A stretch of DNA of 64,000 nt, from the sequence record OL631484.1. One strand, given 5' to 3'. The notes under the pieces were generated by a model. It worked only from the letters and a program-made list of their open reading frames with translations, had not been told where the DNA came from and ran no database searches. The stretch is from Escherichia phage ECML-606-1. The stretch's first letter is position 1. The number at the start of each line of letters is the position of its first letter. Position numbers and translations under genes: made by a program. Of the stretch, positions 1-64,000 are shown piece by piece.

Positions 1-593
1 CTGAGTTTGAGGCCGCTAACAAAGGCAATTACATCGTAAGCGCCGACATGTACGACCGGATCCGCTATATCCGCGACGCCGTTTGGTCAGAGCCTGAGTG
101 CGCTGGCTTGCTGGCGGGGATCATCCCTGAGCAATCCGTATATGGTTTGATGGATATCCCGACGCTGGAAGGTGACGAGCTCGTTACCGATGAAAATGGT
201 GTGGTGATGCAGGGGCTGGTTAAGTGCCAGTTTGACGGCATCGCGCCGGACTTCTCTTATGCGCTCGACCTGAAAAGCACGGAAGATGCCAGCGAGGAGG
301 GCTTTGCCCGCTCCATGGCTAACTACCGTTATGACGTGCAGGATGCCTGGTATGAAATGGTCAGCGAATCGGCCTTTAACCGCCACCCTGAGGAATTCAT
401 TTTCCTGTGTTATGAGAAAGAGCCGCCTTACGTGTCCGGCATTTACTGGTGTACAAAGACTGACCGTATGCTGGCATCACAGGCCGCACGCCGCGACTTT
501 GCGAAAATTGAGCATCATCGCCGCCTTGGGGTATGGCCTCAGTACAGCGCCACACCTCGCACTATCAGCCTGCCCGGCTGGTATCGTCGTTAA
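1..593 (+). CDS. PD-(D/E)XK superfamily nuclease (recombination exonuclease-like); 5' end lies outside the window
   Basis: Reading frame is open from base 1 with no in-frame stop before the first Met at 48; contains a D..(D/E)xK-type core (DFSYALDLKSTED) and a downstream QD/Y motif typical of RecB/Cas4-type nucleases; first gene of a + strand recombination cluster. Confidence 0.55.
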   Translation, partial: EFEAANKGNYIVSADMYDRIRYIRDAVWSEPECAGLLAGIIPEQSVYGLMDIPTLEGDELVTDENGVVMQGLVKCQFDGIAPDFSYALDLKSTEDASEEGFARSMANYRYDVQDAWYEMVSESAFNRHPEEFIFLCYEKEPPYVSGIYWCTKTDRMLASQAARRDFAKIEHHRRLGVWPQYSATPRTISLPGWYRR

Positions 594-611
594 TTTAAAA
601 GGAAGCCCATC

Positions 612-1946
612 ATGTATGTTACTCGCGTAAAAATTACCAACGTTCTCGGCATTGAGCACCTCGACTTTGAGCCGGGCAAAATTACTGAGATCTCCGGCCC
701 TAACGGCTCCGGTAAAACTTCCGTGCTGGAAACCATTCAGGCTGTGTTGAAAGGCGGTAACGATGCCACCCTGCTGCGTAAGGGTGCCGCCAAAGGTGAA
801 GCCGTTCTGGTACTGGATGACGGCACGGAGATCACCCGCGCCATTACCGCGACCACCAGCACGACGACCGTCCGCGACGCCGAAGGTAAAAAGCAGGCTC
901 GCCCTTCTGACATCCTGCGTAACCTGACCGACCTTTACAGCGCTAACCCGGTTGAATTCCTCAGGGCACCGAAAAAAGACCGTGTGCGCGTGCTGCTGGA
1001 GACTATGCCGCTCAAAGTGGATGCCGCAGCCATTGAGGAGATTACCGGAGAGCCGTGCAGCGCGACCGAAAACGCCCATGCGGTAGACGTGATCAACGGT
1101 CTGCATAAGGGCTACTACGACGAGCGCACTGGCGTTAACCGCGTCATTGACGAGAAGAAAAAAAGCATCAAGCAGCTGAAAGAGGCGGTGCCTGAGGCCC
1201 CGGCTGGCGTTGAGGGCAGCGAGGACGAGATCCGCATTGCCATTAAGACTGCCGACGATGCCCGCGACGCGGAAGAAAAGCGCATCAGCGAGAAGCTGAG
1301 CACCATTAAGACGCAGATGGCAGAAGAAGCCGGGAAGATTGATACCGCGCTGGCTGAGGCCATTGCCAAGCTCCAGCAGGAAGCGGAAGCCAACAAACAG
1401 GCGCTGCGTGACAAGCTGGCTGGCATTCAGGTTGCCGCTGAGAAACAGCGCACTAAAAACATCACCACCCACAGCGAGACCACGGCACCGCTGATCGCCG
1501 CGCTGAATCTGATTGTGGCGAACCGTGACGCGCACGCCAAACGTGAGCAGACGCTGAAAAACATCACCCAGCTGGAAACCGACCTCGAAAAATTCCAGGA
1601 TGATGCGCTGCGTCTGGATAAGATCATGGCTGGTCTGGAGGCGTACAAAGCGACGCTGCTGGCATCCCTGCCGATCCCCGGTCTGGAAGTCCGCGCGGGC
1701 GAGATCTTCCGTGATGATGTAGCTTTTGACCGTCTGAACACGGCTCAGCAGGTGAGCATCGCGGTGGAGATCGCCAAGCTACGCACGGGTGAGCTCGGCT
1801 GCTGCTGCGTGGATGGTCTTGAGTTGCTGGATCCTGCTGCGTATGAGGCATTCAAAGCGCAGGCCGTAGAATCGGGCCTCCAGATGTTTATTTCTAAGGT
1901 GACGGGCGAAGATTTTACTATTAATCCGCAGGGCACTGTAGCATAA
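612..1946 (+). CDS. SbcC/Rad50/RecF-like AAA ATPase
   Basis: Walker A GPNGSGKTS near the N-terminus, long charged coiled-coil middle, C-terminal D-loop-like ELGCCCVDGLELLD; RBS AAGGAAG about 6 nt upstream of ATG. Confidence 0.7.
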   Translation: MYVTRVKITNVLGIEHLDFEPGKITEISGPNGSGKTSVLETIQAVLKGGNDATLLRKGAAKGEAVLVLDDGTEITRAITATTSTTTVRDAEGKKQARPSDILRNLTDLYSANPVEFLRAPKKDRVRVLLETMPLKVDAAAIEEITGEPCSATENAHAVDVINGLHKGYYDERTGVNRVIDEKKKSIKQLKEAVPEAPAGVEGSEDEIRIAIKTADDARDAEEKRISEKLSTIKTQMAEEAGKIDTALAEAIAKLQQEAEANKQALRDKLAGIQVAAEKQRTKNITTHSETTAPLIAALNLIVANRDAHAKREQTLKNITQLETDLEKFQDDALRLDKIMAGLEAYKATLLASLPIPGLEVRAGEIFRDDVAFDRLNTAQQVSIAVEIAKLRTGELGCCCVDGLELLDPAAYEAFKAQAVESGLQMFISKVTGEDFTINPQGTVA

Positions 1947-1994
1947 TCATTTTTGCTTAAAGGCGGGGCGCAAGCCCCCTAACGGAGTCATATA

Positions 1995-3293
1995 ATGAGT
2001 AACCAACCTGTAAACCATACGCCGATTGTGCGCCAGCAGGATTCCGGCAATTTCAATATGACATCTGGCCCCGGTCTCCCGGCTGACCAGATGAATAGCA
2101 GCGTCGTTTCCATTGAGCAACAGCGTGCCATCGCAGAAGCTCAGGGCCAGCTGGTACTGGCGAAGCGCTTCCCGCGTAACTTCGCTCAGGCCATGGAGGA
2201 GATCCTGACCTCCTGCGCCTACATGGAGTTTGCGGAGGAAGCCTTTTACGCCCTTCCTCGTGGCGGTCAGACCGTGCGCGGCCCATCTATCCGTCTGGCT
2301 GAGGAGATCGCCCGCTGTTACGGTAACTTCCAGTACGGGCACCGTGAGCTCGCGCGTAATGAAGGCGAGAGCGTGGTGGAGGTGTACGCGTGGGATGTTG
2401 AGAAGAACAACCGCAGCACCCGCCAGATCACCATCCCTCACATCATGGACACGAGAAGCGGTGGCAAGAAGCTGACCGGGCAGAAAGAGATCACCGATTA
2501 CATTGCCAACGTGGCATCCAAGCAGATGCGTTCCCGTATTCTGGCCCTGCTGCCTAAGCCGCTAGTTGCCGCAGCCATCAAACGCTGTGAAATGACGCTG
2601 GCAGGCACTGGCGAGCAGACCATCCAGCAGCGTCTGGAGAAGATGCAGGGGATGTTTATCAAGTACGGCGTGACCGTCAAGATGCTGGAAAGCTATCTCA
2701 ATCACCCGCTTTCTGAAACCACCACCGACGAGATCACCGATTTGATCGCGGTGTACACCGCTATTAAAGACGGTGGCAACGCCAAAGACTTCTTTACCGT
2801 GTCCAGCGATCCGGTCGATGATGAGAGCAGCAAAAACGTCAAAGACATTATCGCCAAAAACAACGCCGCAGCTGCTAGCGCTGGCGCTGGCAATAAGCCT
2901 AACGTCAATACCCAGCCGACCGGGCAGCGACTGGTTAAGCCTGAGCCACAGCCTCAGGATAACGCACAGGCTGGCAATGACGCGCAGGCAGCAGCTCAGG
3001 AGACTAAGACTGCTACCAAAAGCGATAAGAAGAATGCAAGCGCTGGCACTGGCAAGAAAACAGCTGCAAACGCCAAAACCGAAGCCGCAGCAGCCCAGCA
3101 GCCTGAGGATAAAACTGGGGTAGATACTGCTGGCGCTACCGTTGATGGTCAGAGCGCTGGTGCTAATACGCCGCTGCCGGATTCTCACCCTGAGGAACCG
3201 CTGCCGCCGCAGGAAGAAGACGCGCCAAACGTTGACCTGACGCCGCCGCCGATGGATATCCCACCACCAGAAAGCGAAGACGATTATTTCTAA
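1995..3293 (+). CDS. ssDNA-binding / single-strand annealing-type protein with acidic C-terminal tail
   Basis: Folded N-terminal roughly 270 aa followed by a long low-complexity A/Q/K/P-rich linker and an acidic tail ending EEDAP...ESEDDYF (terminal aromatic, as in SSB/gp2.5-type proteins); placed between recombination ATPase and HU. Confidence 0.45.
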   Translation: MSNQPVNHTPIVRQQDSGNFNMTSGPGLPADQMNSSVVSIEQQRAIAEAQGQLVLAKRFPRNFAQAMEEILTSCAYMEFAEEAFYALPRGGQTVRGPSIRLAEEIARCYGNFQYGHRELARNEGESVVEVYAWDVEKNNRSTRQITIPHIMDTRSGGKKLTGQKEITDYIANVASKQMRSRILALLPKPLVAAAIKRCEMTLAGTGEQTIQQRLEKMQGMFIKYGVTVKMLESYLNHPLSETTTDEITDLIAVYTAIKDGGNAKDFFTVSSDPVDDESSKNVKDIIAKNNAAAASAGAGNKPNVNTQPTGQRLVKPEPQPQDNAQAGNDAQAAAQETKTATKSDKKNASAGTGKKTAANAKTEAAAAQQPEDKTGVDTAGATVDGQSAGANTPLPDSHPEEPLPPQEEDAPNVDLTPPPMDIPPPESEDDYF

Positions 3294-3329
3294 CAATCGG
3301 GCCTCCGGGCCCTTAACTGGAGCATTACC

Positions 3330-3605
3330 ATGCTGACTAAAGCACAAATCGTGGAACACATCGCCAAAGAGCAGAATATCACCAAGTCACAGGCTGAGCG
3401 CTTTTACAGCTGCTTCACCCAGCTGGTGACTGATACCCTGAAAGCTGGCGAAGAAGTAAAACTGAATGGCGTCGGCACGCTGAAAGTGGCTGCGCGTGCA
3501 GCTCGTACCGTGCGCAATCCGGCTACTGGTGCCCCTCTGGATATCCCGGAAACCCGTACCGTGAAGTTTTCTGTAACCAAAGACCTGAAAGACGCGCTGA
3601 ATTAA
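3330..3605 (+). CDS. HU/IHF-family histone-like DNA-binding protein
   Basis: 91 aa; N-terminal MLTKAQIVEHIA, GVGTLKV...RNPATG...FSV arm typical of HU/IHF (bacterial DNA-binding protein fold); followed by an intrinsic terminator. Confidence 0.85.
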   Translation: MLTKAQIVEHIAKEQNITKSQAERFYSCFTQLVTDTLKAGEEVKLNGVGTLKVAARAARTVRNPATGAPLDIPETRTVKFSVTKDLKDALN

Positions 3606-3636
3606 TCAGCACCCTATTACAAAAGGATTCCCTGAT

Positions 3637-3666
3637 AAAAGGCCCGTTACAGGGCCTTTTCTTTCT
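3637..3666 (+). terminator. Rho-independent terminator after HU gene
   Basis: GC hairpin GGCCC-gttaca-GGGCC followed by TTTTCTTTCT. Confidence 0.6.
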
Positions 3667-3676
3667 GGAGGTATCA

Positions 3677-4042
3677 ATGCTCAGGAAAGATGTTGTACAG
3701 GTGCTGGAAGGGCTGGCGAAGGATTTACCGCCCCCTCCGACGCCTGAGGAAGTCCGCAAGATCCGCGCCCGGCACGCTGGGCACATCAGCCCGGTAACGG
3801 TCTGCGAATGTGGGTGGAGTGACTTTTTTCACCGCATGGGGTGCCGGAACCAGACGGACTTTCTTGATAATACCGGGCATCAAATTAAATGGCTGTTCCT
3901 CGCGCACGATGGCCCGTTAGAAGGCAGCGGCAGCAGGATTATTGAACACGGCGTCCATTTTTGTTTCACGGGAGATAACGATGCAATTCACCCAGACTCA
4001 GGGGTCAGCGATCCAGCAGGTAGCGAAGTGGGCAAACAGTAA
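3677..4042 (+). CDS. hypothetical small protein (Cys/His-containing)
   Basis: ORF with strong RBS GGAGG 6 nt upstream; overlaps the annotated helicase start so either this ORF or the long helicase start (3942) is mis-assigned. Confidence 0.3.
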   Translation: MLRKDVVQVLEGLAKDLPPPPTPEEVRKIRARHAGHISPVTVCECGWSDFFHRMGCRNQTDFLDNTGHQIKWLFLAHDGPLEGSGSRIIEHGVHFCFTGDNDAIHPDSGVSDPAGSEVGKQ

Positions 4043-5093
4043 GGGCGGGCCTCAGGTCATGCGTCTGTTTGGCTACGCGGGAACTGGGAAAACGACCGTT
4101 GCCAAAGCTATCGCTGAGGAGGTCAAAGGCACCGTACTGTTTGGCGCGTTCACGGGGAAAGCCTCGCTGGTCATGCGTAAGAAGGGCTGCACCAATGCCA
4201 GCACGCTGCACAGCCTGATCTATATGCAGGATGAAGACGCGCCTCCGGGCCCGCATCCTAAGTTTATTCTTAACCCTGAAAGCTCCCTTCGTTACAGTCG
4301 CCTGCTGATTGTCGATGAATGCTCAATGGTCGGCCCTGATCTCGGCGCTGACCTCCTCAGCTTTCATCGTAAAATTCTGGTGCTGGGCGATCCGGCGCAG
4401 CTCCAGCCAGTCAACGGAGAGGGCTTTTTCTGCGCTCCCGGCGTCCAGCCTGACATCATGCTCACAGAGGTTCATCGTTCGGCGGCTGAATCGCCTATCA
4501 TCCGGTTGTCTATGGACTTGCGCGAGGGGCGTCGCCTCCAGTACGGCACCTATGGTGACAGCTGCATCATTGAGCGCAAGCACCTCGGACAGCGCCGCGT
4601 GCTGGAATCTGACATCGTGCTTTGCGGCATGAATAAAACCCGCATCAACCTCAATGAGAAGATCAGGAAGCTGAAAGGGGTTGAGAGCCCATTCCCGGTG
4701 GCTGGCGATAAGCTGATTTGCCTCAAAAACGACAAAGAGCTCCAGATGTACAACGGCTCGATCTGGACAGCGAAGCACGCCGCAGAGCCAGACCGGAACG
4801 GGCTGGTAATGCTCACAGTTGAGACCGAAGACGATCCGACCGTTGATTACCCGGTTGAGGTCATGGTACCGGAGAAATTCTTTCTGGGCCGCGAGAAAGA
4901 GCTCCACTGGACTGAGTTGCAGGGCATCCAGCAGATGTACTACGGCAACGCGATCACCTGCCATAAAGCGCAGGGCTCAGAGTGGGAGCATGTTGTGATA
5001 TTCGACGAGGGCGGGATCTTTAAACAGGATGCGTGGCGCTGGCGGTATACGGCGATTACACGCGCCAGCGAGCGGTTTACCTATATTATGTGA
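3942..5093 (+). CDS. Dda/RecD-like superfamily 1 DNA helicase
   Basis: Walker A GYAGTGKTT, Walker B LLIVDECSMV, C-terminal ITCHKAQGSEWEHV and YTAITRA motifs characteristic of RecD/Dda-type helicases; alternative start ATG at 3981 has a better RBS (GGGAGA). Confidence 0.8.
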   Translation: MNTASIFVSREITMQFTQTQGSAIQQVAKWANSKGGPQVMRLFGYAGTGKTTVAKAIAEEVKGTVLFGAFTGKASLVMRKKGCTNASTLHSLIYMQDEDAPPGPHPKFILNPESSLRYSRLLIVDECSMVGPDLGADLLSFHRKILVLGDPAQLQPVNGEGFFCAPGVQPDIMLTEVHRSAAESPIIRLSMDLREGRRLQYGTYGDSCIIERKHLGQRRVLESDIVLCGMNKTRINLNEKIRKLKGVESPFPVAGDKLICLKNDKELQMYNGSIWTAKHAAEPDRNGLVMLTVETEDDPTVDYPVEVMVPEKFFLGREKELHWTELQGIQQMYYGNAITCHKAQGSEWEHVVIFDEGGIFKQDAWRWRYTAITRASERFTYIM

Positions 5094-5357
5094 TTACATG
5101 CCTTGGCTGGCTATCCAGTCAGCCTTATTCTTGTCCCGCGTGGCACAATCGCCGTACATGCCTAACAGGTCAGAATATGCCTTATACAGCGTCCCCATGT
5201 TTTCTCCGGGGTCGAGGTCTACGGCAGGGCAGGTAACGCGCAGCGATTCGCTCATGTGTGGCTTGGCCTGATCAACGACAACCTGCGTCGCCGGGCGAGG
5301 CTTATCGCTACAACCAGCGATAAAAGTCAGGGCGGCCACCAGCATCAGTTTTTTCAT
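5094..5357 (-). CDS. o-spanin (Rz1-like outer-membrane lipoprotein)
   Basis: Signal peptide plus lipobox (LTFIAGC), short Pro/Cys-containing mature part; start overlaps stop of upstream i-spanin (ATGA); last gene of lysis cassette. Confidence 0.6.
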   Translation of the reverse strand: MKKLMLVAALTFIAGCSDKPRPATQVVVDQAKPHMSESLRVTCPAVDLDPGENMGTLYKAYSDLLGMYGDCATRDKNKADWIASQGM

Positions 5358-5815
5358 TTTGATGCCTCCGCAGGAACTACGCCGATGAATTGCGCGTTGA
5401 TATCCCGTGTCTTATTGAGCAGGATCTCACGACCGGACGCGGGGAGTTTACAGTCGGTATAGACTGTCTTTTCGGTCTCTTTCTGAATGGTGTTGTTGTA
5501 GGTCTTGTTGACGATCTGGATGTTGTTCAGCGCGGTGAGGAAGTTTTTCTCCACGATCTGAGCACGATGCTCAGCATCAATGCGCCGGGCCTCCTTCTCC
5601 TGTAAGGCTACGTTCTGAGCATCAATCAGGGCCTGACGTTCCCCCGCCATGCGTAGCGCTTCGGACTCCGTACCCGATTTAAACCCAAAATAAAGGCCGG
5701 AACCGCCAGCGCCCATCATTGCGATAAGGCAAGCAACAATTATCCATGGGACAGCTTTTGTTCTAACGACTGCGGCACCCGCAATCTCTACCGTTTCTTT
5801 CAGTGGATTACTCAT
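5354..5815 (-). CDS. i-spanin (Rz-like)
   Basis: N-terminal transmembrane segment followed by charged coiled-coil periplasmic domain; immediately upstream of lipoprotein gene. Confidence 0.6.
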   Translation of the reverse strand: MSNPLKETVEIAGAAVVRTKAVPWIIVACLIAMMGAGGSGLYFGFKSGTESEALRMAGERQALIDAQNVALQEKEARRIDAEHRAQIVEKNFLTALNNIQIVNKTYNNTIQKETEKTVYTDCKLPASGREILLNKTRDINAQFIGVVPAEASK

Positions 5816-6270
5816 TGGATTATCCTTAGGTTTACAGGTGGCAAAATAACCACCGTGTCACCGTTGATAATACCGTCACGGAAACTTACAGTGCTTCTGA
5901 TTCTGTAGTCTCCCACAGGAAGATCAGGCATAACGAATGCGTAAGATCTCAGGTGGCACCCACCATCTGTAAGAATCTCCAATGGAGGCAGAGGAAAAAC
6001 CGTGCCATCAGGTGCCACCAAAGCCGGAGAAGAATTGAGTTTTAACTTCCCCTTTACGCAATACAGCCGCTCAATTCTGACCTCATCACCAGCCATGAAA
6101 TTCATGGAGTTTTCGCCGTGAGCATCCAGCAGCTCAGTGCGCTTTACCGTGAATGTCGCTGTGTCGGTAAAGATGTAAAACCATCCCCCGGCAAGGAAAG
6201 CAGCCAGGACGAATAGGTATGTAAGGGCACCTACTAGCGCCCTCCTGTGCTTGTAATTTCTGGTCGTCAT
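5812..6270 (-). CDS. membrane protein of unknown function within lysis cassette
   Basis: N-terminal TM helix (LVGALTYLFVLAAFLAGGWFYIF), Cys-containing extracytoplasmic domain; between endolysin and spanins. Confidence 0.35.
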   Translation of the reverse strand: MTTRNYKHRRALVGALTYLFVLAAFLAGGWFYIFTDTATFTVKRTELLDAHGENSMNFMAGDEVRIERLYCVKGKLKLNSSPALVAPDGTVFPLPPLEILTDGGCHLRSYAFVMPDLPVGDYRIRSTVSFRDGIINGDTVVILPPVNLRIIQ

Positions 6271-6479
6271 TTAATGATCACTTTTGCCAGTACAGCCATC
6301 ATGACGGATGACAGGACAGCGGTTGCTAACCCGTAGGCGATCAGTTTTACAGGCGTAAATTCTTCACGGGTTATCTTTTCTTTGACCAGATTTTCCAGTG
6401 TCGAGACCTTCTCCTGTAACCGAACCACGTTCAGATTTAGCTCAGTAATTTTTTTGATGTCTTCGGAGTCTAGTGCCAT
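6267..6479 (-). CDS. small tail-anchored membrane protein (lysis-associated?)
   Basis: 70 aa, coiled-coil N-terminus and C-terminal TM helix (LIAYGLATAVLSSVMMAVLAKVII). Confidence 0.35.
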   Translation of the reverse strand: MALDSEDIKKITELNLNVVRLQEKVSTLENLVKEKITREEFTPVKLIAYGLATAVLSSVMMAVLAKVIIK

Positions 6480-6485
6480 CGCTCA

Positions 6486-7208
6486 TCACTCAAAGTATGG
6501 AATATATTTAGCACGGCGAACATGAATAATGTTCGATACGTACTCTCGGTTTATTCTGAAAAACGACTGACCATAGCCCTGCTTTGGGGTTTTGGATTTC
6601 AGGCTGTACCGCTCGACGTGGTTCCACCAGCGGGACGAATCGCAGCCCCGCGTGTTGGCGCACAGACGGCGATCCTGTAGCACTCCACCCTCTCCACCGT
6701 TGTAAGCACTCAACGTGAAGGCCAGCCGCTCATCAGCGTTAGCCGCTCCTTTCTGGCGGCTGAAAATGGCTTTATCCATTTCCACGATGGCTTTGAGTTG
6801 ATAGTCGGCGTCATATCGGTTCTCCCAGCTCCAGCCCATCAGGCTTTTGTGGGCCGCAGCCAGCTCGCTGATCTTGTCGAACCTGATAGAGCCATCTTTA
6901 TTGTATGCGCGGGTGAACTGCCCCAGACCGATCCCGTTCTCCCGGCTTGTTTTGAGCTCAGCACGCGGATCCCAGCATCGTGAATGTTTCAGGGTGATGC
7001 AGCTTTCCTGCTCAATCTGCCCCGCCAGAAACGATGGCATCGGGGCGTCGGGCCAGATGGTGCGCTGGGCCTGCACCAGATCCGGCAGATACTTTTCAGC
7101 CTTGGGCGGCACACTGGCGCGGGCATCCTCCAGTGAAACCACAAGGGCAATCACCAGCGCGAACCAGACAGCCGTTAACGCCCAGAGCCGTCTCATGCCT
7201 TGGCCCAC
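6486..7208 (-). CDS. endolysin, lytic transglycosylase (SLT-domain) with N-terminal signal/SAR segment
   Basis: SLT-type motifs EQESC, GIGLGQFT, SAYNGG; hydrophobic N-terminus LWALTAVWFALVIALVVSL; overlaps holin gene end. Confidence 0.8.
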   Translation of the reverse strand: MGQGMRRLWALTAVWFALVIALVVSLEDARASVPPKAEKYLPDLVQAQRTIWPDAPMPSFLAGQIEQESCITLKHSRCWDPRAELKTSRENGIGLGQFTRAYNKDGSIRFDKISELAAAHKSLMGWSWENRYDADYQLKAIVEMDKAIFSRQKGAANADERLAFTLSAYNGGEGGVLQDRRLCANTRGCDSSRWWNHVERYSLKSKTPKQGYGQSFFRINREYVSNIIHVRRAKYIPYFE

Positions 7209-7513
7209 GTAACGAGGGACAGGATAAGCAGCCCGACGAATAGCAGCAGCCCGGCGACGACCGTCCCGGATGCCCTGTTACCCCCGTGCGCCTCATTCAG
7301 CAGCCGGGTAAGCTCGATCTGCGGGAACATCATGCGGGAGACAATGACAGCCAGCCCGGTAATGATTGGCGCGACCAGCAGCCACTGCACGACTGTAATG
7401 GTCATGGCCTTATCAATAAACCAGAGGATGATAAAACAGGGGAGGATCATCAGTAGTGCGGTCTTATCGACCAGCGCCCGCAGGCGTTTGACGATGGATT
7501 GTAAAACAGTCAT
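7193..7513 (-). CDS. holin
   Basis: 106 aa with 2-3 predicted TM helices and charged C-terminus; directly upstream of endolysin. Confidence 0.55.
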   Translation of the reverse strand: MTVLQSIVKRLRALVDKTALLMILPCFIILWFIDKAMTITVVQWLLVAPIITGLAVIVSRMMFPQIELTRLLNEAHGGNRASGTVVAGLLLFVGLLILSLVTWAKA

Positions 7514-7543
7514 AAAAAAGCCCTCATACGTTGGTATGAGGGC
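7514..7543 (-). terminator. intrinsic terminator (minus strand) between tail fiber A and holin
   Basis: On minus strand GCCCTCATAC-caac-GTATGAGGGC hairpin followed by TTTTTT that abuts the holin ATG. Confidence 0.5.
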
Positions 7544-7570
7544 AGTTTGTCATCACGACCAGGACTGGTC

Positions 7571-9751
7571 TTATTTTTTGCCTTCGAGCGCCTCGAGACG
7601 GCGGGACAGCACCTGAATCGCAGCCAATGCGTCCAGCAGCAGGGCGTTACTATCCAGCTCTTTCATTTCGAACGGGGCACCATTGGCGTTGGGGTAATGG
7701 CGAGTTTTCACATACAACGGATCGACAGTTTCCGCTTGCTGTGCAATGACGCCACGACGCAACCGATGCTGCTCATCATTGTTATAAATGAAGCTCTTGA
7801 ATACCAGATCTTCAATTTTCGCCAATGATTCTTCGGGTGCATAATCATTAATATCGTGCTTTGCCCGTTCATCCGACGTCGCATTTTTCGTGAAGGTATA
7901 CGTTTCAGTGCCATCATTACGCATGTACTGAATATCGAAGGATTCAGAAACGAACAGCGCGGATCGTGAAGGGACTGAAGAAGCCCCCGTATTTAGATTC
8001 CAATCCCAGGTATTCGCAATGACTGCAACCGGGTGTGTGGCGTCCCCGTTTTTGGGGCAAAGGGCACCAAAAGAAATAAATCCACGATAGCCACCCCCAG
8101 CGGTACCTCCGCCACCGCCGACAATCGGGGCATAGGCTGAATACCCTGCGGCATTCCAAAAATTACCGGCATTGAAGGCAACCGATGACGGGGAGGCGTC
8201 AGTCCCGGTGCCAGCTGGTCGGTTATTGATTCTCAGCATCCCGCCGCTAAACGACATGCCATTCCCACGGACGTAATTTCCCTGCGCATCATACAGCGCA
8301 GTATTGAAATTCATTTGTGGATTCTCGTCGCCCCAGCGATAAGTGGTAATAACGCTCGTAGCCGCACGCGTAACGCCAGCTACGGTGTAGTTAGACTCTA
8401 CCGTACCACCATGAGCGATAAATCCAGTTTGCGGCTCTGCCGCATCGGCATTGATGACCGAAAAGGACGTCCCCGCAGCGATAAAAGAACCGGAGGCGCG
8501 GATAATCCAGATGCCCAACGCCGCGTTGGGACGAATTTCGTTTGTTGCAAATCTCCCATATGCAGCGTTACTTTTTGATGCGTCGAGTGTCAGCGTGTTA
8601 GACGCAGCGGTTGCAGAAGATGGGGTAATAGCACCATAGGGGGCTGCCGCACCAGAAAAGAGCGCTGTACCCACGCCGTTGCCGGGGTTGAAAGCACCCG
8701 CGCCCGCTGTCGATACCCCGCCAGTGATGTTGGGGGCGGCGTTTTCAATAATGTTACCAACACCATTCCCGAACAAGCGCCCTGAACTCCGCAAAAACAG
8801 ACCTTGTGGCGTCCAGCGCTGAGCGGGGTCATTCCACTGACTGTTTAAATCTGGGATGCGGAAAGTGGTCGAGCCATCACCCGGAGAATACATTCCTCGG
8901 TTGTTCCACTCCGCTCCGGGAACACCGCTGTTTTGCCAAGCCGCATCACTTGCAGCGGAGACAAGGATCCCAGCGTTTACCGCCGCCCACAGATCCGCCG
9001 TACTTGGGTCGGTACGACTGGCCAGCTGACCATCGGCAGCAATATAGCCTGCCGGGAGTTTCGCACGCGAGCCATTAAACCATTCGACCGCACCGATGAA
9101 GTTATTCATCACGCCATTCATGGATGCCCCGCCAGCGCCGCCAGAAGCCGCACGTAGCTGTTTCAGGGTTACGGCGTCATAATCACCAGCGGCATCGCCG
9201 CCTAAGCGCAGAGGCCCGCTGAGCGCGTTTAATGAGGTAATGTCATTGTTCGCACCAGATGCAGCCAGCCCGGTGATCGCCCCGGTCTTCCCGTTGACGC
9301 TGGTCACGTTGGTGCTGGTCAGCTCACGCCAGTTGCTCAGTACGCTCGGCGGCATCTGGGTGAGGATGAAGGTTTTACCCAGATCCTCACGGATAGCGAT
9401 ATCGCCGCGCTCACATTGCAGGCCCAGCATTGAAGCCTCGTTAGGCACCGGGAAGGTATCGATCACAGCGATAGACGGCATCAGTGAGCCGTCAATTTTC
9501 CCATCCGGGCCAGTTTGCACTACCGTAGACGGCAGGTTAGCTTTATTCAGCTTGCCGTTTGCGTCCAGCTTGGCGATGACATCGGACAGCATATCATCGG
9601 CAATCTTCCCGGTTGTCTGGTCGCGCGTAACGACCAGCACATCCAGCAGGTTTAACGTGTCGCGCAGGCGCTCCACGTCATCTTGAAGGAAGTTGTCAGT
9701 GTACGGCAGTAAAAGCCCCAGACGGGGCGTTTTCTGGTCTACTAAAGCCAT
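7571..9751 (-). CDS. tail fiber protein A with C-terminal intramolecular chaperone (peptidase S74-like) domain
   Basis: N-terminal TPRLGL..PY anchor motif, GDYDAVTLKQL collar motif, Gly-rich beta regions, GIWIIRASG motif, C-terminal SDERAKHDI...LEALEGKK resembling the autocleaving S74 chaperone domain. Confidence 0.7.
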   Translation of the reverse strand: MALVDQKTPRLGLLLPYTDNFLQDDVERLRDTLNLLDVLVVTRDQTTGKIADDMLSDVIAKLDANGKLNKANLPSTVVQTGPDGKIDGSLMPSIAVIDTFPVPNEASMLGLQCERGDIAIREDLGKTFILTQMPPSVLSNWRELTSTNVTSVNGKTGAITGLAASGANNDITSLNALSGPLRLGGDAAGDYDAVTLKQLRAASGGAGGASMNGVMNNFIGAVEWFNGSRAKLPAGYIAADGQLASRTDPSTADLWAAVNAGILVSAASDAAWQNSGVPGAEWNNRGMYSPGDGSTTFRIPDLNSQWNDPAQRWTPQGLFLRSSGRLFGNGVGNIIENAAPNITGGVSTAGAGAFNPGNGVGTALFSGAAAPYGAITPSSATAASNTLTLDASKSNAAYGRFATNEIRPNAALGIWIIRASGSFIAAGTSFSVINADAAEPQTGFIAHGGTVESNYTVAGVTRAATSVITTYRWGDENPQMNFNTALYDAQGNYVRGNGMSFSGGMLRINNRPAGTGTDASPSSVAFNAGNFWNAAGYSAYAPIVGGGGGTAGGGYRGFISFGALCPKNGDATHPVAVIANTWDWNLNTGASSVPSRSALFVSESFDIQYMRNDGTETYTFTKNATSDERAKHDINDYAPEESLAKIEDLVFKSFIYNNDEQHRLRRGVIAQQAETVDPLYVKTRHYPNANGAPFEMKELDSNALLLDALAAIQVLSRRLEALEGKK

Positions 9752-9760
9752 TTTTTATCC

Positions 9761-11032
9761 TTATACCAGAGATACGCGGCAGTTAGGTACGTAGACGCGC
9801 TTGTTAGCGCCACCTTTGAGGATCACCTTCAAACGCACCGCAGCACCAGCGATCAGCTTGCCGTTGGTCGTTACACCAGCCGTGGTGTCGCCAGCCTTGA
9901 TCGTAAACTTGCGGTCTGTCATGTTGGCCTGATTCCCCGGTGTTGATCCGGTTTGCTCCAGCTTCGTCCAGACCATAGAGCTCGACGGGTTCTTGTCGAT
10001 AGCCAGATAGACCTCAATGGTAGCGTTGTTCGCATCTGCCGCAGTCAGGTACACCGTCGCTGTCATTGGGTTCTGAGGGTCGCCAGCAAAAGCACGGCTG
10101 ACGTATGAGCCCTCGGTGGCAATGGAGCCAGCGATAAGCTGCGATCCCGGATCCAGCAGTGCAGACGCATAGCCGTCAGGTGTCGAGCGCACGACCGCAG
10201 ACACTTTGATGTCTCCGGTGATCGCAGACGCGTTCTGGATAACCTGACCATCAGAAACGGTTTGCGTGGTTCCGTTCGGGAACTCCAGCAGAAAGTTAGC
10301 GTCGGCCCCGGTTGCAGGAACGGTCGAAAGCATAGACACAAGAAAATCGGTCGCGTTATTCACGGTCACAGTGCCAAGAGCCATGGTTTTCGATGCCTGT
10401 GTATATTTGCGGCACAGCAGGCGGAACGTCAGATCGCGGTCTTGGTGCGCCGTCCACGTTGAGGCGTTCGCAGAGCTCAGCAGCACGCCGACCTGATACG
10501 GCTGGCTGGAAACGTAGCCACCACCCGCGAGGTTAGGCTTGCCAAGCTCAGAGATACCCACAGCCATATCCGCATCGTTACAGAGCACTACCACCGCATA
10601 TTCGGTATTCGGCAGGCTGTAGAACGGCTCAGCGAATACCACGCGGTTATAAGCGCCCTCAACGATGTTAGCCGGATCCAGTCGGCCCTCCGCCAGAATG
10701 GTCGTGGTCGGGAAGCCTACCTGAGTGTCGCGCAGCTGGACGATCAGCGGGGTGCTGCCCTTCTTCGTCACCCAGATCTCAACCGCAGCCAGATGGCGTG
10801 CAGAGTCAGCGATAAAGGTCTGCGCCAGCGGATCGTAATACGCCTGCGAAACGTTGGTGACTTTGCGCATGTTGTTGGTAACGACAGTACCCTGCCCGGT
10901 AAACATCGCGTCGCCGTTGCCGCCCTGAGTGCCTTTAAATTGCACCAGTTTTGTCCCCGCCCTTACCTTGGGCGGGATTTTGAACTTGCCGCGCACTACG
11001 CCATTGGCATCGGCTTTTAATGAAGTTGGCAT
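9761..11032 (-). CDS. tail/baseplate structural protein (unknown function)
   Basis: 423-aa ORF inside tail module directly upstream of tail fiber A; Thr/Ser/Gly-rich beta-type composition. Confidence 0.4.
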   Translation of the reverse strand: MPTSLKADANGVVRGKFKIPPKVRAGTKLVQFKGTQGGNGDAMFTGQGTVVTNNMRKVTNVSQAYYDPLAQTFIADSARHLAAVEIWVTKKGSTPLIVQLRDTQVGFPTTTILAEGRLDPANIVEGAYNRVVFAEPFYSLPNTEYAVVVLCNDADMAVGISELGKPNLAGGGYVSSQPYQVGVLLSSANASTWTAHQDRDLTFRLLCRKYTQASKTMALGTVTVNNATDFLVSMLSTVPATGADANFLLEFPNGTTQTVSDGQVIQNASAITGDIKVSAVVRSTPDGYASALLDPGSQLIAGSIATEGSYVSRAFAGDPQNPMTATVYLTAADANNATIEVYLAIDKNPSSSMVWTKLEQTGSTPGNQANMTDRKFTIKAGDTTAGVTTNGKLIAGAAVRLKVILKGGANKRVYVPNCRVSLV

Positions 11033-11045
11033 TTAAAACTCCTTA

Positions 11046-13166
11046 TTACGGCGTCGGGTTGACAGAGATACTGTCAAAGAATACGGAATCCAGCGGCTCA
11101 TTCGGCGCAAAGCCAGTCAGGACAAAGGCCACGTCGATTTCTCGCAGGTACTCATCATCGCGGGTAGTCGTGCTCACCAGCTCAGTGGTGTCCATCGTAC
11201 CCGTGACCTGAGTCGCGCCGTGGATGCCCAGCTGGAATGACCACGGCGCGTACACTACCGTTGTGAAATAACGCGTTTCAGCGGATAGCCAGTTGGTCTC
11301 GGTGCGCACCCAGCGGTCGATTGACGGGTTGAGCGTGACCTGAGCCGGGAACGGCGCAAACGCCATGTACGGGTTAACTTTCATTTCCCCGGTACGCGCG
11401 GTGTTACTCAGCACGGTCTCGTACACAAAGTCACACGACAGCTGAGAGGTGATATCCGCGCTTGGCGTTGACACGTCAGTGACTGCCGGGCCAGCGATAG
11501 GCAGCTGTAATGCGCCTGACGCGATGGCGGCTGTCTGTGTGAACGATGGATCGCGGTTATCTTCCCCGGTCATCGGATCGACAAATACGCCTTTCTTCGC
11601 AGCACTCTCACGGGTGTTAACGTCCGTCAGCAGGTTCAGCTGGGCAATGAGGTCAGTCATGGTGTCCATGCGCTGATTCATGCCTTCCAGATCCGACATT
11701 GAGACCATGCGCACAGCGTCGCTGATCACATAGTCCTGATTATGTCCTGATCCCTGAGGGCCGGAATACCAGGTATGATAGACCTGAGCCAGTGCGAGGA
11801 CGTTGCTCGGTACCTGCGGATAAATTGGGTTGAAGTCAGACGCAACGCCGTTAATCCAGCTAAATTTTCCGGTCTCGTCGATAACCAGACGGTCAATACG
11901 TGGCAGCTTACTTTCGTAAGAAACCAGAATATCGGTACCTGCCACCGCGCCAGTGATCTGGAATGCGGTATCGGTGAAGCTGTCCGCTACAGCCAGACCA
12001 TCGGTGTAGGTGTAGATGGCGTGATATTTCTGGCCCACGGCTGGCTCTTTAGAGCCCGAACCACTCAGCGACCAGTCAATCTGGTCAGTGATGTCCTGCC
12101 CGGTGCTGGTTTTCGCGTACTGCCAGTCAGTACCCTTGATGTAGACCACTTCCGCAGGCGTACCGCCCGGCCCTGCTGGTACATAGACCTTGCTGATCGC
12201 TTTCGCGGTCGGCTGTCCAAGGTTGTCGATACCACCAGCCTGCTGTCCGCGCGTCAGCTCCTCATCGGTCTGGCGGGTGATCACCACTTTGGTGATGCGG
12301 TTGATAGGCGGACGGAACACGTCAACAGATTCGGTGCCACCGCCCTTGGCGTTGTGCGCCTCAGAGTCGATGACTTTCAGATCCGGCGTGAATGCCTGCA
12401 ACAGACGGCGTGCAGCTGGCAGCGCAATAGCGAAGCCATTAACACGGGCGCGGCCTGCGTCGATGTTGAATACGTACTTTTGCGAGCCCGGATCATCATC
12501 CATGCGGGAAACGCGCATACCGCTCACCACATAGTTGGAGCCGTTCGAGTCCACGTCATACTTGGCGATGGCCTGCGTAACGGCGTCGAGGTTCGGCGGC
12601 GGCTCTTTCGCACGCAGCTGACCGTCATCCACGTAGTAGATCGGGAAGAATTCGGCCCCGGTCGTGCCATCACCCTGCCAGCCCCACGTTGGGATAATTT
12701 GCAGACGCTCAGCGCCCGGCTCGTTATAACCACGCGTACCTGCTGCCGGGTCAAGCAGTGACGGGTCATCAGCGGAGGTAATGATCTTCTGAATCATCCA
12801 GACGCCGATAACCACTGTTCCGGTCTTCGAGATTGAGAAGCTGCCCGGCCCTACACCGCGCATCGCGCCAGCCAGATAAATCGCGCCTGACTCCAGCGTA
12901 ACTTTCGCCATGGTGGAGTTATTCGGGTCATCATCCAGAATGCAGCGTGCATCGCGGGAAATGTCGCCGTCCTTAAACAAGGAGTCAGCGATGCTTTTCA
13001 GTCGGGCCTGAGAAGCAGATACGATTTCGTTTGCCTCAGCGGACTGGAAGATGCGCCCGGCGACAAACATCGGTCGGTCGTAGTTCTTCCCGTCTTGCGA
13101 GCCATCTAAAATGCGGTCATAGAATCCGTCGAGTGGAATCGTGCCGCCAGTCACAGGGGTAGACAT
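11046..13166 (-). CDS. tail/baseplate structural protein (large, unknown function)
   Basis: 706-aa ORF in tail module; composition typical of virion beta-rich proteins. Confidence 0.4.
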   Translation of the reverse strand: MSTPVTGGTIPLDGFYDRILDGSQDGKNYDRPMFVAGRIFQSAEANEIVSASQARLKSIADSLFKDGDISRDARCILDDDPNNSTMAKVTLESGAIYLAGAMRGVGPGSFSISKTGTVVIGVWMIQKIITSADDPSLLDPAAGTRGYNEPGAERLQIIPTWGWQGDGTTGAEFFPIYYVDDGQLRAKEPPPNLDAVTQAIAKYDVDSNGSNYVVSGMRVSRMDDDPGSQKYVFNIDAGRARVNGFAIALPAARRLLQAFTPDLKVIDSEAHNAKGGGTESVDVFRPPINRITKVVITRQTDEELTRGQQAGGIDNLGQPTAKAISKVYVPAGPGGTPAEVVYIKGTDWQYAKTSTGQDITDQIDWSLSGSGSKEPAVGQKYHAIYTYTDGLAVADSFTDTAFQITGAVAGTDILVSYESKLPRIDRLVIDETGKFSWINGVASDFNPIYPQVPSNVLALAQVYHTWYSGPQGSGHNQDYVISDAVRMVSMSDLEGMNQRMDTMTDLIAQLNLLTDVNTRESAAKKGVFVDPMTGEDNRDPSFTQTAAIASGALQLPIAGPAVTDVSTPSADITSQLSCDFVYETVLSNTARTGEMKVNPYMAFAPFPAQVTLNPSIDRWVRTETNWLSAETRYFTTVVYAPWSFQLGIHGATQVTGTMDTTELVSTTTRDDEYLREIDVAFVLTGFAPNEPLDSVFFDSISVNPTP

Positions 13167-13177
13167 TCAGGCGCTCC

Positions 13178-13729
13178 TTAGAACTGGATAACGAATTCAA
13201 ACTGCTGACGGATAGTTTCGGCGCGAGTCAGTTTGTCGATGTACTCAAGCACCAGCAGCTGTCCCGGCGAGGAATACTCAGCCACAGCGTTAGGCGAGGC
13301 AGCAGCCATCAGATAATCCGGGAAATTCGGGTTATAGGCATTCTGCCCGGCAGGCTGAGCACCCAGCGGTACAGTGTTGATAAACACGCCCAGCTCACGA
13401 ATTACTGGGTTAGTGCTCGGCGCGTTCGGATCCACGGCTGCGTCTTTGAAGTCAAACGCAAAGCGCAGGTACAGGAATTTAGTCGGGTTCGTGGTGAATT
13501 CAAAACGGTTTCCCGGCACCACGATGGAGCCATTTGGATCCAGTACCACATAAGATTTTTGAGTTACCACGCGGCGACCGATTTCCTTCACCAGCCCGGT
13601 GGCAGATGCAGGTTCAGTCGGTCGGGAGGCATCCCATGACGGATCGCCAGAGCCCCACGCACAGTGAATGGTTTGGTTCATGATTGCGGTGGCCACTGCG
13701 GCGCGACCAGCTTCCACTAAAATTGCCAT
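13178..13729 (-). CDS. tail structural protein (unknown)
   Basis: 183-aa ORF with RBS GGAGGG; in baseplate region. Confidence 0.35.
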   Translation of the reverse strand: MAILVEAGRAAVATAIMNQTIHCAWGSGDPSWDASRPTEPASATGLVKEIGRRVVTQKSYVVLDPNGSIVVPGNRFEFTTNPTKFLYLRFAFDFKDAAVDPNAPSTNPVIRELGVFINTVPLGAQPAGQNAYNPNFPDYLMAAASPNAVAEYSSPGQLLVLEYIDKLTRAETIRQQFEFVIQF

Positions 13730-13773
13730 AAGTCCCTCCTGAGGATTGGCTCTAGATTAAAGTCACGACGCTG

Positions 13774-15168
13774 TTAAGGTGTCGGGTTAGTTGGGTCAGT
13801 CGGGTCGCTGCCGTATAACCAGTCATTACTGGTGTCCCAGTTGTCCGGGTCTTCCCATGTAGCGCCGCTGATTTTCGTGGCGTAAACCTTCGCCCCGGTG
13901 AGCATCCCACTGGCATTGAGGAAGAATTTATTTTCCTCTTTGTAGTGGTTGGAAAATACCATCCACTCATATGGCTTGCTCCATGTCTGGAAGCCGCGCC
14001 ATGTGCCTGCATCGCGCCATGTTTTCAGCGCTTCCGGGTAGGCTTGGGCAAACTTAACGTCCGAAGCACCCAGCCCACCCATCCACGCGGCTACTACATG
14101 GGCGTCCGCCGTGTAGCTGAGCAGATGGCTGTCTTTGCCCCATATGCGGCCCAGCAGGCGCTCTTTTGGCGTCAGCATGGATTGCATGGAGGTGATCGCG
14201 GCTTTGTAGTGCATAGCCAGCTCGACCGGAGTATCAAAGCGCATATCATCGAGTCGGTAATACTCGTTGAAGGCGATGAAGGCGATGCGCATATCCCAGA
14301 TACTCGTCCAGATCTCGCCTGCCAGCGGATCGTTGACGTAATAACGCATACGCGGCTCAGGTGTCATGATGTCAACGCCTGCGGCCTTGTTGCGCTGAAT
14401 AATCGGGATAATCTTCTCAGTCCAGTCCAGAGGCGGTATTGTCTGGTAGCTGACGGGCTTAATCAGGAAGTACCCGATTGAGTCCTTGTCATAGAAGCGG
14501 CTGGCGCTGTCAAAGCGACCATAGTCGAGGCGGAAAATGTCATTCCACGGCTCCTCAATGGTCACATCGTACCCGGTCAGCTCCTTGATCGTGTTCTCAA
14601 TGGCGATGGCGTTCACGCGGATGCGAAACGCCTCTTTGGGGATCAGGGCCTGATAGCCATTGTCGCTCATCCCATCCGGGCGAGTGATGCCGAACAGCTT
14701 CCCCCAGTAGGCCAGCCAGCTGCCTTCTGCCTGTGTGATGATCATCTGCCTGAGGGCTTGGGTCACGGCGGCGCGGGCATCCCGGATCATTGTGGCATAG
14801 GCACCCATGATCACATGCAGCTCATCGGCAAAACCCATAACCCATGACGGCGTAGCCTTCTGCACCAGCGTGCTCCCCTCTAGCATAATGCAGGCGCTGA
14901 GCGCTTTACTGTCAGTCTGGAGGTTGAAGATATCGAATCCATCCAAGGCCAGCTGTGCTGCCAGCTGCTCCACCGTCAGCGCGGTAAGGTCATACGTGTA
15001 ATCGTATGTGCCACCGGGGAGCAGGTTGATAATCAGTTTTTCTTCGGCAACGTTCAGGCGCAGGTCTGAGGTTTTGCGTGAAATAGCAAACAGCCGGACT
15101 TCCTCGGCGGAGGTATTGAATACGGCGCGGTGCAGGTTACTCAGGAGGCGCTTTAGCGTTGTTTTCAT
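13774..15168 (-). CDS. baseplate protein (unknown subtype)
   Basis: 464-aa ORF immediately downstream of and overlapping baseplate J-like gene. Confidence 0.4.
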   Translation of the reverse strand: MKTTLKRLLSNLHRAVFNTSAEEVRLFAISRKTSDLRLNVAEEKLIINLLPGGTYDYTYDLTALTVEQLAAQLALDGFDIFNLQTDSKALSACIMLEGSTLVQKATPSWVMGFADELHVIMGAYATMIRDARAAVTQALRQMIITQAEGSWLAYWGKLFGITRPDGMSDNGYQALIPKEAFRIRVNAIAIENTIKELTGYDVTIEEPWNDIFRLDYGRFDSASRFYDKDSIGYFLIKPVSYQTIPPLDWTEKIIPIIQRNKAAGVDIMTPEPRMRYYVNDPLAGEIWTSIWDMRIAFIAFNEYYRLDDMRFDTPVELAMHYKAAITSMQSMLTPKERLLGRIWGKDSHLLSYTADAHVVAAWMGGLGASDVKFAQAYPEALKTWRDAGTWRGFQTWSKPYEWMVFSNHYKEENKFFLNASGMLTGAKVYATKISGATWEDPDNWDTSNDWLYGSDPTDPTNPTP

Positions 15169-16295
15169 GGCAGCACGATCCCTAAGGTGGAGATAGTCAC
15201 CTGATCATCGGAGGAGGTCAGCACCTCATTCTGTCCACAGGTGATGTTGGCGCTCATGGAAACCGTGACTTTTTCAATGCCAGCCACCTGCAATGCCGCC
15301 GATTTCACATCGTCCGGTCGCAGAATTTCCCCGGCTTGTACAGATCCCAGCAGGCTGTAATAGGCATTGCGGATAGATTGCTTGATCGCTGGCGTCAGGG
15401 TGTAGCCAGACTGCATCCCAACGAGGAAGGTCATCGGTACGACTCGCGCCGACATCGCGCCGACATCGGTACGCACGCCAGCAGCTGAGTAACCGGGGAT
15501 CCTCTCTCCGGTCGTGGGATCCTGATACCCGGTAATAATTTCCTGAGCGCGGGCCAACAGTGCCGGGCTCGGAGCGCCAAGGTTAGACCAGATGTAAAGA
15601 TGGTTATAGCCAAGCGTGTAGTCATAGCCGCGTCGGGTGACGAATTCCACCATCACGCCATTGGAGTCCCTGATCACCGCCGTAGTCAGCGCGTACATCA
15701 GGGATTCGTAGGTGCCACGGGAAAGGGATGCAATGTACGACGCAAAGCGCACCATGCGATCCGCTTCGGTCTCCGCATCGCTGCCCCCGGTGATCTCCGT
15801 GTTGGAGATCGTGAAGTCTGCCGGGGCGAAGAAAGGCGAGGCGTTAATCTCACCTACGGCAGCATTACCCTTAAAGCCCGGTGATAATGCCTGCACAGGC
15901 ACACGGATAGTCGCCTCGGTAATGGGCCATGTCATTTCACCGCTCGACGCGTACTGGCGTCCATCCTTCGCCGTGAACACGGTGCCCTTTGGGATGGTAA
16001 TAGGCTGAGTTAGCGGCTTATTCGTGGTTACAGTGACGAGGCCGGACGCATAAGTAGCGCCCAGCAGGACGAAATTAAACGAGCGATAAGTGGCGACCGG
16101 GATCGCCTCCAGTAGCCCGTTAAACATTTGGATGTAGAGCTCCTCGACCTCTTGGGCGGGAGCCTCAATCAGCGTTCGGGAAACAGAGCCCGGCTGGAGG
16201 TCAGTAATTTTAACGGTCGTGCCGCGCACATAGTTGAGCGCCCCGGCGACGATACTGACAAAGTTTTTGATCTGAAACATGCGCAGGCCCACCAT
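15165..16295 (-). CDS. baseplate J-like protein
   Basis: Size (about 376 aa) and N-terminal region resemble baseplate J (gp47/gpJ) family; position between spike and fiber genes. Confidence 0.55.
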   Translation of the reverse strand: MVGLRMFQIKNFVSIVAGALNYVRGTTVKITDLQPGSVSRTLIEAPAQEVEELYIQMFNGLLEAIPVATYRSFNFVLLGATYASGLVTVTTNKPLTQPITIPKGTVFTAKDGRQYASSGEMTWPITEATIRVPVQALSPGFKGNAAVGEINASPFFAPADFTISNTEITGGSDAETEADRMVRFASYIASLSRGTYESLMYALTTAVIRDSNGVMVEFVTRRGYDYTLGYNHLYIWSNLGAPSPALLARAQEIITGYQDPTTGERIPGYSAAGVRTDVGAMSARVVPMTFLVGMQSGYTLTPAIKQSIRNAYYSLLGSVQAGEILRPDDVKSAALQVAGIEKVTVSMSANITCGQNEVLTSSDDQVTISTLGIVLP

Positions 16296-16331
16296 CAGCA
16301 GAATGCCGATAGTGTGCCATCACGACCAGCC

Positions 16332-16949
16332 TCAGACGTCCACCTTGAGGTCGATAGCTGCGCCAGCGATAGGCGTCAGGTCGGCGCTGATACTCATCGC
16401 ATCGCCGTTCTGGCTGGCGACCACGCTGTTAACCGAAGCCACGCGGTAATCAGCTTTCAGTGACGCTTTGACGTAGCCAGCGCCCAGAGTGGTTTTCGTC
16501 GGGCCAGTGACCACACCATGCAGGAGGTTCACCTTGCAGCCATATTCCGGGTGGCGATGAAGCTGCCCGGTCGGCGTGCGGATCCGGTGATTCAGCTGCT
16601 GAGTCAGGTTGTCGAGCCCTGCGCATACTGCGAGATCCCCATCCACGGCTTTCAGGCGACGGTTGACCATCAGACAATCGCGTTCGAACAGCTGATCGTA
16701 ATCGGTCTTGTCGGTGTACACGCCTGCGGGGGCCGGGACGCGGATCAGGGATCCATTCAGCAGCACGCCATCCTTCACGGCGGTAGGGTCATCCGTCAGA
16801 TACGGATAGGTCAGCGAATTGAGCCAGAGCAGCTCAGCCCAGCGATTTGCGTCGTTGAGCTCGCGTCGGGACACCGCTTGCAGGTCATCGCCGTATTGGG
16901 TCTGTACCAGCCGATAAGACGGCATCTGGCGTTCGAATTCATTAGCCAT
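16332..16949 (-). CDS. baseplate/tail protein with LysM-like segment
   Basis: YRLVQTQYGDDLQAVSRRELNDANRWAELLWLN resembles a LysM-like fold found in tail protein X/baseplate proteins. Confidence 0.35.
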   Translation of the reverse strand: MANEFERQMPSYRLVQTQYGDDLQAVSRRELNDANRWAELLWLNSLTYPYLTDDPTAVKDGVLLNGSLIRVPAPAGVYTDKTDYDQLFERDCLMVNRRLKAVDGDLAVCAGLDNLTQQLNHRIRTPTGQLHRHPEYGCKVNLLHGVVTGPTKTTLGAGYVKASLKADYRVASVNSVVASQNGDAMSISADLTPIAGAAIDLKVDV

Positions 16950-18126
16950 TGTAAGAGATCCCGTTATTAATCGTGGTCAGGTGGCGATTGAGCTCAGCCA
17001 CATCCTTTGGAGCCATTACCGGATCGTTGTTACCCAGCTCGGACACGGAAGCCGCTGCCGCACTGGACAGCTGTACCGGAGATTTCTGGTCATCCATCAT
17101 GGCAAAGGCGTTACTGTCCACATAGAGGCTGCGTGCGCTGCCGCCAGTCGTTGATGAGCAGTTTGACGCCCCGTACAGGCCATCGTAGTTGTCATAAGTT
17201 TTACGCGGCTTGAGGGAGTTTTTAAAGATACATACCACTTCCTGAAACGAGCCGGAAACACGCATAAACGCCTGTTTAACATCATCAGGGATATCCGCGA
17301 TGTTGGACAGCGTGCGGTTGAGGTTTACCCCGACGCGGGCCATATCGTGCGCGATGCCGATCAGGTCATTCGCGGTACCGTTGATGGCGTTCTGTCCGGT
17401 AGCGATAACGCTGTTTACCGTGTTGAAAATGCGGTTTGCGCTTTCGGTAAAGGCCCGGACGGTTGAGGCAAACGGCGCGATAGCGGCATTTTTCAGATCC
17501 ACCGCCTGCTTAATCCATCCCTCAATATCCTTTCCGTAGCCCTCAATGGTGCTTACCACGTCATTAAGCGCTTTCAGGCCGGAGAAGATAGAGCCGGAGA
17601 AAGGCAGGATCATCAGCGGATTATCAATGTCTGTATCGACACACTGGAGATTCATCGAATACTGGAACAGCAGCGGACGGGAGCGGGATCGGCGCAGCAC
17701 AAAGTTGGACGGCGAGACCACCCATGTAAAGTTGTTCAGCATATCCACGTACAGGAGTTTCACCTGACGGGGATCCTGCCCGTTGTCGATGGCCTGCTGT
17801 TTGGCCTGAGGGTACTGGTGCGCGATCAGCTGATTGAGGGTTTCAAACGCCTGAGCACCATCCTCGCCGGAGCCCTGCGCGGTTCTCCAGCCAGTATGCC
17901 CACTGATACTCAGTTTCGGGAGGCCCTCGCCAAACTGATCCTCCCAGCCCTGCACGCCACGACCCAGCGTCTGCGTAACGTTGGAGCGCAGTGGTTCCTC
18001 GCGCGTGAAGTCTTCCGGGCGCAGCTTGAGCGTTACCGGGGAATTGAGCCCGGACGGCGTTTGCAGCACGAAAGCAATTGGCTTTACGCCTGCTCGCTGG
18101 TCGGTTGGCCTGCTGCTTAGAAACAT
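16942..18126 (-). CDS. baseplate protein (unknown)
   Basis: 394-aa ORF between spike and LysM-like protein genes. Confidence 0.35.
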   Translation of the reverse strand: MFLSSRPTDQRAGVKPIAFVLQTPSGLNSPVTLKLRPEDFTREEPLRSNVTQTLGRGVQGWEDQFGEGLPKLSISGHTGWRTAQGSGEDGAQAFETLNQLIAHQYPQAKQQAIDNGQDPRQVKLLYVDMLNNFTWVVSPSNFVLRRSRSRPLLFQYSMNLQCVDTDIDNPLMILPFSGSIFSGLKALNDVVSTIEGYGKDIEGWIKQAVDLKNAAIAPFASTVRAFTESANRIFNTVNSVIATGQNAINGTANDLIGIAHDMARVGVNLNRTLSNIADIPDDVKQAFMRVSGSFQEVVCIFKNSLKPRKTYDNYDGLYGASNCSSTTGGSARSLYVDSNAFAMMDDQKSPVQLSSAAAASVSELGNNDPVMAPKDVAELNRHLTTINNGISYNG

Positions 18127-18137
18127 GGATTATCCCC

Positions 18138-18920
18138 TTACTCTGGTGTTTTGGTCTTGCTGCCGCCAGACTGGACGCCACCATGAATGTGCCCGATTTG
18201 GCTGATATTGCCCGCGATCTGGTCGCCGTCAGATTTCACCATGCCGTTGGTAGTAATATCGCCATCGACGTGCAGTTTTTGCGTTGCATGAACCATCGGC
18301 GTGTCCAGCAGAATACCGTCACTCGCTTTGATAGTCGCCTGCGTACATTCCGCATAGATTTCGTCCTGGGCAATCAGGCGCACTTTACCCTCAGGGGTAA
18401 AGGTCATCTCCACCACGTTCCCAGCCATGCCGATGCGGAAATAAGGCTTTGTTCCGGTGTTCCGGTCAACAGCCAGATTTTTGTCAAAGTTTGCCCCGGC
18501 AAAGTCGCGGCGATCCGGTTTGGTACCCATGGTGATGTAAGCGCCGGACGGGTGCAGCAGCCCAGTGTTACCTTCTGCGTCGGTGTACCGGATCACGTCA
18601 GAGTCAGAGCGCTCAAACTCCAGCCCGTCCTCATCAAAGGTCATCTGGCTGATCTGCGGGTACAGGAAGCCCGTGACGACCGGGGATCTCCCGATAAAGT
18701 CCACCGTCGCCATGACCTCCTGCCCAGTCTGCTGGCTGATATTCCACTTATCCGCCCCACGGTCACGCACGCGGGGGATCTTATTGCTCCCAGTACGCGC
18801 TGAGCCTGAGGCAGTCAGCACCTGCACCCCGGCAAAGCGGGCATAGTTGTCTACCATGATGAGGTCACAGGCGTGGTCTTTGGGATAGCTAGCCACCACA
18901 ATGGCTTTACGTAGGGCCAT
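18138..18920 (-). CDS. baseplate central spike protein
   Basis: OB-fold-like N-terminus and C-terminal beta-helix-like tip with HIHGG (His-rich apex) as in gp5/gp45/VgrG-type spikes. Confidence 0.5.
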   Translation of the reverse strand: MALRKAIVVASYPKDHACDLIMVDNYARFAGVQVLTASGSARTGSNKIPRVRDRGADKWNISQQTGQEVMATVDFIGRSPVVTGFLYPQISQMTFDEDGLEFERSDSDVIRYTDAEGNTGLLHPSGAYITMGTKPDRRDFAGANFDKNLAVDRNTGTKPYFRIGMAGNVVEMTFTPEGKVRLIAQDEIYAECTQATIKASDGILLDTPMVHATQKLHVDGDITTNGMVKSDGDQIAGNISQIGHIHGGVQSGGSKTKTPE

Positions 18921-20488
18921 CAGAAAATATCCTTTTTGAGAGAAAAAAGGGCATCCAGATCCTTCCCGGCGCTGGTCAGGTCATTGCCACGGGTAGCCTG
19001 TTCTTTCAGCCATGGGCTTACGCCTCCCCCGGTGCTGCTGACGCGTTCGGCAAATCCGGTACCGCGTGCAAACTCCAGCGCGGTGCTGTATGAGTTGTAC
19101 GGGATGAAATTATCCTGCACGCTAATGATATAGGCGCTCCATGAGATTTGCCCATCCAGCACGGTGAGGTAATCACCGCTGCGGAGCGCATCGGTCGAGT
19201 TATCCCGCGTCGGGCCACCCTTCATTGACAGTGCGCCAAACTCCAGCACCACGTTATCTTTATTGGATTGGATCATGATGTCACGGCGATCCTTAATCCA
19301 GTCCAGCATGTAGCCGCTGCGCTGCTCTTGAGGGTTCTGCTCCAGTCCGCTGGAAACGCTGGTCACATCGTCAGGGCTCATCACGGAATCCGCGTACATG
19401 GCACGCACGCCATAGTATTTCTTCGCCGTGTTCGGGTATTCCATGGTCTGCTGGGTACCGCCAGCCATAATGGCCTCAACCTTGCGATAAATGTCATCGA
19501 CCATCGCAAAGCGGTTATTCGTCACCCAGTAATAGTTATAAACGCTCGAATCGTTGCGCGTCTGGCGGATATCGGAGATATAGCCATCTGGTACCGTTCC
19601 GTTTTTCGGCGGCTGCGGCAGGTTCTGAATGGCTCGCCCGGTCATCAGGTCAATTGCTGGTACCGGACGCCAGACGAGGTATACGCCATCCTCGCGGTCT
19701 TCAATAAAAAGCTCATTCCATACGCCCACATCCAGATACTGCTTCATGAGGTCGTATACTGAGCCCTCCTGATTCATCCAGCTGTCAGACACTGAGCCTG
19801 AGGCTTGCAGATCAGGCTTGATGACGCGCGGCACGCCGTTATTTTTCGGCAGCAGGGTATCAAGCAGCGGGTTAATGGCTTTGTCCAGCAGCAGGTTGAT
19901 GAATTCAGCCCCGGTGATGACGTTCTTCACGTTGCCACCAAACTGCTCGAAGAAATTCCACCCGGTCAGCAGCGGTGCCGATCCGTCATAGCTTGGGATG
20001 TAGAGCAGCTGGAATGACTGGAGGATCTTGCCGTAATCCTGCCCGCTCACCACCACCGTGCGCATCGGCTTGCCATCCTTGCCCATCTGGCGACCACGGC
20101 TGATCTCGCTGACGAATCCGCGCATCTTAATCGGCAGGGGATTCGGGCATGGGCCGATTCCGTTCCACATGCGGATCTCTACCACGTCCATTGGCTCTAC
20201 GAGCCCATAAATGGACTCCAGCCCGGCGCGGTCGAGTACCTGGCCCATGTTCTGCCCGGACACGTTCGGCTTGTCTGAGAAGCTCAGGGAGAAGGTACCG
20301 CAGGGTTGCCCGATGTTCTTCGTGGTGCTGATACTTGTCCCATCGCCAAAAAACGGCGTCAGGTCAATGTATGCCTCTTTGTTGGCGTAGCGCTCAGAAG
20401 TAGGAAGGCCAGCCTCTCTTGGCTGGCGCATTATGGTCTTGTACAGGCGCACGCTGATCTTCGGCGTGGCAACGATAACTTTTGGCAT
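18920..20488 (-). CDS. tail protein downstream of tape measure (possible hub/DNA circularization-type protein)
   Basis: 522-aa ORF immediately following tape measure gene; function inferred from position only. Confidence 0.35.
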   Translation of the reverse strand: MPKVIVATPKISVRLYKTIMRQPREAGLPTSERYANKEAYIDLTPFFGDGTSISTTKNIGQPCGTFSLSFSDKPNVSGQNMGQVLDRAGLESIYGLVEPMDVVEIRMWNGIGPCPNPLPIKMRGFVSEISRGRQMGKDGKPMRTVVVSGQDYGKILQSFQLLYIPSYDGSAPLLTGWNFFEQFGGNVKNVITGAEFINLLLDKAINPLLDTLLPKNNGVPRVIKPDLQASGSVSDSWMNQEGSVYDLMKQYLDVGVWNELFIEDREDGVYLVWRPVPAIDLMTGRAIQNLPQPPKNGTVPDGYISDIRQTRNDSSVYNYYWVTNNRFAMVDDIYRKVEAIMAGGTQQTMEYPNTAKKYYGVRAMYADSVMSPDDVTSVSSGLEQNPQEQRSGYMLDWIKDRRDIMIQSNKDNVVLEFGALSMKGGPTRDNSTDALRSGDYLTVLDGQISWSAYIISVQDNFIPYNSYSTALEFARGTGFAERVSSTGGGVSPWLKEQATRGNDLTSAGKDLDALFSLKKDIF

Positions 20489-20490
20489 TC

Positions 20491-23271
20491 TTACCTCGTT
20501 GCGAAGCTGCGCGGTTGGATAAAGCTGGAGCTCACTGGCAGCTGTTCGGTTTTAATAACCTGCCCCGACGAATCTTTATGCTGTACCTCCAGCGGAGCCG
20601 CCTTAATATCAATCCGTCCACCAGTCTGAGGCATCGTTTTCGGGTCGATGTTGTTCAGGTCTTTCAGCTTATCTTCCCACGCATAGACGCCCGGCGCATA
20701 GTTCCGGTTTTCAGATGTGTAACGCCCGGCCCCGGTACCGCCGTTGTAACGGCTCAGGGCTTCATATTCGTTACCACCAGCAGCATCCAGATCGTCGCGG
20801 AGGTGCGCAGCACCAGCCATGATATTCCCGCGTTGGGTGTAGATATCGTACTGGCGCATATATTTGGCGTTCCACTTCGGTACCAGCTGAGCAGCACCGA
20901 TAGCGCCAGCGCGGCTGACCGCTTTGTTACTGAAACGGGATTCCTGCGCGATCAGTCCACGTAACAGGCTTGGGCGGATGTTGTACTTCTTCGCCGCGTC
21001 CTGAATGTCCTTTTCCATGCTTTTCGCGCGCGCAGCCATATCGCCCGGCACGTTCTCCGGCAGACTGGCTTTCGCGTTTTCGATCAGCGCAGCCGGAGAA
21101 TCGCCCAGCGTTGAGGTGTCCATGGCCCCGGTTTCCGCTGACGAGCTATACCCACCTGCGAGCTCATCAACACGGCGATTCATCGCAGCAGTTTCAATAT
21201 CGCGCTGACGGTTGTTTGCGGCCTGCTTATCAATGATTGCTTTACGCTTGGCGTTCGCCTCAGCGTCATTCCCTGTCACCATGTTCAGCTTGGCTTGCAA
21301 TTCGCGGTTGGCATTGTCGAAACGCATATCAATGCGACGTTTGCCCTGCGATTTCTCGCGGTCGATATAGTTCTGCCTCAGGCTGGCTTCATCGCCCACA
21401 CCAGCCATCTTGACCAGTGCCATGCGCATTATATCCAGCGACGGCAGAGCGCGATCTGCAAAGCGGGTCATGGTGTTGTCCAGCTTCGCTACGTTATCGC
21501 GGATCTGGGATCCTTCTGTTTTGGTGCCACCGTGAACGCTGACCAGCTCAGCCATTACATCTTTCAGCTTCTCGGTATCGCTGCCCTTATAGGCACCCAT
21601 CAGGCGCTGACGCTCGGCATCGGTCAGGTCTTTTCGGCCCAGATAATCCTTCGCCATGCTGCCCAGACCAGTACCACCCCCCTCAATGATCCCCATCTGA
21701 GCCATCAGCTGCGGGGTCACGTTCAGGCCCAGACGCTTGGCGCGAGAGTCCGCCCCGGTTAACTGCGTCATAGAGGTATTGGAGAGGGTCATGGCCTCAT
21801 TAAGCCCGGTGCCCATATGGTTAGCCAGCGCCATGTAATACTCAGGTGTACCCTGCCCATACTGGCGAGCCATCTGGCGTTTAACCAGATCAAACATGGT
21901 TGTGCTGCCCTGCGGGCCAGCGCCAAACGCGCGACCGTATGGCGTGTTAGCGCCAAAGGCGGAGCTCAGCGTGCCAAACATCCCAGTTTCCTGAAACGCT
22001 CGCGTCTGGTACGGGTTCAGGCCCGCTGCCATACCCATTCTGGCGGTGAAGGCTTGGGACGCTTCACCCATGTTGCCGCCGCGTGACAGGGACGCGTTGA
22101 CGCGGCTCAGGAGCGATGCAGCGCCCTGCACATCCATTCCCGGCAGGCCAGTTTGCATCAGGCCAGCCAGAGCGCCGCCATAGCCAGCGACGTTTGGCCC
22201 GGTCAGGCTTTGCCGTGCTGCCGTGGTGGCGAAGTTGGTGATCGCCTCCATGGCTTCATTGGCCTGCCCGAAAGCGCCGGATTTACCGATGGCCTCACCG
22301 ATAAGCGCACCCATGCGGCGAGTGTCCTGATCGGAGCGCCCGATATTAGCACCGCGTAGCCGCGCCATGCTTCCAGCTACGCTATTCGGATCCAGACCAA
22401 AGGTACGCGCCATGCCCCCGGCAGTGAGCAGCCCGGTCATCGGGTTCTCACCCGGTCGCAGGTTCGCGCGGGAATAGCTTGACGCCATTGCAATAGCGTC
22501 GGAGGTCTTCATGCCCAGCGTATCAGCCAGACCGCCTGCGCCACCAATGGAGTTTTTCAGCACAGCATACGAGGCAACGCCCCCGACCTGACGATACAGT
22601 TTATCGAGGCCAATGGCGTTATCCTGCGCCTGCGCGACCTTATCCGCGATAGCACCGATGATCTTACCCACGCCCAGCGCAGCCAGACCGCCCACAAGCC
22701 CCATCAGGCCAGCTCCAGCACCAGCCGATAACCCGGTGCTCAGAGCACTGGAAAATACACCACCGACCGGGCCCGTTGCTCGCAGCCCGGACTGCATGAT
22801 ATTAAGCCCATGAGCGCCCCAGCCTTGACGCCAGTTGAATCCACCACCGCTTCCACCACTTCCCGGAGGCAGCGCTGGAGGCGGCGTCGGAGGTGTTGGG
22901 CGCGGTGGCTTCGGCTTTGGGTTATCGTCAAAATCCACGCCAAGAAATTGCAGCATAGACTGCATTTTCTTGATGCGTTCAGCCTGATCGCCATACATCT
23001 TTTTCCAGTCAGCCATGAGCGGGTTAGTCGATCCTTGGCCCGTTTTACCCATAGTTGTTCTGAGCTCAGTCTGTACTTTAAGCAGCTTCTGCATCTGCTT
23101 GATGAAGGCGTCCAAATCCTCTTTCGATTTGACGTTAATCGGCTCAAACTTCTGGTTGTTGGCCTGACCGACCTGCGACGCGAGGATGCGGATCTGGTCA
23201 TTAACCATCTGGATCTGCTGTTTCAGGTCTGCCGCATCGAACTGGGCACTAACCGGAATTTTAATTGCCAT
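20491..23271 (-). CDS. tail tape measure protein with lytic transglycosylase domain
   Basis: 926 aa, long coiled-coil N-terminal part, Gly/Ala-rich TM-like middle, SLT-like motif (AQESRFSNKAVSRAGAIGAAQL) near the C-terminus; follows overlapping chaperone ORFs. Confidence 0.75.
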   Translation of the reverse strand: MAIKIPVSAQFDAADLKQQIQMVNDQIRILASQVGQANNQKFEPINVKSKEDLDAFIKQMQKLLKVQTELRTTMGKTGQGSTNPLMADWKKMYGDQAERIKKMQSMLQFLGVDFDDNPKPKPPRPTPPTPPPALPPGSGGSGGGFNWRQGWGAHGLNIMQSGLRATGPVGGVFSSALSTGLSAGAGAGLMGLVGGLAALGVGKIIGAIADKVAQAQDNAIGLDKLYRQVGGVASYAVLKNSIGGAGGLADTLGMKTSDAIAMASSYSRANLRPGENPMTGLLTAGGMARTFGLDPNSVAGSMARLRGANIGRSDQDTRRMGALIGEAIGKSGAFGQANEAMEAITNFATTAARQSLTGPNVAGYGGALAGLMQTGLPGMDVQGAASLLSRVNASLSRGGNMGEASQAFTARMGMAAGLNPYQTRAFQETGMFGTLSSAFGANTPYGRAFGAGPQGSTTMFDLVKRQMARQYGQGTPEYYMALANHMGTGLNEAMTLSNTSMTQLTGADSRAKRLGLNVTPQLMAQMGIIEGGGTGLGSMAKDYLGRKDLTDAERQRLMGAYKGSDTEKLKDVMAELVSVHGGTKTEGSQIRDNVAKLDNTMTRFADRALPSLDIMRMALVKMAGVGDEASLRQNYIDREKSQGKRRIDMRFDNANRELQAKLNMVTGNDAEANAKRKAIIDKQAANNRQRDIETAAMNRRVDELAGGYSSSAETGAMDTSTLGDSPAALIENAKASLPENVPGDMAARAKSMEKDIQDAAKKYNIRPSLLRGLIAQESRFSNKAVSRAGAIGAAQLVPKWNAKYMRQYDIYTQRGNIMAGAAHLRDDLDAAGGNEYEALSRYNGGTGAGRYTSENRNYAPGVYAWEDKLKDLNNIDPKTMPQTGGRIDIKAAPLEVQHKDSSGQVIKTEQLPVSSSFIQPRSFATR

Positions 23272-23605
23272 CTACGTCTTCCCAGTCGTTAACTTCGGTT
23301 ATGTCGGTTTCGCTACCTGCTGGCGTTTGCTCCCCGGATTCTGCTTCCTCTGCCCACTGCTGCATGATCGCAGTAGCATCAAAGGATTCATCCTCGACGA
23401 CATCCATCATCTTCGGATTATCCTGATACGTGTGGGCCCAGTATTCAGTCAGCCGTTCCTCAAACGTTGTCTCCATGTACAGGGGGCTGTTCGGGGGCAG
23501 GCGGAATGTCCGGCGATACCACAGATCCACCGTGTTCACCATTTTCCGCGCTGTTTTCTTCGCCCGGTGTTCTAGGTTTTCTGCGAAATGTTTCCTCACG
23601 CTCTC
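23261..23605 (-). CDS. tail assembly chaperone frameshift-extension ORF (GT-like)
   Basis: Open frame overlapping the 3' 140 nt of the upstream chaperone ORF in the +1 (= -2) frame; classical position between tube and tape measure. Confidence 0.45.
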   Translation of the reverse strand, partial: ESVRKHFAENLEHRAKKTARKMVNTVDLWYRRTFRLPPNSPLYMETTFEERLTEYWAHTYQDNPKMMDVVEDESFDATAIMQQWAEEAESGEQTPAGSETDITEVNDWEDVDGN

Positions 23606-23888
23606 TCAGAGCGGCAAACACACGCCCCAGCTTCTGATACGTTTCGTCATCCAGAGGATCCATGTTTTCCATGTCCCAGCCTTCTGGAGCGTCAACTACC
23701 AGCACGCGCAAGGTTGAAAGGTATTCAGCGAGAGTGATCAGCCATGCGGTCGGTTCCACGCCGCCAGCCATTGACGCGTATTCGCGCTGGATCTCCACCT
23801 CAATAGCCATGGTTCGACGCGCCGCACGGAAGCGACCGATATCCGGCACGTCAAAGTAATAGTCATTTGCTTTTGGTTGTCTTGCCAC
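23460..23888 (-). CDS. tail assembly chaperone (G-like)
   Basis: 142-aa acidic protein directly downstream of tail tube and upstream of tape measure. Confidence 0.5.
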   Translation of the reverse strand: MARQPKANDYYFDVPDIGRFRAARRTMAIEVEIQREYASMAGGVEPTAWLITLAEYLSTLRVLVVDAPEGWDMENMDPLDDETYQKLGRVFAALREREETFRRKPRTPGEENSAENGEHGGSVVSPDIPPAPEQPPVHGDNV

Positions 23889-23910
23889 GTTGGAATCCTC
23901 GGAAAGGGAG

Positions 23911-23934
23911 AAAGAAGCCGCCCCGAAGGGCGGC
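23911..23934 (-). terminator. putative intrinsic terminator after tail tube gene
   Basis: GCCGCCC-ttcg-GGGCGGC hairpin followed on minus strand by U-rich tract. Confidence 0.4.
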
Positions 23935-23943
23935 AGGTATCAC

Positions 23944-24366
23944 TTACGCGCCGTCACCGCTCACGTCCAGCGCGTTAAACTGGGCGTTGGAGGTAACGAT
24001 GGCGTGTTTCTGGGTCTCGATGGAACCAGATGCGTAGCTCACGCCAGTGTACTTACGCAGCAGAGCGCCAGTCAGGCCATCATACTGCTCAATGTCGAAT
24101 ACCAGACCTTGCAGCACGGCGTCGCCGTTCTCCGGCACAATGCCCGCAGCTTGCAGCTGGGACTTGTTCAGGAGCATGGCGCTCACGCTCAGCTGGTGAC
24201 GCGCCATAGTCGGCACCCACTCCTGTACGTGAATGTCACCGATACCGGAAGCAGGTTCCGGCGCGTAGTCATCGTTCATAGAAATGTTCTGGATCAGGCC
24301 GATCTGCTTGCCATCAAAGATGACCTTGATCTGGTTGCCTGACCGTACATTGCGGTTCTGCTTCAT
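23944..24366 (-). CDS. tail tube protein
   Basis: 140-aa protein immediately downstream of sheath gene (conserved sheath-tube order). Confidence 0.55.
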   Translation of the reverse strand: MKQNRNVRSGNQIKVIFDGKQIGLIQNISMNDDYAPEPASGIGDIHVQEWVPTMARHQLSVSAMLLNKSQLQAAGIVPENGDAVLQGLVFDIEQYDGLTGALLRKYTGVSYASGSIETQKHAIVTSNAQFNALDVSGDGA

Positions 24367-24376
24367 CGCTTACTCC

Positions 24377-26173
24377 TTAGACGGTCGCGGTGCCGCTGTA
24401 CGGACGAGCGTACATGGTCACGAGGATGTAGTTGTTAGGGACGACCGGGGATGCCTCGTACTGAATACGCATTACATCGCCCTCAACAGTCCCGGTAATG
24501 TTGCGGAATGCCGGGCTGTTTTCGTCACCCGCCAGCACTGCCGGGCCCATTGGTTCTGGCTTAGCCAGCTCAGTCAGCTGACCTTTAACAGTGCTCAGTG
24601 CCTGAGACAGCAGGATCGGGGACTGCTTGGAGCCGCGCAGCTGATCCACCGCCTGACGCACGTTACGCTGTGTGAAGTCGATAGCCACGCCGCAGGACTG
24701 CTCGCGTTTGTTGAATTTGCTATCAACCAGCCAGGTCGAAATGGACTGCGTGATTTTGTAGCCAGTATCGGTGTTCTCGATAGGCATCACGCCGCCAAGG
24801 ATCAGCTCGTCGGTCTCGGTCGGGTTGTCCAGATCGCGCTCCAGCCCGTTCACGCTGATCACCTTGTTGGTGAGCGGAGTGCCCGGATTCACGCCACCAA
24901 ACGCGGCGGCCACCAGTGCTGCGGTCATGTACGCCGGGCGCAGCGTCAGCACGCCAGTGTCGTCATACGCGTAGTGCCCGATGTGAACCAGAGAAACGCG
25001 GTCGCTGTTCAGTACCTTGGCGCGGCGAATTGCTTCGTCGTTGGAGGTGCTGATCGGCGTGCCGACGATAGCGCGGCGCTCTTTGTAGCGGTTTGAGTTG
25101 AACTCAACATGCGCCTTAACGAAACCATGTACGGCTTCATCACCGGAGCACGCTGCCACCCACTGCACGTTGCGCTCTTTCGCCAGCAGATCCAGAGCAT
25201 TGCTCCAGTCAGCAGGCAGCGGAGCCACGACAGGCTGAGAGGTCAGGTATTTGTAATCCTGAATCTGCGGGCCATGCCAGATGGCAATCGCGTTAGCAGC
25301 GTTCAGCTCGAAGTCCAGCCAGTTGCCTACGGCATCCTTAAACCATTTCTGGAAGCTGTAGCCGTTCCAGTAGAAGTCGGCGTCCAGCGTTGGCGTAGCG
25401 GTATCAGTTTTATATGCCTTCTGATCCAGCACGCTCGGAGACAGAGAACGATAACCAGTGCTCAGGAACGTCATTTCGAACGGTTTCGCGCCGGATGCGT
25501 TAGCGGTCACGCTGTTCACGTAATCAGCGATGTCGCCCAGCGTTTTATACTGGGTTAAATCCAGCTCAATCTTCTGGAATACGCCATCGCCGCCCTGCTC
25601 GTCAGTGACGATCTCAAAGACGCCCGGAGCCACCAGAATATGGCAGTCCTTCTCTTTGATTTTGAGGTGTACGCCCGGCGCGTTGATGTCGTTGCCAGTC
25701 ACAGACCATGCAGATGCGCCAGTGCCGCCAGCAACGGTCACGGTGTACAGGCCAGCTTTTGAGCCCTGCTCAATCTTGGCTTTGATGCCCAGATCGGTTT
25801 TGCTGTACGCCTTGCCTTTCAACGTGCCGAAAGCGCCAGTGGCATTCGTCGTCCCTGCGATAATTGGCAGGTCGAGGGTGGCCTGAAACGCTTTGTTTAC
25901 GCGTATAGCGATGACAGTCTGAGGAGAGCCAGTCTGAGAGGACGGGGAGAAGGCTTTCACCACCGCATCGCAGAGCTCGCCACCGACCAGCGCCTGTTTA
26001 GCCGCGTTGGGGGTGCTGAATTTCAGCAGTTTGAATGACTCACCACCATCAGCCTGACCGATGTAGGCAACAACGTTCGTTACCGACAGGTTCTGGTTCA
26101 GCATGGCGTCATCGTTCACTGCGGATGCAGTGGTAGGCGTCGTCAGCAGTTGACCATTAAAAAATACGCTCAT
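24377..26173 (-). CDS. contractile tail sheath protein
   Basis: 598 aa, size and position (upstream of tube, chaperones, tape measure) typical of myovirus sheath. Confidence 0.7.
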   Translation of the reverse strand: MSVFFNGQLLTTPTTASAVNDDAMLNQNLSVTNVVAYIGQADGGESFKLLKFSTPNAAKQALVGGELCDAVVKAFSPSSQTGSPQTVIAIRVNKAFQATLDLPIIAGTTNATGAFGTLKGKAYSKTDLGIKAKIEQGSKAGLYTVTVAGGTGASAWSVTGNDINAPGVHLKIKEKDCHILVAPGVFEIVTDEQGGDGVFQKIELDLTQYKTLGDIADYVNSVTANASGAKPFEMTFLSTGYRSLSPSVLDQKAYKTDTATPTLDADFYWNGYSFQKWFKDAVGNWLDFELNAANAIAIWHGPQIQDYKYLTSQPVVAPLPADWSNALDLLAKERNVQWVAACSGDEAVHGFVKAHVEFNSNRYKERRAIVGTPISTSNDEAIRRAKVLNSDRVSLVHIGHYAYDDTGVLTLRPAYMTAALVAAAFGGVNPGTPLTNKVISVNGLERDLDNPTETDELILGGVMPIENTDTGYKITQSISTWLVDSKFNKREQSCGVAIDFTQRNVRQAVDQLRGSKQSPILLSQALSTVKGQLTELAKPEPMGPAVLAGDENSPAFRNITGTVEGDVMRIQYEASPVVPNNYILVTMYARPYSGTATV

Positions 26174-26182
26174 GTGATCCCC

Positions 26183-26452
26183 TTAGATCAGCGGAGTTTC
26201 GAGGAATTCCGCATAACGTTTTTCGTAAGCGGATGGAATATCGCGCACGCGCCCGGCAGATGTCTCTTTCGTCCAGAAGCCAGTGATCAGCACATAGCGC
26301 TTTTCGGTCAAAGACAGACGCGTGCAAAACTCGTCAAGCGATAGTGGGATCTCAGTGCTTACTGCCGCTGCATCCACTTCCGCTGCGATTGCTTTTGATG
26401 GTTGTTTAGCCATTAGGATTAACCTCAGTAATGACATCCACGATAGTGGCAT
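26183..26452 (-). CDS. hypothetical virion-associated small protein
   Basis: ORF upstream of sheath; likely true start at internal Met (about 26413) to avoid 47-nt overlap. Confidence 0.3.
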   Translation of the reverse strand: MPLSWMSLLRLILMAKQPSKAIAAEVDAAAVSTEIPLSLDEFCTRLSLTEKRYVLITGFWTKETSAGRVRDIPSAYEKRYAEFLETPLI

Positions 26453-27248
26453 CAGATTTAAGCCCTACGCGGATCGGCGCAGTGCAGTTGAAATTCCCGG
26501 TAACAAGGTACATAGGGGAATCATATTCGCCGCTCACCGCATCTTCGGTGCTCAGCGATAACTTAGGCAGCGTGATCCCGGCGTCTGCCAGCACGGTCAG
26601 ATTGGCGATGATCACACGGCGGATGGCCTTTCTCAGCTCCAGACGCTCATCCGGGTTGAGAGACCAGCCAGTAATGGAAATATTGACATCTGCGAGCCAG
26701 CCAGCCTGCTCAGTAAACATGTCGTCGGCTTCATCCATGTACTCAACGTTGATGGTGTCGCCAATAAAGCGCTCGCTTGGCTCCTCGCTTTCCAGCGACA
26801 GCGTGACGCATGGCAGCATCAGGTTGTTTTCCATCTGCGGTGGCGCGGTGAAAACTTGGATATAGCCCAGCTCATTCATCAGCGTTTTGCGCTCGACCTC
26901 TACCATCAGCCCGGCTTCCAGACGGTCGCGCAGCAGCTGGAGCGTATCGGTAGACGCATCCTGATAGGTCGCCATCGGCGTCCCGTAGTTCTCGTTGCTG
27001 GGCTCCCAGACGCCATTGACGTAGTAAAACGCCTTGTAGAAATACTTGACGTTGTTCTGGAGGAAGTGGTGATCGACAAACGCGATGTTGTCCCCCTCGT
27101 AAACGATAAGGGCGTCCGGGTCGCTCATGTCGTCCTTAATCCCTGAGCGGGGGAGGCGCAGCACTTGCCAAGCCGTCGCGCCAGCGGGAGGCTGGAGGAA
27201 TACTTGCAGTGCGTTGCCGCAGGACTGTGGCAGAATCAGCGTAATCAT
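26406..27248 (-). CDS. neck/tail completion-type structural protein (unknown)
   Basis: 280-aa ORF between head and sheath genes, preceded by conserved GTCGTGACGGCACA motif. Confidence 0.35.
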   Translation of the reverse strand: MITLILPQSCGNALQVFLQPPAGATAWQVLRLPRSGIKDDMSDPDALIVYEGDNIAFVDHHFLQNNVKYFYKAFYYVNGVWEPSNENYGTPMATYQDASTDTLQLLRDRLEAGLMVEVERKTLMNELGYIQVFTAPPQMENNLMLPCVTLSLESEEPSERFIGDTINVEYMDEADDMFTEQAGWLADVNISITGWSLNPDERLELRKAIRRVIIANLTVLADAGITLPKLSLSTEDAVSGEYDSPMYLVTGNFNCTAPIRVGLKSDATIVDVITEVNPNG

Positions 27249-27307
27249 GGCTATATTGTGCCGTCACGACGCCGGGCGTGATGCTAACCTTTGAATCGGA
27301 GGCGCTT

Positions 27308-28147
27308 ATGGCTAAAGACTATTCAATCCAGATCAACCTCGGCAGTACCATGGATATCCTCGGAACTATCAACAAAGAGGTGTTCCCCTACCTGCATCAG
27401 GCCGTCAACGCGGTCGGGAATAAAGTGGCGCAAAAGTGGAAAAAGGAGGTACTGGAGTCGGATTTATGGAGCGGGGAAAAGGATAAGTACGCCAAGTCAA
27501 TCAGCTGGCAAATGACCGGGGATTTCTCCGGCTATGTCGAGGCGACGTATAAATGGGCTGAGGAAATTGAGAGTGGACGCCCTGAGCGCGATCTGAAAAA
27601 GATGCTCAATACCTCGCTGAAAGTCCGCCGTACAAAGTCCGGCAAACGCTTCCTCGTCATCCCGTTCCGCCATAATGTGAAGGATATGCCGGACGAGCTC
27701 TACGCGCAGGCCAAAGCGCTGGAAGCCTCCAAAGTCACCGGGCAGACGCAGCGCCGCAGCGGAGAGATCACTTTCCTCTCGCGTAAAACCGGGATGCAGC
27801 CAGCCAAGCGGCAGACGCCATTCCTGACTAACGTTAAGACGCATGGCCCGATGATGGTCAATCAGTCCCAGTACAAATGGGGCGGACGCATCCACGCGGG
27901 CTATTTCGGCCCTAACCCGAAAGGGAAGGTCGATCACGCGGCAGGCATGGTGCGGTTCGATACCAGCAGCGGCAAGCAGAAGTCCAGCGACTATATGACA
28001 TTCAGGATCATGATGGAAGGCCAGCAGGGCTGGGTTGTGAAGCCACAGCCGGGAAAATGGATTGCGCGGAAGGTGCGAGACGATATGGCACCGAAGGCAG
28101 CGGAAGCATTCAAAGCCACTATGGGCTGGACACTGAAAGTGAAGTAA
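27308..28147 (+). CDS. hypothetical protein encoded on opposite strand inside the late module (moron candidate)
   Basis: ATG at 27308 with RBS GGAGG 8 nt upstream (track ORF begins at GTG 27278); only + strand gene within 7.5-37.7 kb; followed by hairpin. Confidence 0.45.
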   Translation: MAKDYSIQINLGSTMDILGTINKEVFPYLHQAVNAVGNKVAQKWKKEVLESDLWSGEKDKYAKSISWQMTGDFSGYVEATYKWAEEIESGRPERDLKKMLNTSLKVRRTKSGKRFLVIPFRHNVKDMPDELYAQAKALEASKVTGQTQRRSGEITFLSRKTGMQPAKRQTPFLTNVKTHGPMMVNQSQYKWGGRIHAGYFGPNPKGKVDHAAGMVRFDTSSGKQKSSDYMTFRIMMEGQQGWVVKPQPGKWIARKVRDDMAPKAAEAFKATMGWTLKVK

Positions 28148-28176
28148 AAAAAAAGCCGCGAGGCGAGTCGCGGCAG
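28146..28176 (-). terminator. intrinsic terminator (hairpin flanked by A-run, functional on minus strand; possibly bidirectional)
   Basis: AAAAAAAAA-GCCGCGA-ggcga-GTCGCGGC; on minus strand hairpin followed by U9. Confidence 0.5.
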
Positions 28177-28258
28177 GGAAAAGTAGGCGTTCAAAACAGC
28201 TTTTTTGTTTTCAGGCAAATGGACTATAGACAGGGCTCACCGTCCGGTCAACGTCTTT

Positions 28259-28918
28259 TTAGCTGATATTTCTCGCGCCACGACCGTACAGGTCGAATTT
28301 GCGAAGCACGACGCGTTTTGGCAGGCGCATCCCTTGGTGCTCGTTACGGTCTGACGGGTAGGCATCCAGCATGAAATATTCGCTGTAGCGCTCCCCGGTG
28401 ATCGTGTACTGCTTGCCCGCTGGCGGTTCGCCACCGTTGGGCCACGTCAGTTTGCCGTTGGGTGCCACCTCAGGGATCCCGCCCTCAATAACGCCAGTCC
28501 GGGCATCATTAAGCCAGAAAACTCGCTCAATGCTCTTGGGATAGCGCCTGAGCCGTTCAGTCGGTGCGCCGTGGGTCAGCACGTCTGAAAAGCCATCGAG
28601 GCCATCCAGCGTGGTTACACGGTCATATTGCCCGCCCCAGTCCCATGCTGGCTGATCCTCCGGTAGGCTCACCACCATGTCGCCATGCTCCCACAAGCCC
28701 ATTTTTGCCCATTTCATCTGGGTTTCCTGAGAGGCGACGCCCACCACCATTTCCTCCGGCGCATCCCAGATCCTGCCCATCCCGGTACAGAGCGGGCAGC
28801 TCGGATCAGCAGATCCAGACTGCGCATTACGGCATGGGCAGGCCCAGTTACGCGCCCAGAGGACGCGCTGACCGATATTATTCAGGTGACGGTTAAAGTT
28901 TTGTTGGCTGAAACGCAT
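28259..28918 (-). CDS. Cys-rich virion protein (putative zinc-binding head/neck protein)
   Basis: CPC...CPLCTG cysteine cluster; located between head and neck genes. Confidence 0.35.
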   Translation of the reverse strand: MRFSQQNFNRHLNNIGQRVLWARNWACPCRNAQSGSADPSCPLCTGMGRIWDAPEEMVVGVASQETQMKWAKMGLWEHGDMVVSLPEDQPAWDWGGQYDRVTTLDGLDGFSDVLTHGAPTERLRRYPKSIERVFWLNDARTGVIEGGIPEVAPNGKLTWPNGGEPPAGKQYTITGERYSEYFMLDAYPSDRNEHQGMRLPKRVVLRKFDLYGRGARNIS

Positions 28919-28928
28919 ATTCTCCCCC

Positions 28929-30044
28929 TTAGAAAATCATGCTGCGCACGCCATGGATAGCAGCCTGCAAGCCACCATTCCCGCTTTTCTCCGGCCCGTC
29001 GATGATGCGATCGATCTGGTCTTGATACTTGCTCAGATCGACGCTCATGGACTCGCTCAGGCCATCGGCGCTGATAGAGCCGGACTGCGGCAGGAAAGTG
29101 TCAGTGATGATCTTCGTCACCGCCAGTTTCATGATGGCGTCGATGAGATCAGGGTACTGGGTAGCGGCGTCCACCAGCCCGGCTGTGTAGTCGAGGTGAA
29201 CCATCTGCGGGATGCGGCTTTGCCACGTCAGCGCGGTGAAGCCAAGCACGGAGGTAGTCACCAGCGTGGCGTTAGTCACCGGAATGATCTCAACGTGCCC
29301 ATACTTCTGATCGATGCGCAGCCACTCCTGCGGGATATCAAAATACTGGCCCCCGGCAGACGGCATGATGAAGCGCAGACGCTGCACGTTCACCACCGGA
29401 TGATGACGCGTGACAAAGTAGCCCCACTTGTCGCGGTCGAACATGGTCGGCTCATAGTCCTGCGGCGTGTCTTTTACCCACGGCTCACCGTTCAGCTCAG
29501 CGATCTGGTCATCGGTCGGAGTGCTTTGGAATACCCGCGTCGGGACGAGGAACACGCGTAGACGGCGAGAGATTTCGGCCTCGGCGGCAATCAGTTTGCG
29601 CCAGATATAATCATCGGACACTTTCATATCGCGCAGGGCACCCGCTGACGCTGCCATAAGCTGATCCTCGCGCAGCTGCGGGATCACCAGCTCTTTGATA
29701 AACAGCTGCGACCGGGTGAGCTCAAATGGCTCCTTAATCTCAGCCGGGAACATGGCCCGACCGACCGGGAAGCCGGACACGCACAGGATCACGTCATTGC
29801 GCGTGGCGAATTCAGCCTGGTAAGGATCGGTCGTCCCGTCGATAACGATGACGATGGCACCATTTTTCAGGTTGGTACCCGTAGCAGTCAGGTCAACAGG
29901 CGTTTGCTTGTTGGCGATCAGCTGGCCCTGCTTGGTAATCAGCGCCCACGTCAGGGACTCCCCGCCAGTCAGCGCGATGGGTTTCCCGTCTTTTTTCAGC
30001 TCTACAATGACCGTGCTGACGGTATTGCGTTCAATGGTAATCAT
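28929..30044 (-). CDS. head-tail connector/neck-region structural protein (unknown)
   Basis: 371-aa ORF with RBS GGAG; downstream of capsid-associated genes. Confidence 0.35.
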   Translation of the reverse strand: MITIERNTVSTVIVELKKDGKPIALTGGESLTWALITKQGQLIANKQTPVDLTATGTNLKNGAIVIVIDGTTDPYQAEFATRNDVILCVSGFPVGRAMFPAEIKEPFELTRSQLFIKELVIPQLREDQLMAASAGALRDMKVSDDYIWRKLIAAEAEISRRLRVFLVPTRVFQSTPTDDQIAELNGEPWVKDTPQDYEPTMFDRDKWGYFVTRHHPVVNVQRLRFIMPSAGGQYFDIPQEWLRIDQKYGHVEIIPVTNATLVTTSVLGFTALTWQSRIPQMVHLDYTAGLVDAATQYPDLIDAIMKLAVTKIITDTFLPQSGSISADGLSESMSVDLSKYQDQIDRIIDGPEKSGNGGLQAAIHGVRSMIF

Positions 30045-30055
30045 GCGTTACTCCA

Positions 30056-30080
30056 ATAAAAAAGCCGCCCTGAGGCGGCT
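30056..30080 (-). terminator. intrinsic terminator (minus strand)
   Basis: AGCCGCC-tcag-GGCGGCT hairpin followed on minus strand by U6. Confidence 0.5.
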
Positions 30081-30106
30081 TAACAGGGCTTTACGCCAGC
30101 TGCAAA

Positions 30107-30796
30107 TTACGAAATAGTGATAGAGCAGGTTGCCGGAGATCCGGTGATGGTCTGCCCGGCCTTAGCCGTCGCTGTTACTGTCACTGTGCCAGTAGCATCA
30201 GCGTCCAGAGTCAACACGCCAGTAGTCGGAGCTACTGCGCCACCTTTAGAGCCAGCTACCGGGCTCACTACATAATCGAAGTCGGTCGCTACAGCGCCGC
30301 CCGTGCCAACATCAAACATCTGAGCGAAAGTCACAGTCGCGCCAGCGGCTGCGGTTACACCTGTTTTAGCTGCAATGGTCTTAACCGGAGCAGGCGGCGT
30401 AATGCCAGCAATAACGGCGTCCACAGCCTGATCCACGATATCACCGAAACCTATATCAGCCAGCCCCAGATTGAGGTTGTTAAGCACGCGCACCAGCTCG
30501 GCACGCTTATGCGGGGTAAGCGCCTGAGCAGCTGCCTCGCGCTGCGCCTGAGAGTGCAGGAAAGCCTGCATCAGGTCTCCAAAGCCCAGCTTGGCAGTGC
30601 CAAGGTTGAGATTGTTGAGCAGGCGTCCAATGTCGGAAGCCTGCGCATCGGTGATGCTGGTATCGGTCGTGCCAGTGTCCAGCAGGTTAACAAAGTGTGT
30701 CCCGAAGTCGGCGGCGGCGATGCCCAGATTCAGGTTGTTCAGCAGGTGCTTTAGTTTACCTTTTGAACTTTCAGAGAGTGTCACAAGGGCGACCAT
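30107..30796 (-). CDS. repeat-containing protein with C-terminal Ig-like/beta region (possible head decoration)
   Basis: Three tandem copies of LLNNLNLG.A..GFGD-containing unit, then Thr/Ala/Gly-rich beta segment; immediately downstream of capsid. Confidence 0.4.
   Translation of the reverse strand: MVALVTLSESSKGKLKHLLNNLNLGIAAADFGTHFVNLLDTGTTDTSITDAQASDIGRLLNNLNLGTAKLGFGDLMQAFLHSQAQREAAAQALTPHKRAELVRVLNNLNLGLADIGFGDIVDQAVDAVIAGITPPAPVKTIAAKTGVTAAAGATVTFAQMFDVGTGGAVATDFDYVVSPVAGSKGGAVAPTTGVLTLDADATGTVTVTATAKAGQTITGSPATCSITIS
30420..30755 (-). repeat. intragenic tandem repeat (3 units, about 126 bp each)
   Basis: DNA motif AGATTGAGGTTGTTAAGCA recurs three times at about 125-bp spacing, encoding the LLNNLNLG repeats. 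Confidence 0.5.
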
Positions 30797-30816
30797 AGCC
30801 GACTCCTATAAGCAGA

Positions 30817-31212
30817 TTATTCAGCCCCTTTAGCCGATTCCGCTGCCAGCCGCGCCTTGCGCTCAGCAGGAGTTTCGCGCTTAGGGGTTTGCGTATTTGC
30901 AGTGGCTTTTTTAGCCCCTGCCCCTTTCTGGATTTTACTGTCACTACCTGCCGCAGGGGCTTGCGGTTTCACATCTGGTTTCACTTCCTGCTTAATCTCC
31001 GGCACTGGCACCTTCGGAGTGTTTTCTTCCGGCTTCTTAGGCGCTTCCTCAGCGATAAAACCGGGAATGGTAAGGTAGCGTGCCACCTGCTCCTCAGTGA
31101 GGTCAGGGGACAGGTAACGGTACTCGCCTTCTGGCGCTTCCAGCTGAGTGAACGTCATCCCGTCAAGTTTGCAGTCAGGGCCCATCTGGTGAATGTTAAT
31201 TACTTTTGGCAT
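30817..31212 (-). CDS. hypothetical head-associated protein
   Basis: ORF after capsid terminator; ATG at 31212 with RBS GAGG preferred over TTG at 31227; Lys/Pro-rich C-terminus. Confidence 0.3.
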   Translation of the reverse strand: MPKVINIHQMGPDCKLDGMTFTQLEAPEGEYRYLSPDLTEEQVARYLTIPGFIAEEAPKKPEENTPKVPVPEIKQEVKPDVKPQAPAAGSDSKIQKGAGAKKATANTQTPKRETPAERKARLAAESAKGAE

Positions 31213-31234
31213 GGTTGGAATCCTCAATTTTCAG

Positions 31235-31260
31235 AAACAAAAGGGCCCCGTAGGGCCCTT
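31235..31260 (-). terminator. intrinsic terminator after major capsid gene
   Basis: GGGCCC-tacg-GGGCCC hairpin followed on minus strand by UUUUGUUU. Confidence 0.6.
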
Positions 31261-31275
31261 CAAATCGCCTACTGG

Positions 31276-32808
31276 TTATTCGCCAGTATGCGGACGCCAT
31301 TTTGCCTGAGTAGGCAGAATGTTTTTGATGTAGCCATGGTGTTTCGGCTTGGTAATACGCAGATAACCAAACAGGAACTGGAACCATGACATTACAGGCA
31401 TCCCGCCTACACCGAATGGCAGAGGGATCTTGGTCATCGGTTGGAACTGACGCCAGCCGATTGCATCCGCGCCAGCGCCAAGGTTCAGCATTGGTACACA
31501 GATGGTGCCCGGCAGAGTGCGGTTGTCGTCGTGGAACTTGGTCTTACCACCAGCGGAGCTAGAGGTATCAATTTTCACGTAACCGACCAGACGCATATCG
31601 CGCAGGGTGTCCAGATCATCAGCAGCTTTCGCCACGTCCTGACGACCACGATAGATGGCGAAGCCGCCGCAATCAGTGGATGCCGGGTTGGTGATGGACA
31701 GCACGATTTCTTCGCCAGAGGCAACAGTAACCTGATCCACGATCACCGCTTCGGACAGGCCAGCGCCGGAGGTGCTGATACCTGCGATAGCGTAGACGTA
31801 CTTACCAGCACGTTTGCCAGTGAAGCGAGCCGCGCCGTTGGTAGCCGCTGCGCCAGTTGTCGCGCCCGGTTTCAGTGCGGAGTTTTTCGCCGCCAGATCC
31901 GGGTTGGTCAGCTGGAACACATGCACCATCGGGTTGGTCTCGTCATGGATAAAGGTATCCATGTGAGTTTTCAGGATGCCAGTAGTCAGGCGGATCCCGT
32001 TAACATGACCACCGATAGTTGGTGTGTTCTGGCCTTCTGGCATCCAGCGGAATGCTGGATCTAAGCCCATGTTCAGATCGTTCTGAACAGAGTTAGGCAG
32101 GAAGATATCGGTTGACTGGCCCCAGTTGCCGTAGGAGTTAACTTCTACGTTAATCTGAGACATCGGCTCAACGCTGTTCAGCGCGGTACCGTTCAGGTCA
32201 ACGATGTGCTCCGGTGCCATTTTCCCCGCAGCCACTTCTTTGTCGATCTGGGTAAAGATACCGTCAAACTGCGTACTAACAACGTCAGCGTTACCATGAT
32301 AAAGCAGGTAGTTGGCGTCGGTCAGCAGTTGCAGTGCGCCGTTACGTTCTTCGACCGCAATCGGCTCAGCGATGTTTTTACCGATGTTCAGGACATAGCC
32401 GACCTGACGCAGAGACATCAGGAATTTGACCAGACCTACTTCACGGCTGTATTCGCCCTGTGCGGCACGTACAACGCCCATCTGGGTGTTGGTAGAACCA
32501 CCAAGGAAACCACCGACAGATGACTGGCGGCTGTATTCGTCAACGATGTTGATCGCGTTGGACTGCTGCAACATGTTGAACAGCGTAAAGTGCTTGTTCT
32601 CCTGAATCGTGGTCTTCATCGCAGTATCAAGAGACTGCACGCCTAACGCGCCGCCGCCCTGCAATTTGCTCACGTCAGTCTGATAGTCCGAAGCCTGAAG
32701 CGCTTTGGTCAGCTCCTCAAACTGGGCCATATTACCGCCCAGAGAGCCGCCAAGAGCAGCTGCGCCGCCCGGCAATGCGTTCTGGAACAGTTGGGCGATG
32801 TTTTGCAT
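31276..32808 (-). CDS. major capsid protein
   Basis: 510 aa, strong RBS AGGAG, position after scaffold and before a strong terminator; N-terminal segment shared with upstream 294-aa protein. Confidence 0.65.
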   Translation of the reverse strand: MQNIAQLFQNALPGGAAALGGSLGGNMAQFEELTKALQASDYQTDVSKLQGGGALGVQSLDTAMKTTIQENKHFTLFNMLQQSNAINIVDEYSRQSSVGGFLGGSTNTQMGVVRAAQGEYSREVGLVKFLMSLRQVGYVLNIGKNIAEPIAVEERNGALQLLTDANYLLYHGNADVVSTQFDGIFTQIDKEVAAGKMAPEHIVDLNGTALNSVEPMSQINVEVNSYGNWGQSTDIFLPNSVQNDLNMGLDPAFRWMPEGQNTPTIGGHVNGIRLTTGILKTHMDTFIHDETNPMVHVFQLTNPDLAAKNSALKPGATTGAAATNGAARFTGKRAGKYVYAIAGISTSGAGLSEAVIVDQVTVASGEEIVLSITNPASTDCGGFAIYRGRQDVAKAADDLDTLRDMRLVGYVKIDTSSSAGGKTKFHDDNRTLPGTICVPMLNLGAGADAIGWRQFQPMTKIPLPFGVGGMPVMSWFQFLFGYLRITKPKHHGYIKNILPTQAKWRPHTGE

Positions 32809-32869
32809 CGTTTACTCTCCTGAGTAGTTAAAGTATTCCCGACCGTAGAGCGGCGGGAGTCGGGAAAAA

Positions 32870-33559
32870 TTACAGGCCAGTGCCCAGCACTTTCGCCAGA
32901 ATCGCCGGATCAGGCTGATAACCGTTGCGCAGTGCGCAGTCGATCATGTTCAGCTGCACGCCAGTGATCTTGCCTTCGTTGTATGCAACGTTGGACTTAA
33001 TCATCAGGTCAGCGCCAGTGATCTGGGTATCTTCCGGCTGCTCAGTCGTTGCCTGAGTACCTGCCATGGATTTTGCCATCACGACAACCTGAGATTTACG
33101 CCCGGCACCCTGAGCGCCTGCATTAATCTGGTTCTGCTGCAATGATTTGATCAGCTCGCCCTGAGCCGCGATGGTGTTGCCCATGCGCTCCATCATCTGC
33201 ATCATCAGCGGGAAACCAGTATTCAGCGCTTCGTTGGTGCTGTTTACGGATTTTTGCAGGGTTTCCAGCACTTCGGTGGCGTCGATCATCTGCTCACCAT
33301 TTGCGCCTTCTACCGCAGGCAGAGATTTAGTCAGCTCGGTGTTTTCGCCCTGACCTTTGGTCTCGCCGTTCTCGTCTTTGTTTTCTTCGGTGTTTTCACC
33401 GGAACCAGCGCCAGCGCCTTCGCCGTTGTTGGCAGGGGATTCACCCGCAGCCGCCTGGATATTTTTGTCATCCTGAGCGGCTGGAATTGATTTCGCTAAA
33501 GTCTCTTTCTGCGAAGCATCGAGAGTCTGGAGCGTTTCCAGCAGATTTTTAAAGGACAT
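32870..33559 (-). CDS. scaffolding-like protein
   Basis: 229 aa, acidic, low-complexity Gly/Glu/Asn N-terminal region and helical C-terminus; located between portal-proximal genes and capsid. Confidence 0.45.
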   Translation of the reverse strand: MSFKNLLETLQTLDASQKETLAKSIPAAQDDKNIQAAAGESPANNGEGAGAGSGENTEENKDENGETKGQGENTELTKSLPAVEGANGEQMIDATEVLETLQKSVNSTNEALNTGFPLMMQMMERMGNTIAAQGELIKSLQQNQINAGAQGAGRKSQVVVMAKSMAGTQATTEQPEDTQITGADLMIKSNVAYNEGKITGVQLNMIDCALRNGYQPDPAILAKVLGTGL

Positions 33560-33562
33560 AAT

Positions 33563-34447
33563 TTAGCCTCTTTGTTGTAAGGAAATATCGCTCAGAAAGC
33601 GATGCACCCAAGCAGCCGCCTCGGATGGCGACATACTAAAGTTTGCGGCGCAGTATTGCGCCAGACCTTCTTCTGAGGTCAGGTAATCGGCGGTGATAGC
33701 ACCGGAGATTAACGCGACGCTCAGCTGGTCACGGAACTCGTAATAGCTGATCGGCTGGTTGCCGCCCGTATCAAGCGACTGCACACCAAAGGCACCGCCA
33801 CCAGTCAGCTGGCTCATATCGCTGCAATAAGACGCCTCCAGCGCCTTGCTCAGCACGATCCCGCCCATGGATTTGGTCAGGGTGCCGATAGGAGACAGGG
33901 AGGCTGTGCGCAGATGTTGGTTAACTGGCGTCTGGGACAGGGCGATATTCGTCCAGCGGACTTTATCGACCATTGTGACTTTTTGCTGGGTTTCCGGGTC
34001 TACCTGCACGCTTTTAGCGAGCACGGCACCACCGACAGAAGGGTACCAGCGCTGAGGCGGATTAAGCTGCGTCATTGATTCCCAGACCATGTTTGCATTC
34101 TCAGCCATCGGGCCAGTGCCCTCATACAGCTGCGCTTTTACAAACGTGGTGTTGCCATCGATCTTGACATCGACCGGGCGACCAATTTCGTAGCTTTTGG
34201 CTTCTTTGAGCGACATCCCCAGCTTTTGCCCGATAACGGTAAAGTGGTCAATGTCGATGTTACCGAACTTTAAAAACAGGTCGGTACTCTCAGCGAGGGC
34301 CTTAGCCATGATCTTCTCATTCGTCTGGTCGAGCCCTTCATTGGACGCCTCCAGAAAGATAAAACGCTTCCCGCCCTCGGCTTTCGCGTGGGCTTTGAGC
34401 ATCATATCCATACGGATAAGGTTGTCGGTATTCTCGGTGTCGATCAT
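33563..34447 (-). CDS. head maturation protein (prohead protease or capsid-related scaffold; uncertain)
   Basis: 294-aa ORF upstream of scaffold; contains block LEASYCSDMSQLTGGGAFGVQSLDT nearly identical to major capsid N-terminal segment. Confidence 0.35.
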   Translation of the reverse strand: MIDTENTDNLIRMDMMLKAHAKAEGGKRFIFLEASNEGLDQTNEKIMAKALAESTDLFLKFGNIDIDHFTVIGQKLGMSLKEAKSYEIGRPVDVKIDGNTTFVKAQLYEGTGPMAENANMVWESMTQLNPPQRWYPSVGGAVLAKSVQVDPETQQKVTMVDKVRWTNIALSQTPVNQHLRTASLSPIGTLTKSMGGIVLSKALEASYCSDMSQLTGGGAFGVQSLDTGGNQPISYYEFRDQLSVALISGAITADYLTSEEGLAQYCAANFSMSPSEAAAWVHRFLSDISLQQRG

Positions 34448-34500
34448 GGGGTTTGCCCTTTCAAAACATGCTTAAATTCTGCCGTCACGACGCAAATACG

Positions 34501-35604
34501 TCATGCAAGGATTTTTTCGAGCAGCGCCGCAAAATCAGGATCGTCACCCGGTTGCGCTTTCGTGGTGGCCACCCAGCGCCCCCGGCAGTGTGGATGCGCC
34601 AGCCCGGCAGGAAGTTGCCAGAGCTCGTCCTCAGTCCGCTTCACCAGCTTCCCGGCGACGCGCTTATATGGCGACGCTGAGCGCCCGATATTGTTTTTAC
34701 CGGGCCAGATCATCGTCGCGGGATCTTTGTTGGGGTAATCAGCCGGAACCACCGTGGCGATCTTCCCGTGAATCTTTTTACAGAATGGGCAGGCGGTGCC
34801 GTACATTTCGACACGCTCCACTTTTGACATCGGCTCGCACGCGGCGATAAAGCCCTGTAGCTGGCACTCTCCAGCCTCTGTGACGGCGATTCGACGCCAG
34901 TCCCTGTTCAGCTGCGCGAAGTTGTCAAAAAGCTCCTGCTGGAGCGCCTGCTGCGTTCCCGGCTCCCCCAGCTGTTTGCGCTCCTCGCTGCGCATGATCA
35001 CGCCCCGCATCATCTTCCGGGTGTTGTCCGCCAGATTGACCACGTTCTCAGCCGCGCGAGCGCTGGCAAAGTCCAGCGTGGTCTTTTCGATTTTGGTCAG
35101 CGGTACGCCCCCGGACTCCTCTTTGGTGTTGGGCAGAGCCATCAGCAGCTTGGCGGCGTCGTTAGCCGTCAGCTCTTTTTCCCAGTTAGCCTGGACTTTT
35201 CCCAGCAGCGTGGCTTTGGTCGCCAGCCAGTCGGCTTCTGCGATCAGGACATCCTTCGGCATGTAGGTTTGCACCGTCAGCTCGACGGCGAGAAAATGAT
35301 CGTCCAGTGTCCACTGGTCGAACGGCAGCACGCGCAGGTACAGATCCACCAGCTCGCGCTCCTCCTCAGTCCAGACCTGCATCATGCCCACCTGCGGCTT
35401 TGGCTGCGGTTTTCCTGCCTTCTGGTTCTTCCCCAGCTCCCACGCCTCAATCGCCTTTCTGACGTTGCCCAGATGCAGCAGGCCGCGCTGGGTGAACAGC
35501 TCCACCAGCTTGCGGATAAGCGGGCTTTCGTGCGGACGCCAGATATCGCCATCTTCGCCACCGCGAATGGCTTTGTGCATGGTCTCCAGCACTTCATTTG
35601 TCAC
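34501..35604 (-). CDS. MuF-like minor head (head morphogenesis) protein
   Basis: Size and downstream-of-portal position; C-terminal CPFC...HPHC cysteine/histidine motifs common in MuF/SPP1 gp7-family proteins. Confidence 0.6.
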   Translation of the reverse strand: MTNEVLETMHKAIRGGEDGDIWRPHESPLIRKLVELFTQRGLLHLGNVRKAIEAWELGKNQKAGKPQPKPQVGMMQVWTEEERELVDLYLRVLPFDQWTLDDHFLAVELTVQTYMPKDVLIAEADWLATKATLLGKVQANWEKELTANDAAKLLMALPNTKEESGGVPLTKIEKTTLDFASARAAENVVNLADNTRKMMRGVIMRSEERKQLGEPGTQQALQQELFDNFAQLNRDWRRIAVTEAGECQLQGFIAACEPMSKVERVEMYGTACPFCKKIHGKIATVVPADYPNKDPATMIWPGKNNIGRSASPYKRVAGKLVKRTEDELWQLPAGLAHPHCRGRWVATTKAQPGDDPDFAALLEKILA

Positions 35605-35866
35605 GTATGGCGTGAGCGATGTCAGATCGAGCGTAATGATGGCGTAGTCTCCTTAAATTAGGTGCCCCCCTTCTGGGAGGGGCGTGCAACCATTCGGCTA
35701 CCCTTGCGGGCTGGTTGCTGCGTTCGCTGGCACAGTCACGCAGAGGCCCATCAGCCTCACCCTCAGTCAGCGTGAGGGAGGATTCCCCGGAGGCTCAACC
35801 TCCTCCAAGCCCCGGCGACTAGCGGGGAATGCACAGGTTTGCTTTCGCAATCGGAGCACCAAAAAC

Positions 35867-37660
35867 TTACAGGTCGGGCAGACCAAACGATTTGTAGAGC
35901 CCTTCCTCGTCGAGGTTCTGCAATGTGTTATGCAGCTCATCGAATTTTTTCTTATTGTCGGCTTGCAGCTGCTCCTGCTCGGCCTGCTGCTGTGCAGCTG
36001 CGTCGGCGTCGTCAGGGTTGGCAGGATCAGCGCCCAGCTCCTCGCCCGGCTGCTGTAGCTCGGCCTGCTGCGCCATCTGCTCGGCCTGAATATCAGCGTT
36101 GACCTTAGCCATATAAGGCTGCATCGAAACGCTGTTAAGCGGGGAGTTGGCCCAGTCTTCTTTGATTTCTTCCCAGTTGCGAGCGCGGCGTGCTTCGTTG
36201 ACGGTAAGGAGCGTTTTCTCCTCGTCCCACGCCTGCTTCGGATCCTTCTCATCCAGACCTGTCCAGCGGAACACGTACTTATCTGAGAAGTCGGAAATGA
36301 TGTAATCGGTGAATAAGTCCTCAAAGTGCGACAGCAGCGGTCGCAGGCCCTTATCCTTCGAGTTGATCAGCTTCTCCTCCGTGTCACTGCCGGACAGCGA
36401 ACTGGTACCAGCAGTGAAGGATTCGAAGTTGATCTCGTCCGGGGCGATGCCATAAATAGCGCAGATGATCGCGGTTAAGAACGTCATCCATTTGGCAAAC
36501 ATGATCTCGTTAACGTCTACGCCAAAGTTTTCAAATTTCGCCGTGGATTCCGAAGTTTTGGAAACCATGACGGGCAATGTCCATGCGTTATTGATGCCCT
36601 TCACCATGCTATTCCAGTACCGCTTAAAGGAGTTGAGATCCTCGGTAGAATAGTCGCCGGAGAGATGGAGCAGACCTTTCGGGATGGCGTTCGAGTCGAA
36701 ATACTTCTGGTTGTACGTCATGGCGTTCAGGAAGCCCGTGACGGTGTTTACCAGCAGCTCAGTTTCGCTCATCCCGTAACCTCCGTTCAGCACATCGGTG
36801 CGGGTGTTGCGCGGAACATAGATCAGGTCGTTGTAGGTGTAAGCGGTGCGGATGTTCCCCTGCACCACCTGTAAAGCAAAAATCTCATCATCGCCCTTGT
36901 AGCCGTCCTCAGTACAGAGGCGGATCGTGGCACCATCGACGGCATAAAGCCCGTCCATGCCTAGCGAGCGGTTTTTCTTGAATTCGGTCTCAATCGGCGC
37001 GGAGTCCATCACCAGCGAGTCGCGCACCAGCTTGCTCATGAAGCCTGAGAAGTTATCGCGCTTGAGGCGAGCACGCACGCGGGGGTTACTCTCCCAGCCG
37101 CAGTTTTGCATGAACATTTGCAGCGCGTTGATGGAGTCCTGCTCAGGCTTCGCCAGCCGCTGTGAGCCATTCTGCTCTTTCAAGCGAATCTGGAAGCCGG
37201 GGCCCACGCCTTTCTCACTGGCGCGGCAGAAGCGTTTGATCTGGCGGATGCGGGTCATCACCACCGCCGACAGGATTGGCGTCTTGTCCACCATGTAGCG
37301 CATGGCATCAAAGCCAAAGTTTGTCGGACGCTCATACCAGTCTCCCAGAATCTGCACCTGACGGTCATCCAGCCAGACAGACTGCATACCTTCTTTCTTG
37401 CCCTCGCGGACAGCCTGAGAAGGGTAATCGACCAGTGTATTTTTCTGGAGGGACTTGTAAAATTCCTGATCAGCATATGACTGGGCAATATGCTGAATCA
37501 GCGGAGCCAGATCCGGCACGCTGGAAGGCATTGCAGCTTTCTGCGCTTGCGCCATCGCATCCTGCTGTTCGTCGGCAGGCGCGGCAGGGTTGTGCGCGGT
37601 TTGGATGGCGTTGTCAGACATACGGTTAACCTTTGCAAAGTAGTTCGCAGAGAGTGACAT
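35867..37660 (-). CDS. portal protein
   Basis: About 600 aa, located between terminase and MuF-like gene, acidic C-terminal tail; track start TTG 37678 lies inside the conserved GTCGTGATG motif so ATG 37660 or 37621 is more likely. Confidence 0.7.
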   Translation of the reverse strand: MSLSANYFAKVNRMSDNAIQTAHNPAAPADEQQDAMAQAQKAAMPSSVPDLAPLIQHIAQSYADQEFYKSLQKNTLVDYPSQAVREGKKEGMQSVWLDDRQVQILGDWYERPTNFGFDAMRYMVDKTPILSAVVMTRIRQIKRFCRASEKGVGPGFQIRLKEQNGSQRLAKPEQDSINALQMFMQNCGWESNPRVRARLKRDNFSGFMSKLVRDSLVMDSAPIETEFKKNRSLGMDGLYAVDGATIRLCTEDGYKGDDEIFALQVVQGNIRTAYTYNDLIYVPRNTRTDVLNGGYGMSETELLVNTVTGFLNAMTYNQKYFDSNAIPKGLLHLSGDYSTEDLNSFKRYWNSMVKGINNAWTLPVMVSKTSESTAKFENFGVDVNEIMFAKWMTFLTAIICAIYGIAPDEINFESFTAGTSSLSGSDTEEKLINSKDKGLRPLLSHFEDLFTDYIISDFSDKYVFRWTGLDEKDPKQAWDEEKTLLTVNEARRARNWEEIKEDWANSPLNSVSMQPYMAKVNADIQAEQMAQQAELQQPGEELGADPANPDDADAAAQQQAEQEQLQADNKKKFDELHNTLQNLDEEGLYKSFGLPDL

Positions 37661-37696
37661 CACGACATCACGACGCAAAATAATTTAAATACCCTC

Positions 37697-37725
37697 TTGC
37701 TATCATCTTTTTTGCGTGCTTTAAT
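37697..37725 (+). promoter_or_regulatory. putative sigma70-type promoter for the tRNA island
   Basis: TTGCTA -35, 17-bp spacer, TTTAAT -10, upstream of tRNA-like elements on + strand. Confidence 0.35.
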
Positions 37726-38168
37726 CCATCCCGTAGCGCTGATTGGGATGTCTTTCGAAATTGCGTTTTCATTTTCTGTCAATGTCAGTTATGGGACGGA
37801 AGACATCAACCAATGAGCGCTTGGCTTTGACTACTCAATACGGATTTGTCGTTATTTCGCGTATACGGTTGTCAAGTGCTCAGCCATGTTCTAACCCGCG
37901 CAGTATTGCTAAAGCCCAAGTGGGGCCGTCTTCAATACTCGCGGCAGTGAACGGCGAATGGCAAGCTACTGGCCTGACTTTCCTTCTTTCAAAGCAAAGA
38001 TTGAAGTGGGCGGCGTCGGCTCATTGAAACAACGGCGCAATCGGGTGAAAATCCCGTTCAAATTCTACCGATTAGTGACGATGAAAGGGGCCTTCGCGAT
38101 CCCCAAGTAATTGGCAGGTTGCCTTAGGTCACAAGCCGCAGCGGAGATTGCAAGCGAAGCTGTAGGAT

Positions 38169-38196
38169 AGAGGTTCGACTCCTCTGATCGGTGCCA
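38169..38196 (+). other. tRNA-like 3' module (T-arm plus acceptor 3' strand plus CCA) without canonical 5' half
   Basis: AGAGG-TTCGACT-CCTCT T-arm followed by GATCGGT-G-CCA; matching acceptor 5' strand only found about 120 nt upstream. Confidence 0.3.
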
Positions 38197-38338
38197 TTTT
38201 TGCGGTTACACAAGTGTGCAGATAGCATGACGAGGAAAGGCGTTCCGTGCGACGCTGGAGGCGATGGTAGGGTAAGCACCCTCTCCTATGACTCACGACT
38301 CAACCTCTCCGGGTAACGACCGGAGCCGCAAAACAGAT

Positions 38339-38462
38339 TGAAGCGTAGCTCATTGGCAGAGCAGCACACGGATGCGGATCCGCGCCAGCACAAGGCTCCT
38401 TCGGGGTGTGCCGCTGGCTCCAGAAGTGTATGTAACTGGTTCGATCCCAGTCGCTTCAACCA
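38339..38462 (+). other. oversized tRNA-like element (canonical acceptor, D-arm and T-arm but about 124 nt long)
   Basis: 5' TGAAGCG-TA-GCTC-ATTGGCA-GAGC and 3' ACTGG-TTCGATC-CCAGT-CGCTTCA-A-CCA pair as acceptor/D/T arms, but no standard anticodon arm; contains palindrome GCGGATCCGC and a UUCG-like hairpin. Confidence 0.3.
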
Positions 38463-38466
38463 TTTT

Positions 38467-38542
38467 GATTCTGTAGCTACAGCGGTAGAGCGGCGCACTG
38501 TTAATGCGCGGGTCGCTGGTTCGAATCCAGCCAGAATCGCCA
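38467..38542 (+). tRNA. tRNA-Asn (anticodon GTT)
   Basis: 76 nt cloverleaf: acceptor GATTCTG/CAGAATC, D-arm with GG, anticodon stem GCGCA/TGCGC with loop CTGTTAA, T-arm GCTGG-TTCGAAT-CCAGC, discriminator G and encoded CCA; close match to enterobacterial tRNA-Asn. Confidence 0.85.
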
Positions 38543-38707
38543 GAGTAATCATGGGTTGGTTACAAGCCTGTCAGAAGGCAATCCCGCCCCGGCTTCTCCT
38601 CAGGTCGCCGGGGCACCTTCCCAGAATTAAGGGCAGTCCCTTACTTCTGCGTCGGTAAGAGCGGAGAATCAGGAAATTTCGACCGTAGTACCAAAACATT
38701 GCTTCCT

Positions 38708-38733
38708 TGCCGCCCCCGTGGGCGGCTTTTTTT
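38708..38733 (+). terminator. Rho-independent terminator after tRNA island
   Basis: GCCGCCC-ccgt-GGGCGGC hairpin followed by T8. Confidence 0.6.
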
Positions 38734-38751
38734 TAGCCTGAGGAGTAACCC

Positions 38752-39267
38752 ATGAATATCTTTCGCCGCATCCTGAATAAAATCTTTGGCATCCCACCAG
38801 TGCCACCAGAGCCGAAGATCGAGCCGCCAAAGTTCGGCGGTGATTTCCCGCGCCCGGTCTCCGTCACCATGAAGGCTACCCAGACCGTCAAGCAGGATCC
38901 GATGGCTGCGGCGGTCGCCCGTGCAAAAAGGGACGCGGAGAAAACTGCCGTAAAAGGCAACGTCAGCAGCGCGAGCAGCAGCTCAACACAGCGCCCATTT
39001 ATATCCCTGTTAGATCCGACTCATCCGCTCTATCCTTTTAATGGCGTGCGGGATGATGATGCAGCCACTCAGCACCGCGTACAGCATCAGGACGCGACGA
39101 CGATCAGCGATACCACGCACCGACACGTCGCCAGCCATTCTGAGCCAGTGCGTAGCCATAGCTCGCACAGCAGCAGCCATTCAAGCCCAAGCTATGACCA
39201 TAGCCCCAGCCATGACAGCAGCCCATCCTATGACAGCTCACCGTCACACCACGACAGCAGCTGGTAA
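38752..39267 (+). CDS. small protein with His/Ser-rich low-complexity C-terminus
   Basis: RBS GAGGAG; Pro-rich N-terminus, C-terminal SHSSHSSSHSSPSYDHSPSHDSSPSYDSSPSHHDSS repeats. Confidence 0.4.
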   Translation: MNIFRRILNKIFGIPPVPPEPKIEPPKFGGDFPRPVSVTMKATQTVKQDPMAAAVARAKRDAEKTAVKGNVSSASSSSTQRPFISLLDPTHPLYPFNGVRDDDAATQHRVQHQDATTISDTTHRHVASHSEPVRSHSSHSSSHSSPSYDHSPSHDSSPSYDSSPSHHDSSW

Positions 39268-41883
39268 TTAATCGTCACCTTTCGAAATGAAGCCGGAGCA
39301 GCCAATATCCTCCGGCTTCACCTGCATCATGATCTCATGGCAGGATCTGGTCTCCGGGTCGTAGTTCACACAGCGCCCGCAAACATCCCCGCGATACTTC
39401 ACGTTGTTCACCTCATCCATGTAGCTCACCAGCGTCTGATCGACGCCGATATCCAGCGGGCTCAGTCGCTCGATCTTCACCTGCGGGGCATCCGGCAGAA
39501 TAAACGTACTGGTGCCATGGGCGCGACTCCATGCGACATCGCACAGCAGGTTTGCGTAGGAGAAGTGGGGATCGATGCCGATTTTCTTCACGCTGCGCTT
39601 GTACTGGTTCGTTTCCTCGTCCTTCTCAGCCACCAGCGCCGTTTTGGTGAAGTGCGTGAACATTACCGGGGCCACGGCTTCCACGCGCGTGACGCCCTTC
39701 TCACGAATCTCCTGCACCAACCCCTGAGGGTCTGGGATGAGGCAGATTGGCTCGTCGGCAGTGAAGCGGGCCATTGAGACCTGCATACACTTATACTGGT
39801 CAATGCGGACGGTGTAGCGATCCTGTTCGTTCTCGTCGGTGCGCACATCGGACTTGTCCAGCTTCATGCTGTCATTCCACTGGATCATGCCATCCGCCAC
39901 GGTGCCGAAGCTGTTACAGATGAATACCCGGCCTTTGTGACGGTTGGCGAAGCGCTTGGCGTCGTTGTAGTTCGGGTTGATTTCCACCACGCAGCAAGCC
40001 ACGCCGTACTGGTTCATCAGCTCGCTACAGCGGGCAAACGGATCCTCGCTGTAAATCATTTCGATGTGGACAATTGCTTGGTGGCCGGAGGGCAGTCGCT
40101 CCTTGATAACCACCACGTTAAACTGGCCCATCTGGTCAATACCCATGTAGCAGTTATCCGCGCGGGACTTCCACTGCACGCCAAAACGCAGGCCATGCTT
40201 AACGCAATTCGCCAGGTGTTCCAGCGTTACCGGAACCAGCGACGGATCGAGGAACGGCTTGCCCAGCTTACGGTTATAGAAGTTTTTCATATCCGTAGCG
40301 TTGTTGAAGGCGGAAATAATCTCGCCGGGGCTGATTGTCGGTGACAGGAACTGCGGGAAGTGCGCCGACCGGATGCACATTTCCCCTTCCTCATTCTCCG
40401 GCGCATCCGGGATCCATTCCCCGCGCTGCGTGTCCTCAATCCATCCTCCGCAGCTGTAGCAGACATATCGGTGGCGTCTGGTGTCCGGGTCGTACTTAAT
40501 GCACTGCGGGAAATAGTCATCCAGCGGTTTCTTTTCGAGGCAGTGCGGGCATTCGGTATGGAAACGGTACTGGGATCCCAGCTTGTACCAGTGGTGGATA
40601 TCGGAGTCGGGCCAGTTGGCGGTGGAGCCCATCAGGCTGTAACGGATCGGGGATGCAGATAGACGCTCGCGCGTTTTCTCCATCTGCTCCAGTGACATTT
40701 CCTGCACCTCATCGAAGCTCAGGACATCCATCGGGATGGATTCGGTAGTCGCGCGGCCCGATGTCCAGCTGAATACAAACATCGCCTCACCGATGCGACG
40801 GGTACGCACGTTACCCTCACCTTTCTTGCGACCGCCGCCTTTCTCATCGTCCTGCACCATCAGCGCATGTACCTCAGGTACGGTGCGCACAATCGGCATG
40901 AAGCGCTCGGAGGACTTGATCCCCGCCAGCGCGGCATCCGGCAAGAACATGCCGATAGTCATCGGCTGGAAGCGCAGGCCAAGGTAAATAACAGCGAGCA
41001 TTTCCATGACGGTAAAGCCCACCTGCGCACACTTCATCAGCACCAGCGTTTTGCGGTATGCCTCCTCGACGGTGCTGGGGATCTGGTCATAAATCCACGC
41101 CATCGCCGGGCGGTTGTCCAGCTTGAACGGGCGACCATCCACTTTGAGGCCCGTTTCGCCCAGCCGGATGCACCACTCCAGAAAGGTCTCGTTTGGCTTG
41201 AGGATTTTCTGCGAGGCGGTCAGGACAAAGGTCGTATCGAGGAATTCAGCATCGTAGCGCTGGCGCTTCTCATCCCCGGTCGTGTTGTCCATTTTCTCCA
41301 GGAATGCCGCGTCGAGATTATGGCGGTTGGTCTCGGTCGGCACGCGGCGTCGGAACCAGTCAGGATCCAGCTCGGCCTCCATCCACAGGCGATAAAAGTC
41401 GTGATTCTTCCCGTAGGCACCGGACAGGAACCATGCACTGCCGTGGTACTCGCGCAGGCACTCAGCCAGCGTGTCACCCCAGATCTGCATGAAGTTGTAA
41501 ATCTCGCGCACGTCATCAATGATCATCAGGCCATACTGCCCATTAACCTCTTTCAGGCTGTCAGCCGCGTAAAGGTCAATGTACTGGCCCGATAGCAGCG
41601 TGATGCGCCTGCTGGTTGAGCTCTTGATGAGGGGATCGATGGCCTGTACGATCCGCGTGCGAACCTCCATAAGGTCTTTGTACGTAGCGCTCATCCACAT
41701 CGCCGGGGCAGGGTTATTCATGATGCCCTGTTTCCCAGCCACCAGCGCCTCTATGCCAAGCGTTGTTTTTCCTGCCTTCTCGCCCATGGCAATAACGTTA
41801 AAACGCGCCGCACGGTCGATACAGACCTGCAACGCGTCATTGAGAATGGGCAGCTTAATTTTAACGGTCTTTTGGCGTGCCAT
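39268..41883 (-). CDS. terminase large subunit, GpA (lambda A)-like, with about 250-aa N-terminal P-loop extension
   Basis: Internal KCAQVGFT (cf. lambda gpA KSARVGYS), zinc-finger-like FHTECPHC...YVCYSCGG, C-terminal nuclease-like region; additional N-terminal Walker A GEKAGKTT and Walker B-like LMIIDD. Confidence 0.75.
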   Translation of the reverse strand: MARQKTVKIKLPILNDALQVCIDRAARFNVIAMGEKAGKTTLGIEALVAGKQGIMNNPAPAMWMSATYKDLMEVRTRIVQAIDPLIKSSTSRRITLLSGQYIDLYAADSLKEVNGQYGLMIIDDVREIYNFMQIWGDTLAECLREYHGSAWFLSGAYGKNHDFYRLWMEAELDPDWFRRRVPTETNRHNLDAAFLEKMDNTTGDEKRQRYDAEFLDTTFVLTASQKILKPNETFLEWCIRLGETGLKVDGRPFKLDNRPAMAWIYDQIPSTVEEAYRKTLVLMKCAQVGFTVMEMLAVIYLGLRFQPMTIGMFLPDAALAGIKSSERFMPIVRTVPEVHALMVQDDEKGGGRKKGEGNVRTRRIGEAMFVFSWTSGRATTESIPMDVLSFDEVQEMSLEQMEKTRERLSASPIRYSLMGSTANWPDSDIHHWYKLGSQYRFHTECPHCLEKKPLDDYFPQCIKYDPDTRRHRYVCYSCGGWIEDTQRGEWIPDAPENEEGEMCIRSAHFPQFLSPTISPGEIISAFNNATDMKNFYNRKLGKPFLDPSLVPVTLEHLANCVKHGLRFGVQWKSRADNCYMGIDQMGQFNVVVIKERLPSGHQAIVHIEMIYSEDPFARCSELMNQYGVACCVVEINPNYNDAKRFANRHKGRVFICNSFGTVADGMIQWNDSMKLDKSDVRTDENEQDRYTVRIDQYKCMQVSMARFTADEPICLIPDPQGLVQEIREKGVTRVEAVAPVMFTHFTKTALVAEKDEETNQYKRSVKKIGIDPHFSYANLLCDVAWSRAHGTSTFILPDAPQVKIERLSPLDIGVDQTLVSYMDEVNNVKYRGDVCGRCVNYDPETRSCHEIMMQVKPEDIGCSGFISKGDD

Positions 41884-41895
41884 TGTGAATCCTTT

Positions 41896-41918
41896 GGTAA
41901 AAGGGCCCCGAAGGGCCC
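41896..41918 (-). terminator. intrinsic terminator between tail fiber B and terminase
   Basis: GGGCCC-ttcg-GGGCCC hairpin followed on minus strand by UUUUACC. Confidence 0.5.
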
Positions 41919-41928
41919 TGAATGGGGG

Positions 41929-44778
41929 TTATGCTTTGAGTCGGTCTACTTCATCCGCCAGCGTTTTGACGGATTCGATCAGGTCTGCGATGAGCGCGTT
42001 TTGAGACACGTTCAGCACCCCGTTAACCTCATAGGTATAGATCGGGTCAATCTTCTGGAGCTCCTGCGCGATGTAGCCACGGTCATGGCGTCCGTCATGC
42101 TTCCAGTCGAATTCCCGCGCAACAATCTCACGGATGCGAGACAGTGCGCCCGGCTTGGCATCCTCCGCATTATCTTTCAGCGCGATATCGGAGGCATTAA
42201 ACTGAACTGTGCCCAAAGGCCCGGTAATATCACCGTTAGCTTGGAAAGCCCAGTCTTTATTTACCCCTCCTGAGTTTTGCTGGAGGGTGATTTGGTAAGC
42301 GAGAAGATCCGTACTGGCTCCTCGGACAGCGCCAGTCTGAACAAAGCCATTACACCATTGGTAGCTTGTCCATCCCGTCCAACCATTCGGGATGCTGCTC
42401 TTTCTGTTATTGAGCTCGACTCTGTTTTGCTCACCTGCTCGCACCCCACAACCACCACCCGCAGCGGTATGCAGATCATTACAGGTGACGAGCGCGGAGA
42501 TATCCAGCGCGTTTCCTGTCCATGGCTTGATGTTATTCGCCAGCAAATAACGTGGCACCGTCAAGTCACCATTGGTATCAAAGATGAAGTTTTGGAAGGC
42601 CCCGGAAACCTCATTTTTTGCCTGAATGACAGCCATGCCCACGATAGATGATTCAGTGGTGGCATATCTTCCGCTGGCTACCAGCGAGGCCGAAAGTTTA
42701 TCCGCGCCACCGATGGTATAGCGGGAATAGACCATCCCGCCCAGCACGCTCGTATTAGCACCCGGCGCGGTAGCATCACCAGAGATCACGCTGAAATTGG
42801 TGTTCGCTGACTGGAAGGCACCAGAGGCTCGGATGATCCAGATGCCCACAACCGAGTTCGGGCGCACCTCAGTACCACGTCCATACGCGGGGTTAGATCG
42901 GCTAGCATTAAATTTAAACCCGTTATAGGTTCCCGCTACAACTGGACCGGGTTGAATATTGTTAGGGAATGAGTCCCCTTGATAAACGGCGCTTTGAGGG
43001 TCGTTAACCGCCGCGAATGCACCAGCACCTGAGTTGCCGATAAGACCCGTAATATTCGGCGCGGCGTTGTATTTAATCGCGCCTACGCCGCCGATCTCGC
43101 TAGTAAAATGACCACCACCATCACCACGCAGGAAGTTAGCCCCCGGAGTAAATCCATCAGCGTATGCGCCATTAAGATCAGGCACACGGAATTTCCCTGT
43201 ACTTGATTGCTTAACATATGCGCCTCGGTTTTCACCTTTCCGCAGACCGTCAGCGCTACCGCTGTTTTGCCAAAGGGCTTCCGTTACCGTGACAACCCTG
43301 CCAGAATTCACCAAAGCATACAGATCTGCGGTTGCAGGATCTGTTTGGCTGCATTCCTGACCGTCGGCGGGGATATATCCAACGGGTAAGCTGGCACGCG
43401 ATCCGTTCCACCATTCCACCGCGCCAACAAAGTTATTAAGCACGCCATTCATCGTTGGGCCAGAGCCGCCTGAGTTTGCTTTCAGCTGGCGCAGCGTAAC
43501 TGCGTCATAATCTCCTGCTGCGTCGGCATTCAGCGTAAGCGGGCCTTGCAGACCTGTCAGCTGGGTGATGTCACTATTAACACCAGACTGTGCCCCTTTT
43601 CTCCAGTCGGTGAATACGCTGCCATCATAGCTGCGCGAAGCAATACGCCCACTTTTAGCGATGTAAACCTGAGTGACGCCACCAGATGCGCCGAACGGGA
43701 ATACAGTCAGCTGACCGGGCTCATCAAACGGGAAGTTGTTGGCTGCAACAGCACCAGCAGCACTGGTCAGAGATACCACGCCATAATGCGCCGGGAGAAT
43801 GCGGTCATTCAGGTTGATAACCGTTGAAATGCCATCCATCTGGGCGACGGCTTTCACTTCGGATGCCGCAGGCGGGTTATCGCTGGTATACATCCGGCGT
43901 GGTGCGCTCCAGTTGGTCGTCGTGCGCGTGATGCGATAAACCCACGTTGGCGTCGCGCCCTCAGACGCGAAGATGAAGACAGTCGATGTGCGATCCTCGT
44001 TGATGCCCTCACAGTGGATGCGCCACGCTGTAGCACCAGCGCCAGTGATGGTCGCCGGGAAGCCATTGGCAGTAATCGCATCGGCGGCCTTCACGCGCAT
44101 AGTTTCACCTACGCGCCAAACGTGCGAGGTGATCGTGTCTCCGGTGGCAGCGAAGTCGAAGTAAGGCAGTTTGATGCCCATAAGTCCAGCATAACCCGCT
44201 GTGAGCACCGCCCCGTCGCGGGTGATGGTTGGACTGGCGATCTCCTGATCGGTCAGGGAGCGGGCGATATTCAGCGCTACGCCTCCGGTCGGCTGAGCAC
44301 CGCTGCTGTGTGTCCAGTCGATTGTTGCACCGTTACCCGCGATCAGTAGGCCAGTCCATTTGCGCGGTGCAGTGCTCGGTGCGATGTTAAACCAGATCTC
44401 ATAGGTGTCGGCTGCGACCTCCACCAGCTTACCGCCAAGGATGGTCGCTGAATTCGCGCCAAGATTGGTCTGAGCAGTAACGGTGATGCGTGCCGGATCA
44501 CCGACAGTGGTCACAGAGCCGTCGCCTGTCTGCATGACAATGTTGGCGAAGCCAGTACCAGTCACCACCATCAGCGTAATGGCAATTTTGCCCTGCGCGA
44601 GATTGGAGATCTTGCCCATCTTCTGCCAGCTATCTGACGTGATATCCCAGTCAGTGAGCATCACGGCATTTTTATCCAGCATGGTCAGAGCATCGGTCAG
44701 CTTGCCCACATCAATTTTTAACGGGTTGGTCAGGTATGGGACAGGAAGCCCAAGCCGGGGAGTAGTTTTGTCCACCAT
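41929..44778 (-). CDS. tail fiber protein B (mosaic paralog of fiber A) with C-terminal S74-like intramolecular chaperone domain
   Basis: Shares TPRLGL..PY N-terminus, GDYDAVTLRQL...MNGVLNNFVGAVEWWNGSRA block and GIWIIRASG motif with fiber A; C-terminal SDIALKDN...DRLKA chaperone-like end. Confidence 0.7.
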   Translation of the reverse strand: MVDKTTPRLGLPVPYLTNPLKIDVGKLTDALTMLDKNAVMLTDWDITSDSWQKMGKISNLAQGKIAITLMVVTGTGFANIVMQTGDGSVTTVGDPARITVTAQTNLGANSATILGGKLVEVAADTYEIWFNIAPSTAPRKWTGLLIAGNGATIDWTHSSGAQPTGGVALNIARSLTDQEIASPTITRDGAVLTAGYAGLMGIKLPYFDFAATGDTITSHVWRVGETMRVKAADAITANGFPATITGAGATAWRIHCEGINEDRTSTVFIFASEGATPTWVYRITRTTTNWSAPRRMYTSDNPPAASEVKAVAQMDGISTVINLNDRILPAHYGVVSLTSAAGAVAANNFPFDEPGQLTVFPFGASGGVTQVYIAKSGRIASRSYDGSVFTDWRKGAQSGVNSDITQLTGLQGPLTLNADAAGDYDAVTLRQLKANSGGSGPTMNGVLNNFVGAVEWWNGSRASLPVGYIPADGQECSQTDPATADLYALVNSGRVVTVTEALWQNSGSADGLRKGENRGAYVKQSSTGKFRVPDLNGAYADGFTPGANFLRGDGGGHFTSEIGGVGAIKYNAAPNITGLIGNSGAGAFAAVNDPQSAVYQGDSFPNNIQPGPVVAGTYNGFKFNASRSNPAYGRGTEVRPNSVVGIWIIRASGAFQSANTNFSVISGDATAPGANTSVLGGMVYSRYTIGGADKLSASLVASGRYATTESSIVGMAVIQAKNEVSGAFQNFIFDTNGDLTVPRYLLANNIKPWTGNALDISALVTCNDLHTAAGGGCGVRAGEQNRVELNNRKSSIPNGWTGWTSYQWCNGFVQTGAVRGASTDLLAYQITLQQNSGGVNKDWAFQANGDITGPLGTVQFNASDIALKDNAEDAKPGALSRIREIVAREFDWKHDGRHDRGYIAQELQKIDPIYTYEVNGVLNVSQNALIADLIESVKTLADEVDRLKA

Positions 44779-44834
44779 TTCCGGGATCTCTCTTGTTCAG
44801 GAATAGCGGATATTCTGGAATCACTACGGGGAAA

Positions 44835-44858
44835 TAAAAAGCCCGGACAGTACCGGGC
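44835..44858 (-). terminator. intrinsic terminator upstream of tail fiber B
   Basis: GCCCGG-tactgt-CCGGGC hairpin followed on minus strand by U-run. Confidence 0.5.
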
Positions 44859-44866
44859 TGGAAGGT

Positions 44867-45121
44867 TTACCACTTGAATTGTCGCTGATCGTCCTCGCAA
44901 AACTCGAACAGCTTATGCACGCCCCAGTAAACAGCCCCGGCGGCGACGACCACCATCACAAGGCCCATCAGCATGGATCCGAATCCCAGAGCCGCGAGGC
45001 CAGAAGTGATGCCTGCTGCACTCAATCCTGAAACCTTCCCCAGAAGGCTGATCAGCAGGATAGGCGTTCCTGCCGCTGCTGCACCTGCTGTGACTTGTTT
45101 TGCCACTGTGTACCCGTTCAT
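44867..45121 (-). CDS. small membrane protein (two TM helices)
   Basis: 84 aa, Gly/Ala-rich hydrophobic helices (LISLLGKVSGLSAAGITSGLAALGFGSMLMGLVMVVVAAGAVYW). Confidence 0.4.
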   Translation of the reverse strand: MNGYTVAKQVTAGAAAAGTPILLISLLGKVSGLSAAGITSGLAALGFGSMLMGLVMVVVAAGAVYWGVHKLFEFCEDDQRQFKW

Positions 45122-45549
45122 TACCGCCCCTTTTTATGTGTCGCTGAGCGGTGCTGTCCGCTGTAGCGATGGTTTCCGTATGCCTGCTCGTCACGCCAGT
45201 TAATCTGCTGCTGACGCTTACCGGAATAAGCGGAGTAAGGCGGTTTTGGCTGGAGTTTAGCCATTACATGCCAAACGTCATAGCAGGCATCATGGAAACG
45301 GCGATCCGTTGTCGAGTCCTTGAAATTGCTGTACATCATTTCCGCGACGTACTGCGCCAGCATGGATTGCAGCTCCTCGCGGTTGACGAACACTCGGAAC
45401 TGGTAATCGCGGTGATCGTGCGTGACCACTTCTTTGGTCGGGAAGTATTTGTTCAGATGCTCTTTACGGCGAGCACGTACTTGGATCACTTCCGGGTCTT
45501 GTTTGTCTACGACAGCAGACAGGAAGCCATCAGATAAAATCAGCCACAT
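45121..45549 (-). CDS. hypothetical protein
   Basis: 142-aa ORF, start overlaps preceding gene (ATGA). Confidence 0.3.
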   Translation of the reverse strand: MWLILSDGFLSAVVDKQDPEVIQVRARRKEHLNKYFPTKEVVTHDHRDYQFRVFVNREELQSMLAQYVAEMMYSNFKDSTTDRRFHDACYDVWHVMAKLQPKPPYSAYSGKRQQQINWRDEQAYGNHRYSGQHRSATHKKGR

Positions 45550-45610
45550 GGCGTATTCCTCAGGTTGGATTGGTTAACGGCTGAGATAATACGTCATGCG
45601 TGCCGTATGG

Positions 45611-46474
45611 TCAATCTTTTTTCTTACCTAAATACGCGTCAAGCACCATTTGGTCGGGCTTCATGTTCATTAGCTCGCGCAGCTTGTTTTTTGGTACCAG
45701 CTGGACGGCCTGCGTTTCCCAGCCCATCGCTACCGGGGAACCACCGACGCGCTTCGCCAGATACATGCGAGAAACAGACGTGGTGCGCTCAAAGTCACCC
45801 AGCACGCCAGTGATCTCGATCTGTAGCCCGGACTCCTCCCATGTCTCTTTGATGGCGTTCTGCTGGAGCGTGAGCCCCGGCTCAGTGCCACCCTTCGGGA
45901 AAGTGTTCTGGTAGCCGCCGAAAGCGTTGGTCGGGCTGATAATCCACACGCGACCGTCAGGCTCCTCAATGATGACGCCGGACGCTGGACGCTTCCCGGC
46001 TGGTACCATTAACGGCTGCTCGGTCATCTGTTTGGTGCCCTTCACAAAGGCCCAGCCCGCGTCGGTTTTCGGTGCGCCAGTCCACGGCGCGACCGGGACG
46101 CCATTCAGCTCCTGCGGTGCTGCACCATTAGGCGTGAAGGTGGCCACCTCGTTGCTCGCGGCCCACGTTGGCGCTTCGGTCGGTTTGCTCGGATGGTTAA
46201 CCACGACGCGGTTGCCCTTCTCACCCAGTCGCGGATGGTGGACAATCTTCGTCGGTAGTCCTTTGCTGGCGGTAGTCCTGTGCGTGCCATACGGCGTCGT
46301 GGGCAGCGCTGGCTTGCGGTAATAGGCTTTCTTGGCCTGAGGCTTCGCAGGCGCTTTGGGGGCCGCAGGCGCATCAGGTTTGGCTGCTGCCTTCCCGTTG
46401 TCGTGCGGCTTCACCCATACGCCATCGCTCCGGCGATAGCCCTTCACCTGCGCTTTCAGGAAAAGTTTAGTCAT
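45611..46474 (-). CDS. Nudix hydrolase with basic Pro/Ala/Lys-rich N-terminal extension
   Basis: Nudix box GGTEPGLTLQQNAIKETWEESGL (G-x5-E-x7-REUxEExGU pattern); start placed at ATG 46474 with RBS GGAAGG rather than track start 46588. Confidence 0.7.
   Translation of the reverse strand: MTKLFLKAQVKGYRRSDGVWVKPHDNGKAAAKPDAPAAPKAPAKPQAKKAYYRKPALPTTPYGTHRTTASKGLPTKIVHHPRLGEKGNRVVVNHPSKPTEAPTWAASNEVATFTPNGAAPQELNGVPVAPWTGAPKTDAGWAFVKGTKQMTEQPLMVPAGKRPASGVIIEEPDGRVWIISPTNAFGGYQNTFPKGGTEPGLTLQQNAIKETWEESGLQIEITGVLGDFERTTSVSRMYLAKRVGGSPVAMGWETQAVQLVPKNKLRELMNMKPDQMVLDAYLGKKKD

Positions 46475-64000: not shown

What the first reader, a model, noticed from the sequence alone, without database searches (positions are those of the whole stretch)
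41929..44778. Two mosaic paralogous tail fibers at separate loci, both with S74-type autocleaving chaperone ends
Fiber A (7571-9751) and fiber B (41929-44778) share the TPRLGL..PY N-terminal anchor, a roughly 70-aa highly similar block (GDYDAVTL(K/R)QL...MNGV.NNF.GAVEW.NGSRA.LP.GYI.ADGQ) and GIWIIRASG, yet differ in inserted domains. Each ends with an SD..(R/L)K-initiated C-terminal domain resembling intramolecular chaperones. Fiber B is displaced to the far side of the terminase. This suggests dual receptor-binding proteins and a recombination-driven host-range module.
Basis: partly seen in the sequence, partly recalled or inferred. Interest (0 to 1): 0.6.

Follow-up and report, generated by a model that had tools for sequence, protein, structure and literature searches.

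The report
Two swappable tail fibres, self-cleaving chaperones
A roughly 95-kb contractile-tailed phage carries two related host-recognition fibre genes at opposite ends of its structural gene block, each built from exchangeable modules and ending in a self-cleaving folding domain; this is a clear but ordinary example of how phages change host range.

Summary
Fibre A (7571-9751, 726 aa) and fibre B (41929-44778, 949 aa) are intact minus-strand genes. They share a 40-aa N-terminal anchor (50% identity) and a 310-aa shaft block (50%; its first 100 aa 70%). That block is homologous to the L-shaped tail fibre LtfA of T5-like phage DT57C.

Both end in a Pfam Peptidase_S74 domain scoring above the curated cut-off. 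The Ser-x4-Lys dyad is S626/K631 in A and S863/K868 in B. Fibre B's predicted C-terminus matches solved intramolecular-chaperone structures.

The window is a myovirus about 97% identical in DNA to Enterobacter phage phiT5282EW. In both fibre genes the similarity stops inside the conserved junction block and resumes at the gene end, so both distal cassettes were replaced.

About 60 B-type and 60 A-type homologues on 85-96-kb contigs show conserved N-termini with about 40 different tips. The position of fibre B directly upstream of the terminase is ancestral, not a displacement. It recurs in Yersinia phage fHe-Yen8-01, where both fibres are annotated as particle-associated, and in 99-kb Salmonella contigs.

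Verdict: a new member of a known kind. Cleavage, receptors and attachment sites remain untested.

The parts
41929..44778 (-). Fibre B gene (949 aa plus stop)
   Evidence: ORF list. PHROG 6921 'tail fiber protein' E 7e-98. About 60 full-length orthologues on 85-96-kb contigs.
44659..44778 (-). Fibre B N-terminal anchor, aa 1-40 (MVDKTTPRLGLPVPY...)
   Evidence: 50% identical to A3-42. Nearly invariant among B orthologues.
43594..44658 (-). Fibre B proximal region, aa 41-395; specific to the B locus, predicted beta-rich knob domains
43300..43593 (-). Fibre B conserved junction block, aa 396-493 (..GDYDAVTLRQL..MNGVLNNFVGAVEW..GYIPADGQ..)
   Evidence: 70% identical to A163-261. DNA identity to phiT5282EW decays from about 80% to background across aa ~395-445.
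42664..43593 (-). Fibre B shaft ('mid') module, aa 396-705, T5-LTF-like
   Evidence: Matches DT57C LtfA (8hqz_d) residues 556-828, E 2e-34. 50% identical to A163-473. 61-64% identical to A-locus proteins of other phages.
42193..42663 (-). Fibre B distal tip, aa 706-862 (presumed receptor-binding part)
   Evidence: No similarity to fibre A's tip. Beta-strands at pLDDT 76-88 in the aa 785-860 part of the model. One of about 42 tip types in the clade.
41932..42192 (-). Fibre B S74 intramolecular chaperone domain, aa 863-949; catalytic S863 and K868
   Evidence: PF13884, 34 bits against a 22-bit cut-off. S, D, L and K invariant in an 18-sequence alignment. pLDDT above 90. Foldseek hits: MyRF ICA 7dc3 (E 9e-4, probability 1.0) and endoNF chaperone 3gw6 (E 0.13). 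Sequence match to the C-terminus of tail fibre 8jov_1, E 1e-4.
7571..9751 (-). Fibre A gene (726 aa plus stop)
   Evidence: ORF list. PHROG 6921 E 4e-116. About 64 clade orthologues.
9626..9751 (-). Fibre A N-terminal anchor, aa 1-42
   Evidence: Shared with fibre B. 100% identical to the phiT5282EW orthologue.
9266..9625 (-). Fibre A proximal segment, aa 43-162; specific to the A locus
   Evidence: PHROGs 5207, 23595 and 26941 (tail or minor tail proteins) match aa 82-165. 78-100% conserved in clade A-type proteins.
8333..9265 (-). Fibre A shaft ('mid') module, aa 163-473; the first ~100 aa form the conserved junction block
   Evidence: Matches DT57C LtfA 554-853, E 4e-37. The phiT5282EW DNA identity breakpoint lies at aa ~200-240.
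7877..8332 (-). Fibre A distal tip, aa 474-625
   Evidence: Found at 95% identity only in P0077, together with a 99%-identical chaperone. Whole distal parts are 95-98% identical in P0086, P0077 and P0087. Unrelated to fibre B's tip.
7574..7876 (-). Fibre A S74 intramolecular chaperone domain, aa 626-726; catalytic S626 and K631
   Evidence: PF13884, 48 bits. Matches the C-terminal domain of DT57C LtfA (957-1067), E 1.9e-8. SDERAK motif.
44840..44859 (-). Terminator-like hairpin 60 nt upstream of the fibre B start codon
   Evidence: AGCCCGG-tactgt-CCGGGCT followed by TTTTATTT.
41903..41918 (-). GC hairpin (GGGCCC-ttcg-GGGCCC followed by TTTT) between the fibre B stop and the TerL start; similarity to phiT5282EW resumes here
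   Evidence: Read directly from the sequence. The DNA match resumes at 41917.
7520..7543 (-). Strong terminator-like hairpin between the fibre A stop and the holin gene
   Evidence: 10-bp stem with 6 GC pairs, followed by TTTTTT.

Best explanation
The window is about two thirds of a ~95-kb contractile-tailed phage, a close relative of Enterobacter phage phiT5282EW. It encodes two trimeric receptor-binding tail fibres built on one plan: a short N-terminal anchor, a locus-specific proximal part, a T5-LTF-like shaft, a variable tip and a C-terminal S74 intramolecular chaperone.

Inferred mechanism. Three chains associate through the C-terminal chaperone. This nucleates folding of the trimeric tip. 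The Ser/Lys dyad (S626/K631 in A, S863/K868 in B) then cuts the chain at the serine and releases the chaperone. The mature fibres would be about 625 aa (A) and about 862 aa (B). The shared 40-aa N-terminus docks both onto the tail, presumably the baseplate. The different tips would bind different surface receptors; in the homologous T5-like fibres these are O-antigens.

Shown by comparison. The anchor and proximal parts are inherited vertically with the genome. The shaft-tip-chaperone cassette is replaced by recombination, with the 5' crossover falling in the conserved ~100-aa junction block and the 3' crossover at the gene end. The two-locus layout is ancestral to this phage family: fibre B sits directly upstream of the large terminase, and fibre A is the last structural gene before the lysis genes.
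For: Identity as fibres:
- PHROG tail-fibre families match at E 1e-98 and 1e-116.
- The shaft blocks match DT57C LtfA (8hqz_d) at E 2e-34 and 4e-37.

Myovirus context:
- Sheath, baseplate wedge, capsid, portal, TerL, holin and endolysin are all present.

S74 domains:
- Pfam scores exceed the gathering cut-off in both proteins.
- S-D-x-x-L-K is invariant in the 18-sequence alignment.
- The +5 Ser-to-Lys spacing equals endoNF S911/K916 and MyRF S587/K592 (PMC8326128).
- The fibre B model has pLDDT above 90 in this domain and ends in a long helix. Its best PDB matches are MyRF ICA and the endoNF chaperone.

Cassette exchange:
- Flanking DNA is 96-97% identical to phiT5282EW and the capsid protein 99.8% identical. 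There is no similarity over 43440-41918 or 9028-7609.
- B N-termini are 85-100% identical where shafts are 38-82% identical.
- There are 42 tip clusters at 50% identity among 123 proteins. Three shaft clusters at 70% identity mix A- and B-locus proteins.
- 10 of 124 shaft nearest neighbours cross loci, at up to 78% identity.

Conserved synteny.

Functional precedent: DT57C and DT571/2 LtfA and LtfB both carry pfam13884 and recognise different O-antigens (PMC4728585).
Against: - No experiment on this phage: cleavage, trimerisation, virion incorporation and receptors are inferred.
- The structure models are monomers of trimeric proteins with moderate confidence (mean pLDDT 64 and 72). The tip region aa 740-785 is below 50.
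- The fold match for the S74 domain is modest (TM about 0.5 on the target; 3gw6 only E 0.13). It was obtained for fibre B only.
- Some relatives' fibres lack S74: both fHe-Yen8-01 fibres, and P0017/P0047 end in PF25670 instead. The chaperone is therefore a property of the cassette, not of the locus.
- Whole tips were not found shared between the A and B loci at 50% identity or more. Cross-locus exchange is documented only for the shaft.
- The attachment site of either fibre is unknown.
Confidence: 0.8

Rival explanations
1. A and B are not two independent fibres. They form one branched fibre, with one protein docking on the other, as LtfB does on LtfA in DT57C, or as gp63.1 does on gp66 in G7C.
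For: Branched adhesins are common where a phage has two receptor-binding proteins (PMC4728585). Fibre B has a long extra proximal region (aa 41-395) with knob-like domains that could carry a docking site.
Against: Both proteins keep the same N-terminal 40-aa motif. This suggests the same kind of docking partner rather than one docking on the other. In the 99-kb Salmonella relatives both fibres have the full A-type N-terminal architecture.
Confidence: 0.2
2. Fibre B is not a baseplate fibre. It is a neck, collar or head-proximal fibre (whisker-like), as its gene position next to the terminase and far from the baseplate genes might suggest. The neck appendages of phi29 and GA-1 also use this chaperone type.
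For: The gene lies 29.5 kb from the baseplate genes, directly upstream of TerL and flanked by hairpins. GA-1 gp12 neck appendages belong to the same chaperone family (PMC8326128).
Against: It shares its N-terminal anchor with fibre A, which is encoded at the end of the baseplate module. The shaft is homologous to lateral tail fibres. Structural neighbours are tail fibres and tailspikes. Gene position is weak evidence for position in the virion.
Confidence: 0.1
3. One of the two genes is a redundant or decaying duplicate with no role in infection.
For: T5 lateral fibres are dispensable in the laboratory (PMC4728585).
Against: Both genes are intact. Both are conserved at the same loci in phiT5282EW, fHe-Yen8-01 and the Salmonella group. 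At least 17 contigs appear to carry both, judged from matching contig lengths. Both loci show diversifying tips, and both proteins are annotated as particle-associated in fHe-Yen8-01.
Confidence: 0.03
4. The similarity between A and B results from recent intragenomic gene conversion or duplication, not from ancient paralogy plus horizontal cassette exchange.
For: In fHe-Yen8-01 the A and B shafts are each other's nearest neighbours (59-66% identity).
Against: In this window the DNA identity is only 67% over 274 nt and the longest exact shared word is 16 nt. Fibre B's shaft is closer to A-locus shafts of other phages (61-64%) than to its own genome's fibre A (50%). The genes are direct repeats 32 kb apart, so recombination between them would delete the structural genes in between.
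Confidence: 0.05

Closest known systems
LtfA and LtfB, the L-shaped lateral tail fibres of T5-like phages DT57C and DT571/2 (PDB 8HQZ chain d; PMC4728585, PMC10713586), and T5 pb1
   Same: The shaft block is homologous (LtfA 554-853; E 2e-34 and 4e-37). Both carry a C-terminal pfam13884 autocleaving chaperone; fibre A's matches LtfA 957-1067 at E 2e-8. In both systems one phage has two fibre proteins with different tips. Host-range switching by recombination in the distal part is documented for these phages.
   Different: T5-like phages are siphoviruses whose two ltf genes are adjacent and form one branched fibre. Here the phage is a myovirus, the two genes lie 32 kb apart, the N-terminal anchors are unrelated to LtfA's, and branching is unknown.
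Orthologous fibre pairs of Enterobacter phage phiT5282EW (PQ352032, genes 00009 and 00040) and Yersinia phage fHe-Yen8-01 (OR620963, genes 027 and 134)
   Same: Same two loci, same N-terminal modules (A 100% and 67%; B 93% and 42%) and same gene neighbours. Both fHe-Yen8-01 proteins are annotated as particle-associated.
   Different: The distal cassettes differ. phiT5282EW shares no DNA similarity beyond the junction block. The fHe-Yen8-01 fibres end without an S74 domain. phiT5282EW annotates both genes only as hypothetical proteins.
Tail fibres of phiEco32-like podoviruses (Kuravirus; phiEco32, MN05, ECBP2, EP335 gp13; PMC8217332)
   Same: 38-41% identity to fibre A over aa 152-725, covering shaft, tip type and S74 end.
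   Different: One fibre gene per genome, podovirus tails, and no match to the N-terminal ~150 aa of fibre A.
C-terminal intramolecular chaperone domain of endosialidase endoNF (PDB 3GW6) and the MyRF ICA domain (PDB 7DC3); MEROPS/Pfam S74
   Same: Pfam family membership, the Ser-x4-Lys dyad, a terminal long helix, and fold-level matches.
   Different: The upstream passenger is a fibre tip, not a sialidase beta-propeller with a triple beta-helix stalk. Cleavage has not been demonstrated here.
Roughly 99-kb contigs from Salmonella and E. coli assemblies (e.g. SRR5944107_3), a related group with a contractile-tail gene set
   Same: Same two-locus layout: one fibre directly upstream of an 877-aa TerL after a giant protein and a NUDIX protein, the other after the baseplate genes. 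The fibres are 41-42% identical to fibre A over their full length.
   Different: Both of their fibres have the A-type N-terminal architecture; none has fibre B's 355-aa proximal region. These contigs also carry a Rep_3 plasmid initiator and a YafQ-type toxin, suggesting a phage-plasmid lifestyle.

Membership tests
Peptidase S74 / C-terminal intramolecular chaperone domain (Pfam PF13884) | Profile-HMM score above Pfam's gathering cut-off (22 bits) | tested here: met
   A626-681 scores 48.0 bits (E 1.5e-12); B863-912 scores 34.2 bits (E 3.2e-8).
Peptidase S74 / C-terminal intramolecular chaperone domain (Pfam PF13884) | Catalytic Ser-Lys dyad with Lys five residues after Ser (endoNF S911/K916; MyRF S587/K592) | tested here: met
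   A has S626-D-E-R-A-K631 and B has S863-D-I-A-L-K868. S, D, L and K are invariant in an 18-sequence alignment. Reference residues come from PMC8326128.
Peptidase S74 / C-terminal intramolecular chaperone domain (Pfam PF13884) | Fold: small beta elements followed by a long C-terminal helix that forms the trimeric coiled coil; similar to 3GW6 and 7DC3 | tested here: met
   Tested for fibre B only. Model pLDDT exceeds 90 over aa ~880-949, with helix H237-259 of the fragment. Foldseek finds 7dc3 at E 9e-4, probability 1.0, TM 0.50-0.53 on the target, and 3gw6 at E 0.13. Fibre A was tested by sequence only: it matches the LtfA C-terminal domain at E 1.9e-8.
Peptidase S74 / C-terminal intramolecular chaperone domain (Pfam PF13884) | Autoproteolytic release of the domain after trimer folding | not testable with these tools
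   Needs SDS-PAGE or mass spectrometry of virions, or recombinant wild-type protein compared with Ser-to-Ala mutants.
T5-type L-shaped tail fibre (pb1 / LtfA) | Homology of the shaft region | tested here: met
   phmmer against 8hqz_d: B414-694 matches LtfA 556-828 (E 2e-34); A179-486 matches LtfA 554-853 (E 4e-37).
T5-type L-shaped tail fibre (pb1 / LtfA) | Homologous N-terminal attachment region (full-length orthology) | tested here: not met
   Nothing N-terminal of A179 or B414 aligns to LtfA. T5-like phages match only B aa 418-948 and A aa 180-723. Only modules are shared; the proteins are not LTF orthologues.
Phage tail collar domain (Pfam PF07484) | Score above the gathering cut-off (24 bits) | tested here: not met
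   Fibre A scores 15.2 bits (E 0.021) and fibre B has no hit. Some orthologues pass: P0015 at 33.7 bits and P0017 at 26.2 bits. The domain is probably present but divergent in the window proteins.
Branched two-protein fibre (LtfA/LtfB type) | One fibre protein docks on the other | not testable with these tools
   No multimer prediction was available. The shared N-terminal motif argues mildly against it.
Fibre diversified by a diversity-generating retroelement | Template/variable repeat pair near the 3' end of the gene, plus a reverse transcriptase | tested here: not met
   No direct repeats of 18 nt or more, other than chance-level 20-23-nt pairs, around either gene.

The most novel reading that the evidence does not exclude
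The two loci form a conserved two-slot receptor-binding system. It is shared by lytic Enterobacter and Yersinia myoviruses and by ~99-kb Rep_3-bearing phage-plasmid-like elements of Salmonella and E. coli. In this reading the ~100-aa junction block (..GDYDAVT..MNGV.NNF.GAVEW..ADGQ..) acts as a universal recombination joint. Through it, shaft-tip-chaperone cassettes move between the two slots and between phages of different tail types: T5-like siphoviruses, phiEco32-like podoviruses and these myoviruses. Fibre B's extra 355-aa proximal region would make it a longer fibre that contacts the cell first, so the two fibres would act in sequence rather than as alternatives.
Probability: 0.3. Interest if true: 0.45.

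Novelty: new member of a known kind. Interest (0 to 1): 0.3.

Why it matters
The phage group is barely described. Only two GenBank genomes exist, and one of them annotates both fibres merely as hypothetical proteins. Yet public assemblies hold dozens of 85-96-kb relatives.

The analysis maps the anchor, proximal part, junction, shaft, tip and chaperone of both fibres. It also places the natural crossover points within about 40-50 codons. This gives a practical recipe for retargeting these phages by cassette swapping, for example between this phage and phiT5282EW. It predicts the mature protein ends at residues 625 and 862.

Conceptually it adds one more case of well-known principles: mosaic tail fibres, dual receptor-binding proteins and S74 chaperones. 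It does not add a new principle.

Tried and rejected
- **Recent duplication or gene conversion between A and B:** rejected. DNA identity is 67% over 274 nt and the longest exact word is 16 nt.
- **Diversity-generating retroelement or repeat-based variation:** no meaningful repeats.
- **Structured RNAs around fibre B:** only the tRNA-Asn.
- **A third paralogue in the window:** none found by tblastn or motif scan.
- **Opposite-strand ORFs inside fibre B** (e.g. 41872-42273, 42277-42651, 44014-44349): treated as by-products of a GC-rich coding strand. They were not tested further.
- **Literature on fHe-Yen8-01 and phiT5282EW:** no paper in the library.
- **Enterobacterial plasmid relatives in PLSDB, searched with TerL:** none close. 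The only good hit is a Rhodovastum plasmid at 54% identity.
- **Whole tips shared between the A and B loci:** not found at 50% identity or more. The idea of one common tip pool for both loci is not supported by this sample; only shafts cross loci.
- **Pfam on the fibre B N-terminal region:** no family.
- **Unused tools:** The search of protein representatives and a third homology search were not needed.
Full report
**1. The observation**

Both open reading frames are present exactly as described. Fibre A is 7571-9751 and fibre B is 41929-44778, both on the minus strand, encoding 726 and 949 aa.

BLASTP of one against the other gives three significant segments:
- Shaft block: A163-473 vs B396-705, 50% identity, E about 1e-75.
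- N-terminus: A3-42 vs B1-40, 20/40 identical, E 2e-8.
- C-terminal domains: 26-28% identity, E 1.7e-8.

TPRLGL lies at A8 and B6, GDYDAVTL at A189 and B422, and GIWIIRASG at A413 and B645. SD(ERA)K starts at A626 and SD(IAL)K at B863.

The roughly 70-aa block is the best-conserved part of a longer homologous region. A187-240 vs B420-472 is 76% identical, and A163-261 vs B396-493 is 70%.

At the DNA level the two genes share only 67% identity over 274 nt, and no exact word longer than 16 nt. There is no third copy in the window.

**2. What the element is**

The window belongs to a phage with a contractile tail. PHROG profiles identify the following genes:

| Gene | Coordinates |
|---|---|
| Endolysin | 6486-7208 |
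| Holin | 7193-7513 |
| Baseplate wedge proteins | 13774-16295 |
| Transglycosylase-bearing tail protein | 20491-23271 |
| Tail sheath | 24377-26173 |
| Major capsid protein | 31276-32808 |
| Portal | 35867-37678 |
| Large terminase (871 aa) | 39268-41883 |

All lie on the minus strand. In transcription order the layout is fibre B, TerL, head genes, tail genes, baseplate genes, fibre A, then lysis genes.

Fibre B is flanked by a terminator-like hairpin 60 nt upstream (44859-44840) and a GC hairpin between its stop codon and the TerL start (41918-41903). Fibre A is followed by a strong terminator-like hairpin (7543-7520).

The capsid protein is 99.8% identical to that of Enterobacter phage phiT5282EW (95.5 kb). 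Yersinia phage fHe-Yen8-01 (92.5 kb) and Pseudomonas phage Dolphis are more distant relatives. No paper on either of the two close relatives is in the searchable library.

**3. Anatomy of the two proteins**

Both are tail fibres by profile: PHROG 6921 'tail fiber protein' matches at E 7e-98 and 4e-116.

*Shaft.* The only solved structure either full-length protein matches by sequence is chain d of 8HQZ. This is LtfA of the T5-like phage DT57C (PMC10713586). It matches B414-694 at E 2e-34 and A179-486 at E 4e-37.

- The phi11 receptor-binding protein.

In the viral structure library its named matches with E <= 1e-4 are all tail fibres or other tail proteins. Fibre B is therefore a genuine fibre along its whole length.

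*Tips.* A474-625 and B706-862 are unrelated to each other.

**4. The S74 ends**

Pfam PF13884 scores 48 bits for A and 34 bits for B, against a curated cut-off of 22.

In an alignment of 18 homologues of the fibre B distal part, the S, D, L and K of S-D-x-x-L-K are invariant. The Ser-to-Lys spacing of five equals the catalytic dyads S911/K916 of endosialidase endoNF and S587/K592 of MyRF (PMC8326128).

The model of B690-949 is confident in this domain (pLDDT above 90) and ends in a 23-residue helix. Its best PDB matches are the MyRF ICA domain (7dc3: E 9e-4, probability 1.0, TM 0.5 on the target) and the endoNF intramolecular chaperone (3gw6: E 0.13).

By sequence, fibre A's domain matches the C-terminal domain of LtfA (E 1.9e-8). 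Fibre B's matches the C-terminus of the tail fibre in 8jov (E 1e-4).

LtfA, LtfB and T5 pb1 are described as carrying the same autocleaving pfam13884 domain (PMC4728585).

Membership in the S74 family is therefore met on every sequence and fold criterion I could test. Cleavage itself cannot be tested here.

**5. Mosaicism and recombination**

*Comparison with phiT5282EW.* This is the clearest result. Flanking DNA is 96-97% identical to phiT5282EW on both sides of both genes. No similarity is detectable from 43440 to 41918 (B aa ~446 to the stop codon) or from 9028 to 7609 (A aa ~241-714).

Codon-window profiles show where identity falls:
- In A, identity drops from 100% to background between aa ~200 and 240.
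- In B, it drops from about 80% to background between aa ~395 and 445.

In both genes the drop lies inside the conserved junction block. The 3' boundaries are at the gene end. Both distal cassettes (shaft, tip and chaperone) have therefore been exchanged between two otherwise nearly identical genomes.

*The wider family.* Searches of the large protein collection returned two sets of relatives, mostly on 85-96-kb contigs:
- 63 B-type proteins.
- 64 A-type proteins of the same clade.

At least 17 contigs appear to carry one of each.

*Module conservation.*
- B N-termini stay 85-100% identical while the attached shafts range from 38 to 82%.
- Distal parts fall into 42 clusters at 50% identity among 123 proteins.
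- Fibre B's shaft is closer to shafts at the A locus of other phages (P0062-P0067, 61-64%) than to most B orthologues or to its own genome's fibre A (50%).
- Three shaft clusters at 70% identity mix A- and B-locus proteins, and 10 of 124 shaft nearest neighbours cross loci at up to 78%.
- Whole tips were not shared between the two loci at 50% identity or more.
- A-locus tips reach 85% identity to tips of a more distant phage group.
- P0077 shows the tip and chaperone moving together: N-terminus 78%, shaft 61%, tip 95% and chaperone 99% identical to fibre A.
- Not all cassettes end in S74. P0017 and P0047 end in PF25670, and both fHe-Yen8-01 fibres end in neither.

**6. The gene position**

Fibre B lies directly upstream of TerL with a 45-nt spacer. 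It follows a giant virion protein, a NUDIX protein and small ORFs. The same arrangement is found in four other places:
- phiT5282EW.
- fHe-Yen8-01.
- An 89.9-kb contig in an E. coli assembly.
- A more distant group of ~99-kb contigs from Salmonella assemblies.

In the last group the second fibre again sits at the end of the baseplate module, and both fibres have the A-type N-terminal architecture.

The two-locus layout is therefore old, and 'displaced' is not the right word. The most economical history is an ancient duplication, followed in the Enterobacter/Yersinia clade by replacement of the proximal segment of the TerL-side copy with the 355-aa region. This history is an inference.

**7. 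Mechanism**

*Shown here:* homology, domain order, presence of the catalytic residues, cassette boundaries and conserved synteny.

*Shown in a relative, by annotation only:* both fibres are particle-associated in fHe-Yen8-01.

*Inferred from the S74 family and T5-like fibres:*
- The chaperone drives trimer folding of the tip.
- Self-cleavage at S626 and S863 yields mature fibres of about 625 and 862 aa.
- The shared N-terminus docks on the tail.
- The tips bind different surface glycans, probably O-antigens, widening or partitioning host range.

Two things are unknown. One is whether the fibres attach independently or as a branched unit. The other is whether they act as alternatives or in sequence.

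**8. Comparison and verdict**

Everything here has close precedent:
- Dual receptor-binding proteins: DT57C LtfA/LtfB.
- S74 chaperones: endoNF, T5 pb1 and GA-1 gp12.
- Cassette exchange in tail fibre genes.

What is new is the instance. It is a poorly described myovirus clade with a conserved two-locus fibre system, unusually clean natural breakpoints, and module sharing with siphovirus and podovirus fibres.

I rate it a new member of a known kind, interest 0.3. Negative checks (repeats, RNA families, plasmid relatives) are.

Noticed in passing
window 46959-53732 (-): A 2257-aa ORF lies upstream of fibre B. Its fHe-Yen8-01 homologue is annotated 'ADP-ribosyltransferase toxin, phage particle associated protein'. 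The E. coli-contig homologue (2390 aa) has only a faint PF03496 ADPrib_exo_Tox hit. This may be a giant ejected virion protein carrying a toxin-like domain.
   Followed up: partly
window 45611-46588 (-): A 325-aa protein has a C-terminal NUDIX hydrolase domain (PHROGs 10313 and 1185). It is conserved between the giant protein and fibre B in all relatives examined.
   Followed up: partly
window 39268-41883 (-): The large terminase is unusually long at 871 aa. The canonical TerL profile covers aa 231-792. A separate N-terminal stretch (aa 25-222) matches part of another TerL family, PHROG 2. This could be an N-terminal extension or a fused domain.
   Followed up: no
L007 14489-15184 and L008 4557-4835 (contig SRR5944107_3, 99 kb, from a Salmonella sequencing run): The more distant relatives with the same two-fibre layout also encode a Rep_3 plasmid replication initiator and a YafQ-type toxin. 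This suggests that part of the family lives as phage-plasmids. No Rep_3 was looked for in the window, and PLSDB holds no close enterobacterial relative.
   Followed up: partly
window 38467-38542 (+): A tRNA-Asn (GTT) lies on the opposite strand between TerL and the portal gene. It is conserved in phiT5282EW.
   Followed up: yes
window 28929-30044 (-): A 371-aa ORF between the capsid and sheath genes matches PHROG 772 'tail fiber protein' (E 6e-26). It has neither the N-terminal anchor nor an S74 end. It might be a head or neck fibre or a decoration protein.
   Followed up: no
window 9761-13166 (-): Two large proteins (423 and 706 aa) lie immediately upstream of fibre A. They belong to PHROGs of unknown function (5986, 877, 358). 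In the Salmonella relatives the larger one is DUF4815. They are candidates for the baseplate proteins on which the fibres dock.
   Followed up: no
L002 and L003 (fHe-Yen8-01 genes 134 and 027): Within fHe-Yen8-01 the shafts of the two fibres are each other's closest relatives (59-66% identity). This differs from the window phage and hints at exchange between the two loci within that lineage.
   Followed up: partly
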